DNA from: a virus
Lineage: Duplodnaviria; Caudoviricetes
DNA length: 64,000 nt
IMG/VR virus record: IMGVR_UViG_3300028887_000085
Span: 47,111 to 111,110 of that record
Direction: 5' to 3' (one strand)
In this document: piece by piece, positions 1-64,000 of the stretch
Numbering within the stretch: the stretch's first letter is position 1
Layout: every line of letters starts with the position of its first letter
Notes under the pieces: model-generated
Seen by the model: the letters and a program-made list of their open reading frames with translations, nothing else
Database searches by the model: none
What the model was told of the DNA's origin: nothing
Program-made: the position numbers and the translations under genes

Positions 1-609
1 GAGCTCAGAGAGAACTGGAATGGATACGGGTGCTGCGCGTGGTACGACGAAGAAAAGAGCGAAGAGTATATCCGACAAGTCACGACGCTGCTGAGGACGC
101 TGCCTTTCGATATCACGTTCATCGCTCCGCTCCAAGACGGGACCATCGTACAAATCGAATACGAAGATGAGGTATGGTACATCGAATTCGAGCTGAACGA
201 AGACCATACGGCGAGCGTATACGAACAGCTTCCGGACAAAGATCGAGAATACACCTGTTACTGGTGGCAGATCGCGGACCTGCTGCGAGACGGCGGGACA
301 CTCAAAGAGAAAGGAGAAAGTGAAATGGTGAAAGGGCAGCAGGAACGAATGATGTACTGCTTCGGGATCGCCATCGAACTGGTTAAGCGCGGAGAAAGAA
401 TGCGGCGGGAAGGATGGAACGGGAAGCGCCAGTATATCGAACTGGCGACCTGCATCTCCTACAAGAACGCCAAAGGCGAGATCGTGAACGCGGAGCACGA
501 CGCCATAGGGAACGCGGCCATCGCTTTCGTGGGAACATCCGGGGTCCAGCTCGGATGGCTGGCATCTCAGGCGGACATGCTGGCGGAAGACTGGGAGATA
601 TTCGAGTGA
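1..609 (+). CDS. DUF2829/Tad2-like (Thoeris anti-defence 2) domain at 325-609; frame is open from base 1, so possibly an N-terminal fusion truncated by the window
   Basis: FGxAIExVKRG..RxGWNGK and GWLASQADMLAEDW motifs typical of DUF2829; AAAGGAG RBS before ATG 325; no stop in frame 1 from 1 to 324. Confidence 0.75.
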   Translation, partial: ELRENWNGYGCCAWYDEEKSEEYIRQVTTLLRTLPFDITFIAPLQDGTIVQIEYEDEVWYIEFELNEDHTASVYEQLPDKDREYTCYWWQIADLLRDGGTLKEKGESEMVKGQQERMMYCFGIAIELVKRGERMRREGWNGKRQYIELATCISYKNAKGEIVNAEHDAIGNAAIAFVGTSGVQLGWLASQADMLAEDWEIFE

Positions 610-923
610 ACACTATCTGCCTCCGCAACTGCCAGTTCCGAACGCGTACGGGATACTGCGGACGGACGGCGGGGTGCATAGACGATATCAAAGCCTCCGA
701 AACCGTTTCGACATGGACGGCAAACACTTCCAAGATGCCGAAGCTGAAGAAGTGTCCGTTCTGCGGAAGTAAATACAGCCTGAAGGTGGTATCGCATCCG
801 CAAGAAGGATTCAGGGATCGTTACTCGATCCTGTGCGATTACCGCGAAGGCGGCTGCGGCGCTGAGGGGCCGTGGTATCACAGACCGGAAGAAGCGGCGT
901 GGGCGTGGAATCAAAGAACATGA
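606..923 (+). CDS. Lar-like restriction alleviation / zinc-ribbon protein
   Basis: LKKCPFCG...C..GGCGAEGP...AAWAWNQR signature; GTG overlaps the upstream stop. Confidence 0.65.
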   Translation: MNTICLRNCQFRTRTGYCGRTAGCIDDIKASETVSTWTANTSKMPKLKKCPFCGSKYSLKVVSHPQEGFRDRYSILCDYREGGCGAEGPWYHRPEEAAWAWNQRT

Positions 924-935
924 AAGGAGAACACA

Positions 936-1724
936 ATGGAGTACAAGTACAACGTCGGTGACAAGGTGCGCATCCTGGACGGAAGCAAAATCCTTGACTA
1001 TACGGCGGGCTGGACAAAAGGAATGAATTCGCTTGTCGGAGAGGTGAGGAAAATCACCGGGCGCACAGCATATGACGAACGCCCGCACTATTTCCTCGAT
1101 GGACCTGATGCTTTGGGATATAAGTGGGACGAGCGCGGCCTTAAGCTCGTCGAAACGAAGAAGAGCAAACCCCGGATTGTGGTCTACATCGACAAGAACG
1201 ACTCCAGCGTAGTCGTCGCAAAGGATACGGAGACCGGGAAGACCGGGAAAGCAAAGTGCAGCCAGGAAGACACCTTCGACTTCTACACCGGCGCACAGCT
1301 GGCGATGATGCGGCTGTTTGATACGAAGCCCTTCCCGGAGGAGCCGAAGAAGTGGATTCCGAAAGATGGAGATTACGTCATCGGCAACGAAAAGAACGGT
1401 TACGCTTTCACCTCGGGAGGAACGATTTGGAAAATTGCAGCTGTATGCGGCAGGTCAATCACAGTTTCATCTCCAAATAGCAACGTGAAATACCCTGTTG
1501 ATTGCGACTTCTTCGACCATTACACCGGACCGCTCTTCACCGGCGATATGGTTTGCGTTAAAGATGACGGAACCGCGTTTCCAAAGTATGTCAAAGGAAG
1601 GATTTACCATGTGAAAGAAGGGGGAATTGAAGGAGAAGTCAGTCACAACGGTTACATCACTTCCGTCGAAGCTCTGAATGCCGAGTACAAAGACCGGTAC
1701 AAATTCCTGGAAATCGTAAAGTGA
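936..1724 (+). CDS. Phage hypothetical protein (SH3-like repeats plus AKCSxEDxFDFxTGA domain)
   Basis: GAAAGGAG RBS; KYNVGDKVRI start; 262 aa. Confidence 0.65.
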   Translation: MEYKYNVGDKVRILDGSKILDYTAGWTKGMNSLVGEVRKITGRTAYDERPHYFLDGPDALGYKWDERGLKLVETKKSKPRIVVYIDKNDSSVVVAKDTETGKTGKAKCSQEDTFDFYTGAQLAMMRLFDTKPFPEEPKKWIPKDGDYVIGNEKNGYAFTSGGTIWKIAAVCGRSITVSSPNSNVKYPVDCDFFDHYTGPLFTGDMVCVKDDGTAFPKYVKGRIYHVKEGGIEGEVSHNGYITSVEALNAEYKDRYKFLEIVK

Positions 1725-1851
1725 CAGGGGGTGATGCCTGTGTATACCAATCCGGCGTTCCCTTTGGAGTAGAAATGCCCGCTCTCCGTGCGTGAGCGGC
1801 GAGCGGGCGTGGGGTCTTCGGCATGACCTCCTTGGATAGAGAGAAGCGCAT

Positions 1852-1917
1852 GGGTCGCGTAGCGCTGTGCCGACGCAAGCGGCATCCGTGGGGTGGAGAT
1901 CCCTCACGACGCGACTC
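1852..1917 (+). ncRNA. Minimal tRNA-like element (acceptor-like stem plus T-arm-like hairpin)
   Basis: GGGTCGCGT/ACGCGACTC closing stem; GTGGGG-TGGAGAT-CCCTCAC hairpin just before the 3' strand. Confidence 0.4.
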
Positions 1918-1924
1918 TTTATAA

Positions 1925-2007
1925 GGGGCGGTAAGCTCAGGGAAGAGCAGGGGACGATTTCCCCGGCGTACAGAGATACGCAGCCGGTTCGACTCCGGCC
2001 CGCCTCA
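1925..2007 (+). tRNA. Atypical tRNA-like gene (possible GAT anticodon, long variable arm)
   Basis: GGGGCGG/CCGCCTC acceptor, GCTC/GAGC D stem, GGGG-ACGATTT-CCCC anticodon arm, GCGTA/TACGC variable arm, GCCGG-TTCGACT-CCGGC T arm. Confidence 0.55.
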
Positions 2008-2117
2008 GCCGCGTATGCCTCCTTTCAGCTAGAGAAGCGCCGGACCGTGATGGCGCTGCGCCGGAGCAGCATCGGCGTCCGTCCCGTGAAGAGCCGGGGC
2101 GAAGCGGTCCATTATAC

Positions 2118-2193
2118 GCGGGTGTAGCCAAGCGGTGAAGGCATGGGACTTTGACTTCCATATTCGCTGGTTCAAATCCAGCCACCCGTGCCA
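2118..2193 (+). tRNA. tRNA-Gln(TTG) with encoded CCA
   Basis: GCGGGTG/CACCCGT acceptor; TGGGA-CTTTGAC-TTCCA anticodon arm; GCTGG-TTCAAAT-CCAGC T arm. Confidence 0.92.
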
Positions 2194-2236
2194 CCCCACA
2201 GAGGGGATATCAGAAACGGAAAGGAGAGAAACCAAA

Positions 2237-2587
2237 ATGGAAAAGAGCATATTGGAGATGGCGCGTGGTGCGATCACGGAGCGCGTTGACTATGAGATGG
2301 GACGGGTGCTCCAGAACATCCTCGACCCCAACACCAAGGCCACGGCAAAGCGGAAGATTACGCTTACGGTGGAGTTCACGCCTGACGACGAGCGCCAGAC
2401 CATCGACGTGAGCGTTACGGCGAAGAGCGTATTGCAGCCGACGGTTCCCGTGAAGACGGCGCTGTACGCGAGCATGGGCAGCTTCGGCGACTTCGCGGTG
2501 GTGGAGATGACCCCGCAGATCCCCGGACAGACATCACTGGACGGCGACGAGCAGGAGCCCGCGCCGATCCTCAGAATTGCGAAATAA
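2237..2587 (+). CDS. Conserved phage protein, small partner of a DUF2303-like gene (YfdP-like position)
   Basis: GA..ERVD.E..RVL.NILDPNT....KRKITLT motif; AAGGAG RBS. Confidence 0.55.
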   Translation: MEKSILEMARGAITERVDYEMGRVLQNILDPNTKATAKRKITLTVEFTPDDERQTIDVSVTAKSVLQPTVPVKTALYASMGSFGDFAVVEMTPQIPGQTSLDGDEQEPAPILRIAK

Positions 2588-2600
2588 AAGGAGGCACACG

Positions 2601-3317
2601 ATGATGCTGAAAGAAGCAATCGAAAAGATCGAAGAAATGAGCAGCCCTATGGTCTATACGGAGGACGATCATTCCTACGTTCTTTACGCAGATCACACCG
2701 AGGAACTGCGTCCTGCCATCGACTCTCCGGATACGGTGAGGATCAACAGCTTGGACGCTTTGGTGCAGCTCGTGAAGAAAGAGCAGCAGGACCGTCAGAT
2801 TTTCGTCTCCGTCACCGGCCACGACGAGGTTGACGTATATGACTCCCCCAGTGAAGACTCCAGATGGAAGCGGAACGTCCTGTATAACGCCAGAGCCATT
2901 GACATCCCCGGCTGGGAGCCGGAGGTGCAGATGGGATTCGACCAGGCAGCCGTGGCGCTGATGACCCGCTTCCAGGACGGCGGCGACCGCGAGTATACGC
3001 TCCAGCTCCTGAGCCAGATTACCACCGGTGCGAAGGTGACGTACACGGACAACGGCGTGGCAAGCACCATCGTGACGCAGAAAGGCGCGGCGCTGGCGCA
3101 GAACACGACGATCAAGCCGCTGGTCAAGCTCCGCCCCTACCGCACCTTCCAGGAGATCGAGCAGCCTGAGGGCATCTTCCTTATCCGTATATCCGAGCGC
3201 GGAATCACGTTCCGGGAAGCGGACGGCGGCATGTGGAAGCTGACCGCCAGGAACACCGCAAAGGCTTGGCTTCAGGAGCAGCTTCAGGACATGCCGAACG
3301 TAACCGTGATGCTGTAA
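2601..3317 (+). CDS. DUF2303/YfdQ-like phage protein
   Basis: LRPYRTFxEIEQP...F..R...EADGGMW motif; GGAGG RBS; family call is tentative. Confidence 0.55.
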   Translation: MMLKEAIEKIEEMSSPMVYTEDDHSYVLYADHTEELRPAIDSPDTVRINSLDALVQLVKKEQQDRQIFVSVTGHDEVDVYDSPSEDSRWKRNVLYNARAIDIPGWEPEVQMGFDQAAVALMTRFQDGGDREYTLQLLSQITTGAKVTYTDNGVASTIVTQKGAALAQNTTIKPLVKLRPYRTFQEIEQPEGIFLIRISERGITFREADGGMWKLTARNTAKAWLQEQLQDMPNVTVML

Positions 3318-3351
3318 GACATCGCTGACTGCCGGGAATAGACCGGCACCA

Positions 3352-3422
3352 TGCCGGACGAGGACGAGCGCAAGCCACAGGAGCGATACGCTGCAAGGGT
3401 TCGATTCCCTGGTCCGGCACCA
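3352..3422 (+). ncRNA. tRNA-like element with acceptor stem, T arm and CCA but no recognisable D/anticodon arms
   Basis: TGCCGGAC/GTCCGGCA-CCA; AGGG-TTCGATT-CCCT. Confidence 0.55.
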
Positions 3423-3690
3423 GAGGTTCCGCAAGGTATAAGAGCCGGGGATAAGTCCTCTCCCCGGACGGTGGGCAAACCGTGATTAAACCCGTTTTTT
3501 CTCCCTCCTCTGACAAGGGGGCCTCCCGGATGACTCGGACACGCCGGGGTAAAAGGAAAGAGCCGGGTGCGCATGGGGCTACAGGGAACGCTCAGAAACC
3601 ATGCAAGAAAAGTGAGCGCCGGAGGGTGTGTCTCCTGACCACACGACAATCGGAATAGACCGATGGACAGCCCGGAGAGACGGGCATTAT

Positions 3691-3812
3691 GCCGGGGTAG
3701 CTCAGTAGGTAGAGCGCCTGCCCGATGAAGGTGGAGCTGTCACCGTTCGATTCGGTGAGCGTTTAACACGCGATGGAGCCTTGCGTGGGTTCGAGTCCCA
3801 CCCCCGGCACAA
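3691..3812 (+). ncRNA. Expanded tRNA-like RNA (~120 nt) containing a second internal T-loop hairpin
   Basis: GCCGGGG/CCCCGGC acceptor, canonical TAGCTCAGTAGGTAGAGC D arm, terminal GTGGG-TTCGAGT-CCCAC, internal TCACCG-TTCGATT-CGGTGA. Confidence 0.6.
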
Positions 3813-4149
3813 ACCCCGCAAGCGGCGGAGGAAGCGCGAGAAGCTGGATTCGTGTCTGCTATCCGGATAGCGGCGGCTTGTTAAGCCGTGAAACGCACGA
3901 GGGTCGGTGATAAGGCCAAGCGCGGCGGGGTGCAACGTCGGCAAGCAGGGGACATTAAATCCCTAGGCTACAGCGAGCGACGGGGACGTTCCTCGGTTCG
4001 CAAAAGTGGTGCAGGACCACACCGACGATAGCACCGGCAGACGTGCCGCCCGTGCGAGTCGGGCGCGAGGAGAGCGATAGATCGGCAGAAGATAAGTCCG
4101 AAGTTTGCGGGGAACGCCGATTCCTTTGCCCCGCAGTTCGGCACAATGG

Positions 4150-4236
4150 AGTCCACGCGGGACGGTCCCGCGAAGGTGTGCGAGAGTGGTTCGAGTCCGC
4201 TTGTCTCCTGGTTCGACTCCGGGGGGCGCATGGACT
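4150..4236 (+). ncRNA. Structured element with two tandem T-loop hairpins
   Basis: AGTCCA/TGGACT closing stem; AGTGG-TTCGAGT-CCGCT and CTCCTGG-TTCGACT-CCGGGGG. Confidence 0.5.
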
Positions 4237-4262
4237 GCAATATCACCTTCCTCCATTTTTAC

Positions 4263-4336
4263 GCGGGTGTAGTTCAGAGGTAGAACACCAGCCTTCCAAG
4301 CTGGGAGCGCCGGTTCAAATCCGGTCACTCGCTCCA
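4263..4336 (+). tRNA. tRNA-Gly(TCC) with encoded CCA
   Basis: GCGGGTG/CACTCGC acceptor; CCAGC-CTTCCAA-GCTGG anticodon arm; GCCGG-TTCAAAT-CCGGT T arm. Confidence 0.93.
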
Positions 4337-4658
4337 CGCCCGATTAGCTTCATCTATACAAAGCGTCCATAAAGAAGGACGGGATGAAGACGGGCTTCCC
4401 CGTTCGACGGCGTACAACGACGGCGGGTGATGAATAGTGGCTGGCACCGGCCTGAGAATAGAAACGGATGCCACCCATGCGCGGGGGCAGGGCTGAAATG
4501 TTCCGTGGTGGAGAGGTCGTCCGAATCCGGCAAGCTCTGAGGGATATCGGAATGCGGAGAGGCAACGACGGGCAACGAATACGTGCGACCCGTGCGTGAG
4601 TAAGAGAACTGCCGGACGGGCGACCGATCCATTGTGTCGCAAAGGAGAGAAGAATCCA

Positions 4659-4880
4659 GTGGCAAAGAAATCAGCGCTTCCGGCGCTTGAACCGTGCCCC
4701 GTCTGCGGGCGCGACGGTCAATCGAAAGACGTGATGCAGCCTTTCTCCCACGGTTGGGTCGGCTGCAAGGAATGCCAGAAGATCATCTACTGGACGGGAA
4801 AAGGAAAACGGACGGCAGTTGACGCCTGGAACATAGGAGCAAGGAGAGAAGCAAATGGGAACCGGAAATATTCAACCTGA
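4659..4880 (+). CDS. Lar-like zinc-finger protein
   Basis: LEPCPVCG...CKEC...AVDAWN; AAAGGAG RBS before GTG. Confidence 0.55.
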   Translation: MAKKSALPALEPCPVCGRDGQSKDVMQPFSHGWVGCKECQKIIYWTGKGKRTAVDAWNIGARREANGNRKYST

Positions 4881-5226
4881 AATCCAAGTCTTTGACAACG
4901 ACCCGTTCGCAATGGTGTGGCAGGCGTACCGCAACCTTTATCCCGGTAGGCCGTGCCCGTCCGTCGAATGGTGCCATATCGACGATGCCGACCCTGAGAC
5001 CGGAAAAGCATGGGGATACACCGTATTCACCGACGACGGAGAGATCGCCGTTTTCGTCTCATGCGACATCAAGGTGCAGGACGCCGTGGAGATACTGGCT
5101 CATGAGCTGGCGCACGTCGCCGTCGGCGCGGAGGAAGATCACGGTGAGAAGTGGGAAGCGGCGTTTGAGGCAATCTTCCAGGAATACAACCGGATCGGAG
5201 CGGAGCTGGCCGATGAAGAAGTGTGA
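4855..5226 (+). CDS. SprT/zincin-like HExxH protein
   Basis: ILAHELAHVAVG...HGEKW. Confidence 0.65.
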   Translation: MGTGNIQPEIQVFDNDPFAMVWQAYRNLYPGRPCPSVEWCHIDDADPETGKAWGYTVFTDDGEIAVFVSCDIKVQDAVEILAHELAHVAVGAEEDHGEKWEAAFEAIFQEYNRIGAELADEEV

Positions 5227-5491
5227 ATTCTGCCAAGGGGACGGATTCATCGAAGACGAATACGGCGAGTGGAAGCTGGAAGCGATGAGGATAGTTCCGC
5301 TTTCACCGCAGTCCCCATATTGGGCGCTCTTCATGAAGTATCTAGACGAGGACTTCACGGCAGGAGAAAAAGCCAGCTTCCCCATCAAGTTCTGCCCCAT
5401 GTGCGGGATGAGCCTGAGCGAGAACAAAGTCAACGTCCTGATGAACGCAGAAGAGATGGCGACCGCGCTGAGAAGGAGAAAAACAAAATGA
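5213..5491 (+). CDS. Small zinc-binding phage protein
   Basis: CEFC ... IKFCPMCG; translationally coupled. Confidence 0.6.
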   Translation: MKKCEFCQGDGFIEDEYGEWKLEAMRIVPLSPQSPYWALFMKYLDEDFTAGEKASFPIKFCPMCGMSLSENKVNVLMNAEEMATALRRRKTK

Positions 5492-5853
5492 GCGGCTTAT
5501 ACATCAAGGGGATGAAGATGCCGGAGCCTGGAACGGTGCTGGATGTCAAAGTGTATAGCGATGGTCTTGTGACCGTGTGGGACAAAAAGATTGGGTGGCT
5601 ACATCATCATGCCATCCCCATCCCCGATGTGGTGGAGCGGCCCAGGTGGATTCCCGTGAAGGAGCGGTTGCCGGATGCCTACGAGGACGTGCTGCTTCAG
5701 TTCCCGAATAATCAGGCGGCGGGATTCTGCGACAGAGACGGCTGCTGGGGCGTTTATTCCGGTGACGGGTTCTATACCGAAGTTGCCAACAACGAGCCGA
5801 AACCTACGCATTGGATGAAGAAACTGCCGGAGCCGCCAAAGGAGGAAACATGA
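5488..5853 (+). CDS. DUF551-family phage protein
   Basis: WIPVKERLP ... THWMKKLPEPPKEE. Confidence 0.7.
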   Translation: MSGLYIKGMKMPEPGTVLDVKVYSDGLVTVWDKKIGWLHHHAIPIPDVVERPRWIPVKERLPDAYEDVLLQFPNNQAAGFCDRDGCWGVYSGDGFYTEVANNEPKPTHWMKKLPEPPKEET

Positions 5854-6212
5854 GCGTACTGATTAAGGGCATGGAGATGCCTGTCATCGAACTTGAGTGG
5901 ACAATACGGCACGGCGCTGACGGAAAATGGTACGCCATAGATACCAACGCCGAAACAACGGACGGAGAATGGCACGAAATCGTCCCCGTCCCGCCGCATG
6001 GGGATTTGATAGAACGCGACGCTGCCTATGACAAAATCGCGGAGCGGGAGGATCATATCGACTACTGCACTGAATGCGAGCACATCCGGCTTGTCCGTGG
6101 GGTTCCTTACTGCGGCATCAGCGGGAAACTCCTGCACCCCATGATGTATACGCCGATTGAGGGCGGCGGCAGCGGACCGGCACGGAACTGTGAGAAGCGG
6201 AGGAATACCTAG
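5850..6212 (+). CDS. Phage hypothetical protein
   Basis: MSVLIKGMEMP...VPPHGDLI; GGAGG RBS. Confidence 0.6.
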   Translation: MSVLIKGMEMPVIELEWTIRHGADGKWYAIDTNAETTDGEWHEIVPVPPHGDLIERDAAYDKIAEREDHIDYCTECEHIRLVRGVPYCGISGKLLHPMMYTPIEGGGSGPARNCEKRRNT

Positions 6213-6213
6213 A

Positions 6214-7088
6214 ATGGCAATCATCACTTTCAAGGACGCGGACGGCGCGGAGCAGACTCTGGATACGGCGCAGAAGTTCAATACGGCGTATCACGCGGAT
6301 TGCCTTGAAGTCCTCCGTGCGATGCCAGATCAGTGCATCGACCTGATCGTGGCAGATCCCCCGTATGGGAGCGGCCTTACGGAAAACGGCGGATGTCAAG
6401 GGTGGTTTTCCAAATATCATCAAGACAGCACTGAGCACCGCAATCTGCGTGGCCGCTTCGACAAATACAACGACAGTTCACAAACTGTTAATGTAGAGAG
6501 AGAGAGAGAGAGAGAAGCGCACCGGCGTACAACAGGTTCGGAAGTCCGGGAAGCAGATTTGAGAAGTACAAGCGTATCCCGGACGGGCGGGACACGGGCG
6601 GAGAAGTACGGAAAAAAATCATAGCGTGGGACGTGGCACCTGGAAAAGAAGTCTTCGACGAGCTTTTCCGCGTCTCACGCGAGCAGATCATATGGGGCGG
6701 AAACTACTTTGAACTTCCACCGACGCGCTGTTTCCTGATCTGGAGAAAGCTGACAATCAGTGAAAGCTTCACGATGGCGATGGCTGAATACGCCTGGACC
6801 AGCTTCAACGCGAACGCCAAGGTATTTGAATGCGCACCGCAGGGGAAGCCGGGCGACGATCGCTTCCATCCAACACAAAAGCCGATAGACCTTTATCGCT
6901 GGATATACGGGCTGTTTGCGAAGCCTGGTATGACGGTCTTCGACCCTTTCCTCGGAAGCGGAAGCAGCCGCATAGCGGCGTATGAAGCGGGACTAAACTT
7001 CATCGGCTGCGAGATCGACCCGGTGTATTTTCGGAAACAGGAAGAGCGCTTCGAGCGCATGACGGATAACTACAGCATGTTCGACTAG
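6214..7088 (+). CDS. Amino (N6/N4) DNA methyltransferase split across reading frames (6214-6624 frame 1; catalytic remainder in frame 3)
   Basis: DPPY in the first ORF; IIWGGNYF, HPTQKP, DPFLGSGS in the second; (AG)10 at 6495-6514 and A7 at 6612-6618 lie at the frame changes. Confidence 0.85.
6495..6514 (+). repeat. (AG)10 simple sequence repeat inside the methyltransferase gene
   Basis: Counted directly; encodes ...VERERERE. Confidence 0.95.
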
Positions 7089-7091
7089 GGG

Positions 7092-7802
7092 GTGAAAACC
7101 ATTATTAACGAAGCTATTTGCGGGGACTGCCTCTCCGGGATGAAAAGCCTTGCGGACAAGACTGTTGACCTCGCAATCGTTGACGCACCCTACGGTCGCA
7201 AAGAACACGGCGGGAAGTTCCGGGGACATTTCGTCCTGCAGAGGAATGGAGACCGTCTATATGTTTCCGACGCAGGTTACGAGAAAAAAGACTGGGATTA
7301 CGCTCCTGCGGGCGTGGAATACTTCCAGGAGATCATGCGCGTGTCAAAGGCACAGATTATTTGGGGGTGTAACTACTATCCCATCGTGTTCGGACCAGGC
7401 CGCATCATTTGGGACAAATGTAACGACGGATCGGATCAGTCGGACTGCGAGATCGCCTATAACTCGCTGACAGACCGCGTGGACATATTCCGGTATATGT
7501 GGCGCGGAATGATGCAGGGAAAGAGCATCGAAGAAGGAACCATTCAGCAAGGAAACAAAGCTCTCAACGAGAAGCGAATCCATCCATGCCAGAAACCCGT
7601 GAACCTTTACCGATGGATTCTTCGGACATACGCGAAAAAAGGATGGGTGATCCTTGACCCATTCCTGGGATCTGGAAGCTCACGAATCGCTGCATATGAC
7701 TTTGGACTTGATTTCGTCGGTTTTGAGATCGACACAGCATATTATGCGGCGCAGGAAGAACGATTCAGAGCGTACACGGATCAGGCAAACATGTTCGTAT
7801 GA
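7092..7802 (+). CDS. Amino DNA methyltransferase (beta class)
   Basis: DAPY, IIWGCNYY, HPCQKP, DPFLGSGS. Confidence 0.88.
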   Translation: MKTIINEAICGDCLSGMKSLADKTVDLAIVDAPYGRKEHGGKFRGHFVLQRNGDRLYVSDAGYEKKDWDYAPAGVEYFQEIMRVSKAQIIWGCNYYPIVFGPGRIIWDKCNDGSDQSDCEIAYNSLTDRVDIFRYMWRGMMQGKSIEEGTIQQGNKALNEKRIHPCQKPVNLYRWILRTYAKKGWVILDPFLGSGSSRIAAYDFGLDFVGFEIDTAYYAAQEERFRAYTDQANMFV

Positions 7803-7818
7803 AGAGAGGAGGCACAGC

Positions 7819-8736
7819 ATGGACGAGTTGGGAACTTGGGTGGCGATACCACGGGAAGAACCTCCTATGAAGAACATCTGTGTCAAAATCGGAGATGAAG
7901 GGCCGGACGGATCTATCATCAAAAACGGAGTTACCTTTACGTATCTCCAGCACGGCGACTGCCTGGAAGAAATGGCGAAACTCCCGGACGGAATCGTTGA
8001 CATGGTGCTCTGCGACCTTCCTTATGGTCAGAGCAAGCTCCGCTGGGATAGCGTGATCCCCTTCGATCCGCTTTGGCAGCAGATCAACCGCGTCTCCAAG
8101 GAAAACGCAGCCGTCGCCCTCTTCGGCTCGGAACCATTCACCAGCGCTCTTATCATGAGTAATCCCAGGCAGTTCCGGCAAAAGCTGACGTGGCTCAAGA
8201 CACGCCCCACGAACGTGTTTAACGCGAAGCGGCAGTTCATGAACTGGACGGAGGATATAGCGGTATTTTATCGCAAATCGCCCACCTTTCACCCGCAGAT
8301 GCGGACGGACGGTAAGTTTACCGGAGAGAAGAGGCAGCACACGCATACGGACCGTTCGGCGGGGATATTCCAGCAGACGGGAGAACGAGAGGGGTACGTC
8401 CACAAGGGAAACGGCGGTCTGTTTTACCCAAAGACCGTTCTGGAATTCTCCAATGTACACCACGGGAGTGAATGCTATCACCCAGTTCAAAAGCCGGTGG
8501 CACTTTTGGAATACCTTATCCGCACCTACACCAACCCCGGAGACTTGGTGCTGGATATGTGCATGGGTTCCGGAAGCACCGGCGTCGCTGCGGTTAGCAC
8601 GGGCAGGAGCTTCGTTGGAATCGAGATCGACGAGGGGTACTACGAGACGGCAAAAAAGCGGATAGTGGAGAGGATAAACGGATCATGGAACGTATCGAAT
8701 TTGGATATAACCACGGTTTCACGCGGGGAATCCTGA
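7819..8736 (+). CDS. Amino DNA methyltransferase (beta class)
   Basis: DLPY, HPVQKP, LDMCMGSGSTG. Confidence 0.88.
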   Translation: MDELGTWVAIPREEPPMKNICVKIGDEGPDGSIIKNGVTFTYLQHGDCLEEMAKLPDGIVDMVLCDLPYGQSKLRWDSVIPFDPLWQQINRVSKENAAVALFGSEPFTSALIMSNPRQFRQKLTWLKTRPTNVFNAKRQFMNWTEDIAVFYRKSPTFHPQMRTDGKFTGEKRQHTHTDRSAGIFQQTGEREGYVHKGNGGLFYPKTVLEFSNVHHGSECYHPVQKPVALLEYLIRTYTNPGDLVLDMCMGSGSTGVAAVSTGRSFVGIEIDEGYYETAKKRIVERINGSWNVSNLDITTVSRGES

Positions 8737-8924
8737 AAGTCAAGGAGCAGATCGACCGGAACATGGCCGATGACCTCAAACGGAATAAGGTTCGATTCAA
8801 CGTGAAGTCGCTCGGAGAAATGCTTGACTGCATGATCGAAAACCGAGAACTGCTGCGGGACGACCCGCGAGCTTTCCTCCGATGTAAGAAAGGCGGCGGC
8901 TTTGAAGTCGTGATAGGGAAATAG
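8685..8924 (+). CDS. Phage hypothetical protein
   Basis: GAGG RBS; coupled with neighbours. Confidence 0.55.
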   Translation: MERIEFGYNHGFTRGILKVKEQIDRNMADDLKRNKVRFNVKSLGEMLDCMIENRELLRDDPRAFLRCKKGGGFEVVIGK

Positions 8925-8939
8925 GGAGGATGATGTGAA

Positions 8940-9419
8940 ATGGGAAGCGTAGTTGACTCCTACTGTAAAGGCTGTAGGTATCTCGGAACGGTGTCCGGCG
9001 GAAAGAACTGCAACTATACCTACATCACCGGACACTCACGCGGCTGCCCAGCCGGTAAAGGCTGCATCCATCATACGAATCCTAAAGCTGTAGCCAGCTT
9101 CACGGAGAATCCCAAAGAGCCGAAGCCCTTGTATACGGAAAAGAAAAACAAGCGTCCCCCAGCGAGAAGCCCGGAGGAAGCCTACGAGCGAGAGAAAGAG
9201 CGGCGCAGGGAAGCCTCAAGGGAATTCCGTGAAAGGGCGCACGGCAGGCAGAAGGCCGTCATACTCGCCTACAAGGCGCAGACCGGTGACAGCAACTACG
9301 AGATATCGAAGAAAATCGGAATCAGCGAAAGCTCGATCCAGAAGTGGATCACGGAATACAAGCCCGCCAACTGGGAGAAGCTGGCGATCATAGGCGTTAT
9401 GAAGCCGGAGGGACTTTGA
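8940..9419 (+). CDS. Cys-rich N-terminus plus C-terminal HTH protein
   Basis: CKGC..CNY...TGHSRGCPAGKGC; YEISKKIGISESSIQKW HTH. Confidence 0.6.
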   Translation: MGSVVDSYCKGCRYLGTVSGGKNCNYTYITGHSRGCPAGKGCIHHTNPKAVASFTENPKEPKPLYTEKKNKRPPARSPEEAYEREKERRREASREFRERAHGRQKAVILAYKAQTGDSNYEISKKIGISESSIQKWITEYKPANWEKLAIIGVMKPEGL

Positions 9420-9420
9420 A

Positions 9421-10125
9421 ATGAAGCCAATTTATGAACCGAAAGGCGCAGCGAAGGAATACGGGGATTATGCCCTGAACATATACACAGGATGCCCCCA
9501 CCGCTGCTATTACTGCTTCGCCCCCGGCGTCCTGCACCGGGATAAAGAGCAGTTCCACAGCCATGTGGAGCCGAGACCTGGAATCGTGGACGAGACGAGG
9601 AAGCAGATCGAGAGAGAGCATATCACCGGGAAGCTCATTCATCTGTGCTTTGCTTGCGATCCATACCCCACTGGCTACGACAGCACACCCACGAGAGAGA
9701 TCATAAAGCTCCTGAAAGAAAGCGGGAATCACGTCCAGATTCTCACGAAAGGGGACGGTAGCCGGGACTTCGACCTGCTGGACGGAGAGGATTGGTACGG
9801 TATAACGATCACCGGAAATGCGGTAAGCAAGAATGTGGAGCCAGGAGCAATAAACGCACATAAACGGCTCGCCATCCTCAATATCGCAAAGCTGCTCGGC
9901 ATCAAAACATGGGTGAGTTTTGAACCAGTAGTAAATGCGGTTTCGGTGTTGCGTTGCATTAGCGGGTATCACACGTCTTTTGACCTCGTGAAGATCGGGA
10001 AGCTCAACTACCATCCGTCAAACATCAACTGGAAAGAGTTTGGGCAAGAGTCGGAGGCACTATGCCAGAGGGTAGGAGTCGACTACTACATCAAGGAAAG
10101 TCTGCGGAAGGAGATGGAGAAGTGA
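9421..10125 (+). CDS. Radical SAM protein
   Basis: NIYTGCPHRCYYCFA (CxxxCxxC), DPY, ILTKG, VSFEP. Confidence 0.85.
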   Translation: MKPIYEPKGAAKEYGDYALNIYTGCPHRCYYCFAPGVLHRDKEQFHSHVEPRPGIVDETRKQIEREHITGKLIHLCFACDPYPTGYDSTPTREIIKLLKESGNHVQILTKGDGSRDFDLLDGEDWYGITITGNAVSKNVEPGAINAHKRLAILNIAKLLGIKTWVSFEPVVNAVSVLRCISGYHTSFDLVKIGKLNYHPSNINWKEFGQESEALCQRVGVDYYIKESLRKEMEK

Positions 10126-10310
10126 AAGATATACCGCAGAACAACGTGGAACGGTCATACGATACAATCTCCAAGGTAGCAGACATGCTGGCGCTTTCTG
10201 GAGACGATAGTTCTGCGACCGTTGTCCTCCTTGGAGATATCGCCGTCAGTCTGGCCGTGATTGCGGACACTTTGATAGAAACTCTCAATAAGGGCGGTGA
10301 ATCCGAATGA
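10122..10310 (+). CDS. Small phage protein
   Basis: L.DIAVSLAVIAD motif; GTG overlapping the previous stop. Confidence 0.5.
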   Translation: MKDIPQNNVERSYDTISKVADMLALSGDDSSATVVLLGDIAVSLAVIADTLIETLNKGGESE

Positions 10311-10609
10311 GCATCTACATCCCGAAATACAAAGACATAGACGCAACTGTCATGCCGAATTGCCTCTGCGGAGATTCCGGAAAGAACCGCAACGAACGCG
10401 AGTGCAATAGGCGGGGAGGCTGCGCCGGGTGCGGCTTCGACAAGGCGGAGCACCAACGGAGGCTGATGCTCATACAGAGCGTCGGGCTGCGCCCCATCAG
10501 CGAGAAGCAGAAGAAAACGCTGAGGATCGAGTGGGGCATGAACACGAACCGCGACCTAGTGGGACTTCGTGTAGGGAAGAAAAGAGCAAGAAAAATAGAG
10601 TCCGGTTGA
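10307..10609 (+). CDS. Cys-rich phage protein
   Basis: C..CAGCGFD..EH.RR; last gene before the terminator. Confidence 0.55.
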   Translation: MSIYIPKYKDIDATVMPNCLCGDSGKNRNERECNRRGGCAGCGFDKAEHQRRLMLIQSVGLRPISEKQKKTLRIEWGMNTNRDLVGLRVGKKRARKIESG

Positions 10610-10628
10610 CGCCGGACTCTTTCTTTTC
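10597..10628. terminator. Intrinsic terminator ending the left operon
   Basis: AGAGTCCGG-TTGACG-CCGGACTCT then TTCTTTT. Confidence 0.75.
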
Positions 10629-10674
10629 TCGTGAATCAATGGTATGATACCACCGTACAAAAACGGACATTTTC

Positions 10675-10975
10675 ACACCAAATCCTACACCAAATGCCGA
10701 AATACACCAAGAATTACACCAAGAAATGTTTCTAAAATGTCCAATAATATCCGAATATGCAACGTCAAAAACGAGGGAAATCGAAGAACAAAAAACGCAA
10801 AAAAGTACCGGATTTCCCGCAATTCTACGAAAAACCCGGCACTTTTTACGGCCAAAGGTGACTCCCCGCACATGCCGTGTGAACCCTCTTATAACCTGCA
10901 CGAAATGCAGGAAGAAAGCACGATATATCGTCATCTACGGGGTGTTTACACCAAGAATTACACCAAATACACCAA
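10675..10975. promoter_or_regulatory. Putative attP with integrase arm-type repeats (T)ACACCAA x7
   Basis: Repeats at 10675, 10686, 10703, 10715 and 10947, 10959, 10968; identical 20-mer TACACCAAGAATTACACCAA in both clusters; AT-rich, directly downstream of int. Confidence 0.7.
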
Positions 10976-11099
10976 GGAAAATATCCGACAATACCTCAGA
11001 ATCAACAAGCGATTTTGTGGGAGTGTCATTCTTTCCTGTATCGTGGCGACTGCCCGTTTTCTTACTCTTGTGCAGGAAAATAAGCGCAGGTTAGAATGC

Positions 11100-12131
11100 C
11101 TACTTTTTCTCAGAAAAATAGTCGTCGATCTGTTTGTGCGCTCCGTCACGGAGGTTGTCGCGCAGGTGGGTGTAGATGCCCATGGTGGTCGTCGCATTCT
11201 TGTGACCGAGCTGGGCTTGGGCGGCTATCACCGGAACGCCAGCCTCGTACATGGCGGTTGCGTAGTAGTGCCGGAGCTGGTGGCAGGTGATATCATGGCC
11301 GATGGCGGTGCAATACTTCTGCCACCGGTAGATGAAGTTGCCTTTATTCATATAGTTTTTTCCGTCGGGGCCGGGGAATACCGGCCCCGATTTTTTGTTT
11401 GGCAGGATCTTATTGAGGGCTTCCGGGTAATAGACTTCTCGGACACCAGCTTCGGTCTTCGGTTCCTTTACCTCCGGAAAGTTTGGAGTGAACTGAATGG
11501 CGCGGCGGACATAGATAATCCGGCTTTTCCGGTCGATATCTTCGTAGCGCAGCGCCAGGGCTTCGCCACGGCGCAATCCGGTGTAATAAAGGGTGAGGGC
11601 AAAAGGACCCATCTCTTCTCCCGCAGACGCAAGGACGGCGGCAAGAGCGGCATCCTTCGGGACGTCACGACGCTGTACGGACAATCCCTTCGGCAGTGAT
11701 ATCACGGCAGACGTATTTACGGGAAGAATACCTAACAGAACTGCCCGCTTACACACCATGCGGATCACGGTAAGGTGGAGCTGCACCGTGCGCTTGGAAT
11801 ACTTCCTGCGAGCCATGCGATTGAGGAAGTTTTGCAGCTCCAGCGGGGTCACTTCTTCTGCGGGTATATCACCCAGCTCTTCCTTCAGACGGCGGCAGGG
11901 CGCGACATAAGATTCCGCCGTCTTGAAAGCGGACTCGGCATCGTGCTCCGCCTGCCAGGCGTCGATCAGACTGCCGAACGTCACCGGCTTCGGCTTCTTC
12001 AGCTCTTCGATCCGCCGGAACAGCTTCTCCGGGTCTTTGTCGCAGACCGTATGCCACTTTCCATCGGAGTCCTTATACTTCCCCTGATACGATCCGTCTT
12101 TCCTCAGCGTGAAGAGTTTGGCGTAATTCAT
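11100..12131 (-). CDS. int: Tyrosine integrase
   Basis: TGLRRGE, EPKT, HQLRH, LGH, IYTH catalytic residues; GAGGTG RBS before ATG 12131. Confidence 0.93.
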   Translation of the reverse strand: MNYAKLFTLRKDGSYQGKYKDSDGKWHTVCDKDPEKLFRRIEELKKPKPVTFGSLIDAWQAEHDAESAFKTAESYVAPCRRLKEELGDIPAEEVTPLELQNFLNRMARRKYSKRTVQLHLTVIRMVCKRAVLLGILPVNTSAVISLPKGLSVQRRDVPKDAALAAVLASAGEEMGPFALTLYYTGLRRGEALALRYEDIDRKSRIIYVRRAIQFTPNFPEVKEPKTEAGVREVYYPEALNKILPNKKSGPVFPGPDGKNYMNKGNFIYRWQKYCTAIGHDITCHQLRHYYATAMYEAGVPVIAAQAQLGHKNATTTMGIYTHLRDNLRDGAHKQIDDYFSEKK

Positions 12132-12224
12132 CCGTTTCACCTCTCGTCGGTCGCAAATGCGTCTGTCCAATATATCGGACACCAGTATGTGCTATACTCA
12201 GTTTTAGAGTGAAAAATAAAGCGA

Positions 12225-12812
12225 TTACTCGGAATTAGACTGCTCCGATTTTCCACGCAATTCCGCCTGCAGCTTATCGTTTTTGGCAATCAATTCGTTG
12301 ATTTGTTTCCGCTGGTCCTGTATCCATTCGTCCTTTCGCTCCATGCGGGTGTCCTTTATGGCGATCTGCTCCTTACACAGTGCGATGGCATCCTCATATT
12401 GGGCGCATATCCTGGCGTGATCTGCCTTGAGCTGGGCGATCTGGTCGCGCTGGACTTCGATCAGTTCTTCCTGCCGCTCGCAGACCTTCTCAAGTCCTTC
12501 TAGCCGGACCTGCGCGGTGATATTGTCGATCTCAGAAAAATCTTTGTCACCCAGCAACACCTTTTTGAGGGGACGGATCGTGCTGTCATAGTTAAATGTC
12601 TTGTTTTCACTTCCCTCCTTTAAGACACGACGGATGGAAGAATCAGACATAAATTCGCCGTTCTTTTCAAGAAGGATGAGGATTTGCTTTGGCTTCAGGC
12701 GGTTCGCTGCGGCAACTGCTTTGATTTCCAGAATGTCGCTTCGCATGTCATACTGCATCAAAAATATCAACTCCTGCTCACTCGTGACGGAATCTGACAG
12801 ATTTTGAACCAT
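12225..12812 (-). CDS. Lysogeny-module protein (HTH-like N-terminus, coiled-coil C-terminus)
   Basis: AGGAGG RBS; heptad-rich C-terminus. Confidence 0.55.
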   Translation of the reverse strand: MVQNLSDSVTSEQELIFLMQYDMRSDILEIKAVAAANRLKPKQILILLEKNGEFMSDSSIRRVLKEGSENKTFNYDSTIRPLKKVLLGDKDFSEIDNITAQVRLEGLEKVCERQEELIEVQRDQIAQLKADHARICAQYEDAIALCKEQIAIKDTRMERKDEWIQDQRKQINELIAKNDKLQAELRGKSEQSNSE

Positions 12813-12892
12813 GAAAAACCCTCCTTGGCGAAACATGGAAATTGAATGATGTAATGCAATCCGTTAATATCAGACCATGAACCCAAGGCAAG

Positions 12893-12940
12893 GTGGGAGC
12901 GGTACGATGCTTGGCGGCTAGGCCGCTCCCGCTTTTATTG
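12893..12940 (+). terminator. Hairpin terminator with TTGGCG in the loop (possible antisense sRNA 3' end)
   Basis: GGGAGCGGT...GCCGCTCCC-GCTTTTATT. Confidence 0.5.
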
Positions 12941-13065
12941 AATAATCGACGCCATTGTAAAAAACTTGGCGGAAGAGCCTCCTTCCGACCACAAACGACA
13001 AAACATTCGCATATAATGCGATCAGAGGGAGTGAAATGAAATGAATAACGATAAACTCAACAATC

Positions 13066-13752
13066 TCATTTCAGGTTTTGCAGCGCTTGATATAGAACAG
13101 CAGAGTACATTGATACGCTGTCTGGGCTTAACTTGGATAGCTCATACAAACGGAGTGCCGCCTTTGCAGCTTCTGGAGGAAACTGAGATGCAAGCTCTTG
13201 CAGCCGCACAGCGGGACTAGCGTTGTCCGGACGGTCGAAGGCCAACTCATACGCGCCGATCAAATCATTAAGAGACTTCCCCAGCAGCGCGGCCATCTCT
13301 GTTATCTGGTCTTTTGACACCTGATATTTCCCGTCAAGAAACAGCTCTACTTCTTCTTCTGAAAGCCCCGTCTTTTCGTTGCTCAAATAAGCTGGAGCTT
13401 TTGCATTATTAGCCAAAGCATTTCTAAACTGATGACCAATTACTCTCCATTCTGCGGTTGTCAGCCCGTAGCGCCCGCTCCCTTCTTCGGGGGCGGGCGT
13501 TTTTGTTTCTTCACCCATGCTTGGGTAAATATCTGCAACCTGCTTTCCCAAATAAGCAGCAATCATTTGCAGACGATCAAGCGGCGGTCTTCTTACTCCG
13601 TTTGCCCATTTTCCGACCGAACCGTTTCCAAACCCAAGATCCGCTTCCATAAGAGTTATGGATTTCCCCATCCCATGAAGAATCCCCCTTATTTTCAAGA
13701 CACATTCTTTGTTTTCGGCCTGGATTGTTTCCTTGTCTTCCGGCTGCTTCAC
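13066..13752 (-). CDS. CI-like XRE repressor (two HTH-like domains)
   Basis: SITLMEADLGFGNGSVGKW...PPLDRLQMIAAYLG; divergent from the cro-like gene; start could be further upstream. Confidence 0.75.
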   Translation of the reverse strand: MKQPEDKETIQAENKECVLKIRGILHGMGKSITLMEADLGFGNGSVGKWANGVRRPPLDRLQMIAAYLGKQVADIYPSMGEETKTPAPEEGSGRYGLTTAEWRVIGHQFRNALANNAKAPAYLSNEKTGLSEEEVELFLDGKYQVSKDQITEMAALLGKSLNDLIGAYELAFDRPDNASPAVRLQELASQFPPEAAKAALRLYELSKLSPDSVSMYSAVLYQALQNLK

Positions 13753-13765
13753 TGGAGCACCCCCA

Positions 13766-13938
13766 ATAGAAAATTTTTGGCAAACATAGAAACTTTCTAT
13801 TGACAACCGGGATTTTCGCTAGTATACTAGCGCCATAGGGTAAACAAAACCCAAGCCCCCCTCTGACAGCGGGCCTCAATAGAAAATCTCTTGTTGTTTC
13901 GGCAAAGCAATCATAGAACATTTTCTATCCGCTGTCAA
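13766..13938. promoter_or_regulatory. Genetic switch: face-to-face sigmaA promoters with ATAGAAA-N-TTTCTAT operators
   Basis: + TTGACA(13800)-17-TATACT(13823); - TTGACA(13938)-17-TATGAT(13915); palindromes at 13786-13800 and 13913-13928, half-sites near 13766 and 13879. Confidence 0.8.
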
Positions 13939-13986
13939 GAGGGATGGCGATATTCAATATGTCCCAACGGGAAAGGAGGTTATTAC

Positions 13987-14190
13987 TTGGATCTTTACCG
14001 AATCAAGGAGCTTTGCCTGCGAAACGACCTGACGATTGCAGCGCTTGAAAAACAAACGGGGCTCAGCAACGGAACCATCAGCAAGTGGAAAGAGTGCAGC
14101 CCCCGTGCTGACAACCTCAAGTGCATAGCAGACTACTTCGGCGTGACAATGGACTATCTCATGACGGGGAGGGAGGAAGCAGATGCCTAG
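13987..14190 (+). CDS. Cro-like XRE HTH regulator
   Basis: AAAGGAGG RBS, TTG start; TIAALEKQTGLSNGTISKW...IADYFGVTMDYL. Confidence 0.85.
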   Translation: MDLYRIKELCLRNDLTIAALEKQTGLSNGTISKWKECSPRADNLKCIADYFGVTMDYLMTGREEADA

Positions 14191-14377
14191 AGAGAATCCC
14201 GATTACCGGGACATCCTTGAGCGGCTGGACAAGGCGTTTCCCAACAAGGAAGTCCTGACAAAAACGGAGACGGCGGCGTGGCTGGGAATTAGCCTCAAGA
14301 CGCTGAAGCGCCGGTACAGCCTGCCTCCCGGCTACAACAGCAAGGTCCAGGTCGCAAAGGCGGTGGCGAGCCGCTAA
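14183..14377 (+). CDS. Small HTH DNA-binding protein (excisionase-like)
   Basis: LTKTETAAWLGISLKTLKRRY. Confidence 0.6.
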   Translation: MPRENPDYRDILERLDKAFPNKEVLTKTETAAWLGISLKTLKRRYSLPPGYNSKVQVAKAVASR

Positions 14378-15477
14378 TGGGAGAAACCTATTACAGCCGC
14401 GTTTATACTGACCGGCCCGAATACGCCGACTTTGATGCTCCTCATAAATTTCAGGCCATACAGGGTATTGTCGCCCGGAGACTCCGGGAACACCCAAAGG
14501 CGATCTGCTCCTACAGCGGCGGGGCAGACAGCGACATCCTTCTTGACCTGATCGAGCGGACACGGACCATCTTCAAGCTGCCGCCGGTGAAGTATGTATT
14601 CTTCAATACGGGGCTGGAAATGCAGGCGACGAAGGACCACGTTGCGGCGACCTCAGAGAAATACGGCGTGGAAATCGAAACGGTGCGGCCAAAGGTCAAC
14701 ATCGTCCAGGCTTCCCGGAAGTACGGAATCCCATTTGTCAGCAAGATCATGAGCTATCAACTGGAAGAATGGCAGAAGAAGGACGTCCCCATGACCATTG
14801 CCGACGAATACAACGCGGCGGAGGACAAGGAAGCAAAGCGGGCGGAGCTGAAGGAACGGTATCCAAAATGCGAAAGCCTCATCAACTTCATCTGCTGCTG
14901 TAATTCCAAAGGAGAGCCCCGGCCCAACATCCAGCTCGTCATCAATTCCAGCCGGTTCATGCGGGACTTTATCATGGAGAATCCCCCGGATTTCCGCATC
15001 AGCGCCCAGTGCTGCGACTACTGCAAGAAGCAGGTCGCCCATAGCGTCCAGAAAAATTACGACATGGTAATCACCGGAGAGCGCCGGGACGAAGGCGGCA
15101 TGAGAAGCGTTCCGCGAAAGGACAACACGACCATGTGCTTCACAGAGACCGGCGACGGGAAATTCCGGCTCCGCCCGCTCTTCTACGTCAGCGACGGAGA
15201 CAAAGCCTGGTACAAAGAAGAATACGGCATCCGATATTCCGACGCCTACGAGGTCTACGGTCTCTCCAGGACGGGGTGCTGCGGATGCCCTATCAGCTAC
15301 CGCGCCGTGGACGACCTGGAACTGATAGGGAAGTACGAACCCAACGTGGCGAAGGCCGCATGGAACATCTTCGGAGCGAGTTACCGTTACCGGCAGAAAT
15401 ATGTCGCGTATAAGGCCGAGCGGGACCGGACAGAAAAGGAAGCAAAGAAGGAGGTCGAAGGGCAATTAGCATTTTAG
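14377..15477 (+). CDS. PAPS reductase-family (PP-loop) protein
   Basis: SYSGGADS, NTGLE, CC..CKK, GERRDEGG.R, RTGCCGCP. Confidence 0.85.
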   Translation: MGETYYSRVYTDRPEYADFDAPHKFQAIQGIVARRLREHPKAICSYSGGADSDILLDLIERTRTIFKLPPVKYVFFNTGLEMQATKDHVAATSEKYGVEIETVRPKVNIVQASRKYGIPFVSKIMSYQLEEWQKKDVPMTIADEYNAAEDKEAKRAELKERYPKCESLINFICCCNSKGEPRPNIQLVINSSRFMRDFIMENPPDFRISAQCCDYCKKQVAHSVQKNYDMVITGERRDEGGMRSVPRKDNTTMCFTETGDGKFRLRPLFYVSDGDKAWYKEEYGIRYSDAYEVYGLSRTGCCGCPISYRAVDDLELIGKYEPNVAKAAWNIFGASYRYRQKYVAYKAERDRTEKEAKKEVEGQLAF

Positions 15478-15580
15478 AAGAAATCGCCGTAGTCAAGCGG
15501 CGCATCCAGGCACTTCAGAAGGAGCTTGCAGATTTGGAAGCCTGTTTAGACGAAGACGAACAGGATGGAGACGACCGCTC

Positions 15581-16159
15581 ATGAGTGCTTTGATCCCCTT
15601 CACCCAAGAGGAACTGGCGGAACTGGCGGAGTTCGACGCGGAGATAGAAAACCAGCACGACTACGACCCGTCTGAAGTAGAAGCCGCACGCCTCCGCGAC
15701 CAAAGCATACTCGATGAACGAGCCGAACCGAAGCGCCTGCGGAAGCGGAAAGCGGACAGGGAATACTACCGAAAGAACAAAGAGCGCATCAACGCACGAA
15801 ACCGCGAGTATGCCGCCGCCCACGCGGATGAAATCAAGGCGTACAGGCAGCGATACTTCTCCGAACACAAGCCGAACATTATGGAGCGCCGGAAAGCCTA
15901 CACAGACGCCAACCGGGAATCCATCGCGGAGTATCAGAGAAGCTACCATCTGCTTCATAAGGACGAGCACAACGCCTACTCCAAACAGTATCTCACATAC
16001 CACAGGGAGGAAAACAAGGCGAGAAGCGCGGAATGGCGGAAAGCGAACCCGGAGCGTAGCAGGGAAATCAAACGTGCCTGGTGGGACAAGCACAAGGACG
16101 AGATCAATGCCAAGCGGCGCGAGAAATACGCGGCGAAGAAATTGGAGGCGACAGCATGA
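15581..16159 (+). CDS. Charged ~15-residue-repeat protein
   Basis: Repeating EYxxxHxExIxAY units. Confidence 0.6.
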   Translation: MSALIPFTQEELAELAEFDAEIENQHDYDPSEVEAARLRDQSILDERAEPKRLRKRKADREYYRKNKERINARNREYAAAHADEIKAYRQRYFSEHKPNIMERRKAYTDANRESIAEYQRSYHLLHKDEHNAYSKQYLTYHREENKARSAEWRKANPERSREIKRAWWDKHKDEINAKRREKYAAKKLEATA

Positions 16160-16365
16160 GCGACAAGCAGAGAATCCTCAAGCACCTTCAGGAAAAGGGA
16201 AGCATCACCCCGATGGAAGCGCTGGAGCAATACGGGTGCTACCGGCTGGGGGCCAGAGTGTTCGACCTCCGGCGCGACGGCTATGAGATTAGCACCACCA
16301 TCGTCGAGGGAACGGACCGCAACGGCGAACCCATGAAGTACGCCAAATACAGCATGGAAAAATGA
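16156..16365 (+). CDS. Winged-HTH protein
   Basis: RILKHLQ..GSITPMEAL..YGCYRLGARVFDLRRDG. Confidence 0.75.
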   Translation: MSDKQRILKHLQEKGSITPMEALEQYGCYRLGARVFDLRRDGYEISTTIVEGTDRNGEPMKYAKYSMEK

Positions 16366-16464
16366 AAAGCCGCCCGGATGTTGGCGCATCCGGAGCGGCT
16401 GGGGCGAGAAGGTTTGTGAAGCTATCTCGTCTCCTAGAATAACACAGCCAGAAGGGAAATGCAA
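16365..16464 (-). ncRNA. Putative short antisense transcript (promoter plus terminator)
   Basis: - strand TTGCAT-17-(TG)TATTCT; hairpin GCCGCCCGGATG-TTGGCG-CATCCGGAGCGGC with T tract on the - strand. Confidence 0.45.
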
Positions 16465-17205
16465 ACCATGCTTAAAAGAATCACATTCCTGGACCGTGAG
16501 AGCTGGCTGGAAGGGCGGCAGCGGCAGGGGATCGGCGCGAGCGAAGCCGCCGCCATATGCGGATTTTCCCAATGGCAGACGAGGACCGAACTTTGGGAAA
16601 TCAAAACCGGACGCCGGGCGCGGAAGGATATCAGCGACAAGGACTATGTGGGGCGCGGACACCTCATGGAGGGCGCGGTGCGGGACTTCTACGCCGCCCT
16701 GCACCCTGAGCACGAGATCGATCACCACCCCTACGACATCCTCTTCCAAGCCGAAAGACCGTGGCTGTTTGCGACGCTGGACGGAGAGATCAAGGAAACC
16801 GGATTCAAGAACCCTCCGGAAGGAACCAGACGCATTGAAATTCCCGCAGGCGGGGTGCCGGTTGAAGTTCCGAGGGGAGACACGAAGATCCCCTTTATCC
16901 GCCACGGAATCCTTGAGATCAAGACTTCCGCACCGAACAACAAGGCGGCATGGGCGGAATGGGACGGAAGGATACCGGACGCCTACTACTGTCAATGCTG
17001 CCACCAGCTCCTTGCTACCGGCTGGGATTTCGTGGTCCTTCAGCCCGCTCTATGGCACCACAACGGGGACATCACCCTCAAGGACGCCTATGTGATCGAG
17101 CGCAGCGAGCACGAAGCGGACATCGCATGGGTGCTGGAGCAGGAAACCGAGTTTTGGGACAGCGTACAGACCGGGAAGAGACCCGGCGTACCGATCAGAT
17201 TTTGA
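16459..17205 (+). CDS. YqaJ-like viral exonuclease
   Basis: WL..R..GIGASEAAAI.G, GH..E, ATLDG, LEIKT, Y..Q..H. Confidence 0.9.
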   Translation: MQTMLKRITFLDRESWLEGRQRQGIGASEAAAICGFSQWQTRTELWEIKTGRRARKDISDKDYVGRGHLMEGAVRDFYAALHPEHEIDHHPYDILFQAERPWLFATLDGEIKETGFKNPPEGTRRIEIPAGGVPVEVPRGDTKIPFIRHGILEIKTSAPNNKAAWAEWDGRIPDAYYCQCCHQLLATGWDFVVLQPALWHHNGDITLKDAYVIERSEHEADIAWVLEQETEFWDSVQTGKRPGVPIRF

Positions 17206-17219
17206 AAGGAGACACAACA

Positions 17220-17456
17220 ATGGGCACCAAATTTTATGAAGTTGTTTATAAGCAGGGCGAGATCGGTTGGAGCGGGAGACCCTACACCTATAAGTCCGAG
17301 TTGGAACTGAGCCTCAAGCAGAAGGTCTACGCCCCCACCTACAAGAACCCCCGGCAGGAGGCGATGGTCGTCGCCGTGAACTGCCCCGATCCCGGCTTTG
17401 CCTGCAAGGAGATCACCGAGATCATGGCGGAGGCGGAAGACGATGCCCGATCTTGA
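17220..17456 (+). CDS. Phage hypothetical protein
   Basis: GAAAGGAG RBS; SGRPYTY motif. Confidence 0.6.
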   Translation: MGTKFYEVVYKQGEIGWSGRPYTYKSELELSLKQKVYAPTYKNPRQEAMVVAVNCPDPGFACKEITEIMAEAEDDARS

Positions 17457-18372
17457 ATTCAAGCTGACCACAGATCTTGCGCCGGTCAAAAGGATGACCC
17501 TGGACGCGAACTTCGCGGAAGTGGAAGCACAGCTCAAAGAGCTGATGTCCCCTTACGAAAAGCTCGTTCTTCGGGAGGAGGACATCGCCGAAGGGAAGAA
17601 TCTGCTGGCGAGAATCCGAAAGGTGAAATCGTCCGTTGACGAATACCGCAAGAGCGTCAAGCGCGACTTCACCGCGCCGCTGACCGCCTTTGAAGAGAAG
17701 TGCAAGGCGCTGACCGCCGTCTGCTACGAGAGCGAGACCAACCTCTCCGAGCAGATCAACAAATTCACCGAGCAGCGCAAGGCGGAGAAGCTGGCAGCGC
17801 TCCGGGAATACTTCGATACCCACGTCTCCGAAATGGCGGATTTCCTCACCTATGAGCAGATCGAAAACCCCAAGTGGGGCAACGTCACATTTACAGCCGA
17901 AGCGGCGCAGAAGGAGATCGAACAGGCGATTGATATGTGCGCCGACGGCGTGAGCGCCATCCGTGGAATGAACAGCGAATTCGAGGCTACCCTGCTGGAC
18001 CGCTACGCCAAGACGCACGATCTCGCCGGGGTGATGAAGCTCAACGGGGAACTGGCGGAAAGAAAGCGCCGGGAGGAAGAGCGGAAGGAAGCCCAGCGCA
18101 AGGCGGAAGAGGAAGCGCGGGAAAGAGCGGAAGCCGCACGGAAAGCCGCCGAAGAGGAACGGGCGCGGCAGGCGGAGGAAATGCGCAGGCAGATGGCCGC
18201 GATGCCCCGCGAGCCGGAGCCTCCCAAGGCAGAGCCTGAACCGGAGAAGCCGGAGACGCCCAAGGAGGAAACGCGATACAGCATCACCTTCCGCGTGGAC
18301 GCCACCCGCAAACAGCTTTTGGAGCTGAAGGAAGCCTGCGACCGCATCGGCATCAGGATCATGAGGGTCTGA
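17443..18372 (+). CDS. DUF1351-family coiled-coil protein
   Basis: NF.E....L; RK.VK..F..PL..FE; typical position next to YqaJ. Confidence 0.75.
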   Translation: MPDLEFKLTTDLAPVKRMTLDANFAEVEAQLKELMSPYEKLVLREEDIAEGKNLLARIRKVKSSVDEYRKSVKRDFTAPLTAFEEKCKALTAVCYESETNLSEQINKFTEQRKAEKLAALREYFDTHVSEMADFLTYEQIENPKWGNVTFTAEAAQKEIEQAIDMCADGVSAIRGMNSEFEATLLDRYAKTHDLAGVMKLNGELAERKRREEERKEAQRKAEEEARERAEAARKAAEEERARQAEEMRRQMAAMPREPEPPKAEPEPEKPETPKEETRYSITFRVDATRKQLLELKEACDRIGIRIMRV

Positions 18373-18374
18373 CC

Positions 18375-18578
18375 GTGGCGGCGGCGAAAAAGAAGACGGA
18401 ACTCACCCTGCCGGAGAAGGGCTTGCGCTTTGAAGTCAGAAACGCCAACGGAGCGGTCATGGCGCAGACGGATTACCCGTCGTGCTACCCCGACCGCGCC
18501 AGACGGGACGAACTGCGCAAGGCCGGTTACAAGCTCTATCTCGGCGGCAAGGTTTTCCGGGAGGAGAAGAAGAAATGA
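18375..18578 (+). CDS. Phage hypothetical protein
   Basis: M.T....C.P......L.KAGYKLYL.GK. Confidence 0.55.
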   Translation: MAAAKKKTELTLPEKGLRFEVRNANGAVMAQTDYPSCYPDRARRDELRKAGYKLYLGGKVFREEKKK

Positions 18579-19018
18579 TCTGGATTGGGATTGACCCCGG
18601 CGCGAAGGGGGCAATGGCGCTCTTGGGCGTCAAGGACGGACCGGAGATTATCCCCTTCGACCAGCAGAAATACATCGACCGGTTGTGGATGTATCAGATC
18701 GAAGGCTTCGACATGATCTGCTGCATCGAGGCAGTCCACAGCATCAGCGGGCAAGGCATCGCCTCCAGCTTCAAATTCGGAACCGCTTACGGCTGGCTGC
18801 TGGGGATGCTGGACTCTATCGGCATCCCTTACCAGCCCATCACCCCGCAGAAGTGGAAGAAGGAGTTTGGCCTCAACTCCGACAAGGCGGCGTCGGTCGA
18901 AGTGTGCAAGAGGCTTTACCCAAACGTGAGTCTTCTGCGGACGGAGCGAAGCAGGAAGGAAGACGACGGGATGGCGGAGGCTTTACTTATGGCTACCTAC
19001 GCCTATCGGAAATTTTAG
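18575..19018 (+). CDS. RuvC-like Holliday junction resolvase
   Basis: IGIDPG, IE.V, PQKWKK, DGMAEALL. Confidence 0.85.
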   Translation: MIWIGIDPGAKGAMALLGVKDGPEIIPFDQQKYIDRLWMYQIEGFDMICCIEAVHSISGQGIASSFKFGTAYGWLLGMLDSIGIPYQPITPQKWKKEFGLNSDKAASVEVCKRLYPNVSLLRTERSRKEDDGMAEALLMATYAYRKF

Positions 19019-19033
19019 AAAGGGTGCTGGGAA

Positions 19034-19381
19034 ATGGCAAGCTCAAATAGCAAATTCACGCCGGACGAGCTGGAGAGCATCTTCATCTGGGATCTGCTCT
19101 GCGAAGCCATACCTCTGACGGCGGAGGAACGGCGGGATATCCGCGAGCGCGACACCTATGCGTCCACCGGGAATGTTTCGACGGCCCGCGTCAAAAAGCC
19201 ATTGACCGAAGAACAGCGCAAGGCGAAGAACGAAGCCAAGCGCCGCTGGCGGGAAGAGCACAAGGAGCAGATCGCCGCTTACCGGGAAGCCCACCGGCAG
19301 GAGATCAGAGAGAGGCAGAGGGCTTATGACCAGGCAAAAAGCAAGAGCAAACGAACCCAAGTCCAACAGACGCAGCCGTGA
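19034..19381 (+). CDS. Charged-repeat protein, paralog-like to 15581-16159
   Basis: FTxxEL...D N-terminus and HKEQIAAYREAH repeats. Confidence 0.55.
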   Translation: MASSNSKFTPDELESIFIWDLLCEAIPLTAEERRDIRERDTYASTGNVSTARVKKPLTEEQRKAKNEAKRRWREEHKEQIAAYREAHRQEIRERQRAYDQAKSKSKRTQVQQTQP

Positions 19382-19883
19382 AGAAGCGGAACTGCTTTTC
19401 CGGGAAAATATGCGGCTCGTTTACTTCGTCGCCAACAACATGGATATCACCGTCAGCGACGACGTGATCCAGGACGGGTACATGGGCCTCTGGAAAGCGG
19501 CGCTCAAGTACGACCCGGAAAAGGCGCAGAGCTTCGCTACCTATGCCGTTCCAGCCATCAGAAACAGCATCGCCTATGCCCGCAGGGCATCATTGCGGAA
19601 CCTGCAGCCGGAGATATCCCTCAATCAGCAAATCGACGGAGACGACGCCCGGATGCTGATGGATACCGTGCCGGACGAAAAATGGGACCATCCCGTGAAA
19701 AACACGGAATTCCGCCTGTTTATCGACAAGGTGCTTACCGCCGAGGAAAAGCGCATCGCCCTCATGCGGGCAGACGGAGCCAGCCAGCGGGCAATCGGCG
19801 CGGTCTTCGGGCGCTCGGACGCCTGGGTGATCGAGCGGCTGAATCGGATCAAAATGAAATTAAAACGCGAAACGAAAGGATGA
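19326..19883 (+). CDS. Sigma-70-family RNA polymerase sigma factor
   Basis: Region 2 QDGYMGLWKAALKYDP..SFATYAVPAIRN; region 4 SQRAIGAVFGRS. Confidence 0.8.
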   Translation: MTRQKARANEPKSNRRSREEAELLFRENMRLVYFVANNMDITVSDDVIQDGYMGLWKAALKYDPEKAQSFATYAVPAIRNSIAYARRASLRNLQPEISLNQQIDGDDARMLMDTVPDEKWDHPVKNTEFRLFIDKVLTAEEKRIALMRADGASQRAIGAVFGRSDAWVIERLNRIKMKLKRETKG

Positions 19884-20953
19884 TAATTTTGGCAAGACTC
19901 AATAATTCCCTCGCTCCCAGCGGAGCGGGAGCCATCACGAATGCAGACGATAAATTCAGCGTGGCGATCCGTAAAGACTATTTGCAAGATATGATCCACA
20001 AGGCTACGCCGGACGCGCAGAGCGCGGCCAGACTCACCGGCAGCCTGATTTCCCTCGTGGCCTCCAACACGGAGCTCCAGAAGTGCAGCCCCGCCTCCAT
20101 CGTGGCGGCTGCGCTGCGGGGCGAAGGTCTCGGCCTCATGCTGGGCTTCGGCTATTACGTCGTGCCCTACGCCGGTACTGCCCAGTTTCAGCTTGGCTAC
20201 AAGGGTCTCATAGCGATGGCGATGGCGGGCGGCGACGTAGCGGACATGGACTGCGTGGAGGTCAGGGAAGGTGAATACGTGGGGCGCAACCGCAGGACCA
20301 AGCGCCCGGAATTCGACTTCTCCCTTTACCAGACTGACGCGGAGGCGGAGCAGCACCCGGTCATCGGCTATTACGCCTACATCGAAAAGCGGGACGGCTT
20401 CTTCCGGTCTGAGTACATGTCTATCGGCGCGATCATGGACCACGCGGAGCAATACAGCAAGACCTTCGACCGGGCGAAATACCGCCAGCTCATCAGCGGC
20501 GAAATGAGCCCCGAAGACGCCGAGCGGCTGAAGAAGAAGTCCCCGTGGTACAGCGCCACAGAGACCATGATGAAAAAGACGGTGATCCGCCGTCTGCTGA
20601 ACAGCGGCTATGTCCAGCTCCGCACCATCGGAGAGATCAAGAGCGTTGTGGAAGCGGAGGACACCGCCATCAGCGACGCGGAAGCCATCGCCACCTTCGA
20701 CGTTATGGACGTGGACCCCAGCACCGGGGAAATCCTCAGCCAGTCCACCCAGGTGGCCCCTGAAGCCGCAGAGAGCGCAGAAAAGGCGGAAGCTGTCCCG
20801 GCACCTGCCAAAGAGAAATCTGCGACACGCGGCGGCAGGAAAGCGCAGGAGAACAAAAACGAGCCGAAGGACGTGGAATACACCGAGGTCAAGCCCGTGA
20901 CGATCACGGCAGACGACGAAGACGCGGCGCTTTCCGGCTTTTTCTCCGACTGA
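19880..20953 (+). CDS. recT: RecT-family ssDNA annealing protein
   Basis: YYVVPY..AQFQLGYKGLI, M.KKTVIRRLL. Confidence 0.88.
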   Translation: MIILARLNNSLAPSGAGAITNADDKFSVAIRKDYLQDMIHKATPDAQSAARLTGSLISLVASNTELQKCSPASIVAAALRGEGLGLMLGFGYYVVPYAGTAQFQLGYKGLIAMAMAGGDVADMDCVEVREGEYVGRNRRTKRPEFDFSLYQTDAEAEQHPVIGYYAYIEKRDGFFRSEYMSIGAIMDHAEQYSKTFDRAKYRQLISGEMSPEDAERLKKKSPWYSATETMMKKTVIRRLLNSGYVQLRTIGEIKSVVEAEDTAISDAEAIATFDVMDVDPSTGEILSQSTQVAPEAAESAEKAEAVPAPAKEKSATRGGRKAQENKNEPKDVEYTEVKPVTITADDEDAALSGFFSD

Positions 20954-20982
20954 CGAAACCGTGACAGACAGGAGGCGAAATT

Positions 20983-21465
20983 GTGGGCGGACAGTTTAAG
21001 ACGCTGGACAAGGACGCGACGCAGGGTGATCCCCGCGACCCGAAAACAAGAAAAGTTTTCGACGCTATGACCTGGGGAGAAATCTCCAAGGGACCGGATT
21101 TCGGCGTCCGCACAAAGGACGGCACGGAGAGGATCACCTTCGGCATTCGATGGAGAAAGCACGTCTTTTGCAACTGCATCGTGCTGCGCAAGGACGCACC
21201 CTACGCTTACGAGATCGCCTCTCGTCTCCACATCGGAGACCCGGTTGCGGTCATCGGGCGTATGCGAGAGTACAGCTATACACCGCAAAAGGGGAGAAAC
21301 GCAGGGAAGACAGTGAGCGGGCAGGACATGCGGGTGCATTCGATCTTCCCGCTCCGGATGCTGGCCTCGTTTACAGCCATGATGGACAGCGGAGAAGCGC
21401 CGGACCTCATGGAATCCATTGCGGATTTCAACCCGGATATCGAAGTGGAGGAACCGGAATGGTGA
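20983..21465 (+). CDS. OB-fold SSB-like protein
   Basis: L..GDPVAVIGRM.EYSY; acidic tail. Confidence 0.5.
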   Translation: MGGQFKTLDKDATQGDPRDPKTRKVFDAMTWGEISKGPDFGVRTKDGTERITFGIRWRKHVFCNCIVLRKDAPYAYEIASRLHIGDPVAVIGRMREYSYTPQKGRNAGKTVSGQDMRVHSIFPLRMLASFTAMMDSGEAPDLMESIADFNPDIEVEEPEW

Positions 21466-22124
21466 GAAAACTTATATTGCCTATCCTGGCAATAATTTGC
21501 ATCGCAGCGTCGCTGGCGGCGGGATGCGGTGTTCGGAAAGAAATACCGGAAGAGACGCCTGCGCCGACGCCGGAGCTTCTGGTCATCGAGAATGTGCGCA
21601 CGGAATATGTGGAACTCCGGGAACCGGTTTTCATCGAAGTCCCCGTCATTGTGGAAAAGATCGAATATGTGACCGTGAAAGAAACCGTCACGGAATACGT
21701 CAAGCAGTATGTGGAGGTCCCCTGCGGGACTGTCGGTAGGACGAGCCGATACGCAGGAATCGAACTGTCGGCGTGGGACGAAGAACTGCTGGCGAGACAC
21801 GCATGGCGGGAAGCGCGGGGAGAAGGAATCCTGGGAATGCGTATGGTGATCGAAGTCGTTCTCAATCGCGTCCTCAGCCCCCATTTCCCGAACACGGTGG
21901 AGGAAGTCCTGTATCAGCCGGGGCAGTTCACGCCATACGGCGGTGCGCTGGAGCTAGAGGATATCACGCCGACTGAAGCGCAGTATGAGGCAGTGTCGAT
22001 GGCTCTGAGCGAAACCCCTGTCACGGACGAGGACGTGGTATTCTTTGCCACCACGCCGCTTTACGGAGAGATATTCCTGCACGTCGGCGGTCATTACTTC
22101 ACGCATTACCCGACGAATTGGTGA
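21459..22124 (+). CDS. SleB/CwlJ-like cell wall hydrolase with signal peptide
   Basis: EARGEG..G...V..VVLNRV...FPNTV..VLYQPGQF; N-terminal hydrophobic stretch with LAAGC. Confidence 0.85.
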   Translation: MVRKLILPILAIICIAASLAAGCGVRKEIPEETPAPTPELLVIENVRTEYVELREPVFIEVPVIVEKIEYVTVKETVTEYVKQYVEVPCGTVGRTSRYAGIELSAWDEELLARHAWREARGEGILGMRMVIEVVLNRVLSPHFPNTVEEVLYQPGQFTPYGGALELEDITPTEAQYEAVSMALSETPVTDEDVVFFATTPLYGEIFLHVGGHYFTHYPTNW

Positions 22125-22142
22125 GGAAGGAGAGCGACGGAA

Positions 22143-22595
22143 ATGGCATTTATTCCTACGGGAGGAATCGTCAAGCTGTCTCAAAAAGGGCGGCTCGTAT
22201 ACGGCGAGGTGTCGCGGGAACCCCAGCTCGTACAGATGAAAAACGGAAACTACTTCTCCAAATTCAGCGTCGTGGCCGGGGCGGACGAGAAGGGCGAAAA
22301 ACGGTATATCGACTGTAAGGTGTTCGGAAGCGGCCTTGTGAACTACTGCAAGGACCTTCAGCGCGGAGACCCCTTCTGCGGGATCGGAGACCTTGAAAGC
22401 CGGGAATACAACGACAAGACCTACTGGGATCTGAAGCTGGCATGGGCCAACAGCCCGAACGTGGTGCCAGACATGGGACAGACGGCTGATGCGATGGCGG
22501 CAAGCGTCAATGCTCCGTCGGCGCAGGCACCAGACGGAGGCGGGCCGCAGTTCTACGAAGCGGACGACGATGATGAAGGTGAACTTCCGTTCTGA
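22143..22595 (+). CDS. ssb: Single-stranded DNA-binding protein
   Basis: OB fold and DDDEGELPF tail. Confidence 0.8.
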   Translation: MAFIPTGGIVKLSQKGRLVYGEVSREPQLVQMKNGNYFSKFSVVAGADEKGEKRYIDCKVFGSGLVNYCKDLQRGDPFCGIGDLESREYNDKTYWDLKLAWANSPNVVPDMGQTADAMAASVNAPSAQAPDGGGPQFYEADDDDEGELPF

Positions 22596-22608
22596 GGAGG
22601 CATGGAGC

Positions 22609-23253
22609 ATGGCAATCTATCGAAATATCAGCATGAGCTTCTGGACGGACTCCAAGGTGGACGACGATTTCACACCGGAGGACAAATACTTCTATCTTTA
22701 CCTTCTCACAAACCCCCATACGAACATCTGCGGTTGCTTCGAGATAAGCATGAAACAGATGTGCCGGGAGACCGGGTATAACGAAGATACTGTCCGTCGG
22801 CTGCTGGACCGGATGGAACACCAGCACGAGGTCGTCCGCTACTCCCAGGCCACGAAAGAGGTGCTTATCGTCAACTGGCATAAGTACAACTGGCCTGGCA
22901 CAAACGGAGGACTGAGTACCGTATATACAGTGGCAAAGTCTGTGAAGGAAAAATCATTCAGGGATTATTTGGCGCTTATGCTCAACAAGCATTCTTATTA
23001 CGTGGATATCATCCCGTATGAAGAACCTGAAAAGCGCAACGAGAGGCTTTCCAAAGAATACGCTCATTGGAGAATGGCGGTTTTCAAAAGAGACAGATTC
23101 TGCTGCAAGAATTGCGGAACAACTCAAAATCCACTCAATGCTCATCATAAGCAGCCGTGGGCAAAATATCCTGACCTTCGCTATGACATCAATAACGGCA
23201 TCACTCTCTGCGAAGGCTGCCACAAGAAAATTCACCGCAGAAAAGGAAAATAA
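22609..23253 (+). CDS. Replisome-organiser N-terminal domain fused to an HNH nuclease domain
   Basis: FWTD....F.PEDKYFYLYLLTNP; C-terminal RD.FCC..CG...HH..P...NGITLC..CH. Confidence 0.75.
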   Translation: MAIYRNISMSFWTDSKVDDDFTPEDKYFYLYLLTNPHTNICGCFEISMKQMCRETGYNEDTVRRLLDRMEHQHEVVRYSQATKEVLIVNWHKYNWPGTNGGLSTVYTVAKSVKEKSFRDYLALMLNKHSYYVDIIPYEEPEKRNERLSKEYAHWRMAVFKRDRFCCKNCGTTQNPLNAHHKQPWAKYPDLRYDINNGITLCEGCHKKIHRRKGK

Positions 23254-23255
23254 CT

Positions 23256-23951
23256 ATGCCGAATCGAATCCTTAAAGAAAGCATAAGGACAAGTAAAAAG
23301 GTGAATGCTCTGTCGGATTTCGATTATCGGGTTTGGTCGTATCTCATCACGTATGTGGATGATTACGGACGGGGAAGCGCCGATCCTGAACTGCTGAAAG
23401 GCATCGTGTTTCCACGGCGAAAGGGTATTACTGAAGCCCAGATCAAAAAGGCAATAGATAATCTGGCGAGTGCCGGTATGGTGATTCTCTATGAGGTAGA
23501 CGATGAACTGTACCTGTACTTTCCGAATTGGTCGAAGCACCAGCAGATCAGGGCGAAGAAGAGCAAATACCCGGAGCCTGAAAACATCTGCAATCAAGTG
23601 ATATCAGACGATGGCAATAGTCCCCGTAATCGAGAATCGGAATCGAATACGGAATCCGAATACGAATCGGAATCGAATACGAATAGTGCCCGCGCAAGCG
23701 CCAGCAGATTCAAACCGCCGACGGTGGAAGAAGTCGCGGACTATTGCAGGGAGCGCAAAAACCGCGTCGATCCGCAGAGATTCGTTGACTACTACACGGC
23801 AAACGGATGGAGAGTCGGGAAGAACGCGATGAAAGACTGGAAAGCTGCCGTGCGGACTTGGGAGAAAAACGACAAGGGGAACGGCGGAGGAGGAAGCACG
23901 AAGCCGTTCAAATACGAATACGGAAATGACGCGGACACGCTTCCGTTCTAG
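23256..23951 (+). CDS. Replication initiator (replisome organiser)
   Basis: MPNRILKESI..S; FKPPTVEEV..YC; MKDWKAAVRTWE. Confidence 0.85.
   Translation: MPNRILKESIRTSKKVNALSDFDYRVWSYLITYVDDYGRGSADPELLKGIVFPRRKGITEAQIKKAIDNLASAGMVILYEVDDELYLYFPNWSKHQQIRAKKSKYPEPENICNQVISDDGNSPRNRESESNTESEYESESNTNSARASASRFKPPTVEEVADYCRERKNRVDPQRFVDYYTANGWRVGKNAMKDWKAAVRTWEKNDKGNGGGGSTKPFKYEYGNDADTLPF
23634..23684 (+). repeat. Iteron-like repeats (probable phage origin) inside the initiator gene
   Basis: GAATCGGAATCGAATACG at 23634 and 23664 plus GAATCCGAATACG. Confidence 0.7.
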
Positions 23952-23964
23952 GGGGTGAGAAGAA

Positions 23965-24822
23965 ATGCTGACGAGCTTCGGAGATATCGTCCGGAAATCG
24001 CTGGAATCGGTGATCGACATGCCTGCGACGGAGGAAGCGGGGGACTTTCGGGACGAGGAAGGGATGCTCTGCTGCGGGAAATGCGGGAGACCGAAGGAAG
24101 CGAAGGTCGAGCTCTTCGGCATATTGCGGACGGTGCCCTGCGCCTGCGCCTGCCGCATGGAAGAATGGAACCGGAAGGAAGCGGAATTCAAGGAGCGTCA
24201 GCGCCAGATCGCCATTCGCCAGCTCCGGGTCAACGGCATACAGGACGAGGGCCTTCGGGACCGGCGATTCGATGAAGCGGAAATGACGCCGCAGCTTGAG
24301 CGATGCAGATACTACGCGGATCACTTCGAGGAATTCAAGGCGGAGAACATCGGTATGATATTCTGCGGCCCCGTCGGTAACGGAAAGACCTTCGCCGCCG
24401 CCTGCATCGCCAACGCCCTGATCGACAGAGGCATCCCCGTGCTCATGACGAGCTTCCCCCGCATCCTCAACTCCGGATACGAGAAGAACGACCTGGTGCG
24501 GGAAGCACAGGCATTCGACCTCGTGATAATCGACGATCTCGGTACGGAGCGGCAGAGCGAATACGCGCTGGAAACGGTCTACTACTTCCTGGACGAGCGG
24601 TACAAAAGCGGAAAGCCCACCATCATAACGACCAACCTTGGGAAAAGCGACATCGAAAACCCGCGCAACATGGACTATAAGCGCATCTACGACAGAGTGC
24701 TGGAAATGTGCCTCCCCATGACCTTCCCTGCGCGTGACCGGCGGAAGGAAATGGCGGAAGCGAAAGGCAGACGGGCGAAAGAACTCATGAAGAAGATTTC
24801 CGACGCGGAAACCGGGGAGTGA
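23965..24822 (+). CDS. DnaC/IstB-like helicase loader ATPase
   Basis: GPVGNGKT, IIDDLG.E, TTN, RIYDR. Confidence 0.9.
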   Translation: MLTSFGDIVRKSLESVIDMPATEEAGDFRDEEGMLCCGKCGRPKEAKVELFGILRTVPCACACRMEEWNRKEAEFKERQRQIAIRQLRVNGIQDEGLRDRRFDEAEMTPQLERCRYYADHFEEFKAENIGMIFCGPVGNGKTFAAACIANALIDRGIPVLMTSFPRILNSGYEKNDLVREAQAFDLVIIDDLGTERQSEYALETVYYFLDERYKSGKPTIITTNLGKSDIENPRNMDYKRIYDRVLEMCLPMTFPARDRRKEMAEAKGRRAKELMKKISDAETGE

Positions 24823-25211
24823 ATGCCATGAGCTACGGGACCAGATACAGCCGCCACCGGGGATGGTGGGGATACATGAAGTTTATCGTGAGGAAATACG
24901 GATTCCTTTACGACACGGAGACGGAAGGGATGGAAAAGCGGGAAATGGAGGCCGTGGCCCGCGCCATCGACACGACGCTCGACCTTCGTGACGGGCGGAA
25001 CCGCATCGAACTCATCGAGCTCATATTCTGGAGGCGAAGCCACAATCTCGCAGGTGCGGCGCTGAAGCTGGGAGTATCGGACCGGACGGCGCTGCGGTGG
25101 CACGGGGAATTCATCAAAGCCGTGGCGCGGGAATTCTTCGGAGACGACGCAATCGACTACGAGAAGAAGGAAAACACGGAGGAAGAAAATGAAAATCAAA
25201 GTCAAGCTTGA
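24819..25211 (+). CDS. RinA/ArpU-like late transcription regulator
   Basis: C-terminal HTH GAALKLGVSDRTALRW; position at the end of the replication module. Confidence 0.55.
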   Translation: MNAMSYGTRYSRHRGWWGYMKFIVRKYGFLYDTETEGMEKREMEAVARAIDTTLDLRDGRNRIELIELIFWRRSHNLAGAALKLGVSDRTALRWHGEFIKAVAREFFGDDAIDYEKKENTEEENENQSQA

Positions 25212-25608
25212 CCCCGGAAGCTATCTCCCGACGAAGGGCCACGAGGACGACGCGGGATGGGACCTGTACGCAAAAGAATCCTTTACCGTTCCGGCAGGCG
25301 GGAGCGCCGTACATGACACCGGCGTACACATGGCGATCCCCAAAGGCTATTGCGGTCTGATCGTAAGCAAAAGCGGCCTGAACGTGAAAAAGAACATTAC
25401 CTGCCGGGGATTAGTGGACGCCGGTTACGTTGGCAGCATCGTGGCGAAGCTGGATAACAGCGACGACGGAAGAGCCCATGCGTTCAAGGCCGGGGAGAAG
25501 ATCACACAGATCGTCATTCTTCCAATCCCTGATGTGGAGCTGGAAGTCGTGAGCGAACTGGAAGAGACCGAGCGGGGAAGCGGCGGCTTCGGGAGCACCG
25601 GGCGCTGA
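25189..25608 (+). CDS. dut: Trimeric dUTPase
   Basis: AGWDL, SKSGL, GLVDAGY.G, ITQ, RGSGGFGSTG. Confidence 0.93.
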   Translation: MKIKVKLDPGSYLPTKGHEDDAGWDLYAKESFTVPAGGSAVHDTGVHMAIPKGYCGLIVSKSGLNVKKNITCRGLVDAGYVGSIVAKLDNSDDGRAHAFKAGEKITQIVILPIPDVELEVVSELEETERGSGGFGSTGR

Positions 25609-25991
25609 TGGAATTTGACACGGAACGCGACGCCGGGAAGCTGTATTGGGTAAAAGACGGAGAGTACCGGGAAATTGGGAAAATTTCAGACATGTCTCTT
25701 GAAACCATTGCGGAACCAACCGACGAGGACGCGAAAGAGTTCCCCATATTTTTCCCAAAAGATGCGGAGTTCTCCATAACGGTAGATGTCACCTCAGTTT
25801 GGCCGGAAGCCGTCACAGAAAAGCTGAAGCTCAAATGTAACAGCCGAAAGAAATTCAAGAAGCTGTTAATGAGCGTCGGATATAGCAGAAACGAAGCGGA
25901 GCTTTATCCGTTTTTTGCGGTTCCTGCTTATGGAAGCTACCGAAAAGCGTGGAAAGCAACGGTACTCTCCACGGTGGACTGGGTGTTCTGA
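25608..25991 (+). CDS. Phage hypothetical protein
   Basis: Coupled ORF; SRKKFKKLLMS.G.SRN. Confidence 0.55.
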   Translation: MEFDTERDAGKLYWVKDGEYREIGKISDMSLETIAEPTDEDAKEFPIFFPKDAEFSITVDVTSVWPEAVTEKLKLKCNSRKKFKKLLMSVGYSRNEAELYPFFAVPAYGSYRKAWKATVLSTVDWVF

Positions 25992-25992
25992 C

Positions 25993-26193
25993 ATGGCTCA
26001 GAGGATCAAGTGCGAAGTCTGCGGAAACGCCTACTACGACAGCGTGGCCGGGGAGTGCCCATTGAAGCCTGGGCATTTCATCTGCATGTACTGCTGCCAC
26101 CGCAAACGCAAGCGTAGCTATCTGTGGAATGGGATGCAGCGGTGCAAGGCAAAGGAAGAAACAAAAGGAAAACGCAAGGACGAACAAAAATAG
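25993..26193 (+). CDS. Small Cys-rich protein
   Basis: CEVC...CP....ICMYCC. Confidence 0.5.
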   Translation: MAQRIKCEVCGNAYYDSVAGECPLKPGHFICMYCCHRKRKRSYLWNGMQRCKAKEETKGKRKDEQK

Positions 26194-26220
26194 AACTTGG
26201 CATTAAAACGCAGAGCGGCA

Positions 26221-26272
26221 CTATCAGACTGATAGCGTGGAGCATTGGAAGCTTCGCGCTATCAGTCTTTTT
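26221..26272 (+). terminator. Strong terminator just upstream of the late operon, overlapped by a CTATCAG-A-CTGATAG palindrome
   Basis: AGACTGATAGCGTGGAGC/GCTTCGCGCTATCAGTCT then TTTT. Confidence 0.7.
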
Positions 26273-26290
26273 GTTTATCGGAGGGATACG

Positions 26291-27247
26291 GTGCAGATAC
26301 CGGAGAGCGCAAAACAGCCGGAAGTGAACGAAAGGTTTTTGGACCTGGCTTCCGTCGTGGGCGGAGATATCGCCCTCTTTTGCCTGTGTGCCGCTTATGA
26401 CCTCCCGCTGTACACCGATCAGCCGGTGCCGACCTGGGACGCCTATCTGGAGATCCTTCGAGAGAAGGGAAGAACAGAAACCTTCATCGACGGGGAGACG
26501 GACGTGGAAACCGTGCTTCTCCAAGGCGCTACCGAGATGGAGCGCTGGGAGCGGGACTGGGGAACCGGAGACCCGGACAAGCCCTATACCGCCCAGGATT
26601 ACAAAGCGCTGGACAGCATCTTCCGGACCTATTCCGCTCGCCTGGACGCGGCGGGCGGCATGGACGCCCAGCAGGAAGACACGCTGCGCTACTGCAGCAG
26701 TATGCGCCTTCTGCGGGACAAGTGCATTGCCAAGGGTGATACGGACAGCATCAAGAGAGCCGCGACGCTGGACAAGATGATCCAGGACGGCTTCTCTGCC
26801 GAGAACCTGCGGAAGAAGGACGCAAAGCCCATCGAAAACGCCAGGGTGGACGGCATCATCGACGCCATGCAGAGGAAGTACGGCGTCAGCGCAGAAATGA
26901 CGAAGGCACAGTTCCTCGAAGTCTTCTTCAAATGGTGCCACAGCAAGCGCTATCCGGAAACGGTGGACGCCGCCGAATACGCCATGCAGGCGATCATCAA
27001 CACCATGAGGGCCAACAACGACATGCCGGAGCTGCCGGAGCTTCCCAAGGAAGCCAGCGGCATGGGCGACTATGCAGAGGAATTCGCGGCGGAGCCCAAC
27101 GAAACGGAGCAGGAAGTTTACGCATACCTCAACCTCACCCGAAAAGACGGATGGGAACCGAAGCCGGAGGACCCGTCCCCCGTCGAGCCTGTGAAGGTGC
27201 CGGACGTGATAAGCGAATTCGGGGAGGAAGGGTTTTATACGGACTGA
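26291..27247 (+). CDS. Putative terminase small subunit
   Basis: Directly upstream of terL; WG..Y...DY..LD motif. Confidence 0.5.
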   Translation: MQIPESAKQPEVNERFLDLASVVGGDIALFCLCAAYDLPLYTDQPVPTWDAYLEILREKGRTETFIDGETDVETVLLQGATEMERWERDWGTGDPDKPYTAQDYKALDSIFRTYSARLDAAGGMDAQQEDTLRYCSSMRLLRDKCIAKGDTDSIKRAATLDKMIQDGFSAENLRKKDAKPIENARVDGIIDAMQRKYGVSAEMTKAQFLEVFFKWCHSKRYPETVDAAEYAMQAIINTMRANNDMPELPELPKEASGMGDYAEEFAAEPNETEQEVYAYLNLTRKDGWEPKPEDPSPVEPVKVPDVISEFGEEGFYTD

Positions 27248-27259
27248 CGGGTACGGAAC

Positions 27260-29089
27260 ATGGGATTTCATCGAAGAGCCTATACATGGTCTCCGGGTAC
27301 AGGCTGGGTAAAGAAGCAATACTCGGAGAAGTACGCATACGAAAACCTGGGCGACGGGTGGGTTTTCTTCATGGCGGCCTGCCGATGGTTCCCGGATTTT
27401 CTGGCTGACCTCTGCCGGGCGGATGACGCCAACTATGAGCTGCCAATCCTGCACCGGGTCAATATGCGGGCCAAGGCAAATTTCCAATACGTCGATCTCA
27501 CAGAAGGGCGCGGCGCAGGAAAAAGCCACAGCTCCATCTTGGAGGAAGAGACAGAGCAGGTCACATGGCCGGGGATCAAAACGCTATACAGCGGGCCGAG
27601 CCTCATACAGACCTCTGCCATCGGGAGAGATACCCACAGAGCCATCGAGCATGACTACCCGATCCTGACGGCCCATTTTCAGACGGACAGCTCCAGCAAG
27701 GCAGACTTCGCCATTTCCACGGCGGACTACGGAAGCAGCTTTTCCATCACCGGGAAGCGGGGCATGAACCTGCACAAGAGCGTGGCGGAAGAGCTGGCAC
27801 AATCTGACGGGGGAGTGAAATTCGACGAAGACGATTATATCCAGATCGTCCTTCCCGCAGTTCGACTCCGGTACGTCGTCAAGGGGAAAATCAGCCCCGC
27901 CTATATCCCCTTCAAGCAGCACAGCATCACATCCGCCGGACGGCGGCAGAGCTACGCCTACGAAAACCGATGCCGACACCTGACCATGATGAAAAGAGGC
28001 GAAAGCGCCTTTGTCATGGACGTGCCTTACGACGTGCTGCTGCTGAATCAGATGCGCCCGGTCTCCTGGGCGGAGAGCCGAAAAAACGAGCTTACGCCCG
28101 ACCAATTCGCAAGAGAACTCTGCAGCATCTACACGGGGACAGACAGCTTCCCCATGGTATCCGATTCCACGCTGACAGACTCCCGAAGCCTGCTCATGAC
28201 AGAGAGCCATAGCTGCCTGAAGGACAGAGATAACAGCCTTCTGCCGAAAGACGTGATCTACGTCGTGGGCTACGACGTGAGCTACGCCGACGGACCGATC
28301 AACGCCAGATGCGCCTGCGTCGTGCTCAAGCTCACCCGGCAGACGAGCATGATGCGGCGGGACAAATACCTCAAGCAGGTCGTATACGTCAACGACTGGA
28401 AGCCGACGCCCGATCTGGACCAGGCACGGAAGATCAAAAAGATTTGGGACAGCTTTTGCTTCGACGGCGCGGAATGCTTCCTCGCAGTGGACGCATGGCA
28501 ATTCGGGACCGCCGTGCTCACTTGCCTTATGCAGGATATCGGGGACGGTCTTCCCCCGCTGTGCTCTTACAATCACGAGTTCCAGACAGCCTATGAGATT
28601 CCGGGAGCGCTTCCCGTTCTTTACCCCATAAAGGCAGGCGGACTCGGCGTAACCGACCCGGATCAGGACATGGTGCGGTATGCGCAGACGCAGTTTGAGT
28701 ACCGAAACGTGCAGCTCCTGACTTCCAACTGGCAGAGCGGATTGGAAACCTACAAGAAATATCACCGAATCCGGGACGACCGGAGCGACGGAGAAATCTA
28801 CATTCCCTACCGAAAGACGAGCGAGCTGGTGGGGCAGATTCAAAACCTCAAGGTCATCAACGGCGTGGAGAAGAGGATCAGCCAGCACATCCAGCGCGAT
28901 AGCTGGTCCGCCCTGAAATACGCACTGCGGGTGGCGCAGAGGCTGGAGTGGCAGAACCTGGTCAAGCGCCAGGTCAAGAGCGACTACGACGACCTGATCC
29001 GCAAGTACGAGCAAATGCAGCAGCCGACGGTCACGACGGGAGGCAGAAGCAGGCTAGTGACGGCGAGGACGGGAGGCAGAGTATTTTGA
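27260..29089 (+). CDS. terL: Terminase large subunit
   Basis: GRGAGKS Walker A, RG...VAEE, ITSA, VGYDVS and D.WSALKY nuclease motifs. Confidence 0.8.
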   Translation: MGFHRRAYTWSPGTGWVKKQYSEKYAYENLGDGWVFFMAACRWFPDFLADLCRADDANYELPILHRVNMRAKANFQYVDLTEGRGAGKSHSSILEEETEQVTWPGIKTLYSGPSLIQTSAIGRDTHRAIEHDYPILTAHFQTDSSSKADFAISTADYGSSFSITGKRGMNLHKSVAEELAQSDGGVKFDEDDYIQIVLPAVRLRYVVKGKISPAYIPFKQHSITSAGRRQSYAYENRCRHLTMMKRGESAFVMDVPYDVLLLNQMRPVSWAESRKNELTPDQFARELCSIYTGTDSFPMVSDSTLTDSRSLLMTESHSCLKDRDNSLLPKDVIYVVGYDVSYADGPINARCACVVLKLTRQTSMMRRDKYLKQVVYVNDWKPTPDLDQARKIKKIWDSFCFDGAECFLAVDAWQFGTAVLTCLMQDIGDGLPPLCSYNHEFQTAYEIPGALPVLYPIKAGGLGVTDPDQDMVRYAQTQFEYRNVQLLTSNWQSGLETYKKYHRIRDDRSDGEIYIPYRKTSELVGQIQNLKVINGVEKRISQHIQRDSWSALKYALRVAQRLEWQNLVKRQVKSDYDDLIRKYEQMQQPTVTTGGRSRLVTARTGGRVF

Positions 29090-29430
29090 ACAAATACCAC
29101 CTTTACGCGATGGCGACCAAACCGGAGACCATCGACGGAATGGGACATCAGAGATTCAGCAGGATCACGCCGGAATACACGCTGGTCTACACGGACGGAG
29201 ATCAGCCGAAGAACAGCTATGAACTGTCTGAAGCGGAAGCCGCAAGGCTGACGAAAGCGGACGAAAGCTGGGTGCGTAGCTGCAACATCACCCTCATCAA
29301 GGAAGAGATCGAGCGGCAGAAGCCGGAAATGCTGCGGAAGATTTCCGAAACGATGGAGCGGCTGGAAAGCATCCTCCGGGAGATGGAAGAAGAATCCCGC
29401 AGCGAGGCGCAGGACAGCGACAACGAATAA
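29086..29430 (+). CDS. Phage hypothetical protein
   Basis: GGAGG RBS, TTG start overlapping the terL stop. Confidence 0.55.
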   Translation: MNKYHLYAMATKPETIDGMGHQRFSRITPEYTLVYTDGDQPKNSYELSEAEAARLTKADESWVRSCNITLIKEEIERQKPEMLRKISETMERLESILREMEEESRSEAQDSDNE

Positions 29431-29450
29431 AAGCGAAGGAGGGAAAGACC

Positions 29451-31178
29451 GTGGCGGCTGACCTTAGAGAACTGAGAAAAATGCAATACGGCTCCTTCCC
29501 GGAGATTTTCGACAAGATCCGCAGCATGGCTGCGGAATACAGCGTGCCGGTGCAGAGCCTCGTGCAGCTCTTCGGCTACAGCGGGGCATATGCGGCAAGC
29601 CCGCAGGTGATGAACCGGCGATTCGAGACCATCGGGACATCCCCCATCAACTTCGGCAAAGACCAGGTGGCGGAGATGCTGCGGCATCCGCAGCAGAACG
29701 AGCCGGAGCTGAGGGAAGCTTCCCGCAGCCTGGACTACACCAACTACACCTACCGCCACATGCGGCGCACCTACTCCAGCCTGCTGACCTATCACAACTA
29801 CATCACCCCCACCCTGACGGAAGCCGGTGACATGAACGACGCTTTCTGGCGGGAATACCGGCTGGCGGAGAAGCTGCGCAAGGTCATGAAGCCGCAGGAG
29901 CTGGCCCGAGAGGCCGGAGCGAAATCCATGCTGGAAGGGAAGACCTTCTGGACATACCGCGTCTCTGCCGACAAGAGCCGCAACCGCATCAACTACGCCT
30001 TCTACCAGCAGCTCCCCTCCGAGTGGATCAAGATCGTCGGACGGAACAACGTGAGCAAATATACCCTGGCCTTCGACATGATGTATTTCTGCCAGCCGGG
30101 GACGGACGTGCGGCAGTTCCCGGAGGGGCTTTTCGATAATTTCTGGAACGACTTCAACAGCCTCGTCACCCCGGCACCCCGGCGGGAAGGGGGCAGGGTG
30201 GTCTACGCCGCCAAGACCGGCATCGACATGAGCAAGGTAAGGGAGATCGACCCGGACGCCGAAGTCCTGCGGGAGAACGGCAGATGGTACTACTGGGTGA
30301 CGCTGCCCGTGGACAAGGCATTCACCATCGAAGTGGACGAAGGACTGCCGGAAGTGACGCCGCCGCTGGCGGGACTCTTTATCTCCCTTCTGCAATTCGC
30401 GGATCTGGAAGCCATCCAGCTCGCCCTCTATCAGAACCCCCTGGTGGGATTCGTCCACGGCGAGATTCCCTACTTCGAGTCGAAGGACACCAACACCGCC
30501 GACCAATACAAGCTCTCCAACGGAGGAAGGATACTCTTCACAGAACTGTGGAATCAGCTCATGGCGGCATACAACACCGGCGGCGTCCCCATCTATTTCG
30601 CCCCGGCAGAGAACATGAAGCTGGAGACCTTCAACGAAGTCTCTTCCACCTCGGAGATCGTGAGCCAGGGGAATTCGGACATCATCACCCAGGCCGGTCT
30701 CAGCGGACTTATCCCGGCCTCCGACGAAGCGAGAGCCGGGGCGGCGCAGATTTCCTTCCAGATCGAGGGAAAGTATCTCGCCCCGATCTACGCGGGCGTG
30801 GAGCGGCTGATGGCCTGCGCCATTGCCGACCTGCGGCTGAGGAACGATTTCGAGTTTCACATGTTCGGCGACCTCTACATGGACAATCAGCTCGAAAAAC
30901 AGCTCAGGAGCGACATGACGCTGGGGATTCTTCCCGCAGCGATCCAATACAACGCACTCCACGACCGCAGCCTGCTGGACGACATCTGCTGGAGCGACAT
31001 GGTGGCGAAGAGCGGGATCATGGACAAGCGCCTGCCTCTCGTCTCCACATACTCTGCGAAACAGTCGGAAAGCAATCTGCCCCCGCAGGCAGCCCACGAC
31101 ATGAACCCCGGCGGCAGGCCGGAGGCGGAGGGCATCACCAGCGACGGGCAGGAGAACGACGTGGACAGCATCGGTTAA
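29451..31178 (+). CDS. Portal protein (putative)
   Basis: 575 aa after terminase; acidic tail with GGRP motif. Confidence 0.7.
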   Translation: MAADLRELRKMQYGSFPEIFDKIRSMAAEYSVPVQSLVQLFGYSGAYAASPQVMNRRFETIGTSPINFGKDQVAEMLRHPQQNEPELREASRSLDYTNYTYRHMRRTYSSLLTYHNYITPTLTEAGDMNDAFWREYRLAEKLRKVMKPQELAREAGAKSMLEGKTFWTYRVSADKSRNRINYAFYQQLPSEWIKIVGRNNVSKYTLAFDMMYFCQPGTDVRQFPEGLFDNFWNDFNSLVTPAPRREGGRVVYAAKTGIDMSKVREIDPDAEVLRENGRWYYWVTLPVDKAFTIEVDEGLPEVTPPLAGLFISLLQFADLEAIQLALYQNPLVGFVHGEIPYFESKDTNTADQYKLSNGGRILFTELWNQLMAAYNTGGVPIYFAPAENMKLETFNEVSSTSEIVSQGNSDIITQAGLSGLIPASDEARAGAAQISFQIEGKYLAPIYAGVERLMACAIADLRLRNDFEFHMFGDLYMDNQLEKQLRSDMTLGILPAAIQYNALHDRSLLDDICWSDMVAKSGIMDKRLPLVSTYSAKQSESNLPPQAAHDMNPGGRPEAEGITSDGQENDVDSIG

Positions 31179-31191
31179 GGAGGAAACAAAG

Positions 31192-31428
31192 ATGAAAAAG
31201 TGGTCTGACAATCTTCCGGACTGGCTCATCCGCAGCCTGAAGACTGCCGTTCAGGCTTTCGGCTCCGTGCTGGTGCCGGAGCTCGTGGTGATTTTGCAGG
31301 GAGGCTGGCCGGAGAGCTGGTCGGCCCTGTGGGCGGTACTTTCCCCGGTGGTATCCGCCGCGCTGGCAGCCGCGATCTGCGCGGCCTGGAACATCATCCT
31401 TGAGCGGACGAGGGAGAAAACGGAATGA
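31192..31428 (+). CDS. Small membrane protein (holin-like)
   Basis: RSLKTAVQAF motif and two hydrophobic segments. Confidence 0.55.
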   Translation: MKKWSDNLPDWLIRSLKTAVQAFGSVLVPELVVILQGGWPESWSALWAVLSPVVSAALAAAICAAWNIILERTREKTE

Positions 31429-31625
31429 ACATCAAGCGCAATGTGGTGGAACGCCTGTACGTCGTTCACGCCAAGATCGGGGACGGAAAGTATCAGTTCC
31501 GCGTCCAGGCGGAGAGCGACGAATCTGCGAAGATTAAGGCGGAAAGGGCAATGAAGCTGAGATTCGCCGACAAGAAATACAACGTCACCGAGGTCGAGGA
31601 AATCGAGCCGGAGGACTTTGTGTAA
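31425..31625 (+). CDS. Phage hypothetical protein
   Basis: Coupled 66-aa ORF with RBS. Confidence 0.5.
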   Translation: MNIKRNVVERLYVVHAKIGDGKYQFRVQAESDESAKIKAERAMKLRFADKKYNVTEVEEIEPEDFV

Positions 31626-31644
31626 CAGCAAGGAGGAGAAGGGA

Positions 31645-33030
31645 ATGAGCGAAACTGTCTTGGGTCTGCTGGAAGTTCTGGACAGGGACAGCGACCTCAA
31701 CTACAACGTGCGGCTGCGCGTCATGCGCAGCGGCCTCAACCGCAACGGATGGGATTACCGCAACATCGAGCAGTTTGCGGACACCTTCCGGGGAACGCCC
31801 ATCCTCTGCGCCTACGTCGGCCAGCGGGTAGGCGACGGGCACAACATGGACGAGACCATGTGGCGCGGCGAGATTATCGAGGACTTCACCGGGCCCAATG
31901 CCGAGCGCATCGTCGGCGCTATCAGCGAAGGGGACGGAGACATCTGGACCGAATCCGGCGAAGACGGAACGTGGATTATCGCCAAGGGGAAACTCTGGCG
32001 TTTTTATAACCGCCAACTCTGCGACACACTTGCGGAACAGGGCCGCATGAGCGTCAGCGCAGAGACCGAAGTGACCGAGGAGCACGAAGAAGAAGGAGTC
32101 AGTGTGTTTACCGCGTGGCGAGGATTGGGTGTGACGATCCTCCACGACACGGTTGCCCCGGCAATCCCCGGCGCGAACATCCAGGCATTGAAGGCGATGA
32201 GCAGCGAAAAGTGGAACAGCCTGAAACTGAAGGTCGCCTCCTACCATCCAAACACCGAGGGGGGCGAGGGGACGCCGCCCAAGGCGGAAGACCCGGAACC
32301 CCCGAAAAATAACTCTGAAAAAGGAGTGACGACAAAAGTGATTTTCACGAGAAAACAGCTCGCCAAGCTGAATGAGCGATTCACCGGCTATGTGCTGATG
32401 GCTGCCCGCGAAAACGAGGAAGACCACAGCATCATCGTGAAGATGCGCAACGACAGCTACGAGCCCTACAGCTACCGCATGGCGAGCGCCGACGAGACCA
32501 TCGCAGCCGAGCGCATCCTTCCCGTGAACGCCATGCTGGACTTCGGCGACGAAATCACCATGTCCTGCGACGAATACTTCTCCGGCCTGAGCGCCAGGAT
32601 CGAGCGCCTGAGCGCCGACCTGAAGGCTGCCGAGACGGAGCGGGACGAGGCGAAAGCCACCATCAAGGCCATGACCGAGAAGGAGAACGCCCGCCGGATC
32701 AAGGCCATGAAGGAAGCCGCCAAGGACGCGCTGGAGAAGTTCAACCTGAACCGCAACGCCGAAGAGAAAGTCTGCGAGGACGACATCTCCTGCGTCATGG
32801 CTGAGATCGACGGCGGCGACTACACCGAATGCGCCGACAAGGACGGCAACTTCTGCGGCGACGAAAAGGTGTGCCAGCGGGTCATGAGCATCTGCGCTCA
32901 GAAGGACGTGGAGCTCCGCGCCGCCAACAGCAAGAAACGGGAATCTCAGTTCGCCTGGGACGGCATCCACGCCCCCGAAGGCGACGACGGCAGCGTGGGC
33001 GCTCTGCTCCGCAGCCTGAACATTGAGTAA
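31645..33030 (+). CDS. Prohead protease/scaffold protein (putative)
   Basis: NRNG, GH, G.LW, S.E protease-like N-terminus; acidic coiled-coil C-terminus. Confidence 0.65.
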   Translation: MSETVLGLLEVLDRDSDLNYNVRLRVMRSGLNRNGWDYRNIEQFADTFRGTPILCAYVGQRVGDGHNMDETMWRGEIIEDFTGPNAERIVGAISEGDGDIWTESGEDGTWIIAKGKLWRFYNRQLCDTLAEQGRMSVSAETEVTEEHEEEGVSVFTAWRGLGVTILHDTVAPAIPGANIQALKAMSSEKWNSLKLKVASYHPNTEGGEGTPPKAEDPEPPKNNSEKGVTTKVIFTRKQLAKLNERFTGYVLMAARENEEDHSIIVKMRNDSYEPYSYRMASADETIAAERILPVNAMLDFGDEITMSCDEYFSGLSARIERLSADLKAAETERDEAKATIKAMTEKENARRIKAMKEAAKDALEKFNLNRNAEEKVCEDDISCVMAEIDGGDYTECADKDGNFCGDEKVCQRVMSICAQKDVELRAANSKKRESQFAWDGIHAPEGDDGSVGALLRSLNIE

Positions 33031-33045
33031 AAGGAGGAAGACAGA

Positions 33046-33636
33046 ATGAGCTTCACTGCCCAGACCGCGTTTGAGGCGCGGATCACCAACAACGAGAACG
33101 ACCGGCTGGCGAACATCGCCGGGAAGTATTACGTGAGCACCACGCCCACGGACTGCGACGCCGGTCAGCTCTGCGTCCGGGACAGCCTGCTGGACTGCGA
33201 GGGCTTCACCGGCATCAAGAACGAGAACACCTGGAAGATGGTGGCGGCTGCCAACACCGCGACGGCTGACGACGTGATCTACGCCTGCAACACCTATGAC
33301 AACCAGCTCATCGGCGCTCCCGACGGAAACAACTATTTCATCGGCGTGCGCACCCTGGGCCTGGGCGTTCCCGCCGGACGCTACGGCAACTTCACCCGCA
33401 TCAACTTCGACGGTGAAAGCGTTTACCGCTTCGGCGCGGGCAACGTGACCTACACGGCCACCCACCAGTATTTCACCATCGCCTCCGGCAAGCTGACCAG
33501 CTCCGCCACGGCTCCCACCGACGACGGCTCCATCTACTTCGAGTTGAGGGGAACCGGCAACTTCGTCGAGGGGAACAGCGCGAGCTTCGGCTACTACGAC
33601 GTGGTGGCGAAGAAGGTTTCCATCTACGCGCCCTGA
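33046..33636 (+). CDS. Capsid decoration protein (putative)
   Basis: Between scaffold and capsid; strongly biased codons. Confidence 0.55.
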   Translation: MSFTAQTAFEARITNNENDRLANIAGKYYVSTTPTDCDAGQLCVRDSLLDCEGFTGIKNENTWKMVAAANTATADDVIYACNTYDNQLIGAPDGNNYFIGVRTLGLGVPAGRYGNFTRINFDGESVYRFGAGNVTYTATHQYFTIASGKLTSSATAPTDDGSIYFELRGTGNFVEGNSASFGYYDVVAKKVSIYAP

Positions 33637-33659
33637 TTGAAGGAAGGAGGAAGACAACA

Positions 33660-34874
33660 ATGGCTAGGATCACTCTCAACAGCACCCCCAACAGCATCTT
33701 CTCCGGCACGGATGAGCGCTCCAACATCATCGCCGCCGGTGCGCTGCTGACCTATGAGTACGCCCGGAAGGGCCAGGATGCCGTTCACAAGGCGCTGAAC
33801 AGCGCCGAACCCACGGCTACCGCCCACCTGGACGACAAGCAGTATAAGGAAGTCAACGAGCGCTTCGGCAAGCAGCACCTGCTGTACGCCGCCAAGATGG
33901 CCTGCGCCAACACCGGCAAGAAGGCCCCTGCCACCTTCGAGGAATTCGCCAAGCGTGGACAGGAATTCTACGGCAACAGCGCTTTCTATGCCGTGCTCCA
34001 GGGCATCTACGAAGACATCCTGACCCCCATCCTGCCCCGCGTCTACAGCGAGGCCGTCAGCGTCTTCGCCGACGTGGTGGAAGTGGGCTTCGCGGAGACC
34101 GCCGCCATCACCATCTCTTCCGGCGACATCCCCGTGTTCCAGGACAGCGCCTGGGGTGCCAGCCGCAGCGTTCCCGAAAACCGGTTCTACGACAAGACCA
34201 TCACCCTGAATCCCCAGCCCAAGACCGCTGAAATCGCTATCAAATGGCACCAGATGGTCGGCAACAACACCGACTGGGGCAAGTACATGTCCAACCTCGT
34301 GGCCGGTATGTACGCCAAGACAATGGGCCTGTGGAACGCGGCCATGACCGCCGCCGCCAGCAACACCGCCCTGATCCCCAGCGGCCTGATCTACAACTTC
34401 AGCTCCGTCAACTGGGTCACGCTGGCGAACAAGATCGCCGCTGTGAACAACACCGGCATCCTGAACCTGCTGGCCTACGGCGGCGCTGTCGCCCTGAGCA
34501 AGGTGCTTCCCACCCAGGCCACCGGCAGCTCCAACGCCGATATGGACGCCGCCCTCGCCATGCTGCTGGGCCGCGACTATATCAACGCCGGTTATCTCGG
34601 CAAGTACATGGGCGTCCGCCTCATGCCTCTGGTGGATGCGGTCGTGCCCGGCACCCAGTTCGGCAACGTGAGCACCATCCTGCCCACCAACAAGATCTGG
34701 GTGATGGCCTCTAGCGGCTACAAGCCCATGACCATCGCCTACAACAGCTACACTCCCATTACCATCGAGATCGAAGCCGAGAAGAATCCCGACTTCATGG
34801 TCAAGCTGAACCTGACCACCGCGCTGGACAGCGTGGCAGTCTTCGCCAGCAAGATCGGCCTCGTCAACATCTGA
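33660..34874 (+). CDS. Major capsid protein
   Basis: 404 aa, strongest codon bias, strong RBS, followed by a hairpin; synteny. Confidence 0.75.
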   Translation: MARITLNSTPNSIFSGTDERSNIIAAGALLTYEYARKGQDAVHKALNSAEPTATAHLDDKQYKEVNERFGKQHLLYAAKMACANTGKKAPATFEEFAKRGQEFYGNSAFYAVLQGIYEDILTPILPRVYSEAVSVFADVVEVGFAETAAITISSGDIPVFQDSAWGASRSVPENRFYDKTITLNPQPKTAEIAIKWHQMVGNNTDWGKYMSNLVAGMYAKTMGLWNAAMTAAASNTALIPSGLIYNFSSVNWVTLANKIAAVNNTGILNLLAYGGAVALSKVLPTQATGSSNADMDAALAMLLGRDYINAGYLGKYMGVRLMPLVDAVVPGTQFGNVSTILPTNKIWVMASSGYKPMTIAYNSYTPITIEIEAEKNPDFMVKLNLTTALDSVAVFASKIGLVNI

Positions 34875-34882
34875 TCCTTTCA

Positions 34883-34957
34883 GCGGGGCGGGAAACATCC
34901 CGCCCCGCCATGCCGCTTCCAGAGACACGCGCCGGGGCGGCACCGGCGGGCGGCACC
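34883..34957 (+). other. GC hairpin plus mini tRNA-like structure after the capsid gene
   Basis: GCGGGGCGGGA/TCCCGCCCCGC; TGCCGCT...GCCGG-GGCGGCA-CCGGC-GGGCGGCA. Confidence 0.45.
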
Positions 34958-34983
34958 CATCAAGAAGAAAGGAAATTGAGACG

Positions 34984-35703
34984 ATGGCAGAAGAAGCAAA
35001 GAAAACCAACCGGACACGGAAATCCGCAGCGGAAAAAGCGGCGGAAGCGCCTGCGGCATCCGCCGAAGAGAAGGACGCGCTGGCAGAGATGAAGGCACAG
35101 TACGAGGCACAGATGGCAGCCATGCGGGAAGAGATGGCGCAGCAGATCGCCGCCTTCAAAGAGACGCTGGCGCAGGCGCAGAAGCCGCAGATCGTGCAGC
35201 TTACCGCCACGACGGAGCAGGTGCATTTCCTGTGGATGGCGGACGTAGCGCAGGACAACGTGCAGGACTTCGGCCCCGGCGGTCTGTACGGCAGGATCAT
35301 CGGTCGGACAGGGGAATTCTTCGTCCCGAAAAATGACGTGAGCCGCATCCTGGACAACATCACCCGCATGTGCCTCGACCGACGCTGGCTGATCGTGGTG
35401 GACGGGCTGAACGAAGAAGAGCGGGAAGCCCTGGGCGTGAACTACAGCGAGGGGGAACTGCTGGACCGGAAAGCCTTTGCCAAGATGATCGAGCTGGGGG
35501 ACAAGATCCTCGAAATCTTCCCGGCACTCTGCGAGGGCCACAAGGAAATGGTGGCGAAGCGGTTCTACGAGGCGTGGATGGAGAAGAATCCCTACGTCCG
35601 CCGGGAGATCGTCACGGAGCTGAACCGCATGGCGAAAGAAGCCGGGATGAAGGAGAACGCATTCAGCGCGATCATCGACGGGATGAACAAGGCGGAAGTA
35701 TAA
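34984..35703 (+). CDS. Head-module hypothetical protein
   Basis: 239 aa directly after capsid. Confidence 0.65.
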   Translation: MAEEAKKTNRTRKSAAEKAAEAPAASAEEKDALAEMKAQYEAQMAAMREEMAQQIAAFKETLAQAQKPQIVQLTATTEQVHFLWMADVAQDNVQDFGPGGLYGRIIGRTGEFFVPKNDVSRILDNITRMCLDRRWLIVVDGLNEEEREALGVNYSEGELLDRKAFAKMIELGDKILEIFPALCEGHKEMVAKRFYEAWMEKNPYVRREIVTELNRMAKEAGMKENAFSAIIDGMNKAEV

Positions 35704-35712
35704 GAACGAGAT

Positions 35713-35764
35713 CAAATCGAAGGGGAAGCTTCGATTTGAAGAGACATTCCGGCGGATTAGGACG
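35713..35764 (+). repeat. Dispersed structured element, copy A (short; opposite orientation to B-D)
   Basis: CAAATCGAAG/CTTCGATTTG hairpin then GAAGAGACAT...TTAGGACG. Confidence 0.45.
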
Positions 35765-35780
35765 AAGGGGGTAAGCGCAA

Positions 35781-36476
35781 ATGGCTACGGCCTGGAGCGA
35801 GATCATAACGGCGGCTATGCAGGCGCTGGACGACGAACGGTGGCGGGAGCAGATCACCGTCAGTCCGGCACAATTTTATAGGGCCAAGAGCGACAGCGTG
35901 CTGTTTGCGCTCCCCCTTTTGAACAGTCCTCCGGAGTTGCTGGACTATCTGGAAAAGGACATGGTGACGCCGCAGTACGACGATTTCTTCTGGGAAAGCA
36001 CCGTGGAGAGCCTGGGAGGGGAAACGGCGGTGGAGACAGGTCTCTTGGGCTATGAACTCATGTCCTGCATCGTCCGGGGGGCGGACGGGACGAGCTTCGC
36101 GCCCTACCGGGAGGCGAGCTACGACCCGGAGACCGGCATCGTGACCATGCCGCAGCAGTCGGAGGCGGGGACACAATACGACTTCGACTTTTACTCCGAC
36201 GGGAGCTTTGCGGACCTGACGCCCAGCCAGAAGCGGCTTTTTGGTTTGGCGGTTTGTGTGGTGTGGGACGAGAACTTTACAAACAACTGGCTCGACAACA
36301 CGCCAAAACTGCACGACTCCAGCTTTAATCCCCCAAATGAACCGAACTGGATCGACAAGAAGGGTAGAGAACTCAACGAACACTATCAACGTTTCAACGA
36401 CGAGCTGCACAAATATGAGCAGCTTTGCGCATATAAGACGATCCGATCCAACGGAATGACAATCGTTTTGGCATAA
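35781..36476 (+). CDS. Head-tail adaptor (putative)
   Basis: Synteny; M.T.WSEI start. Confidence 0.55.
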   Translation: MATAWSEIITAAMQALDDERWREQITVSPAQFYRAKSDSVLFALPLLNSPPELLDYLEKDMVTPQYDDFFWESTVESLGGETAVETGLLGYELMSCIVRGADGTSFAPYREASYDPETGIVTMPQQSEAGTQYDFDFYSDGSFADLTPSQKRLFGLAVCVVWDENFTNNWLDNTPKLHDSSFNPPNEPNWIDKKGRELNEHYQRFNDELHKYEQLCAYKTIRSNGMTIVLA

Positions 36477-36497
36477 GGGCAGAAGGGGGGACGGGCG

Positions 36498-37814
36498 GTG
36501 GACAAGACCATCAAAAACGCGCTTCTGAGCTACGGCGGGACCGTTTCCGACCCCGCATGGAACGTCCCGGCGCAGTATTCCAGCCGGGAAAACCAATATT
36601 ACATGGCGGAAACGGACCGGTTCAAGAAGAAATACCTGAAATACGCCTCGGATTTCTTCTCCGGGGAAGCGCAGGGACTTTACGGACCGGACGAAGAGAC
36701 GTGGGTGCCCTGCAAATTCCGGCTGGCAGAAGTGGTGCGGCCCAGCAGCGCCATCCAGCGGGAATTTGACGACTATAAGCACCTGATGCTGGACGAACCG
36801 GCCCTGCCCTATATCCCCCAGGGGTCGAAATTCCGGGCGATGGGGGCCGTTTGGCTCATGATAAACCCCCAGGACATCTCCAACGGGGACGGCGGGGGCA
36901 TCGTGAGACGCTGCCGGGCCACCTGGAATCACCTGGACTGGTACGGAAACGTGCTTCACGAGCCGCTGGTGATCGAGACGGACCGGGCGAGCGCCAACTC
37001 CGACGACAGCCAGCAGTGGGACAACATCACCAAAGGCTACTTCAACATCACCTGCCAGTCGAACCGCTGGACGAACCAGCTAAATACCAATTCCCGCCTC
37101 ATTTTCGGCTCCGGGGCTTACCGGATCACCGGTTTCACAGACTTTTTCGAGGAAATGACCGGGGATTTCGACTCCACACGGGTCATCCGATTCACGGCGA
37201 GGTACGAAGAACCCAACGACGAGATCGACGACATGGTGAACCGGGTGGCCGGTGGACTGACCTTCAGCTGGAATATCGAACTCTCCGGAACTCCGACGAT
37301 GACCGTCGGCGGCACGGGGGCAATAGCCCCTACAAGCCGCAGAATGGGCCAGATCGTCGAGGATTCGGAGGAATATCCCATCTCCTACCTTTGGGAAAGT
37401 TCCGACGACAGCGTAGCCAGCGTGGACGAGAGCGGAAACGTGACCGCCAACGCGGAAGGAACGGTGAGGATCACCTGTCGGCTGGCACAAAGGACGAATA
37501 TTATGTCAACCTATGACATGACCGTTGTCGGCGCTGAGAGCGGCGGAAGGGTCGTGTTCCTTCAGGATGTTCCGGCGCAGCTCCGCATGTATCAGACGGT
37601 GACGCTGGAAGCGGAATACATGGAAGACGGAGAAATGACCGGCGTTCCGGTGGAATACACCGTATCCGGGGCGAATACGGCGGCGTATACGGTCGAAGAA
37701 AGCGGAAACAGCCTGACGATCACCTGCTGGGGCGGCAGCGTGACGCCGCTTACGGTGACGGGAACATACGGCAACTACAAGGCAACGGCGGAGATTTCCC
37801 TGAAAGGGATATAA
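36498..37814 (+). CDS. Head closure/neck protein with Big_2 Ig-like domain
   Basis: WESSDDSVASVDESGNVTANAEGTVRIT. Confidence 0.65.
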   Translation: MDKTIKNALLSYGGTVSDPAWNVPAQYSSRENQYYMAETDRFKKKYLKYASDFFSGEAQGLYGPDEETWVPCKFRLAEVVRPSSAIQREFDDYKHLMLDEPALPYIPQGSKFRAMGAVWLMINPQDISNGDGGGIVRRCRATWNHLDWYGNVLHEPLVIETDRASANSDDSQQWDNITKGYFNITCQSNRWTNQLNTNSRLIFGSGAYRITGFTDFFEEMTGDFDSTRVIRFTARYEEPNDEIDDMVNRVAGGLTFSWNIELSGTPTMTVGGTGAIAPTSRRMGQIVEDSEEYPISYLWESSDDSVASVDESGNVTANAEGTVRITCRLAQRTNIMSTYDMTVVGAESGGRVVFLQDVPAQLRMYQTVTLEAEYMEDGEMTGVPVEYTVSGANTAAYTVEESGNSLTITCWGGSVTPLTVTGTYGNYKATAEISLKGI

Positions 37815-37835
37815 CTCGGTGAGGGGGTAAAACCG

Positions 37836-38150
37836 ATGGCTCAGTGGCGAAGGGGTTCTACACCCACGAACGTCTTTAACGTCAATGTGGACCTGCGGAA
37901 TGCAACAATCTATATCACCTACAAGCAGAACAACAAAATCATCGTCGAGAAGACCGGAGACGATATACAGGTCGAGCAAAACCGGCTGACGACCAGCCTG
38001 ACGCAGGCGGAAACCCTCCAATTCTCCGCAGGACCGGTGAGAATCCAGATCCGATACGTTCGGGCGGACGGATTTGCCGACGCTTCCAACATCATCGATA
38101 CGCGGGCGGAGGAGATACTCAAGGACGGTGAGATCAGCTATGGGGTTTAA
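37836..38150 (+). CDS. BppU-N-like structural adaptor
   Basis: RGSTPT..F, ITYKQ, LTQAETL.F, IL.DG. Confidence 0.55.
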   Translation: MAQWRRGSTPTNVFNVNVDLRNATIYITYKQNNKIIVEKTGDDIQVEQNRLTTSLTQAETLQFSAGPVRIQIRYVRADGFADASNIIDTRAEEILKDGEISYGV

Positions 38151-38427
38151 CGCCGTATTTGAGGAATCCGGGAAACTGTCGGCGACGTTTTCTTCCAGCA
38201 GGCCGATGACCGCAGAATTCTCCGGCAGCAGCGGAAGCGGCGGGGGACCCAGCCTGCCTCCCGGCGGCGGACAAGGGGATCTGCTGGCAAAGCGTTCGCC
38301 GGTGGACGGAGACGCGGAGTGGATAACCCCGGCGAACAGCGCCGAAGCGGACAACACGAGGCCGATCACCGCAGCGGCGGTATATACGGAAATCGGAAAC
38401 ATCAACGCCTTGCTGGCGACGATATAG
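38140..38427 (+). CDS. Fibre-associated protein
   Basis: LPPGG..G.LL.K.S..D.D.EW; DNTRPITAAAVY. Confidence 0.55.
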   Translation: MGFNAVFEESGKLSATFSSSRPMTAEFSGSSGSGGGPSLPPGGGQGDLLAKRSPVDGDAEWITPANSAEADNTRPITAAAVYTEIGNINALLATI

Positions 38428-38438
38428 GAGATGGGTAC

Positions 38439-39329
38439 ATGAGCACTGCTACTGAAATTTCCCGGCTGGTAGACGCACGGAATACGATACGGGACAAACT
38501 TGTTGACCTCGGCCTTGCCGCCAGCACGGCCAAGCTGGACGCGCTTGCCACAGCCGTTGACGGTATCACCAATCGCGGCGCGGTGTCGGCCACCGTGCAG
38601 GAGGGAGACACCTATACTATCCCGGCAGGATACCACAACGGCTCCGGAACCGTTTCCGGCGTTGCAGGCGGCGGAAGCTACAATCTCCAGAGCAAAAGCG
38701 TAACGCCGACGAAATCCCAGCAGAGCGTCACGCCGGACAACGGCTACTACGGTCTCTCCGACGTTACGGTGGCCGCTATACCGGAAGCCTACCAGAACGT
38801 GAGCGGCGTGACGGCGACGGCGGGAGACGTGCTCGCTACCAAGGTTTTCGTGGACGCCACCGGCACATCCGTGACCGGCACGATGCAGAACGTGGGCACG
38901 GTCAGCAAGACGCTGGACGCGACCGCGAGCAATCAGTCCTACACCGTACCGGCAGGCAAGCACAGCGGAAGCGGCACGGTGCAGATCGTACTGGAGACGA
39001 AGACCGCCACCCCGGCGGCGGCGAGCCAGGACATAACGCCCACCACGGGGAAGGTGCTGAGCAAAGTCACGGTGGACGCGATCCCCGCCATCTACGGCGA
39101 CGTGAGCAGCGACGACGGCGTGGCCGCAAACGTGCTCGCCGGTGTGAAAGTCCACACCAAGCAGAACGGCGCTGCCGCGCAGATCACCGGGTCTATGGCG
39201 AACAACGGGGCCGTCAGCGGCAGCATTGACGGACTGACGACCACATCCTACTCCGTGCCTGCCGGATATACCTCCGGCGGCACAGTATCTCTTACCAATG
39301 ACATAGAAACTGCGCTTGCGGCGATTTAA
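38439..39329 (+). CDS. Thr/Gly-rich fibre protein
   Basis: IPAGYHNGSG.V, LQSKSVTPT..Q.VTPD.GY.GLS.VTV repeats. Confidence 0.7.
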   Translation: MSTATEISRLVDARNTIRDKLVDLGLAASTAKLDALATAVDGITNRGAVSATVQEGDTYTIPAGYHNGSGTVSGVAGGGSYNLQSKSVTPTKSQQSVTPDNGYYGLSDVTVAAIPEAYQNVSGVTATAGDVLATKVFVDATGTSVTGTMQNVGTVSKTLDATASNQSYTVPAGKHSGSGTVQIVLETKTATPAAASQDITPTTGKVLSKVTVDAIPAIYGDVSSDDGVAANVLAGVKVHTKQNGAAAQITGSMANNGAVSGSIDGLTTTSYSVPAGYTSGGTVSLTNDIETALAAI

Positions 39330-39341
39330 GGGGGTGCTTAT

Positions 39342-40118
39342 ATGAGCATCCAAAGCGAAATCACACGGATATCAGGCAACGTTTCGGATGCCTTGTCGGC
39401 GGTAGCCAACAAAGGCGTGACGGTGCCTGCCGGGTCGAACTCCGACGACCTTGCGACGCTCATCGGGCAGATCCCCGCAGGAGGAAACTATCAGGCCAAG
39501 ACCAACATCAACCCCACCACATCCAGCCAGACTATCGAGCCGGACAACGGCTACGATGCGCTGTCGAGCGTACAGATCAACGCCATGCCGTCCGGAACAG
39601 CGGGGACACCTACGGCATCCAAGGGGACGGTAAGCAACCACTCTGTCAGCGTCACGCCGAGCGTCACGAACACCACCGGCTACATCACGGGTTCCACGAA
39701 AACCGGAACAGCCGTAACGGTATCGGCTTCCGAACTCGTTTCCGGAACATACACCGTGGATTCTTCCGGTACGAAGAACGTCACCAACTACGCATCCGCT
39801 TCCGTTCCGGCGGGAACGGCGGGTACTCCGTCCGCCACAAAAGGAACGGTGTCCAATCACAGCGTATCGGTCACGCCAAGCGTGACCAATCAGACCGGGT
39901 GGATCACGGGTTCGACCAAGACGGGAACGGCGGTCACGGTTTCTGCTTCGGAGCTGGTCAGCGGCAGCGAAACCAAGACGGAAAACGGGACTTACAATGT
40001 CACAAATATTGCCAGTCTTGTTGTAGCCGTGCCTATCGTGACGTATTACACCGGGTCGTCCGCGCCGTCTTCTTCTCTCGGCTCCAACGGGGACATCTAT
40101 TTGCAGACGGGGGCGTAA
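39342..40118 (+). CDS. Fibre protein with ~73-aa internal duplication
   Basis: GTAGTP.A.KGTVSNHSVSVTPSVTN..G.ITGSTKTGTAVTVSASELVSG twice; C-terminal P.S.LG.NGDIY. Confidence 0.7.
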   Translation: MSIQSEITRISGNVSDALSAVANKGVTVPAGSNSDDLATLIGQIPAGGNYQAKTNINPTTSSQTIEPDNGYDALSSVQINAMPSGTAGTPTASKGTVSNHSVSVTPSVTNTTGYITGSTKTGTAVTVSASELVSGTYTVDSSGTKNVTNYASASVPAGTAGTPSATKGTVSNHSVSVTPSVTNQTGWITGSTKTGTAVTVSASELVSGSETKTENGTYNVTNIASLVVAVPIVTYYTGSSAPSSSLGSNGDIYLQTGA

Positions 40119-40121
40119 GGC

Positions 40122-41483
40122 ATGGCAACAATGACGCTCGTTCCGAGCAAATGGAACAATGCCGCATCACAGTATGTGACGATTACAGACCCAAGCAACG
40201 CGTACACGGATACATCCAGCTCGACTTACGCGACTCTGCAAAACACCAATGCGTCAACGTCAAACCGCTACGTTTACCTCCACGGATTTAACTTTGGCTC
40301 ACTTCCCGCAGGGGCCGTGGTTTCAGCTTTTACGGTAAAACTGAAAGGTTACTATACTGGCGGTTCGCAACAAACCCTTTACCTCTGCAACGGAACAACA
40401 ACACAGAGCGGCGCTACAGCCACGGGGCTTACAACGTCCACACAGACTAGGACGTTCAGCAACGGAACGCTTACATGGGACACGATCAGTGGATGGGGAG
40501 AAGATTTCGGCATACGCATCAACGCCAGACGCGGAAGCCGTAACACGGTTGGTTACTATTATATCTACGGCGCTGAGATAGAAGTTACCTATACTGTACC
40601 GGTCCATTACTCTGTCACGATTTCCAACAGCACAAGCGCTGCGGTGGAAGCGAGCGACACCAACCCATTACAAGGCGAAGATGTCATTATCTCCACCGAC
40701 ACCATAAGCGGGCTGACGATCAAGGATAACAGAACTGACGTAACGAGCCAGTTCACCCCGGCTTCCGGAGATACCGTTTCCGCAGTTCCCGGAACAAGCT
40801 TTACAACGGGGTTCAGCCAGAGCAGCGGTGCATTTTATCAAAATTCCAGCACAACGAGTACCGCGTGGCTGGAATATGCAATCGGACATTCTGCCGAAAG
40901 CCCATATTCTACCAGCAACACCAGTAACACCTATGTCAAACCGGAAGGGTCTACCGGGTGGATCAATTATCAGTTTGACTTCTCCATGATTCCAACATCA
41001 GCGACTATCAACTCCGTGTCTGTAAAGGTATATGGGGCGCGAGAAGACTCAACAATAGATTCCACACACGTAGCGAGATTCCAATGCTACAGCGGAACTA
41101 CAGCAAAAGGGATAATCCAGAACTTCACCAGCACTTCCAACGGAAGCGTTACGGTTTCTGACGTTGGGACTTGGACGGCAGCAGAACTGCACAGCGCGCA
41201 GCTACGGTTTGAACTGGGATATTACGGCGGTCGAATGCTTGGCATTACATGGACGGTCACATATACCATGTCCGGCTATGTCTACACCATAACCAACATT
41301 CAAGCAGACCACACGATCATCGTTACAAGCGGCGGCGGTCCTACCGATACCATCTACTTCAAGAACAACGGCGCATGGGTCGCGGCGACAAAGGTCTATA
41401 AAAAAGTCAACGGAGCATGGGTGCAGCAGACGAATCTCGCAAACGTATTCGACCCGCAGACGAACTACGTCAAAGGGAACTGA
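40122..41483 (+). CDS. Ser/Thr-rich beta-sandwich fibre/adhesin protein (two related domains)
   Basis: F.F..LP..A....V.V motif twice; YTITNIQADHTI; K.NGAW tail; lower GC. Confidence 0.6.
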   Translation: MATMTLVPSKWNNAASQYVTITDPSNAYTDTSSSTYATLQNTNASTSNRYVYLHGFNFGSLPAGAVVSAFTVKLKGYYTGGSQQTLYLCNGTTTQSGATATGLTTSTQTRTFSNGTLTWDTISGWGEDFGIRINARRGSRNTVGYYYIYGAEIEVTYTVPVHYSVTISNSTSAAVEASDTNPLQGEDVIISTDTISGLTIKDNRTDVTSQFTPASGDTVSAVPGTSFTTGFSQSSGAFYQNSSTTSTAWLEYAIGHSAESPYSTSNTSNTYVKPEGSTGWINYQFDFSMIPTSATINSVSVKVYGAREDSTIDSTHVARFQCYSGTTAKGIIQNFTSTSNGSVTVSDVGTWTAAELHSAQLRFELGYYGGRMLGITWTVTYTMSGYVYTITNIQADHTIIVTSGGGPTDTIYFKNNGAWVAATKVYKKVNGAWVQQTNLANVFDPQTNYVKGN

Positions 41484-41517
41484 TACAGAGTTTTTTGAAA
41501 AAAGGAGTGTTTTAGAC

Positions 41518-41844
41518 ATGGCAAATCTGGCAGATTTCGTGTTTCTGGACACGAGCAGCACCGTCACGACGAGCAACACCTTTTATCTCCCCTACGACAC
41601 GAACGAGGTGATCGTGCAGGCGACGGGCAGCGGCACCATCGACATCACGGTGCAGGGCAAGGCGGACGCGGAGAACGGAAGCTTTGCCGACCTGAGTGTC
41701 ATCAAATGCGCGGGATTCGACACGGCGGACAAGATCGAGGCGGCGGGCATCTACATCGTCCCGGCGGCGGGCATCCGGCAGATGCAGGTCGTCAACGGGC
41801 AGGCGGCGGGCAGCGTGACGGTCTTCGGCGCTGCCGTGAGCTGA
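41518..41844 (+). CDS. Structural hypothetical protein
   Basis: AAGGAG RBS; beta-rich. Confidence 0.6.
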   Translation: MANLADFVFLDTSSTVTTSNTFYLPYDTNEVIVQATGSGTIDITVQGKADAENGSFADLSVIKCAGFDTADKIEAAGIYIVPAAGIRQMQVVNGQAAGSVTVFGAAVS

Positions 41845-41859
41845 GAGGGGGCGGCGGAG

Positions 41860-42186
41860 ATGTCGTTTGACAGCACTTCTTATCTGATGGGCAGAGGCTC
41901 CGCTGGCGGCGGCGGAGGCGGCGGAGGCGGCTCGTCCGTGCTGGTGGTGAATGTTACATCTTCCGGTACCATATACACTATGGATAAAACGTTCAAGCAA
42001 ATTTTTGACGGGATGATCTCAGGCGGCGTTGTCGTTGTAGATTCATCGGGAATCGGTATATACATCCAAGCTGTGACAAGCGTTTATACAGAAGATGGAC
42101 TGTACGAAGTTGCAATTGGGGATGTAACATATGTAGCAGATAGCGAAGACGGATATCCTTACTATGTAAGTGCATCCCCAACGTGA
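41860..42186 (+). CDS. Small fibre-associated protein with poly-Gly linker
   Basis: GGGGGGG-VLVVN..LDKT..I; low-GC 3' half. Confidence 0.6.
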   Translation: MSFDSTSYLMGRGSAGGGGGGGGGSSVLVVNVTSSGTIYTMDKTFKQIFDGMISGGVVVVDSSGIGIYIQAVTSVYTEDGLYEVAIGDVTYVADSEDGYPYYVSASPT

Positions 42187-42276
42187 ACGACGCTTCACTT
42201 TGGCACCAAAATGCCGGGATAAGGGAAAAAGATAAGTATAGAATCGCAAATTCCATGAAAAGAAAGGAAAAACGGA

Positions 42277-42858
42277 ATGGACAGCGAGAAGATCACCGCC
42301 GGGGCGGTCCTTACGGAAGAACATCTGCGGGAAAACGCCGCAGCTTATATCCCCCTGGGGGAGAAGGAAAAGTTCATCAAGGCGGTATCTGTGGGCTGCT
42401 TCGACCAAATGGAGATCGCCGACGAGAACGGGGAACCCCTGCCCCCGTTTTACAAGGAAAGCCCCGTCAGCAAGCTCAGATACATGACGGCGGCACTCCT
42501 GAAGCTCTATCTCCGCATCGGCTTCGACACGGAGCGGGAGGACGACCCCTGGAGCATCACGGAAGAGAGCTTCGACGCAGCGGCGCAGAGCTTCCTGCTG
42601 AGCCAGCTTGAGCGGATGAAGAAGCGGACGGCGGACAAGAGCTTGCAGGACAAGATATACGACCTGCTGGCGGACTACAAGACGCTGGAAAAGCTTTTGA
42701 ACGCGGAATGCTACGGTATGCTCCCCGCCATGAACGACACCCTGTCCCGCTTCCAGATGATGATGGCGGCGAAGACCACGCCGGAAGCCATGGACGCGCT
42801 CATGAAGAGCGTGGAGGAAACGAAGCGGGAGCTGGAGGCATTCAAGGCGGCGAAGTGA
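42277..42858 (+). CDS. Tail-module hypothetical protein (chaperone-like)
   Basis: RBS; acidic, 193 aa. Confidence 0.55.
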   Translation: MDSEKITAGAVLTEEHLRENAAAYIPLGEKEKFIKAVSVGCFDQMEIADENGEPLPPFYKESPVSKLRYMTAALLKLYLRIGFDTEREDDPWSITEESFDAAAQSFLLSQLERMKKRTADKSLQDKIYDLLADYKTLEKLLNAECYGMLPAMNDTLSRFQMMMAAKTTPEAMDALMKSVEETKRELEAFKAAK

Positions 42859-42876
42859 CGGGGGAGACGGGGGTAG

Positions 42877-43028
42877 CGGATTGCCACGGCCTACGGCCTC
42901 GCAATGACGGGGGACGGGGGACGAATGCTCCCTCAGTCGCTGCGCGACAGCTTCCCTAAAGGGAAGCCGGGGCGGCGGCGCGGGCTCCCTCAGTCGCCTC
43001 CGGCGACAGCTCCCTCCCGGAGGGAGCC
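42877..43028. repeat. Composite REP-like palindromes: one GATTGCCAC..CTCGCAATGAC unit and two CTCCCTCAGTC..GACAGCTCCCT..GGGAGCC units
   Basis: Units at 42877-42908, 42927-42968, 42983-43028. Confidence 0.8.
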
Positions 43029-43077
43029 GGGGACGTGAGCGCGGACGCTGCGGCGGGACGAAGGACGGAGAACGGAG

Positions 43078-43803
43078 GTGAGCGGGAACATGGACGACGA
43101 CAGGGAGATCAGCGTGGACAGCCCCACCTATCCCTATGAGCGGGTGGCGGACTTCCCCAAAATGGAGATGGCCGCAGAGATCCCCCTCATCATCTGCCGG
43201 TATCTCATGGACCTGCCCATGCCGGGATATACGCCGAAGGACGACAACCGATTCCCCCGGTGCCGCCTGATGAAGCGGCTGTGGTACGACGACCCGGACC
43301 CGCTGGGGAAAGCGCTGCCCACGCCGGAAGAAAAGCTTTCCATGCTCTTCGACGGGAACCACCCCACCCTCAACACGAAGGAAGAGCAGACCCAGCACCC
43401 GCAGGGATACCGGCTTTACCCCCTGCAATGGTGGATGCAGAGCCAGATCGAGGCGCAGACGAGCCTCAAAGTCTATATGGGGCGGGAGACGCCGCTGGAC
43501 GATTTCCGGGTGGAGATCGGCGTCATCTTTGATATCTACTGCAACGCCAACCTGGAGACGGGAATGGGCGTGGCCGGTCTCAGCAAAGCCTACAGCATGG
43601 AGAAGGACATCGTGGACGCCCTGCACGGGGTCAACTTCGCGGGCGTCGGGGTGATGAACTATTCCCGGCACACCCACGGCGACGCGGGAAGCCAGAACTT
43701 CTACGACGAAAGCGGCACGAACGTGGGGCGGCGGCTCGTCATGAGCCTCACCTATATGGCCGGAGGCGGCGGAACCGTGGAAAGCTGGGGCGTCATGCGG
43801 TAA
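43078..43803 (+). CDS. Tail terminator/completion protein (putative)
   Basis: GGAGG RBS; synteny. Confidence 0.5.
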   Translation: MSGNMDDDREISVDSPTYPYERVADFPKMEMAAEIPLIICRYLMDLPMPGYTPKDDNRFPRCRLMKRLWYDDPDPLGKALPTPEEKLSMLFDGNHPTLNTKEEQTQHPQGYRLYPLQWWMQSQIEAQTSLKVYMGRETPLDDFRVEIGVIFDIYCNANLETGMGVAGLSKAYSMEKDIVDALHGVNFAGVGVMNYSRHTHGDAGSQNFYDESGTNVGRRLVMSLTYMAGGGGTVESWGVMR

Positions 43804-43825
43804 GTACGCCCTGCGTGTAGGACGT

Positions 43826-43863
43826 GGGAGACGGATTGCCACGGGCTTCGCCCTCGCAATGAC
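43826..43863. repeat. REP-like palindrome GGAGACGGATTGCCACGGGCTTCGCCCTCGCAATGAC
   Basis: Same family as 42877 and 61788. Confidence 0.85.
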
Positions 43864-43943
43864 GGGGAAGGGAAACAGCGGAGGGAACAGGAGCACACCG
43901 CCTGGGAAATCCGTTGATTCATAGATTCGGGAGGAAGCAGAAA

Positions 43944-44777
43944 GTGAGCGATATCCCGGAAAAATATCTCAAGCAGATCCGCCGGTATGAGCCGGTGGAC
44001 ACGGAGGGAATGCGGTTTTACCCCATTCTCGTGGAGGAATACGAGGAATTCCTGCTGGCGCGTTCGGCAATCGACTTCATGCAGCAAAGGCTCCCGCGCA
44101 TGATGGTCAACATGCCCATCCTGCAAGCCTATTACCTGCTGGACAGCCAGAGCATCGAGGACGAACAGATTCCCACCGGTCTTATGGCGAGAGCGCTGCT
44201 TTTCTTGGCCCTGAGCCTCCGATTGGGGCAGGGCCTCCCTGTAGAGAATCGCATCGCACTGTTTCGCCCGCGAATCAGCGAAAGCGGAAGACTGAAATCT
44301 CTGCTGTTTTCGCCGGACGGCGAAGAAATCTGCGAGATCACCCCGGCGGCGTTCCAGCGACTGCGCCCCATTCTGGCGGCGCAGAACGGACTGGAAATCC
44401 AGCCGGACGACGCGAACCCGGCGCTGGTGGACGCGGAGCAGGAGCTGGCGAAGAAGAAAGCGCCGGAGCTGGTGACGGAACCGGAAAGCCTCGTAGCCTC
44501 CGTGGCGGCACTGAGCGGGGCCGACGAAAAAGAAATCTACGAATGGCCCATAGCGAAGCTACTGAACCGCCAGAGGGCGCTTCACCGTGCGCTGGATTAT
44601 CTCATCTGCGGGATCGGCGAAGCGCAGGGAACCAAATGGAAGAAAGGCAACCCATGTCCTAACCCCTTCTTCGACCGGAAAAAGGAAGGAAGCGCGGCGA
44701 AGGTCGCGCTGACGGAATTTGCGAGCGGCGCTGCCCTGAACGCCGTGCGCGAAGGGATCGAAGGGACACAGCAATAA
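43944..44777 (+). CDS. Tail-module hypothetical protein (chaperone-like)
   Basis: GGAGG RBS and GTG; 277 aa. Confidence 0.55.
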   Translation: MSDIPEKYLKQIRRYEPVDTEGMRFYPILVEEYEEFLLARSAIDFMQQRLPRMMVNMPILQAYYLLDSQSIEDEQIPTGLMARALLFLALSLRLGQGLPVENRIALFRPRISESGRLKSLLFSPDGEEICEITPAAFQRLRPILAAQNGLEIQPDDANPALVDAEQELAKKKAPELVTEPESLVASVAALSGADEKEIYEWPIAKLLNRQRALHRALDYLICGIGEAQGTKWKKGNPCPNPFFDRKKEGSAAKVALTEFASGAALNAVREGIEGTQQ

Positions 44778-44798
44778 GCGGAAAAGGGGGCGGACAAG

Positions 44799-45206
44799 AC
44801 GGCGGTCACATCAGCACAAGCACCAATCATCACCGTGCAGCCGATATCGGCTGGATATAACGCGGGGGACCTGGCGGCATATCTGATCGTAGACGCCCAA
44901 TCCCCGGACGGCGGAACCTTGTCTTATCGGTGGCAGGAGAGCCCGGACGGCCTGAACTGGCTGGACATCTTCGACGCCGAGACGGACATGTATAAGCCGA
45001 CCACGGAGCTGGCTACAGGCCAGATACGGCAGATAACCTTCTACCGGGCGGTGGTGACGAACTGGAAACCGGGTCTTTATCCCTATACAGACCTCTATCC
45101 GTCGAGCACCCTGTATCCGGCGAAAGACGGATACAGAGCCACCGCAAACTCCAACGCCGCACAGATCACCATTTATCCTCAATACCGACAAAGGAGTGAT
45201 AACCCT
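44799..45206 (+). CDS. Ig-like N-terminal extension in frame with the major tail protein; probable ACG start
   Basis: AAGGGGG RBS 8 nt before ACG-GCG-GTC; APIITVQP...GTLSYRWQ.S.DG..W..I..A....Y.P...YRAVVTN; no stop before ATG 45207. Confidence 0.55.
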
Positions 45207-46331
45207 ATGATTACCTTTACCGATAAGTCCCTCTTCCTGAAGGGCGTCGGCAATGTCATTCTGACGGACCCCGATACCGGGGACATCATGTATCAGAGCA
45301 AAAACTTCTCCACCGGCAGCGTCAGCACCAGCGTGAACCTCAACGAGATCCGCGCCGGTCTCGGCAACCCCGTCGTCGCCACCCTGCCCTCCGACGCCAA
45401 CCTGACGGTGGAATTCACCGCCGCTGATTTCAACCTGTGGGAGAAAGCCGCACAGGTGGGCGCGGCGCTGAGCTACGGCGCTCCCGTGCCCGTGGCGCAG
45501 ATCGTTACGGCGTCGGGAAGCAGCCTTTCCATCGACGTGACGGACGGCGTTCCCGTGGCGCAGCTCGGCTTCACCGACGCCGTGTGCTACATCCAGCCCG
45601 TCGGCGCGGCCAGCCCCGTCATCCGGGACGGAACCGCCTATCCCATCAGCGCCGCCGGTGCCATCGACGGCTTCTCCGCCAACAACGGACAGCAGTACAA
45701 GGTGTGGTACTGGGTGCAGAAGGCCACGGCCCGCAAGGCCGTTATCGGCTCGCTCATGGACCCCAAGATCGTGCATTTCACCGCCTCCTTCGCAGTGTAC
45801 GCCAACGTGGGCGGCAGCGCCAACAGCGGCACCCGCGTGGGCTGGCTGTACGTCACGGTGCCGGAGCTCAAGATGCAGGCCAACGCCAACATCAACGGCG
45901 ACCAGACCAATGCCGATACCACGGTCATCACCGGCATGGCCCTGAGCGAGGACGAAGCGGTGGTATCCGCCACCACGGACCTCTGCGGCGATGTCTCCAA
46001 TCCCCTCGCCTACTACGTCTACAGCCCCTGCTCCGACGCCGAGATCGTGCAGGGCGTCGCCGTGGTGGGCGGCCTGGTGAGCCTCGTCAAGAGCACCAGC
46101 AAGCAGATCCCCGTGTATCTGGTGATGCCGGACAACACCCTGGTGAAGCCCACCAGCTATTCCACCGGCTTTACCTACACCGGCTCCGGCCTGCCCAGCG
46201 GCACGACCGTGAGCGCCGCAGGCGTCATCTCGGCGGGGTCTACCGCCGGGGACGGCGAAGTGGTGATCTCCTGGACGGACGGAGACGCGACCTTCACCTG
46301 CCCGGTCAACGTGAGCGTCACCAACTCCTGA
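45207..46331 (+). CDS. Major tail (tube) protein with C-terminal Ig-like domain
   Basis: AAAGGAGTG RBS, strong codon bias, EIRAGLGN motif, followed by a terminator. Confidence 0.7.
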   Translation: MITFTDKSLFLKGVGNVILTDPDTGDIMYQSKNFSTGSVSTSVNLNEIRAGLGNPVVATLPSDANLTVEFTAADFNLWEKAAQVGAALSYGAPVPVAQIVTASGSSLSIDVTDGVPVAQLGFTDAVCYIQPVGAASPVIRDGTAYPISAAGAIDGFSANNGQQYKVWYWVQKATARKAVIGSLMDPKIVHFTASFAVYANVGGSANSGTRVGWLYVTVPELKMQANANINGDQTNADTTVITGMALSEDEAVVSATTDLCGDVSNPLAYYVYSPCSDAEIVQGVAVVGGLVSLVKSTSKQIPVYLVMPDNTLVKPTSYSTGFTYTGSGLPSGTTVSAAGVISAGSTAGDGEVVISWTDGDATFTCPVNVSVTNS

Positions 46332-46346
46332 GCGAAAAGAAAAGAC

Positions 46347-46376
46347 AAAGCCCCCGGCTTTAGGGCCGGGGGCATT
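46347..46376. terminator. Hairpin terminator after the tail tube gene
   Basis: GCCCCCGGC-TTTAGG-GCCGGGGGC. Confidence 0.6.
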
Positions 46377-46451
46377 GTTGAAATAGGGGACAAATCAAAG
46401 AGCGCATGACATGCACGTTTTGATTTGTGCCCTGAAAAGGGAGGGAAAACC

Positions 46452-47087
46452 ATGGCGGACATCGGAATCAAGATCGAAGCTTCCAAGCTGACGCTGAACG
46501 ACTTCATCACCGACTACGGGGAAGCGCTATCTGCGGACAAAATGCAACGCATCGCGGAAAGCATCGGAAACGTGATGAAGGAAACGCTGGAGCACCGCAT
46601 CGAAGAAGACGTTTACAAGGAATACAAGCCGCACGTATATCCCAGAAGAAGCGAGCATCCGGGATACGGAGTGGCGCTCAACGACATGGAAAAGACCGTA
46701 ACGCTTTTTCCGAAAAGCATTCCGGGTAAGGCGGAAATCACATTTGTCTATCAGCCGAGCGGCGAACACAGCGGAACCTTCGGTGACTTCTACGACGAAA
46801 ACAAGCTGCTTCGGCTCCACAAAAAAGCCAGCGACCCGATCAAACCCAACCCGGTTCACGGAGACGACCTTATTCGGAGAATCGAAACCGGACGGGGATA
46901 TGACTATCACCCTTCGTCCAAAGACCCGCATCCCTTCACAGAGCCGAGACCGTTTTGGGCAAACTTTGTCGCAGAGATGCTGGAGGGCGGAGAGTTCGAC
47001 AGAGCGGTCACGGACGCATTCAGGGCAGAGGGCATTGAGATAGAGAACGTCCATACCGAGCGAGAAAACGGCGACGGAAACTACTGA
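46452..47087 (+). CDS. Tail component (HK97 gp10-like, putative)
   Basis: VY..Y.P..Y.RR and PRPF motifs. Confidence 0.5.
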   Translation: MADIGIKIEASKLTLNDFITDYGEALSADKMQRIAESIGNVMKETLEHRIEEDVYKEYKPHVYPRRSEHPGYGVALNDMEKTVTLFPKSIPGKAEITFVYQPSGEHSGTFGDFYDENKLLRLHKKASDPIKPNPVHGDDLIRRIETGRGYDYHPSSKDPHPFTEPRPFWANFVAEMLEGGEFDRAVTDAFRAEGIEIENVHTERENGDGNY

Positions 47088-47107
47088 GAAATTGAGGCGA
47101 TGAAGAG

Positions 47108-50100
47108 ATGGCGGTAATCAAACTTACTATCCAGCTGGACAAAGCTAGTCTTGAATCTACAATCAAGGAGATAAACAGCGAGCTCGGAAAAATCAAAGGT
47201 CTCAATATCAAGGTAGACAACAGCGGCGCGAAAGCGGCGCAGAGCCTTGCTGCAAATATTCAGGGAGTTACCAAGGCTACGGAAGCCGCCGCTAGGACCA
47301 TCAAAAAGACCGAAACCGAGATTGACGGTGTTATCAAGAAAACGACCGAGCTGACTAAGGTTGCCGTCGGAGAATACGAACAACTTGTCAAGGCAAAAGG
47401 TAAAGAAACCAAGACCTTCATCCACAACGAGGAAGAAAAACGCAAGGCGGCGCAGAAGACCGCAGACGAAGCAGAAAAGAGGCGCGTGGCGGAGTATCAG
47501 GCGGCGGAGCAGCACCGTCAGGACCAGATCAAGCGGGAAATGCAGGCCACCGCAGAAGTCGAGGATGCCAAAGTAAAGCAAGCGCAGGAAGCAAACCGCC
47601 AGATGGTGAAGGACGAGGAGGAGTCGCTTCGTCAGCGCAGTGCGGCTTGGAAAGCCCATTTCGACAAGCTCAATGAAGAGAACGCCGCGCAGGAGAAAGC
47701 GAATGCTGCGAGAGAAAAAGCCGTCGAATCGGCAACGTCTCTTGAACGGCAGTATTCCAACCTGATCCGGCAGATCGAGAACCTGAAGGCGCAGTACCCG
47801 GAGGGAACCTTTGACGATATCGAAACCCAGGCGAGGGAAGCGCGGGAAGAGCTGCGGAATCTGGACAAGACATCGGAGGACTATGCCGACAAGGTAAAGC
47901 TTCTTCAGGGGAACTATCAGGGACTGCAGCGGGACATGGCGAATGCCCGCGAGGAAACGAAAAAACTCGACCGGGTGACGGAATCTTTCTGGATGAACAT
48001 TCAGAAATTCGCCCGCTGGTATATCGGCGGGAACTTCGTCGTCAAGATCGTCAACAGCCTGCGGGAAGCTCTGAAGACCATGAAGGAAGTGGACACGGAG
48101 CTTGCCAATATCCAGAAGGTCACAGACCGGACGGACGCGGAAATGCAGAAGCTCGCCAAGAGCGCCTACAGCGCCGCTTCCGCCTACGGCGTGAGCGCAC
48201 AGGCATATCTTGAGAGCGCGGCGGAATTTGCCAAGGCCGGTTTCGGAGACCAGGCGGAGGCGCTTGCGGAAGTCGCCATCAAGACGCAGCTTGTCGGCGA
48301 CGTTTCTGCGGACGTGGCGGACAAATTCCTCATCGCCAGCAACGCGGCATGGAAGATGAACGGCAACATCGAAGCGCTCAACAAGACGCTGGACGCCGCC
48401 AACATCATCGAGAACAACTACGCCACCAGCATCGAAAAGCTGGCGGCCGGTATGCCCATCGCCGCCAGCGTCGCGGCGAATGCGGGCATGACCTTTGAGC
48501 AGACCATCGCCGCCCTCGGCACCATCACCAGCGTCACGCAGGAGACGGGGACCAAGGCGGCGACGGCGCTCCGCGCCCTGATCCTGAACATCATCGGCGC
48601 GGTGGGCGAATATGAAGACGGGATCGAGGTCACGGAGGAATCCGTGAAGTCCTTGGACGGCATCCTTCAGGTATACGCGAAAGATGCGCTCGCGGCGGCA
48701 AAAGCAGCCGGGACCGTCGTCAACCCGATGGAGGCCATCGCCGCCCTCGCCAAGGCCAGCGAAGAAGGACTAGTCAATCAGGCGGAGCTCTTTGAAATCC
48801 TCTCCTCCCTGGGCGGAAAGCTGCGCACGAACCAGCTCATTTCCCTGGTGCAGAACTACGGAACTTACCTTGAAATGCTGGATAAGACCGTGGAGAGCGC
48901 CGGAAGCGCCGACCGAGAGATCGGGATCATGCTGGACACGTGGGAAGCCAAGACCAACATCCTGAAGAATACCTGGACGGAATTCGTTGCAAGCTTCATT
49001 GACACAGATGCCATAAAAGACGGGCTTGACGTTGCCATCGGTCTTATTGAACTTCTCAATACAGATTTGGGGAAAACGGCAATCATCGCTGGCGGAGTGC
49101 CCATCATCGTTACAGCCATCATCAGCGCCTTGAAGCCGCTGTATGCTGCCGTTCTTGCACACCCGATACTGGCGGCTATTTCTGCGGTCGTGACAGTTCT
49201 TTATCTTGCGGAATCCGCAGCTAAAAAAGCGGCAAGGGCTGTTGAAGAAATCAGAGACGCTGCCACGGAAGCGAAATCCGTCTATGAAAAGCTGACCGAG
49301 CAGATAAAAGAGCTGGAAAGAAGAAGCGAAAGCCTTACCGATATTGAAAAGAAGCGCCTGGAAATCCTTCGACTGGAAGCAAATGAAGCGGAGAAGGAAG
49401 CAAAACAGAAAGCGCTGGTTGCTTATTATTCGTCGTACAGCGGCGGGATGGTCGGCAATACGTGGGTTCGGGCAGACGCACAGGAACAGGCGCGAAACCT
49501 GCTCAAAGAATATCTTGAGCTCCAAAGCCAACTGAAAAACGCCAGCACTACCACAGAAATGGACGCGCTGGAAAAGCAGATTCAGGAAACAACAGTCGCC
49601 ATTACCAACATGGCGGATGACCTCCTGGATTTGCAGGGAATTTTGGGAGATGAACTTCCGGAAGCCGGAAAGAATGCCATAGAAATCCTGAGCCTGTTTA
49701 TTTCCGGGCTCAACAAAGTGTCGGAATCCGAAGCAAAAGTGGAAAACGCTACCGAGCCGGTGGTGGCGCAAACAAAGAGTTTGCAAGACATCCTTAAAGA
49801 CACCAGCGCGGCGGCGACTGCTTACGATACCGCCATCGGCGGGGTGGTCACCGCGCTGACGGACTTCGGAGAGGGAAGCTACGAAGTCTATACGGCCATG
49901 CAGGACCTGGAGACCGCCATTCCCGGAAGCACGGAAAAGCTCTACGACTTCGACACGGCGACATGGAAGGTGGACGCAAGTCTCATCGAGAGCAAATCCG
50001 ACCTGCTGGACTTCATCGACACCACAAAGCAGCTGGAATTCAGCCAGCAGATAAGCCGACTTGAGGAACTGGCTGCGGGATATTGGGACGTGGCCGGAGC

Positions 50101-52777
50101 AGCGCTGGCGGCGATGAACGCGCAGGCGGCGCAGCAGATGGCGGGTGTATTGGCGCACACCGGCGTTAGCTTCCAATCCGGAGCGGGACTCGACAACATC
50201 AACGCGCAGCTTGAAGCGCTGAAAGGAAAGCGAACCGAATGGGACGCCTATATCGCCACGCTGCGGCAGCGGAGCGGGTATTCCGGCGGCGGAAGCGGAG
50301 GCACGGGAACGACGGGCGGAACCGCCACGGACGCGGAGCTTCAAAAGCGGCAGAAGATCGTCGAGCTGCTGAAAGCGGAACTGGCGTTCCTCAAGGCCAG
50401 CGGGGCCAGCACGGAGGAGATCGTCGCCAAACAGCGAGAGATCCAGGCGGCGCTCCATGACGAAGCGGATTATCTTCGGAGCATCGGCGCGGACGAAACG
50501 GACGTGCTCGCTCTGAGCACCGAATGGTGGAATATCCAGAAGGACATCAACAAGGCGCTGGAGGACGCCGAAGAAACGGTCGAGGAGATCGCCGACGATC
50601 TGGAACGGCTGAAAAGCATCATCGGCCTTGAGAAGCAGGAACTCAGCTTTTTGCAGGCAAGCGGGGCAAGCCTGGACGAGATCAACGCCAAGCGCAAGGA
50701 AATCCAGGCGTCTCTCCACGACCAGGCGGAGGAAATGCGCCGCATCCTCGCCGCGATGGACGACACCAACAGCACGGAAGCCCAGCGAAAGGCTTATGAA
50801 GAAGACATTCTTGCCCTGAGCACCGAATGGTGGAACATCCAGAAACAAATCAACGACGACCTCGCCAAGGCGGAGCAGGAAAAGCTCAAGGCGCTGGAGG
50901 AAGAGAAGAAGCTTCGGGAAGAGATCTTCGACACGCTCCGCAAGACCGTTGACGACTACTACGCGAAAATACTCTCCGACAAGCAGGAGGAGCTGAACCT
51001 CGAAGAGCGCATCCTGGCGGTGCAGAAGGCGCAGGAAGCCCTTGCCAATGCGAAGAACGAACGCACGGTGCGCATCTTCAACCGGGAGACCGGACAGTGG
51101 GAATGGGTCGCCAACCAAAAGAACGTCAAGAGCGCGGCGGACGCGCTGAAAAAAGCGCAGGACGACCTCAACAAATACCAGAGAGACCAGGCGTGGAAGG
51201 AATTCAAGAGCGCCTGGGAATACGTGGCCGACCAGATCAAGGCCGGGGCCATGACCTTCAAGGAAGCCTACGCCTATATGTACGCCGAGATGAAGAAGAT
51301 ACAGGACACCTACGGGGTGGACCTGGGCTTCGTGCTGGAGGACAGCATCGGCGGATTTGAGGACCTGAACATCACCATAGACGATCTGACGGAGGAGGTC
51401 GCCGACACGCTGGGAAAGAGCGTGGGCGTGCTCTACGAGCAGCTTCAGGAATACGAGGCCGCCGTGGGGGCGCTCAAGAAAGAATTCGACAGCGCTTCCG
51501 ACAAGGTGAAGAACGGCGAAATGAAGATGGAGGACGCCTACAGCTACCTCCGAGACCGGGCAAAACAGATCGCCGACAAATACGGCATCGACATGACAGG
51601 AGCGCTGGAAGAGGCGATCTCCGGGATGGACAAGACCAACATGAGCATCGACGAGCTGTGGAAGGCCGTCATCATCAACCTCATGAAGGTCAACTCCGCC
51701 AGATGGTTTGACGCCAATGAAGAGGAGCGGGCCTATCTCCACGCGCAGAACGAATTTTTGGGATCGCTCATCGGCGCGACCTATGACCCCAGCGGATACT
51801 GGTATCTCAACGGGAGCCAGCTTTACGGCAGCCAGAAGGGCGGGGCCACGAGCTTTGGAGGCGGCGTGAGCGGCGGAAGCGGAAGCTCCGGCGGAGGCGG
51901 CGGCGGGGTTAGAGGCGCAGCCGGGACGGGGAAATTCTACGACAGCTACGGGAACGAATACGCTACGCTGGAGGATGCCGTCCGTGGGAACGCTTTCATT
52001 TCCGCCCAAAGAGACAGGAACAACGAGACATGGAGATATAACGGTTCCTACAACGCATATGCATGGCAGGACCCAAATTCGTGGGCAAAGTATTCCAACC
52101 TTTCTGAAGCTGATCCGGAATACGCCGAAAAGCTGCTGGCGCTGGAAGCTGCGGTCGCATCCGGCGCACCGCAGGAAGAGATCGACGCGCTTCTCAACAG
52201 CCTTTATAGTGACACCGAGGGGTCCTTCGGATATTTCGGAGCCATTCAGGGCGCGGGCGGGACCACCGGATTCGTGCAGGGCGGCTACGGCAACGCCAAC
52301 GGGCAGAAGCTGCTGATGCTGAACGGCAAGCTTTACGATTCCGACGTGAAGCCGGGGACCATGCTGCAGGACCTGTGGGGAAACCGCTGGGCCGTTGGCG
52401 AGGACGGACACACCCTGACAAAGCTCCTGCCAGCATGGTATGAAGACGAGAACGGCGCAAAGAAAGCGGGATACGTCTATCACGCCACGGAAGACGACAA
52501 CGGGCAGCCGGTGCTGGGAAAACAGGACATCCGGGATGGAAAGGCGTGGCAAATCGCCCAATCCGTTCGCAACAGCGACCTGGGAAGGGCCGGAGCCGAT
52601 GTGATGAAGGACGACACGAATTACAACAACACCCGGTCCGGAAGCACCGATGTCACGAACAACGGGGGCGACACCTACACCTTCGGGGGCGTGACCATCG
52701 GTGAACTCAAGGCTAAATCCATGACGGTATGGGAATTCGCAAAAATGGCAGCCTCTTTGGGGCAGTACAACGGTTAA
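47108..52777 (+). CDS. Tape measure protein
   Basis: 1889 aa, helical, Ala/Glu-rich; EVDTELANIQKVT, N.YATS..KLA, GT.AATALR TMP core. Confidence 0.9.
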   Translation: MAVIKLTIQLDKASLESTIKEINSELGKIKGLNIKVDNSGAKAAQSLAANIQGVTKATEAAARTIKKTETEIDGVIKKTTELTKVAVGEYEQLVKAKGKETKTFIHNEEEKRKAAQKTADEAEKRRVAEYQAAEQHRQDQIKREMQATAEVEDAKVKQAQEANRQMVKDEEESLRQRSAAWKAHFDKLNEENAAQEKANAAREKAVESATSLERQYSNLIRQIENLKAQYPEGTFDDIETQAREAREELRNLDKTSEDYADKVKLLQGNYQGLQRDMANAREETKKLDRVTESFWMNIQKFARWYIGGNFVVKIVNSLREALKTMKEVDTELANIQKVTDRTDAEMQKLAKSAYSAASAYGVSAQAYLESAAEFAKAGFGDQAEALAEVAIKTQLVGDVSADVADKFLIASNAAWKMNGNIEALNKTLDAANIIENNYATSIEKLAAGMPIAASVAANAGMTFEQTIAALGTITSVTQETGTKAATALRALILNIIGAVGEYEDGIEVTEESVKSLDGILQVYAKDALAAAKAAGTVVNPMEAIAALAKASEEGLVNQAELFEILSSLGGKLRTNQLISLVQNYGTYLEMLDKTVESAGSADREIGIMLDTWEAKTNILKNTWTEFVASFIDTDAIKDGLDVAIGLIELLNTDLGKTAIIAGGVPIIVTAIISALKPLYAAVLAHPILAAISAVVTVLYLAESAAKKAARAVEEIRDAATEAKSVYEKLTEQIKELERRSESLTDIEKKRLEILRLEANEAEKEAKQKALVAYYSSYSGGMVGNTWVRADAQEQARNLLKEYLELQSQLKNASTTTEMDALEKQIQETTVAITNMADDLLDLQGILGDELPEAGKNAIEILSLFISGLNKVSESEAKVENATEPVVAQTKSLQDILKDTSAAATAYDTAIGGVVTALTDFGEGSYEVYTAMQDLETAIPGSTEKLYDFDTATWKVDASLIESKSDLLDFIDTTKQLEFSQQISRLEELAAGYWDVAGAALAAMNAQAAQQMAGVLAHTGVSFQSGAGLDNINAQLEALKGKRTEWDAYIATLRQRSGYSGGGSGGTGTTGGTATDAELQKRQKIVELLKAELAFLKASGASTEEIVAKQREIQAALHDEADYLRSIGADETDVLALSTEWWNIQKDINKALEDAEETVEEIADDLERLKSIIGLEKQELSFLQASGASLDEINAKRKEIQASLHDQAEEMRRILAAMDDTNSTEAQRKAYEEDILALSTEWWNIQKQINDDLAKAEQEKLKALEEEKKLREEIFDTLRKTVDDYYAKILSDKQEELNLEERILAVQKAQEALANAKNERTVRIFNRETGQWEWVANQKNVKSAADALKKAQDDLNKYQRDQAWKEFKSAWEYVADQIKAGAMTFKEAYAYMYAEMKKIQDTYGVDLGFVLEDSIGGFEDLNITIDDLTEEVADTLGKSVGVLYEQLQEYEAAVGALKKEFDSASDKVKNGEMKMEDAYSYLRDRAKQIADKYGIDMTGALEEAISGMDKTNMSIDELWKAVIINLMKVNSARWFDANEEERAYLHAQNEFLGSLIGATYDPSGYWYLNGSQLYGSQKGGATSFGGGVSGGSGSSGGGGGGVRGAAGTGKFYDSYGNEYATLEDAVRGNAFISAQRDRNNETWRYNGSYNAYAWQDPNSWAKYSNLSEADPEYAEKLLALEAAVASGAPQEEIDALLNSLYSDTEGSFGYFGAIQGAGGTTGFVQGGYGNANGQKLLMLNGKLYDSDVKPGTMLQDLWGNRWAVGEDGHTLTKLLPAWYEDENGAKKAGYVYHATEDDNGQPVLGKQDIRDGKAWQIAQSVRNSDLGRAGADVMKDDTNYNNTRSGSTDVTNNGGDTYTFGGVTIGELKAKSMTVWEFAKMAASLGQYNG

Positions 52778-52795
52778 AGAAAGGAGCCGCCTGAA

Positions 52796-54226
52796 ATGCT
52801 CTTTCAAGCAACGAATATCATACCCGATCTCCGGAACGGGATCGGCCTCGGCGTGGTGGACGCCGCCGCCGGAATGACGGTGAGCTGGCAGGTGAATGGG
52901 GACTTCCCCGCGATGACGGGAATGAAGATCGTCATTTACCTGAACGACGAAGCTTCCACACAAAAATACACCACGGGGAAGGTGAGCTTCGGAACGCCCT
53001 TCTACGGGGTGGACGCGCTGGGGAACCTGCAATACTACAGCTATACCATTTCGGCGGCGACCCTCTCCGGTGCCGGGATCACCAACGGCAGCGAATACAA
53101 GATGCTCATTACCCAATACTACAGCGACAACGGTTCGGAGGCCAGCGTGACGCAGACCTCCGCCAGCGTCTTCATCACGCGCTCGACGCCGAGCTTCGCC
53201 CTGAGCTCCGTTCCCGCCACGGTGACCTCCAGCAGCTATACCTTCACGGTGAACTACAGCCAGACGCAGGGAGACACGCTGGACTGGATACGCTATCAGA
53301 TCGCCCAGGGAAGCGACACGGGCAGTCCCATCTACGACAGCGGGGCCATCTACGGGGCGGCGGTCTATACCAGCACCTACACCAGCTTCCGCACGGGATT
53401 TTCCTACAGCTTTCGGGCATTCGGACAGACCAGCAGCGGCGTCGCCGTGGACACGGGCTGGGAGGACTTCGACGTGAGCTACAGCGTGGAGACAGCTTCC
53501 GGCAGCGTAGTGGCGGACGTGGTGAAGAACGTGAACGGCGTCCGGGTGGACTGGACGAACATGAGCACGGTGAGCGGACAGAGCCGCTGGCTCATATTCC
53601 GGGAGCAGGGGAACAGCGGCGTGCTCGTCAAGATCGCGGACGTGGCCTCCGCCGTGCGAAAGATTTTCGACTGCGGCGCTGCCAGCGGGCAGGGGCCTTA
53701 CGACTACCTCGTGGCGGCGGCGAACAGCAGCGGCGTCATCATCGGCAGCATGGTGCGCAGCGCGGCGATCCGCCCCATCTTCTACCGCTGGACTTTGCTG
53801 GCGGCGGCGGAGAACGCGGACGGAAGCTTCACGGTGAAGAAGCAATACCACTTCAAATACAACCTGGACAGCGGGAGCAGCCCCAACAACAACACGCCGG
53901 AAATCCTCCAGAACTTCACGGCCTTCCCCACGGTGCAGCCCGCCCCGCAGAACTATCTCAGCGGAACGGTGAGAGCCCTGATCGGCTCGGTTTCTTCGGG
54001 GAAATATACGGACACCCTGACGGACAGAAAGGAACTGATGGCCCTCAGCGTGACGGACAGCCCCCTATTCCTCAAGAGCAGCAAGGGGGACGTGATGCGC
54101 ATAAGGATCAGCGGCCCGGTGACGGCGACCACGGCGGAGAAGACGGAGAGCCTTGCGCAGACGATCTCTGTGCCTTGGGTCGCAACGGGGGACGCGGCGC
54201 AGGAAAGCATCCGCGCAGACGCTTGA
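52796..54226 (+). CDS. Distal tail/baseplate protein (putative)
   Basis: Follows TMP; beta-rich; NY.SG and LFLK..KG motifs. Confidence 0.55.
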   Translation: MLFQATNIIPDLRNGIGLGVVDAAAGMTVSWQVNGDFPAMTGMKIVIYLNDEASTQKYTTGKVSFGTPFYGVDALGNLQYYSYTISAATLSGAGITNGSEYKMLITQYYSDNGSEASVTQTSASVFITRSTPSFALSSVPATVTSSSYTFTVNYSQTQGDTLDWIRYQIAQGSDTGSPIYDSGAIYGAAVYTSTYTSFRTGFSYSFRAFGQTSSGVAVDTGWEDFDVSYSVETASGSVVADVVKNVNGVRVDWTNMSTVSGQSRWLIFREQGNSGVLVKIADVASAVRKIFDCGAASGQGPYDYLVAAANSSGVIIGSMVRSAAIRPIFYRWTLLAAAENADGSFTVKKQYHFKYNLDSGSSPNNNTPEILQNFTAFPTVQPAPQNYLSGTVRALIGSVSSGKYTDTLTDRKELMALSVTDSPLFLKSSKGDVMRIRISGPVTATTAEKTESLAQTISVPWVATGDAAQESIRADA

Positions 54227-54250
54227 GGCGAGGAGGGAGGCACAGGAAGC

Positions 54251-55609
54251 ATGGACGAAGAGAACCGGAGGATCATAGAGCGGAACAGCCCGATGGGTAC
54301 GCGGACGAGAGCGCCCGTTCCCCTGCAAGGGATGAGCCTCAGCACCAACGAACGGCAGACGGACTATCTCGCTTCCCTGCGCAGGCCCTATACGAAGCTG
54401 TGCAGGCTGCGGTTTCTGAACCCCAACGGGACGACGGCCTTCGCCCTGGACAATAACCCCAAGAACCGGCGGAGCAAGACCTTCATCGCCAGCGGGAGCG
54501 TCAGCGCGAACATGCAGAACGGGCAGCGGATGAGCGCCACAGTGACGCTGTATAACGCCGGGCTGGAATACGAGACCGCCGTGAACAAGATTTGGTTCGG
54601 GCAGGAGGTTGCCATCGACGAGGGGCTGGTGCTCTCCAACGGGGAGGAATATTACCGGCAGACGGGGGTTTTTCTGATCGACAACCCCCAGGAGCAGGTG
54701 GACCCGGTGACGAACACCGTGACCTACCGGCTGCTGGACAAGTGGGCAGCGCTGGACGGGACGCTGGCGGGGAACCTGGAGGGCACCTATGAGGTGCCGC
54801 TGGGGACGAATATCTTTGAACCCATCACTGCGCTGCTGGCGGAGGACCGGGGGAACGGGAGACCGCTGGACAACCTGAAGCCGGTGTATACCGAATACTA
54901 CAACGGGAAGACACAGGAACTGTCCGACGGGACGACAGCCTATCTCACGGACAGCCCCTATACCCTGACGGTGAACGGCGGGGGGACCGTGGGGGACGTG
55001 ATATTGAAGCTGGCGGGGATGGTGAACGCATGGGTGGGCTACGACAACACAGGCAGGCTGCGCCTTGACCCCAGCCAGGACGACATTCTGGACATCAACA
55101 AGCCGGTGCTCTGGCGCTTCACCCCGGAGGAAGCGCAGCTTCTCGGCATGGCTTACACCGTCAAGAAAGAGGACATCTTCAACGATTACATCGTCGTGGG
55201 TGAGCTGCTGGACGACTATGAGCAGCCGGGGGGAAGGGCCACCAACTACGACCCCCGAAGCGATACCAACGTCAACATCATCGGACGGAAGACGAAATAC
55301 GAGAGCGCCAGCGGATATGCCACCACCAAACAGTGCATGGACCTGGCGGAATGGAAGCTGAAGCGCAGCAGCGTACTTAAACGGGCGGTGAGCATCCGCT
55401 GCATCCAAATGATGCACATTGACCTCAACAGCATCGTGGAGGTCGTGCGGACGGACAAGCCGGGAAGCCCGGTGGAAAGGCATCTGATACAGGGATTCAC
55501 GAGACCCCTTGCCTATAACGGGGAAATGAGCATCACCGCCGTGAGCACGGAGGAATTCCCCGTCGCCACGGTGACGGAATGGCCGGAGCCTGCGTCCTTA
55601 TCCGGCTGA
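54251..55609 (+). CDS. Baseplate hub/tail protein (putative)
   Basis: GVFLI..P, LLDKWAALDG...G; synteny. Confidence 0.55.
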   Translation: MDEENRRIIERNSPMGTRTRAPVPLQGMSLSTNERQTDYLASLRRPYTKLCRLRFLNPNGTTAFALDNNPKNRRSKTFIASGSVSANMQNGQRMSATVTLYNAGLEYETAVNKIWFGQEVAIDEGLVLSNGEEYYRQTGVFLIDNPQEQVDPVTNTVTYRLLDKWAALDGTLAGNLEGTYEVPLGTNIFEPITALLAEDRGNGRPLDNLKPVYTEYYNGKTQELSDGTTAYLTDSPYTLTVNGGGTVGDVILKLAGMVNAWVGYDNTGRLRLDPSQDDILDINKPVLWRFTPEEAQLLGMAYTVKKEDIFNDYIVVGELLDDYEQPGGRATNYDPRSDTNVNIIGRKTKYESASGYATTKQCMDLAEWKLKRSSVLKRAVSIRCIQMMHIDLNSIVEVVRTDKPGSPVERHLIQGFTRPLAYNGEMSITAVSTEEFPVATVTEWPEPASLSG

Positions 55610-55701
55610 ATGCCGATTGCCGCCGCAAGCGGCAGCAATCGGAAGATTCAGCCGGAACGTCCTTTTCAAACCGAAAGGCAAGCTTTCGGTTTGAGGGACG
55701 G
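55593..55701. repeat. Dispersed structured element, copy B
   Basis: CGTCCTTA-TCCGGCTGAAT..ATTCAGCCGGA-ACGTCCTTTTCAAACCGAA..TTCGGTTTG-GGACGG. Confidence 0.75.
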
Positions 55702-55775
55702 AGAATAGGAAGAAAAAACACGGACAGGAAAAGACTTGGCACCAAAACGCCTGAGAAAGGAGATAGAAAGCTATT

Positions 55776-56003
55776 ATGAAGAAGATTGTTTTCAAGGACG
55801 GAACCAGCAGGGAGATCACGGGGGAAGAGGGAAAATTCTGGCTGACCGGGGAAGCGCGGGTGCGGAAGCTGAGCGAGACCATCGCGGAGATCGCCGAGAC
55901 GGCGGAAGCGGAGGAGAAGCCCAAAGCCGAAGCCCCGAAGAAAAAGACCGCGAAGAAAAAGAAGAAGACGGAGGACGCAGAAGATGGAGACTGCGGCGGT
56001 TGA
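55776..56003 (+). CDS. Small Lys/Glu-rich protein
   Basis: AAGGAG RBS; 75 aa. Confidence 0.55.
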   Translation: MKKIVFKDGTSREITGEEGKFWLTGEARVRKLSETIAEIAETAEAEEKPKAEAPKKKTAKKKKKTEDAEDGDCGG

Positions 56004-56430
56004 AGTCATAAGTTTTGCGGATCTGCTGAAGACCGCAAGCGTGGCGGCGGCGGTGGCGGGAGTTTTCGGCCTGATTACGCTGTTTATCAACCGATTTTGG
56101 GCGAAACGGGACGAGAAACGGGGAAAGCTCAAGGCGATCCTCGACCGCATCGACGAGATGGACGGGAAGCTGACCGCCCACATCGCGGCGGACGACGAGC
56201 GGAATGCCGTGCAGTGCCGAACAAGGATACTGCGCTTCGCCGACGAACTCATCAACGAGCCAAATCACCTGCACACACAGGGAAATTTCGAGCAGACGCT
56301 GCAGGATATCACCGTCTATGACCAATACTGCGCAGAACACCCAAAATTCCGCAACGAGCTGACGCTTCGCAGCGCGGAGATCATCCGCAAGGTATACGAC
56401 GAATGCGCCAGAGAGCACAAGTTTTTGTGA
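55984..56430 (+). CDS. Holin-like membrane protein
   Basis: Single N-terminal TM; R.RILRF.DE..H....F....DI..Y..YC..HP.F.N. Confidence 0.6.
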   Translation: METAAVEVISFADLLKTASVAAAVAGVFGLITLFINRFWAKRDEKRGKLKAILDRIDEMDGKLTAHIAADDERNAVQCRTRILRFADELINEPNHLHTQGNFEQTLQDITVYDQYCAEHPKFRNELTLRSAEIIRKVYDECAREHKFL

Positions 56431-56445
56431 GGAGGAACAGGAAAA

Positions 56446-58983
56446 ATGCCGATCAGCGGAAATAACTATACATCGCCGACGTGGGTCAACGAGGGGCCTC
56501 CCCCCATCGACGCCAGCGAGCTTCAGGCGATCAGCGATTCGATCCAGAACAGCCAGATCATCCGGGGATTCGGGCCTCCTACTGCGCAGACTGCCGGAAT
56601 CGTCGGGCAGAGATACGCAGACCTCAGAACGACGCCGCCGACCATTTACCGGCTGATGCAGCCCGGAGAAAACGCGAATAATTGGGTGGAGGACAACGCT
56701 TACGAAAACGCCAGTATCGACCGGCTGATGAAAGAGGCGGATTCCTTTGTGGAGCTGCCCTTCACGCTGACAGAAGGATACTACGTCAACTACGAAGACG
56801 GGACACTGGCCGAGGCGGTGGCATCCAGCGCGACGAACTATATCAACATCGGGGCGTTCGATCATATCATATATAAGCAACGTATCACAACGAGCAATCC
56901 GGTATTGTCCGGAATTGCGTTCTATGACCGCAACAAAACCTATATCACTGGCACAGCAGCAAGGTCTGGTCAAAGCGTAGGATACGTTGAGATTTGTCGT
57001 AATATACCGACTAATGCTGTCTATGTGCGTTGTACAACAATCACAAACACGGAAACCTATGGTGACTTCACCATCTTTGGATATTCCGAAGCTGGGCGAC
57101 GGTTTGATGTTGCTGTAAATGGCGTCGGCAACGCAAACGCCAAGCTCTTTACCCGTATAACGGATATCACTTATGAGCGAGGCGGCATTGTGATAACCAA
57201 CGGAGATACTGCCGGGACTGCCTTAATGCCGAGCTATGTGCGCAATGTCGGTTTTCTGTCGGTGCGAGCCGGATCTACAATAGATGTGGATGACGGATAT
57301 AAGTTTGCCGTTAACCTGTATACGCTGGACGATACGCCCGTGTTCATCGCCGGGAAAAGCGCAACAATCAGCGGGATGTTCACTGTTCCTTTCGACTGCA
57401 ATATCCGGTTCTCCATCTCCGACCTTGAGAACACGCCGCAAACCACGACGGACATTGCAGAACACTTCATACTGAATCTCTACGCGCTGGACGACGCGCT
57501 GGAGATAAAATACGCCACAAAAAACGAACTGAACGACGCGGCGCTCTACTCTATTGATTATTCCGGTTTCAAAGTAGCATACGGCGGAATCAACGCTTCC
57601 GGCAATTCCAACGAAAAAAGAGACCGTCTTCGTTATACCTACAACTCTCTCGGAGGATTTGCAGTAAAGGCTGGTTCTACCATAGAAGCGAACACCGGAT
57701 ACAAATTCTGCGTAGCCCGTTACTCCAGCTATAACAGCAACTCCAACTACGAGCTCATTGAATTTATCGACATGAGGACGACGCCTTATACGGTGCCGGA
57801 GGACTGTTTCATCCGCATCAGTTTCGCGGCGGAAGACAATGCATTGCTGTGGACAAAAGTGGATGGGGAATATTTCCTCACGGAAGCGGGAGAAGCCGCC
57901 GCCGCCGGGGCCGTTTCCATGAATCTTTTCGGCGGCACGGTCAAAGAAGAGATCGAAAAGCTCAGCAACAGCATAGACATCTGGCACGAGCCCATCCGGC
58001 TGGAGACAGAAATCCCCATCAACGCCACGGAATTCCACCTGCTTTTTGACGAACTCGTGGATGCGGGATACCTTACGAGGACGCTGCTGGGGAAACAGAA
58101 CAACGACGACAATTATCCGATCTATCAGTATACGCTCCGCCACGACATGAACCATGTTGATCCCAACTACAATATCGTGCAGTGGGACGGGACGAACGAA
58201 CTGTACCAACGACCGAAGATCTGGATGGACAGCGGAATCCACGGGAACGAACGGACGACTCCCTATGTCCTGTGGGACTTCATCTATAACCTCTGCACCA
58301 GAACGGAATATCAGGACATGCGCAACGCTTTCGACTGGTATTTCGTACCTCTGGTAAACCCGTGGGGATTCAGCAACACTGCCTACAAAAACGGCGTGGT
58401 GAACAACGGCAACGGCTACACGTCCTCCACCATCTCCCAATATACCATCGCCGCAAACACGGAATCCGTGCATCAGGGCATCCGCCGCAATCTCGCCGGT
58501 ATCGACATCAACAGAGATTTCGGAACCTTTGCGACACAAGAAGCGCAGTGGATTCGGGATTCTCTGATCTCGCTGACGGCAGACGGAAGGAATTTCACCT
58601 TTGCGGTGGATTCCCATCAGGCGACGAACGGAGATGACGTTAATATCATCGGAGCGTTCCTCTCCCTGAACTATTCGGCGAGCGCTGCGGCCAAAGCCCT
58701 GATTTGGGGAAAGTGGATGCAGGCCGGGGCGATGACAGAAATGATCATCGCCAACGATCTGGACCGCCAAGTCGTGCAGTCCGTGTATCCGTGGGACGGG
58801 ACAAATCTGGAGACGGCGCGAAACTATATGGCGGCATATGCGGACTATTCCATGTGTTTTGAGGGAGGACAGACCTGCATCTATTACAGCCAGAGCAGCA
58901 CATGGAGCAATCCGATAGCGAGGACCTTCATCAACACCATGTTCCACGGGTTTACCCACACTTTGACTGAGCATTGGATGTGA
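56446..58983 (+). CDS. Virion protein with C-terminal M14 zinc carboxypeptidase-like domain
   Basis: SGIHGNE, VPLVNPWG, RRNLAGIDINRDF, DSH, FE; N-terminal WVNE..PPI.A..L. Confidence 0.75.
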   Translation: MPISGNNYTSPTWVNEGPPPIDASELQAISDSIQNSQIIRGFGPPTAQTAGIVGQRYADLRTTPPTIYRLMQPGENANNWVEDNAYENASIDRLMKEADSFVELPFTLTEGYYVNYEDGTLAEAVASSATNYINIGAFDHIIYKQRITTSNPVLSGIAFYDRNKTYITGTAARSGQSVGYVEICRNIPTNAVYVRCTTITNTETYGDFTIFGYSEAGRRFDVAVNGVGNANAKLFTRITDITYERGGIVITNGDTAGTALMPSYVRNVGFLSVRAGSTIDVDDGYKFAVNLYTLDDTPVFIAGKSATISGMFTVPFDCNIRFSISDLENTPQTTTDIAEHFILNLYALDDALEIKYATKNELNDAALYSIDYSGFKVAYGGINASGNSNEKRDRLRYTYNSLGGFAVKAGSTIEANTGYKFCVARYSSYNSNSNYELIEFIDMRTTPYTVPEDCFIRISFAAEDNALLWTKVDGEYFLTEAGEAAAAGAVSMNLFGGTVKEEIEKLSNSIDIWHEPIRLETEIPINATEFHLLFDELVDAGYLTRTLLGKQNNDDNYPIYQYTLRHDMNHVDPNYNIVQWDGTNELYQRPKIWMDSGIHGNERTTPYVLWDFIYNLCTRTEYQDMRNAFDWYFVPLVNPWGFSNTAYKNGVVNNGNGYTSSTISQYTIAANTESVHQGIRRNLAGIDINRDFGTFATQEAQWIRDSLISLTADGRNFTFAVDSHQATNGDDVNIIGAFLSLNYSASAAAKALIWGKWMQAGAMTEMIIANDLDRQVVQSVYPWDGTNLETARNYMAAYADYSMCFEGGQTCIYYSQSSTWSNPIARTFINTMFHGFTHTLTEHWM

Positions 58984-58987
58984 TCGC

Positions 58988-59644
58988 ATGAGCCTATCCA
59001 AAGTGATCGAGATTGCCAGGGGAGACCTGGGATATACGGAATCTCCCCCCAACAGCAACCGCACGAAATACGGCGAAGCCTATGGGATGAACGGACAGCC
59101 CTGGTGCGTCATGGCCCTGTGGTATTGGTTCCGGGAGGCCGGGGAGCGCATGGCCTTTTTCGGGGGCGGCAAGACGGCCTCCTGCGGAACGCTGCTGCGG
59201 TGGTATCGGGAGCAGGGGCTTACGGTGCCGGTGGAGCAGGTGCAGGCCGGGGATATCGTGATCCTCAATTTCCACGGGACGCAGGACACAGAGCATTGCG
59301 GGCTGGTGGTGGAGGATGACAAGGGCGAGGACGGTAAGCTGATAAGCGTCTATACCATTGAGGGGAACACATCGCCGGGGTTGGAAGGAAGCCAGGATAA
59401 TGGCGGGTGCGTTGCACTCAAGCGCAGATTCTTTAATCAGATCGTCGGCGTCTGCCGCCCGCAGTACAATCCGGAGGAGCCGGAGACCGTGGACGATATC
59501 AAGGGAAGGTGGAGCGAAAAAGATATCCGCCTGTGCATGGAGCACGGGATTCTGAAGGGATATCCCGACGGGACCTTCCGACCCACGCAGCCGGTCACGC
59601 GGGAAGAACTGGCCGCCGTGATCGTTCGGCTCATCGAATTGTAA
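58988..59644 (+). CDS. Endolysin: CHAP domain plus SLH domain
   Basis: PWC, HCG.V, TIEGNT; GILKGYPDGTFRP...VTREELA. Confidence 0.88.
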   Translation: MSLSKVIEIARGDLGYTESPPNSNRTKYGEAYGMNGQPWCVMALWYWFREAGERMAFFGGGKTASCGTLLRWYREQGLTVPVEQVQAGDIVILNFHGTQDTEHCGLVVEDDKGEDGKLISVYTIEGNTSPGLEGSQDNGGCVALKRRFFNQIVGVCRPQYNPEEPETVDDIKGRWSEKDIRLCMEHGILKGYPDGTFRPTQPVTREELAAVIVRLIEL

Positions 59645-59659
59645 AGGGGGGAACAGCGG

Positions 59660-60844
59660 ATGACGCAGGGAAACGGGAGAAGCGACAACGAGGGCATGGC
59701 GGAATTCGCCAAGCAGCTTTGGGAACGCTATATGCGCCAGCGCGTGATCTCCGACCTGCTGAAGCATTCGCTGGACGGATATAAGGCGAAGGTGGTTTCC
59801 AACAACGGGAACGGGACGCTGACGGTGATCCGCCCCTACGACGCCCAATCTCTGACGCTGAAATGCCCACCGGCGCTGGCGACCTGGGCGGCGGCGGGGG
59901 ACCAGGTGCTGGTGGTATCCCTTGGGGACGCCAGCAACAGCTTTATCCTCTGCGCAACGGACATCGACGGATTCGACCTGGATATCCTATCGGACCAGGA
60001 CCCGGTGATGAACGCGGCGGATGCAGACCCCGGAACATCCAGCGAAGCCTCCAGAGCGGACCACGTGCATCCGTCGGACACTTCCCGCGTTCCCACTTCC
60101 CGCACCATCAACGGATACGATCTGACGCAGGACGTGACGCTTACGGCAGCGGACGTGGGGGCGCTGGCCTCCGGCGGCACGGCAGTTGCGGCGAAGAGGC
60201 TCCAGTACGATCACAGCGTTGAAACCTCCGGAGGATGGTATAAAGTCTTTGAGCTGACATCGGCGGAGATCAACCGTTCCTATAACATGACGATGCTCAT
60301 TGACAACGGCTATCTGAACCGCCACGGGATACTGACCTTTTACCTGAATCATGCTTCAAACGGAAGTTTCAGCGGCTCCGCTTACTGGCTGGCGACGGAT
60401 TTTCCCCTGACCGAATTCCGGTTTCTGACGGACGACACGACAAAAACCTTCACGCTTTACGCCAGCAACACACAGGGAAACCTGTATTTCCGGATTCTGG
60501 CGGCGGACCCAAGAAACCCCAACAACACCTACTTTGACCCTTCTTCCTGCTGGGCGTCCGACGCTGTTAGCGAACCGACGACCGCAACGCTGGTGTACGC
60601 TCCCCTTGGCTATCCACTGAAGTTTGACGCGGTGCCGGTTTCCGCAGGAACGAACCAGGTCATCCTTACCGTTTCGGACGAGAGAATCCGGCAGACCTAT
60701 GAGCTTGTGCGCATCGAATTCGCGGACCCAAGCTATATTACAACAGGCTATACGTGGGACACGTCGACGGGGACCTTCACCGTCACGGGGACGGCGACGG
60801 CGGCGACCACGGCCAATATCCTGCTTATCAGGAGGAGCGCATAA
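59660..60844 (+). CDS. Tail fibre/baseplate protein
   Basis: ASRADHVHP, VPTSRTING..L..DVTLTAADVGAL. Confidence 0.7.
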   Translation: MTQGNGRSDNEGMAEFAKQLWERYMRQRVISDLLKHSLDGYKAKVVSNNGNGTLTVIRPYDAQSLTLKCPPALATWAAAGDQVLVVSLGDASNSFILCATDIDGFDLDILSDQDPVMNAADADPGTSSEASRADHVHPSDTSRVPTSRTINGYDLTQDVTLTAADVGALASGGTAVAAKRLQYDHSVETSGGWYKVFELTSAEINRSYNMTMLIDNGYLNRHGILTFYLNHASNGSFSGSAYWLATDFPLTEFRFLTDDTTKTFTLYASNTQGNLYFRILAADPRNPNNTYFDPSSCWASDAVSEPTTATLVYAPLGYPLKFDAVPVSAGTNQVILTVSDERIRQTYELVRIEFADPSYITTGYTWDTSTGTFTVTGTATAATTANILLIRRSA

Positions 60845-60845
60845 A

Positions 60846-61100
60846 ATGAAACAATACTATGTGATTGAGATCCAGCAATACGCCAACGGAGAATACGGGC
60901 ATCTCGTCCACTTCGCCTATGACGAAGACCCGGACAAGGCGCGTCTCAAGGGGGAGAGCAAATATCACGAGGTCCTTGCGGCTGCGGCGGTGAGCGAGCT
61001 GCCGAGCCATGCGGCGATCCTCATGACAGCAGAGGGATTCCCAATCTATCATCAATGCTATAAGCACCCTGCGGCCTCTGATGCTGTGGAGGATGAATAA
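60846..61100 (+). CDS. Phage hypothetical protein
   Basis: AGGAG RBS; YVIEIQ..ESKYH.VLAAAAVS.LP.H. Confidence 0.65.
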   Translation: MKQYYVIEIQQYANGEYGHLVHFAYDEDPDKARLKGESKYHEVLAAAAVSELPSHAAILMTAEGFPIYHQCYKHPAASDAVEDE

Positions 61101-61481
61101 ATGGCAAGCGGAACGGGAGAAAGGCCGACGCCTGACATGATTCCGGCAGAAAGCAGGACGGTGTACAGATATAACGCCTATCGGGCAGAGTCAACAAACA
61201 CGATCACCGTACAGCTAAACAAGGATTTTATTAACAATGGTACGACCTACAGCCTGTTCGGGCCGTTGTATTTCATCGACTATAACTCGACCCCCACGGT
61301 CGATGAATACTACATGCTGATGAATCCAACGAATCCAAACCGCATCATCCGCGTGACGACAAACAACACCGCACGAAATATTTCCAGCGCCGCATATGAC
61401 ATGTCTACCGGGATTCTCACCGTAACGCTCAGCGGCAATCGGGCCTATTCGGGGGTGGACGTGTATATATCCCACGTATAA
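61101..61481 (+). CDS. Fibre-tip-like hypothetical protein
   Basis: MASGT start, GGAGG RBS, lower GC. Confidence 0.55.
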   Translation: MASGTGERPTPDMIPAESRTVYRYNAYRAESTNTITVQLNKDFINNGTTYSLFGPLYFIDYNSTPTVDEYYMLMNPTNPNRIIRVTTNNTARNISSAAYDMSTGILTVTLSGNRAYSGVDVYISHV

Positions 61482-61542
61482 GGAGGAATTCTATTTCTCG
61501 TGAAGCCGTCGAAGCAATATAGCGAGCTATGTAATAAGAGAC

Positions 61543-61779
61543 AAAAAAAGAGAGGGCCAAGGCGTCGTCCTTATTCGCCTGAATGGCGGGTATCCGCGCA
61601 AGCGCGAATACCCGCGGATTCCGGCGAAACGTCCTTTTCAAACCGAAGCGATGCTGCTTCGGTTTGATTTTTGGACGGGAGTTCGCACCGGCCCTCTCTT
61701 TTTGAAAGGAGACACCCGTGGAAACACCACTAACCACAAGTGCCGGTGGTATTGTAACAGAAGCGGGGGAAGATCGCAA
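61543..61779 (-). ncRNA. Putative sRNA convergent with the late operon
   Basis: - strand TTGCGA-17-(TG)TACAAT at 61779-61751; CTCCTTTC anti-SD; GAGAGGGCC/GGCCCTCTC-T7 terminator. Confidence 0.5.
61566..61678. repeat. Dispersed structured element, copy C
   Basis: CGTCCTTA-TTCGCCTGAAT..ATTCCGGCGAA-ACGTCCTTTTCAAACCGAAGC..GCTTCGGTTTG. Confidence 0.75.
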
Positions 61780-61787
61780 GAGTGACG

Positions 61788-61934
61788 GGAGAGACGGATT
61801 GCCACGGCCTTCGGCCTCGCAATGACGAGGGACGGGGGAGCGGAGAGACGGATTGCCACGGCCTTCGGCCTCGCAATGACGAGGGACGGGGGAGCGGAGA
61901 GACGGATTGCCACGGGCTTCGCCCTCGCAATGAC
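61788..61934. repeat. Tandem 54-bp REP-like repeats (3 palindromic units)
   Basis: GGAGAGACGGATTGCCACGGCCTTCGGCCTCGCAATGAC at 61788 and 61842, loop variant at 61896. Confidence 0.9.
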
Positions 61935-61961
61935 GCTGCGGCGGGACGGGGGACGGGGGGA

Positions 61962-62477
61962 TCAGACGGAGAGACCGTCGCGCTGGGCGATGACCTGATA
62001 GAAATAGTCCTGAGCGATCTTCTCGGCCAACTCGGTGTCCCACTTTTTCAGGATCACTTCCACCGCATAATAATAGGATTCCGGGAAACCGGAAAAGCCC
62101 CTTACCTTCCAGCCCCACACCTCCTGTGGATCACCCATAACCTTATCTTTCGGGAGTATGTTCCACGGCTTCTCCGGGTGATCCATGACCCAGCGGTAGG
62201 CACCTTCCGACGGCTGCCTGCGGAACTCATAGCGGAAGAAATAATACTGCACAGGACGGGGAGGAAGTTCGGCACGGATTTCCCGGACGGGTTCTACCCG
62301 GTATTCACGGTGAAAGAAAAAGCCTTCGTCCACGTTCTCAGAGCCAAGACGGTCTTCTGCGTCCTTATGAAGCCTTTGATTGTGCAGTTCACAGTAGGTG
62401 TAGGCGTCCTCTGCATTGGTGAAGTAACCGTGGATATCGGTGTCGGAATAGTGGCCGGATTTTATGAGGTAGATCAT
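61962..62477 (-). CDS. Phage hypothetical protein
   Basis: GAAAGGAG RBS; MIYLIKSGHYSD..I.GYF. Confidence 0.65.
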   Translation of the reverse strand: MIYLIKSGHYSDTDIHGYFTNAEDAYTYCELHNQRLHKDAEDRLGSENVDEGFFFHREYRVEPVREIRAELPPRPVQYYFFRYEFRRQPSEGAYRWVMDHPEKPWNILPKDKVMGDPQEVWGWKVRGFSGFPESYYYAVEVILKKWDTELAEKIAQDYFYQVIAQRDGLSV

Positions 62478-62490
62478 GGTATCGCTCCTT

Positions 62491-63414
62491 TCAGACGGCG
62501 GCGGAGAGGCGGGAGAAAGCGTCGGCGGCGTGGTCGGTGGGGACGGTGGGACGCAGACGCTCGGCATAGCGAACGGTAACGCTGGGGCTCGCGTGGCCAA
62601 GAAGGTCCTTGATATCGTCGATGCACAGACCGGCGTCGAGGAGGTAGCTTGCATTGGCGTGGCGGAGGGCGTGGGTGCGGATTCCGGAGTCCTTTCCCAG
62701 CACCGTCTTCGTGAAGCGCTCCACCATCGTGCTCAGCTCGGTCCTTGAAAACTGCGCCCAAGAGGAGGCGTCCGTACCCTTGCCGAAAAGAAATGCGTCA
62801 GAGGGCAGCGCAGACGGCCTCAGAGGGTCGAGCATCCAGGCGGCGACGGCTTCCTGCGCGGCGGGGGGATAGGGCGCGGTGCGGGATTTGCCGCCCTTGC
62901 CGCAGCGGACGATGAGGCGGTTCTCCTCCGGGATCAGGTCGGAGACGCGGAGGTCACGGAGCTCGGAATTGCGGAGGCCGGAAGTGAGAAGCACGGTGAC
63001 GATGGCGTGGTTGCGATTGAAGAGCTTCCTGGTGCATCCCTTGGGGCAGACGGGGGAGAGGAGCGCGGCCATCTCTTCGCGGGTGAGGAGGTGGGCGTAG
63101 GGCGCGGGGGGCGGCACCTTCGTCTTCACGGCGGAGGCGGTGCAGGGATTCTCGGAACAGTATTTGCGCTCGGTGGCCCAGGCGAAGAACTGGGACAGGG
63201 GCTGGAGGTAGGCGCGGACGGAGGACTGCTTGAGACCGCGCAGGTGGAGCAGGGATTTATACTCGTCGATCTGTGCCACGGTGATCTCTTCGGGAAGCTG
63301 CACGGCCTCGGCGAAGTAGCGGAGGGAGCGCTCGTTGTTGGAGACGGAATCGGCGGTCATGCCGGAGGCTCGACAGTAGTTCAGGTAGGCGGCGGTCGTG
63401 GTGTTGTAGTTCAT
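62491..63414 (-). CDS. Second tyrosine recombinase (XerC/D-like, no arm-binding domain)
   Basis: SGLRNSE, GKGGKSR, HALRH, LGH, TVRY; 307 aa. Confidence 0.9.
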   Translation of the reverse strand: MNYNTTTAAYLNYCRASGMTADSVSNNERSLRYFAEAVQLPEEITVAQIDEYKSLLHLRGLKQSSVRAYLQPLSQFFAWATERKYCSENPCTASAVKTKVPPPAPYAHLLTREEMAALLSPVCPKGCTRKLFNRNHAIVTVLLTSGLRNSELRDLRVSDLIPEENRLIVRCGKGGKSRTAPYPPAAQEAVAAWMLDPLRPSALPSDAFLFGKGTDASSWAQFSRTELSTMVERFTKTVLGKDSGIRTHALRHANASYLLDAGLCIDDIKDLLGHASPSVTVRYAERLRPTVPTDHAADAFSRLSAAV

Positions 63415-63431
63415 TGTGTTTCTCCTTTCGT

Positions 63432-63537
63432 CGTCCTTATTCGGCGGAATGTGTCGCGGCTCCCCCCCGGTCGCCGCTCAAAGATTCCGACGAAACGTCC
63501 TCTCCAAACCGAAGCTGCCGCTTCGGTTTGGGAACGG
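63432..63537. repeat. Dispersed structured element, copy D, abutting the recombinase RBS
   Basis: CGTCCTTA-TTCGGCGGAAT..ATTCCGACGAA-ACGTCCTCTCCAAACCGAAGC..GCTTCGGTTTG. Confidence 0.75.
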
Positions 63538-63591
63538 GGGTGTCTTTATCGTCTCGCAAAAGGACGGATTGTAACCGGCGGTTTGAAAAAA

Positions 63592-64000
63592 TCAATAGCC
63601 GTTTTGCTCCACACCGTAGACGGCCTGTTCGTGGGTGAAGCCCTCGTACTCCAACTGCTCGATCAGGCCGGAGCGGGAGAAGCCCATATCCAGATCCAGA
63701 TATCGCTCGGCAGATATGACGGCCTGCTCTTTCCAGTCGGCACCGCAATTCTTGACGGCGTATTCCGCTTCGGATTTGGTATATCCCTCATATTCAAGCT
63801 GGTCTATGAGTCCGGAACGGGAGAAGCCAATGTTCGCCTTTAGGTAGGATTTCGCGCTTTTGAGCGCGTTCTGCTCGCCCATGGTGGCGGATGACGTGGG
63901 GGAGGGCTTCACCGTGGGGCGGGGCGTTGACGGGGAAGAAGTGGATTTGGGGGCGGCGGTGTAGGAAGAATAGCTTCTTCCGGAGGAAGACACGCCGCAG
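63592..64000 (-). CDS. Ltp-family host-cell-surface lipoprotein (superinfection exclusion-like), 5' truncated
   Basis: Two repeats A..YL...GFSRSGLI.QLEYEG.T...A.Y.V; Ser/Thr/Pro linker; Cys-Gly at the window edge fits a lipobox. Confidence 0.8.
   Translation of the reverse strand, partial: CGVSSSGRSYSSYTAAPKSTSSPSTPRPTVKPSPTSSATMGEQNALKSAKSYLKANIGFSRSGLIDQLEYEGYTKSEAEYAVKNCGADWKEQAVISAERYLDLDMGFSRSGLIEQLEYEGFTHEQAVYGVEQNGY

Follow-up and report, generated by a model that had tools for sequence, protein, structure and literature searches.

A constrained, apparently uncatalogued RNA family within a mosaic array of tRNA-shaped units in a rumen phage

A 111-kb rumen phage carries, directly after a tRNA-Gly gene, a 304-nt RNA belonging to a family, here called R, that is strongly constrained and combines an invariant three-way-junction core with a framework of covarying helices. 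The family matches no catalogued RNA family and is apparently uncatalogued. In the window, by which we mean the whole 64,000-nt stretch of phage DNA that was analyzed, R lies at the end of positions 3318-4659, a region that is a mosaic array of tRNA-like units alternating with folded modules and not one giant RNA. The original prediction had considered an undescribed large RNA of 1.3 kb. The region is not a single RNA of that length, and close relatives swap its units as cassettes; what survives of the idea is the stretch from 4337 to 4640, which holds a member of a family of about 300 nt that is absent from Rfam.

Structure, constraint and distribution of R

The elements of R in the window are as follows.

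4337-4640, + strand: R RNA (304 nt), whose first base follows the tRNA-Gly CCA; model R1
4337-4397, + strand: variable 5′ domain H1
about 4398-4427, + strand: hairpin H2
4439-4452, + strand: hairpin P(a), GGCUG-GCAC-CGGCC
4464-4468 (ACGGA) paired with 4502-4506 (UCCGU), + strand: three-way junction P(b), together with P(c) and P(d) with tetraloop
4488-4508, + strand: invariant core word CAGGGCUGAAAUGUUCCGUGG, located by exact-match scan
4509-4532 paired with 4610-4632, + strand: closing helix P5, 20 bp, followed by UGUG
4556-4604, + strand: inner helix P6, folding as in the family
3′ tail of R, + strand: UGUGUCGCAAA

The window copy matched all 142 positions of model R1 (103.1 bits, E 1e-24), and the multi-branch block predicted at 4337-4622 is real and conserved. 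It has the elements by which the family is defined, namely H2, P(a), the three-way junction AACGGAU...AGGGCUGAAAAGUUCCGUGG, P5 and the YUGUG tail, and deviates in P(d), where a U-A pair is replaced by U-U. The original prediction had been made to depend on covariation across homologs, and the helices of R covary strongly: in 39 sequences, 96.8% of the cells were paired and 10 of 29 pairs changed on both sides. None of 500 shuffles reached the R value, and slid controls gave 37-50% pairing. Read on the opposite strand, the conserved G-U and U-G pairs would turn into A-C mismatches. P5 ranges from 11 to 29 bp and occurs in at least 11 unrelated sequence versions, always starting right after CCGUGG and ending just before a UGU(G/A) tail, which is usually UGUG. 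P6, with a 2-nt bulge, is a common fold in most of 31 distinct sequences. H1 exists in at least four unrelated versions that differ between subtypes. The core is conserved beyond what pairing needs; the G of UUCCGUGG is non-G in one IMG/VR contig only, and a forced-variant scan for covariation in P(b) returned that single contig, with the change uncompensated.

We found the exact core CAGGGCTGAAANGTTCCGTGG in at least 120 IMG/VR contigs (more than 120 among the matches listed), and the 21-nt core (also written GGGCUGAAAAGUUCCGUGG) is present in GenBank MT835520.1 and, within the GTDB species set, in five genomes, of which four bear the label Oscillospiraceae, Oscillibacter or Eubacteriales. 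Model R1 identified 99 loci with one full-length copy each, scoring 88-154 bits, and family members are about 300-345 nt long. The gut and rumen phage contigs that bear R are of several genome sizes, and R is held by 3 of 151 sampled genomes of the Oscillospiraceae host family. Three host MAG contigs carry R within apparent phage gene clusters, ahead of ORFs with the sizes of terminase and portal genes; as R stands in these clusters and not at a junction, we rejected an attP or prophage-edge reading. R is a phage-specific family, and the hosts of these phages are likely Oscillospiraceae.

A search of the whole window against 4227 Rfam families at gathering scores returned nothing beyond tRNA. 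There was no R match at E<=10 in 1800-5000, nor in 4334-4660 with the laxest filters, and a type-B member of the family (L087) likewise gave no match. The known large RNAs to which the original prediction had pointed did not account for the region: the GOLLD, ROOL, YrlA and HDV-like models were unmatched in cmscan against Rfam, with no hit to the YrlA/bacterial Y RNA model in the window, and HEARO, OLE, raiA and other large Rfam RNAs gave no match to R. The core sequence appeared in no paper or searched supplement (for PMC8040213, the first 200 of 408 supplement files), and searches of the literature for ncRNAs of tRNA arrays yielded nothing that matched R. It may be present, unnamed, within some bulk catalogue.

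Likenesses seen by eye to RNase P RNA, the lysine riboswitch and the T-box (AGGGCUGAAA, GAGGCG, GAGUAA, GGCUGGNACCGG) were rejected, having no model support and the wrong order of elements. GGCUGGNNCCGG also resembles a T-box sequence, but in a by-eye reading of contexts its N fails to follow the upstream tRNA's discriminator; the window itself is a counterexample, with UGGC and discriminator U. The Rfam T-box model gave no hit on R.

Junctions with tRNAs and downstream context

R is closely associated with the 3′ ends of tRNAs. A T-arm hairpin and acceptor strand stand at the R start in 68 of 89 distinct upstream contexts, and the tail is CCA or CAA in 68 of the 88 contexts that have a T-arm hairpin anywhere. 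The hairpin lies elsewhere in 20 of the 89, so that in these it does not directly abut R. Upstream, the distance from the 3′ end of an ARAGORN tRNA to the core is 145-178 nt, and these tRNAs have at least seven identities, including Gly, Met, Trp, Ser and Thr; other ARAGORN tRNAs start 150-212 nt 3′ of the core.

Such a junction might be expected of a self-cleaving or tRNA-maturing ribozyme with a new, larger fold, which would cut its own 5′ end after the CCA and free the upstream tRNA. In most contexts R does start at the base after CCA, and the usual 3′ enzymes have difficulty with a CCA that abuts a helix. The conservation of the core past pairing, with its one uncompensated change at the G of UUCCGUGG, also fits a ribozyme. 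We nevertheless consider this explanation quite unlikely. The nucleotides at the cut site belong to H1, with its several unrelated versions, and the invariant core is 130-170 nt away. None of the HDV-like, hatchet, twister, pistol and hammerhead models matched R at E<=10, and instead of an HDV-like nested double pseudoknot at the cleavage site, R opens with H1, an ordinary hairpin domain. A precedent exists in the theta ribozymes, minimal HDV-like double pseudoknots beside phage tRNAs in gut viromes, and R resembles them in lying within +/-5 nt of a phage tRNA 3′ end (PMC10879173). However, R has no HDV-like match or topology, its tRNAs mostly have an encoded CCA and it occurs in Oscillospiraceae MAGs, whereas 4.5% of theta-linked tRNAs have CCA and about 90% of the predicted hosts are Bacteroidota (PMC10879173).

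The sequences that follow R vary. Of 103 distinct contexts, up to 37 have an SD-like site and start codon within 60 nt after R, by a rough regex class with some cases misclassified. The next element is a module that we call S in 24 more, and a tRNA gene in 19 (tRNA-Gln in the window's clade, L002 and L003). ORF clustering within 6 kb on either side of R at 121 loci revealed no universal protein neighbour; the top clusters were integrase, HU, HTH, terminase and portal, with integrase genes about 1.6 kb upstream of R in 30 loci. A search of five host genomes for antisense targets, in which the core's reverse complement was allowed at most 3 mismatches, returned R itself only.

These contexts bear on whether R, with S, is a cis leader of the downstream operon, acting by processive antitermination or by stabilizing the transcript of the late (packaging) operon as do put of HK022 and EAR of Bacillus. 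In relatives of about 40 kb and in the host MAG contigs, R comes right before small ORFs and others that match terminase large subunit and portal or have their size. A start codon with an SD-like site, or S, often follows, and in the window the SD (AAGGAGAG) of a Lar-like gene is immediately 3′ of the R tail. We regard a cis leader as unlikely, however, given that the next element can be a tRNA and that the downstream genes vary by lineage, Lar-like here and terminase elsewhere. Moreover, R has no terminator/anti-terminator alternative and does not sequester the SD, and with roughly 300 nt in several domains it is much bigger than known antitermination RNAs.

Composition of the array

The gap that contains the array extends from a TAA at 3315-3317 to a GTG at 4660. 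Its elements upstream of R, all on the + strand as is R, are listed here.

3331-3352, + strand: leader hairpin GCCGGGAAUAGACCGGC, then ACCAU, immediately 5′ of unit 1; read from sequence
3353-3422, + strand: tRNA-like unit 1, with 7-bp acceptor stem, canonical T arm and encoded CCA
3423-3690, + strand: module A, 268 nt, conserved in the closest relatives only; MFE z -0.12
3691-3809, + strand: tRNA-like unit 2, with acceptor, D and T arms intact; 3′ end A-CAA
3813-3931, + strand: module B, in which ACCCCGC (3813-3819) pairs with GCGGGGU (3925-3931); contains AUAAGGCCAAG
3936-4028, + strand: tRNA-like unit T*, with acceptor CGUCGG/CCGACG, the conserved stretch ACAGCGAGCGACGGGGAC and UGCAGGA as an unusual T-arm loop
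4029-4149, + strand: module M, about 120 nt, including hairpin GCCCG-UGCGAGU-CGGGC (4050-4066) and AGAUAAGUCCG
4150-4236, + strand: tRNA-like unit 3, with outer stem AGUCCA/UGGACU, a 7-bp hairpin and an inner stem; read from sequence
4263-4336, + strand: canonical tRNA-Gly(UCC), encoded CCA at 4334-4336; ARAGORN, Rfam 71.3 bits

As had been claimed, 3318-4659 contains no credible ORF: those present are at most 124 aa and all overlap RNA genes, and ten gap ORFs gave no Pfam match at E<=0.1. Comparison with two close relatives, L002 and L003, showed indels that are not multiples of three and swaps of whole cassettes; the frame of the array is kept while units and modules are exchanged. Nearly continuous pairing had also been noted, but MFE z values against dinucleotide shuffles were only -0.12 for 3420-3690, -1.63 for 3810-4150 and -2.46 for 4337-4660. 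Folding energy by itself is not above chance and is no evidence here. A consensus scan of positions 1-7000 found no promoter-like or terminator-like site on the + strand. The anatomy, with all elements on one strand, no such internal site, and units alternating with modules, fits the proposed array of tRNA mimics or processed polycistronic RNA.

In addition to the canonical tRNA-Gly, which ARAGORN and Rfam confirmed, the array holds four non-decoding tRNA look-alikes. Three had been predicted near 3352, 3691 and 4150, and these hold up. Unit 1 has the T arm AGGG-UUCGAUU-CCCU and discriminator A and lacks D and anticodon arms; its sole Rfam signal is to tRNA-Sec (18.5 bits, E 3.3). It is 100% identical in L003, and its site in L002 is occupied by a 150-nt unit with an Rfam tRNA score of 36.6 bits. 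The leader hairpin before unit 1 is conserved in both relatives, and a second, similar hairpin at 3670-3685, ahead of unit 2, has one compensatory C-G to G-C change. Unit 2 scores 47.9 bits against the Rfam tRNA model RF00005 (gathering score 29), matching model positions 1-71. A 56-nt insert containing a second T-arm-like hairpin replaces its anticodon arm; there is no 5-bp anticodon stem with 7-nt loop, and ARAGORN did not call it. In L003 and L002 the insert is unrelated and the shell is retained. Unit 3 encloses two T-arm hairpins within its inner stem (AGUGG-UUCGAGU-CCGCU and CCUGG-UUCGACU-CCGGG). It is 100% identical in L003 and 75.5% identical in L002, where its outer stem and first hairpin show compensatory changes; it had no Rfam match in the window, and its L003 copy gave a stray 17-bit cyano_tmRNA hit. 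The predicted GTGG-TGCAGGA-CCAC hairpin proved to be the T arm of the fourth unit, T*. A further 14 loci carry T* as well; there its final ACCA is directly followed by R, and its acceptor stem covaries (GCGGCAU/AUGCCGC versus ACGGCAU/AUGCCGU).

The modules are less widely distributed. Module A is 96.3-96.6% identical in L003 and L002, compared with 92.8-94.9% for the adjacent gene; it had no Rfam hit and no match in the remaining approximately 120 loci. Module B shares 97.5% identity with its L003 copy and 79% with that of L002, from which a 17-nt hairpin is deleted, and exact 22-nt words of A and B were matched in the two close relatives only. Module M is 79% identical in L002 and missing from L003. 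Its GCCCG-TGCGAGT-CGGGC hairpin, another element of the original prediction, carries a compensatory change from CCCG/CGGG to CCUG/CAGG in L002. Relatives of modules A and M are confined to L002, L003 and L109, and the fold of these modules is not significant; the case for either as an RNA gene is therefore one of conservation. Module B may, tentatively, be an expanded relative of S, the module found 3′ of R in many phages (GGGUAAAGUCUGCUAUGUAAGGCCAAGGGGYGGGGGC), a likeness judged by eye.

The chimeric units, with double T arms or missing D or anticodon arms, the mosaic arrays and the non-significant MFE of module A could be taken as functionless debris, made up of decaying tRNA pseudogenes and recombination scars in a rapidly evolving tRNA array, and the integrase genes upstream of R as signs that it is a DNA site (attP, cos or pac) with a tRNA 3′ fragment. 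Both seem to us highly improbable. The stems of T* and unit 3 are kept via compensatory changes, and for R decay was already disfavoured by its conservation across unrelated phage lineages, with compensatory changes, strand-specific G-U pairs and an essentially invariant core. Host contigs place it within phage-like clusters, between small ORFs and packaging-sized ORFs.

The look-alikes, and perhaps R, may instead be anti-defence RNAs, as the original prediction suggested, serving as decoys or inhibitors of host tRNA-targeting nucleases or other immune sensors. Phage tRNAs are known to counteract tRNA-cleaving defences. All four units keep the acceptor and T-arm elbow and replace the anticodon arm, the target of anticodon nucleases, and among close relatives the part replacing it is the fastest-changing, with 53-62% identity versus 93-100% around it. 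The array also neighbours two Lar-like genes and two DNA methylases. However, R stands ahead of terminase and portal genes in the relatives of about 40 kb, so this neighbourhood is not a family trait, and the same units occur in phages with structural-gene neighbours. Neutral processing handles, for their part, predict equal cassette turnover. We give a decoy role little credence, while noting that it is compatible with the explanation favoured below and not opposed to it.

The 246-aa protein encoded beside the array has 208 relatives among viral contigs. At 26 more distant loci of this protein (53-64% identity), all without tRNAs, R was absent from the 11 to which model R1 was applied.

Proposed processing and relation to known RNAs

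We favour, with rather more confidence than doubt, the explanation that this is a co-transcribed + strand array of stable RNA genes in which tRNA-processing enzymes cut the units and R acts in trans. The tRNA-shaped units would most likely serve as punctuation, with host RNase P cutting at their 5′ ends and the tRNA 3′-end machinery cutting at or after the (C)CA; each module would therefore be freed as a discrete, structure-protected RNA. R would be a folded RNA whose invariant core may bind a protein, a tRNA or another copy of R. In the mitochondrial tRNA punctuation model, plant mitochondrial t-elements and MALAT1 mascRNA, tRNA-shaped elements recruit RNase P and RNase Z, which is the role that units 1, 2, 3 and T* may have; those systems are eukaryotic or organellar, whereas in the phage array we infer cleavage at the units.

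An encoded CCA abutting a helix makes an awkward processing substrate. CCA inhibits RNase Z, and R would bring exonucleases to a halt, so separating the tRNA from R may require a further activity or may fail to happen.

As a trans-acting RNA, R would be comparable to the stable RNAs of the T4 and T5 tRNA clusters and to GOLLD and ROOL. The T4 and T5 RNAs, namely species 1 and 2 (rnaC, rnaD) and the 'tRNA-like stable RNAs' respectively, are about 120-140 nt, are encoded by Enterobacteria phages on the same strand within a tRNA cluster, and are thought to be cut from a shared precursor by tRNA-processing enzymes; their function is unknown. Like them, R is non-coding and lies on the same strand inside a phage tRNA cluster. 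However, there is no relation in sequence or structure, R being about 300-345 nt with a three-way junction and two long domains, and its processing is predicted. GOLLD and ROOL are large, multi-domain, conserved RNAs of Bacillota phages and prophages, often beside tRNA genes (PMC5737381; 10.1101/2024.12.08.627333). R shares with them its large size, multiple domains, high conservation, proximity to phage tRNA genes and lack of a known function, but neither model matches R at E<=10 and R is about half the size of ROOL. That phage tRNA clusters carry extra stable RNAs has long been known, and with GOLLD and ROOL such RNAs prove capable of great size and elaboration; R adds a third, unrelated and apparently uncatalogued family, found in well over a hundred gut and rumen phage contigs, with a tight core and a precise junction to tRNA CCA ends.

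A stronger proposal, to which we attach some weight while thinking it improbable, is that R represents a new large-RNA class in phages of likely Oscillospiraceae, either a ribozyme that matures, or acts in another way on, the tRNA joined to its 5′ end, or a ROOL/GOLLD-like tRNA-binding or self-assembling scaffold. The junction core would then be the active or binding site, and the tRNA shells would be working parts beyond punctuation. With the features named above, R provides a testable object for how phage RNAs may be made via tRNA-processing enzymes, for shells as handles or decoys and for the roles of large phage RNAs, and the covariance model and helix map suffice to design cleavage, end-mapping and structure experiments.

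Evidence for expression of the array is weak. RNA-library contigs (X20, X21, X22 and X24) match 3410-3933, where they carry relatives of unit 2 and of both flanking modules, A and B, and leave 4420-5400, and with it R, uncovered; as assembled contigs with possible DNA carry-over, they indicate presence and not transcription, ends or level. Relatives of module A are present in contigs of three RNA-library runs from two studies. One contig guessed to be RNA, from run X22, joins 3319 to 4028 across 755 other letters.

Layout of the gap

The window covers bases 47111-111110 of a 111,110-bp IMG/VR virus record rated complete by CheckV. All sampled words of the region occurred together in one run only, a bovine gut metagenome, and partial sets were found in gut samples of cattle, goats and other animals. 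The gap had been proposed to be free of credible ORFs, and this was borne out: its longest ORF is at most 124 aa, gap ORFs overlap tRNA genes, and none of ten gave a Pfam match at E<=0.1. Relative to the closest relatives of the window, L002 (IMGVR_UViG_2236876025_000020) and L003 (IMGVR_UViG_3300031998_000040), the gap shows indels of 1, 2, 14 and 17 nt as well as whole-block replacement, changes intolerable to any reading frame, and we therefore consider it non-coding. A consensus scan, which is a weak kind of evidence, found no promoter-like or terminator-like sites on the + strand of window positions 1-7000; this fits a gap that may be read through together with the + strand flanking genes.

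Elements of the gap and its borders (window coordinates)
3315-3317: stop codon (TAA) of a 246-aa gene, upstream of the gap
3353-3422: unit 1, just an acceptor stem, a T arm and ACCA, identical in L003; from inspection and comparison
3423-3690: module A
3691-3809: unit 2, Rfam tRNA model 47.9 bits (gathering score 29)
3813-3931: module B
3936-4028: T*, tRNA-shaped, T loop UGCAGGA; from inspection and comparison
4029-4149: module M
4150-4236: unit 3, outer stem enclosing two T-arm hairpins; compensatory changes in L002
4263-4336: tRNA-Gly(UCC), CCA encoded; the sole ARAGORN call in the gap
4337-4640: module R
4660: start (GTG) of a Lar-like zinc-ribbon gene, the first after the gap, with AAGGAGAG just before

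The canonical tRNA-Gly and three remodelled units of the original prediction were thus recovered by ARAGORN, Rfam, inspection and comparison, and T* is additional. Unit 2 retains intact acceptor, D and T arms and has 56 nt in place of the anticodon arm; T* is present in 14 other phage loci, where its acceptor stem covaries. Since tRNA-like units alternate with modules, the region is not a single 1.3-kb RNA, one of two forms initially envisaged; the layout supports the other, an array. The nearly continuous pairing reported earlier is at chance level for 60% G+C, the three large blocks having MFE z-scores of -0.12, -1.63 and -2.46 against dinucleotide shuffles. The case for putative RNA genes rests on comparison, not on folding energy.

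Module A is 96.3-96.6% identical to L003/L002, the adjacent gene 92.8-94.9% and the gene before that approximately 80%. Identity in unit 2 is just 53-62% because its insert is replaced. At the unit 1 site, L002 has a 150-nt tRNA-scoring unit (36.6 bits); no alignment of the 3′ domain of R is possible between the window and L003/L002; and in a contig from RNA-library run X22, 3319 is joined to 4028 with 755 differing letters between. Given these replacements, units and modules behave as exchangeable cassettes within a conserved frame. Relatives of 3410-3933 occur in contigs of three RNA-library runs from two studies (assembled contigs, with R outside the cover). The flanking gene is likewise covered, so that DNA carry-over may explain the cover, and we regard it as a weak sign of expression.

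Fold of module R

Domains of R, 5′ to 3′
H1: 5′-most domain, variable, at least four unrelated versions
H2: hairpin after H1, conserved GYRYRAA-type loop
A/U-rich linker: between H2 and P(a)
P(a): hairpin GGCUG-GNNC-CGGCY
Compact three-way junction: P(b) ACGGA/UCCGU, P(c) UGCG-A-CCG...CGG-CGCA and P(d) GCU-GAAA-AGU
P5: long closing helix, beginning directly after CCGUGG
Enclosed by P5: conserved GAGGCG, box GGNGWGGY, helix P6 (2-nt bulge) and GWGUAR
Tail: begins YUGUG

Covariation across homologs is present for R. In an alignment of 39 sequences, 96.8% of cells are paired and 10 of 29 pairs are changed on both sides; no measure was equalled in any of 500 shuffles, and pairing falls to 37-50% in slid controls. 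For P5, at least 11 versions unrelated in sequence are known, 11-29 bp in length, and all of them stop just short of a UGU(G/A) tail (usually UGUG). Among 31 distinct P6 sequences, most adopt one common shape. Conserved G-U/U-G pairs indicate that the fold is specific to the + strand. Covariation, strand specificity and internal location all argue against debris or a DNA site, readings that we disfavour.

P(b) and P(d) do not vary in the set, in part because the 21-mer, a conserved word of the junction, was the means of gathering members. L215, a locus found independently of this word, keeps GGGCUGAAAAGUUCCGUGG and has a compensated change in P(c). When a non-G was forced in UUCCGUGG, a single IMG/VR contig was found (L219, 7623-7662, reading UUCCAUGG), in which AACGGAU is unaltered and the change is thus uncompensated. 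Together, L215 and this lone variant indicate that the junction is constrained in sequence beyond pairing, the pattern that a binding site or an active site would give. R is most likely a trans-acting folded RNA, with a putative partner binding the junction.

R has types A-D, between which H1 differs. The H1 loop of types A and B (for example L087, 4340-4420) contains CCACGGAA, or CCGUGGAA / CACGGA, a word complementary to the invariant UUCCGUGG, which is itself P(b)-forming; this could represent an alternative pairing or a switch. Types C and D, the window included, have no such word. The H2 loop (window approximately 4410-4417) always carries a YRYR word (UACG, UGCA, CGCA or UACA), which could pair with the 3′-terminal UGUG (approximately 4633-4636; UGUAC in the L113 group), closing the molecule by a pseudoknot.

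Beyond tRNA, Rfam 15 gave no match at gathering scores or at E<=10 over 3.2 kb, and R alone, like a type-B member, gave none at E<=10 with the laxest filters. The suggested comparison with GOLLD, ROOL, YrlA and HDV-like ribozymes thus yielded no known-family identity in Rfam 15, and T-box, RNase P and tmRNA models were likewise unmatched. GGCUGGNACCGG resembles T-box sequence and fails as such, its N not tracking the discriminator of the tRNA next to it. Placement after a tRNA is all that theta ribozymes have in common with R: those ribozymes are HDV-like, whereas R has no HDV-like match, and CCA is encoded by only 4.5% of their tRNAs, with predicted hosts mostly Bacteroidota (PMC10879173). 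The core sequence of R was found in no paper or searchable supplement, and a bulk catalogue may hold it unnamed.

Distribution and borders of R

A 75-nt stretch (4435-4509) matches MT835520.1, an unrelated human-gut phage. A word from this common stretch, CAGGGCTGAAANGTTCCGTGG, occurs exactly in at least 120 IMG/VR stretches among the matches listed and in five GTDB species-set genomes, four of them labelled Oscillospiraceae, Oscillibacter or Eubacteriales. R1, a covariance model built on 39 diverse members (142 positions, 29 pairs), identified one full-length copy per locus in 99 loci at 88-154 bits; the window copy scores 103 bits. R was present in 3 of 151 sampled genomes of the host family, and in three host contigs its neighbours are small ORFs, with ORFs of terminase and portal size immediately downstream. 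This rarity and phage-like setting suggest that R is most likely a phage RNA rather than a host housekeeping RNA. No antisense target of the core was found in five host genomes.

tRNAs called by ARAGORN, with at least seven identities among them, have their ends 145-178 nt ahead of the core; further ones start 150-212 nt beyond it, and all share the strand of R. Of 89 distinct upstream contexts, 68 have a T-arm-type hairpin with acceptor strand at the R start; among the 88 having a T-arm hairpin anywhere, the tail is CCA in 62 and CAA in 6. The junction of CCA and helix is an awkward substrate for normal enzymes, which would favour R being a self-cleaving or tRNA-maturing ribozyme; we rank this next, below a trans-acting RNA. 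Phages without a nearby decoding tRNA have the non-decoding T* at its place before R. Some lineages have R without any decoding tRNA, and one lineage (L102/L111, approximately 1.6 kb upstream of R) has eight ARAGORN tRNAs in a row (Cys, Pro, Thr, Gly, Gln, Ser, Leu, Met) that end at R.

Downstream, a rough classification of 103 contexts gave a tRNA in 19, the S module in 24 and other sequence in 23; as many as 37, including some misclassified cases, have an SD-like site and a start codon. R stands ahead of terminase genes in 40-kb phages, as would a cis-acting leader of the operon that follows, and this reading also ranks next, below the trans-acting RNA. The S module, small and conserved, fills the space between R and the SD of the gene that opens the packaging region, stopping just short of that SD. 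It comprises a hairpin and GGGUAAAGUCUGCUAUGUAAGGCCAAGGGGYGGGGGCUGGUAGCAAA, and is found in L087 (4700-4790) and at least 24 other loci (compare window 3813-3931); its helix UGCUAU/GGUAGCA covaries with UGUUAC/GUGACA of a variant, and it has no match in Rfam.

Candidate release and genomic setting

The array is co-oriented, with tRNA or tRNA-like borders, and the R fold is conserved and covarying. The tRNA-shaped units may recruit RNase P and tRNA 3′-end enzymes, and modules would thereby be freed, capped by stable structure. The tRNA clusters of T4 and T5, and tRNA-punctuated transcripts elsewhere, are precedents for such release. The tRNA shells may be anti-defence decoys, which we again place next, below R as a trans-acting RNA. 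The original observation is thus confirmed in part and its interpretation supported in part: judged from sequence, the region is a tRNA-framed array of putative stable RNA genes, not one 1.3-kb RNA. Its largest module, R, represents a widespread phage RNA family absent from every catalogue searched.

The 246-aa protein (no Pfam family) has 208 relatives on viral contigs of mostly 25-50 kb (L004-L081). Near its more distant relatives, no tRNAs were found in 26 of 26 scanned loci and no R in 11 of 11 scanned with R1, so that this gene is not tied to the array. Another small RNA cluster, 1.1 kb upstream (1924-2007 and 2118-2193), comprises a tRNA-like unit with a long variable arm and a tRNA-Gln(UUG). 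The tRNA-like unit scores 30.2 bits with the Rfam tRNA-Sec model, short of its gathering score of 47, and is not called by ARAGORN; L002 and L003 instead have tRNA-Gln after R. Two Lar-like (restriction-alleviation) zinc-ribbon genes (414-923 and 4660-4880) bracket the RNA regions, the second being followed by a SprT-like gene, a DUF551 gene and two DNA methylase genes.

Follow-up and report, generated by a model that had tools for sequence, protein, structure and literature searches.

Repeat-driven switching of DNA methylases is textbook knowledge for a few bacterial pathogens. An experimentally validated example is M.MmyCI, a Type III mod of Mycoplasma mycoides subsp. capri, which is truncated and off with (AG)12 and active with (AG)10 (PMC3498834). 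It resembles the phage gene described here in that the (AG)n lies within the ORF of a DNA methyltransferase (an adenine methyltransferase in the case of M.MmyCI), with stops flanking the tract in the other frames. However, M.MmyCI is a Type III Mod from a bacterium and has a Res partner, whereas the phage gene appears to be a beta-class orphan. M.MmyCI also possesses neither a conserved 19-nt leader, a second slippery site nor an alternative coding frame past the tract. Phasevarions, with SSR-variable Type III mod and Type I hsd genes, are known from Haemophilus, Neisseria, Helicobacter and Streptococcus suis (PMC5909438, PMC7383803). Here too, SSR length turns a methyltransferase on or off, and surveys of homologs show variable tracts. 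In those pathogens the genes are chromosomal, the repeats are tetra-, penta- or mononucleotide and effects on regulons have been demonstrated, whereas the gene here is viral, with (AG)n or poly-G in the loop after motif IV, and any effect on host expression, as in a phasevarion, would be hypothetical.

The poly-G switch in the Type I hsdS of NgoAV from Neisseria gonorrhoeae, where repeat length gives alternative forms of the protein (PMC9577141), resembles the phage gene in going beyond on/off. In NgoAV it is the specificity subunit that is truncated, whereas the phage gene has two overlapping frames that would give alternative internal loops with the same C-terminal domain. In phages, hypermutable repeats have been described as contingency loci of T2 and T4, where they are seen as bet-hedging against host defence (bioRxiv 10.1101/2025.10.21.683753). 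That work concerns homopolymers of at least 6 bases in coliphages, unlike the dinucleotide repeat in a methylase found here, and the words “methyltransferase” and “dinucleotide” are absent from its text. It was the sole paper on phage contingency loci in the literature searched, which held no description of SSR switching of phage-encoded orphan methylases.

The locus lies in a window of 64,000 nucleotides (positions 47,111 to 111,110 of IMG/VR record IMGVR_UViG_3300028887_000085). We consider it likely to be an orphan methylase with a portable leader-(AG)n contingency module in a loop, where the number of AG units selects the reading frame and where the second frame is functional within the family.

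A methyltransferase gene in two frames

The gene at 6214-7088 is a beta-class DPPY...FxGxG DNA methyltransferase gene that is cut in two by (AG)10 (Table 1). With motif IV (DPPY) first and motif I (FxGxG) last, the product is an orphan beta-class DNA N6/N4 methyltransferase. An earlier sequence-only reading had placed the DPPY half in frame 1 and the AdoMet half in frame 3, which is indeed the arrangement present; no single ORF spans both motifs, and the frame 1 stop at 6622-6624 lies between the halves. Frame 1 contains DPPY at 6355-6366, GWFSKY at 6400-6417 and GRFDKY at 6451-6468. The leader and the tract come next, then 21 residues that read module 1 out of frame, and then module 2; past the tract the frame continues to RTGGTRAEKYGKKS and the stop. 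Frame 3 has a TAA at 6489-6491 and no further stop from 6492 until 7086-7088. Gene callers report the C-half as a 151-aa piece starting at GTG 6633, and this half matches PF01555 with 51.9 bits (cut-off 26.7, E = 1.3e-13). The catalytic DPPY, close to the N-terminus here, is invariant across an alignment of 83 sequences. The six best full-length relatives are 273-286 aa long and 87-93% identical, and both halves are open, with no further lesion in the gene apart from the tract.

Table 1. Positions of the features of the split gene, numbered from the first base of the window
Feature	Position	Strand	Description
N-terminal reading frame (frame 1)	6214..6624	+	ATG 6214 to TAG 6622-6624; product 136 aa
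C-half, open frame 3	6492..7088	+	module 1, KKIIAWDVAP, conserved core, AdoMet motif FLGSGSS
Leader GTTCACAAACTGTTAATGT (peptide SSQTVNV)	6476..6494	+	exact match to consensus GTTCACAAnnTGTTAATGT
(AG)10 plus A simple-sequence tract, putative primary switch	6495..6515	+	repeat scan, lengths in relatives
Module 1, YNRFGSPGSRFEKYK	6528..6572	+	in phase with the C-half (frame 3)
Module 2, RTGGTRAEKYGKK	6580..6618	+	read in frame 1; family consensus RTGGTWAEKYGKK
A7 run, junction of module-2 frame and C-half	6612..6618	+	A_AAA_AAA in frame 1
Predicted RNA hairpin	6624..6680	+	11-bp outer helix (6624-6634 with 6670-6680), 7-bp inner helix; 5 nt 3' of the A-run

Among solved structures, CcrM (6PBD), M.RsrI (1EG2) and 9C3U/8URK share the permuted motif order, and their DPPY N-region and FxGxG C-region align with the phage protein (E = 1e-10 to 1e-13). 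Two of the structure matches align query residues 8-40 and ~200-265, and the remaining matches ~197-268. Unlike these core regions, the ~85-residue repeat-bearing loop (DPPY to WD) was aligned to none of the solved structures found in the sequence alignments. An AlphaFold2 model of P0012, which has both modules in frame, is confident for the core and has pLDDT <57 over the whole loop (residues 35-125).

The source record is 111,110 bp long, and the methyltransferase gene is the first of three tandem methylase genes, the two PF01555 genes directly after it being intact. The phage is probably a temperate phage of ~90 kb from gut Clostridia; lysogeny is plausible because the record holds three PF00589 integrase genes. 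The record is not a simple 90-kb concatemer, an idea ruled out as stated since just an exact repeat of 7.19 kb is shared. A megablast search of the phage collection with positions 5800-7900 gave no match, and tblastn recovered distant methylases only.

The repeat tract and its leader

Tandem Repeats Finder reported (AG)10.5 at 6495-6515 as the sole dinucleotide array within the window, and a scan of the whole 111,110-bp record gave no other SSR of at least 5 units and no homopolymer of at least 8. With 9 or 12 AG units frame 1 meets frame 3, and with 10 units it continues into the module-2 frame; this arithmetic agrees with the earlier claim that (AG)9 or (AG)12 gives a full-length enzyme. The same 136-aa plus 151-aa split occurs on a 90,290-bp contig of a second sample (an independent ENA assembly), where the tract length must be equal because the 136-aa N-fragment is identical.

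The tract had also been proposed to be a hypervariable on/off site, and this is borne out by near-identical phages that differ in AG number alone, with both in-frame and out-of-frame lengths represented. One copy (L222), with 98.6% identity over 2,362 nt, has a single AG unit as the only indel, giving (AG)11. The 93% identical P0001 is an intact ORF with VERERERERS, (ER)4; it is known as protein only and corresponds to (AG)12 if the peptide is encoded by an uninterrupted AG tract. In the sister P0005/P0017 lineage, independent assemblies have (AG)8, 9, 10 and 11, of which only 9 units leave the gene intact, the others being split. In the P0008 lineage (AG)11 was seen four times and (AG)10 once, and in the P0002 lineage the gene, with (AG)3, is intact and in frame in 8/8 samples. 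Among the 120 best homologs, 27 are C-fragments of split genes. Many diverged lineages have kept AG tracts of 8-16 units. In more distant members a G6-G12 tract takes this place in the loop, with G11 and G9 in near-identical genes. The locus, as read from these genomes, has the properties of a contingency locus, namely a tract within an ORF that is long enough to slip and length differences between near-identical genomes.

The leader places a TAA (6489-6491, frame 3) and an ATG-TAG (6491-6496, frame 2) hard against the tract. Its consensus holds in 86 distinct contexts, and the same contexts have no conservation 5' of position -19 and none 3' of the tract. The combination of leader and (AG)n turned up in 12 viral contigs, 78 from metagenomes and 24 from genomes, the tracts having 3-30 units, although the matches with just three units are few and may be due to chance. 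The carrier genes belong to at least six unrelated families of phage DNA-modification genes, including DPPY MTases, EcoRI-like MTases, HsdS, C5 MTases and two kinds of PAPS-reductase-like genes. The peptide SQTVNVERERE, which had been suggested to be a conserved recoding signal, is the translation of the 19-nt DNA leader plus (AG)n recurring in unrelated genes, and that suggestion found no support. Inspection also spoke against a promoter, the spacing of TTCACA/TAATGT being too short for -35/-10, and against a strong hairpin, there being just a weak, imperfect inverted repeat (TTCACA-N3-TGTTAA).

The locus belongs to a system that is widespread among phages of Clostridia from gut and rumen, where leader-(AG)n occurs in many kinds of DNA-modification genes. 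With such a system a phage population would be able to hedge its bets, some hosts restricting DNA that lacks methylation and others attacking DNA that carries it.

Coding modules behind the repeat

The four related modules described earlier, GWFSKY, GRFDKY, SRFEKY (frame 3) and TRAEKY (frame 1), were all found in the sequence. Across relatives, module 1 changes at third positions of frame 3, including AGC<->TCN serine switches. For module 2, we compared 36 relatives in which RTGGTWAEKYGKK is one base out of phase with the C-half. All 36 have an open module-2 frame and 35/36 an open C frame, whereas the third frame is open in 6/36. The entropy of module 2 by codon position was 4.2/5.4/11.0 in the 30 distinct out-of-phase genes and 5.3/5.3/12.1 in in-phase genes, with variation mainly at the third position in both, in statistics that treat the sequences as independent and ignore relatedness and recombination between lineages (L213, for instance, has a mosaic module 2). 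At the family level, both frames behind the SSR carry modules that read as being under purifying selection.

Both isoforms occur intact among near-identical relatives, isoform 1 with G10+A7 (L052-55, L061) and isoform 2 with G9+A8 (L075), while L064 and L051 are locked forms. In the SSR-free relatives L073, L029 and L078 modules 1 and 2 share one frame. The 36 relatives are spread roughly evenly over the possible states, with 9 intact, 14 joined to the module-2 frame and 13 dead, and among them there was no sign of ON states being favoured in nature.

We propose the following mechanism. The long, poorly ordered loop after DPPY would carry the portable 19-nt leader and (AG)n, where slipped-strand mispairing alters the number of AG units and therefore chooses among three frames after the N-half. 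With (AG)9 or 12 the standard full-length enzyme would be made, with module 1 in the loop (isoform 1, ON), whereas (AG)8 or 11 would lead into a frame with early stops (OFF). The present (AG)10 would lead into the module-2 frame, which ends just past the A7 run. Within the family, the module-2 frame would serve as functional coding sequence, and a difference of one base at the A-run would connect it to the catalytic C-half (isoform 2).

The earlier prediction of an OFF state plus two ON isoforms holds for the family, where both frames are open, the modules appear to be under purifying selection and both isoforms are intact in relatives. It fares less well for the present copy, in which the Trp codon TGG of module 2 has become CGG (Arg) at 6595-6597, making isoform 2 doubtful here. 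This Trp is conserved in 28/30 distinct out-of-phase genes, and L222 has TGG. As read, the gene is OFF in the present copy, and because of this and the Trp to Arg change in module 2, (AG)9 or (AG)12 would be the realistic route to ON. Switching would be frequent and reversible within a population and would serve bet-hedging of DNA marking, and the A7 junction might be crossed by a change in the DNA, by slippage of the ribosome or RNA polymerase, or not at all (a split enzyme). In appearance the gene is a heritable switch with several states that governs how the phage marks DNA. What this locus adds is evidence that the sequence past a repeat is maintained in two frames, each with its own loop module, which points to switching between enzyme variants, beyond on/off. 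A single product made by two ribosomal shifts (+1 between the modules, then -1 at A7) was considered and rejected, the junction ([CGT]C[GA]GAC[GA]GG) having no conserved +1 slippery motif.

The A7 junction and rival readings

The sequence-only reading had named two slippery sites, the AG tract and the A7 run. DNA-level variation was borne out at the former; the A7 is identical in all S-type copies, closest relatives included, and the only in-frame neighbours use an extra Gly wobble base instead. A frequently mutating second SSR was not seen in the window's own clade, where every copy has A7. A8 alleles do occur in relatives (L064, L075 and L011), but are rare (3 among ~40). In the GGN-A7 alleles of L213 and L214 the frame is reached by GGG/GGT + A7 together with a 5-nt insertion (L213) or other indels (L214).

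The run may act on another level. Known -1 frameshift cassettes include A_AAA_AAG in dnaX and A_AAA_AAA/G in the IS3 family. The A7 site resembles these in having an A-rich X_XXY_YYZ in the phase of the upstream frame, a predicted hairpin 5 nt downstream and an early zero-frame stop. It differs in that the hairpin is statistically weak, that its product is a candidate only, and that a DNA-level SSR upstream would decide whether the ribosome arrives in the shifting frame. An unlikely but possible reading is that A7 is a cassette for programmed -1 ribosomal frameshifting (or RNA-polymerase slippage), by which (AG)10 would yield isoform 2 without any change in the DNA. The ribosome would read module 2 and slip on A_AAA_AAA with the aid of the hairpin, and the present state would be a low-level ON. 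Because frame 1 reads GGA AAA AAA, A_AAA_AAA is a correctly phased -1 slippery heptamer, and either a -1 step or the addition of one base leads to ...EKYGKK-IIAWD, restoring the ancestral ...KYGKKIIAWD.

Several observations in the family are in line with frameshifting. Module 2 is equally constrained in the 30 out-of-phase genes and in in-phase genes, despite the rarity of A8 alleles in the DNA, and its frame is open right up to the A-run in all 36. Nearly all A-run genes encode Lys-Lys as AAA AAA, and in L007 a full-length path exists only via a shift at the A-run. The hairpin helix, with its 5-nt spacing and some compensatory changes, was found in 35/53 A-run genes and in 0/29 genes without the run. 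Pairing held for 78% of its cells, compared with 72% in shuffles and 38-57% when the partners were slid, and 7 pairs had double changes. However, the energy of -27.7 kcal/mol is ordinary (z-score just -0.58), and the pairing is in part a by-product of conserved codons (AWDV / FRVSR). The hairpin is also present in L021, L022 and L070, in-phase genes for which no shift is needed, and missing from one out-of-phase clade (L027-L061). Also, A_AAA_AAA without AAG is a modest shifter in studied bacteria, which counts against frameshifting, as does the Trp to Arg change in the module of the present copy.

Extended to the broad family of orphan methyltransferases in gut phages, the same idea becomes two-tier recoding, where the repeat, (AG)n or poly-G, would pick one of two overlapping frames through a dual-coding loop, and a conserved A_AAA_AAA with the hairpin would return the ribosome by a -1 shift to the shared catalytic frame. 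We regard this extension as rather doubtful. If true, one gene would give an OFF state and two enzymes differing in their DNA-facing loops, so that a bacterial virus would have an “alternative exon” selected by reading frame. The locus offers a testable case of programmed frameshifting in a methylase.

It is improbable that the two pieces form a split enzyme, in which the N-fragment ending in module 2 and a C-fragment from an internal NTG over the Thr-Trp codons of module 2 (MGGEVRKKIIAWD..., the 164-aa ORF of gene callers) would assemble into an active methylase. Many lineages have such called 164-aa ORFs, and the C-frame triplet at this spot is ATG, GTG or TTG in 28/30 out-of-phase genes. 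The Thr codon ACC is used there in 0/21 of these against 3/7 in-phase genes (Fisher p = 0.011, phylogeny ignored), but this statistic is based on few, related sequences, and the NTG has no convincing Shine-Dalgarno sequence upstream. In the present window this route is closed because the triplet is ACG, and the first in-frame start, GTG 6633, lies past the conserved KKIIAWD.

That the gene is a plain pseudogene, one of three redundant methylase copies in decay, with tract differences as neutral noise, we hold to be more improbable still. In its favour, at least two samples have the split, the gene is followed by two intact PF01555 genes, the Trp to Arg change in module 2 looks damaging, and OFF is as common as ON among relatives. 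However, the tract is the sole lesion in a gene with two open halves that share 87-93% identity with the six best relatives that are intact. Many diverged lineages and six gene families retain tracts of 8-16 units with a conserved leader, short tracts are stable and always in frame (8/8 samples), and two frames are kept open in 35-36/36 genes. Tract-less homologs together with other inactivating lesions, named earlier as the mark of a pseudogene, were looked for; many homologs carry variable tracts, and a second lesion was not found. For annotation, this locus means that “fragmented” methylase ORFs in gut viromes should not be thrown out as pseudogenes or errors.

Although PCR stutter affects dinucleotide repeats, a miscounted consensus hiding a tract that is truly in frame is barely credible, and on the assemblies compared the (AG)10 split is not an assembly slip, given that the split recurs with an identical 136-aa N-fragment in the independent ENA assembly and that independently assembled sister lineages give discrete lengths of 8, 9, 10 and 11 units.

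Layout of the split methyltransferase gene and tract length among its relatives

Sequence comparison places the protein of the split gene among the beta-class enzymes, with CcrM and M.RsrI, and inspection of the sequence recovered, each in its place, all of the features that a sequence-only reading had described for it. In frame 1 the reading beyond the tract is EREREREAHRRTTGSEVREADLRSTSVSRTGGTRAEKYGKKS, followed by the stop, and the C-half in frame 3 matches PF01555 (1.3e-13). The halves are joined by the loss of one AG unit or the gain of two. The (AG)10 tract is the sole dinucleotide array in the 64-kb window and the sole simple sequence repeat (SSR) of any kind across the whole 111,110-bp virus record. 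In an AlphaFold2 model of the relative P0012 the core was confident, and a loop of about 90 residues had no confident structure.

Features of the split methyltransferase gene and the genes behind it (window positions)
Feature	Position	Strand	Remarks
Methyltransferase N-half ORF	ATG 6214, stop 6622-6624	+	frame 1
Catalytic motif DPPY	6355-6366	+	frame 1, N-half
Loop modules GWFSKY and GRFDKY		+	frame 1, two short modules, N-half
(AG)10 plus A tract	6495-6515	+	directly preceded by peptide SSQTVNV
Frame 3	TAA 6489-6491, open 6492-7088	+	(RE)n-SAPAYNRFGSPGSRFEKYKRIPDGRDTGGEVRKKIIAWDVAP..., then enzyme remainder including FLGSGSS
A7 run	6612-6618	+	frame 1 reads GGA AAA AAA
Two more PF01555 methyltransferase genes, intact	7092-7802 and about 7819-8736		directly behind the split gene

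The two downstream PF01555 genes are free of any repeat tract. Relatives have, in addition, Lar-like restriction-alleviation, dGTP diphosphohydrolase-like and radical SAM genes in this neighbourhood, and with the methyltransferases these form an anti-restriction and DNA-modification island.

An identical 136-aa N-fragment and the 151-aa C-fragment are also called on a 90,290-bp contig from an independent ENA sample, and the C-fragment in a third sample; fragments of this C-terminal kind number 27 among the best 120 database homologs. A locus from another run (L222) matches 2,362 nt of the window at 98.6% identity, and the one indel is a single AG unit, giving (AG)11 and joining the N-half to a frame with early stops. 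Among close full-length proteins, two (P0001, P0004) carry (ER)4, consistent with (AG)12, and two (P0002, P0003) carry (ER)1, that is (AG)3. Eight samples share the (AG)3 allele, identical and intact throughout, as expected of a tract too short to slip. A sister lineage with an identical C-half protein has (AG)8, (AG)10 and (AG)11 in three samples, each split, and its sibling P0005 is intact with (AG)9; the lineage of P0008 has (AG)11 in four copies and (AG)10 in one. Compared across sequences, such variation is the signature of a contingency locus, and on this comparative footing the AG switch is well founded. A one-off assembly error as the cause of the split is excluded by the tract variation in independent assemblies.

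More distant relatives of the enzyme, free of (AG)n, have a tract of G6-G12 at the same site just behind DPPY, and its length differs between near-identical genes (e.g. G11 and G9). Some relatives carry extra poly-C, poly-G or second AG tracts inside the loop. Each methylase gene of the P0008 lineage (L207-L211) has two AG tracts, (AG)10-11 with a leader and, about 95 nt downstream and upstream of the A7 run, (AG)5.

Two coding frames behind the tract

In repeat-less relatives (L073, L029, L078) two loop modules lie in tandem in a single frame, reading ...RFGGxFDKYK...RTGGxWAxKYGKKIIxWD; we refer to the first of the pair as module 1 and to the second as module 2. S-type genes, namely the window gene and many relatives, have module 1 in the C-terminal frame and module 2 one base out of phase with the following IIAWD, with the junction NNA AAA AAA TC.

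Over the 33 nt encoding RTGGTWAEKY, summed entropy at the three codon positions of the module-2 frame was 4.2/5.4/11.0 in 30 distinct S-type genes, and 5.3/5.3/12.1, the same third-position pattern, in 11 genes with module 2 in phase. The module-2 peptide is near-invariant in S-type genes, while the C-frame reading of the same DNA (PDGRDMGGEV and similar) varies freely. Module 1 varies likewise at third positions, here those of the C frame, and serine switches (AGC<->TCN) are among the changes. Over the 74-170 nt that separate the first repeat from the A-run, 36/36 S-type genes keep the module-2 frame open, 35/36 the C frame and only 6/36 the third frame, irrespective of the state of the individual gene.

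Both intact isoforms occur among near-identical genes. G10 with A7 gives DPPYGSGGG-EFVSGTRFGGRFDRYL...KVRKKITSWD, the intact full enzyme via module 1 or isoform 1 (L052-55, L061), and G9 with A8 gives DPPYGSGGG-SSS...KIARTGGKWAAKFGKKITSWD, the intact full enzyme via module 2 or isoform 2 (L075). With G9 and A7 the N-half continues into module 2 and meets a stop (L046, L047, L050), and genes with G8 or G11 and A7 are dead (L058, L045). In L064 and L051 the G tract is broken, 'locking' isoforms 2 and 1, respectively. Near the clade of the window, P0054/L214 is an intact isoform 2 gene, and P0012/L213 has both modules in frame via a 5-nt insertion and GGG AAA AAA ATC.

At the level of sequence, the codon-position variation, the open frames and the occurrence of both isoforms show that the out-of-phase module 2 is still coding. 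The earlier proposal of an OFF form and two ON forms with different loops fits the family well, since both frames are coding and both isoforms are intact in relatives, and the two-isoform architecture holds at the family level.

Module 2 of L213 (930-1000) differs from that of the near-identical L004 at 7/33 positions, each change being synonymous when read in the module-2 frame, and the flanking module 1 at 2/55; this suggests that loop modules are recombined patchwise between lineages.

The A7 junction and the state of the window copy

With (AG)10 the N-half is joined to module 2 and then a stop, and only a crossing of the junction would allow the catalytic C-half to be made. Crossing at the DNA level, by A8 or an additional wobble base, is rare in relatives, and A7 is invariant across every S-type copy, the closest relatives of the window included. 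That module 2 is equally constrained out of phase and in phase argues for useful translation with the DNA unchanged, and hence for slippage or a split enzyme. DNA-level switching at the AG tract is well supported as the main control.

A possible but rather doubtful addition is a -1 slip during expression, as the sequence-only reading had proposed, leading from the module-2 frame to the C frame. The A7 run does form a canonical A_AAA_AAA heptamer, correctly phased with frame 1, from which a -1 step would give ...EKYGKK-IIAWD. A hairpin is predicted at 6624-6680 (+), starting 5 nt downstream of the A-run. Among 53 A-run relatives, pairing is seen in 78% of its cells, compared with 72% in shuffles and 38-57% when the partners are slid, and compensatory changes are present (e.g. 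GAC/GTC to GAT/ATC). An 11-bp helix occurs in 35/53 genes with the A-run and in 0/29 without it. However, the fold energy is ordinary (z = -0.58), and the hairpin is found also in genes needing no shift and is absent from one S-type clade. Improbable, and more so than the slip, is that the N- and C-fragments act as two polypeptides, the latter from an internal NTG: the C-frame triplet over the Thr-Trp codons is ATG, GTG or TTG in 28/30 S-type genes, and ACC is avoided at the Thr codon (Fisher p = 0.011, uncorrected).

Module 2 of the window has CGG (Arg) where 28/30 relatives have TGG (Trp), and the identical base change destroys the internal NTG; L222 retains TGG. Module 2 has decayed too in L080 and L199, short-tract relatives locked in isoform 1. 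An A7 slip in the damaged window copy is unlikely to matter, and with module 2 and the NTG so altered, the realistic route of this phage back to an active enzyme would be (AG)9 or (AG)12.

The locus belongs with the SSR phase-variable methylases, for which phasevarions and SSR switches of Type I hsd genes form the general class. Among validated cases M.MmyCI of Mycoplasma mycoides, off with (AG)12 and on with (AG)10, is the nearest (PMC3498834). A study of phage contingency loci describes homopolymers in coliphages, and its text has no match to 'methyltransferase' or 'dinucleotide' (bioRxiv 10.1101/2025.10.21.683753). In open-access text we found no other paper on phage contingency loci, and no description of a phage orphan methylase with a repeat-selected dual-coding loop or of the leader-(AG)n module. 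What deserves experiment is the frame-selected alternative loop, together with the possible frameshift cassette.

The leader-(AG)n module and the structure of the record

The peptide SQTVNVERERE before the tract, earlier proposed as a recoding signal, is instead the translation of a portable DNA module, a leader plus (AG)n, present in at least six unrelated ORF families. A search for TTCACAR-N5-TAATGT(AG)n matched 12 viral, 78 metagenome and 24 genome contigs, in which the tract ranges from 3 to 30 units; the few matches with only three units may be chance. Carriers include DPPY methylases, EcoRI-like adenine methylases, HsdS subunits (between a ARKKQYEYYRDLLLSF repeat on the 5' side and the target-recognition domain on the 3' side), C5 methylases and two kinds of PAPS-reductase-like genes. 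In 86 distinct contexts the leader consensus is GTTCACAAnnTGTTAATGT, and conservation breaks off sharply on both sides, 5' at position -19 and 3' where the tract ends. The leader sets TAA and ATG-TAG against the tract in the two other frames. Nearly all named hosts are gut or rumen Clostridia, mostly Oscillospiraceae and relatives.

In the EcoRI-like methylases L161, L171, L102 and L147 the module lies between two successive copies of a C-terminal ...GVPITFLDKYNPDQFEI... domain, where the tract may switch between a short product and a product bearing a second, different C-terminal domain. In L006 (1017-1035) and L009 (99-126) the gene immediately upstream of the methylase has its own tract, (AG)9 and (AG)14 respectively, but lacks the 19-nt leader, so leaderless AG tracts are also present in these phages.

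Record 13771-20961 recurs exactly, as a direct repeat of about 7.19 kb, at window 56810-64000 (record 103920-111110); the period is 90,149 bp, and this second copy extends to the record end. Given this period and the same phage on the 90,290-bp contig, a true genome of about 90 kb is probable, and it is likely that the 111-kb record runs past the genome or takes in flanking DNA. Within the duplicated block, near one duplicated integrase gene, a 54-nt unit is repeated in tandem (2.7 copies, 97% identity; window 61788-61935).
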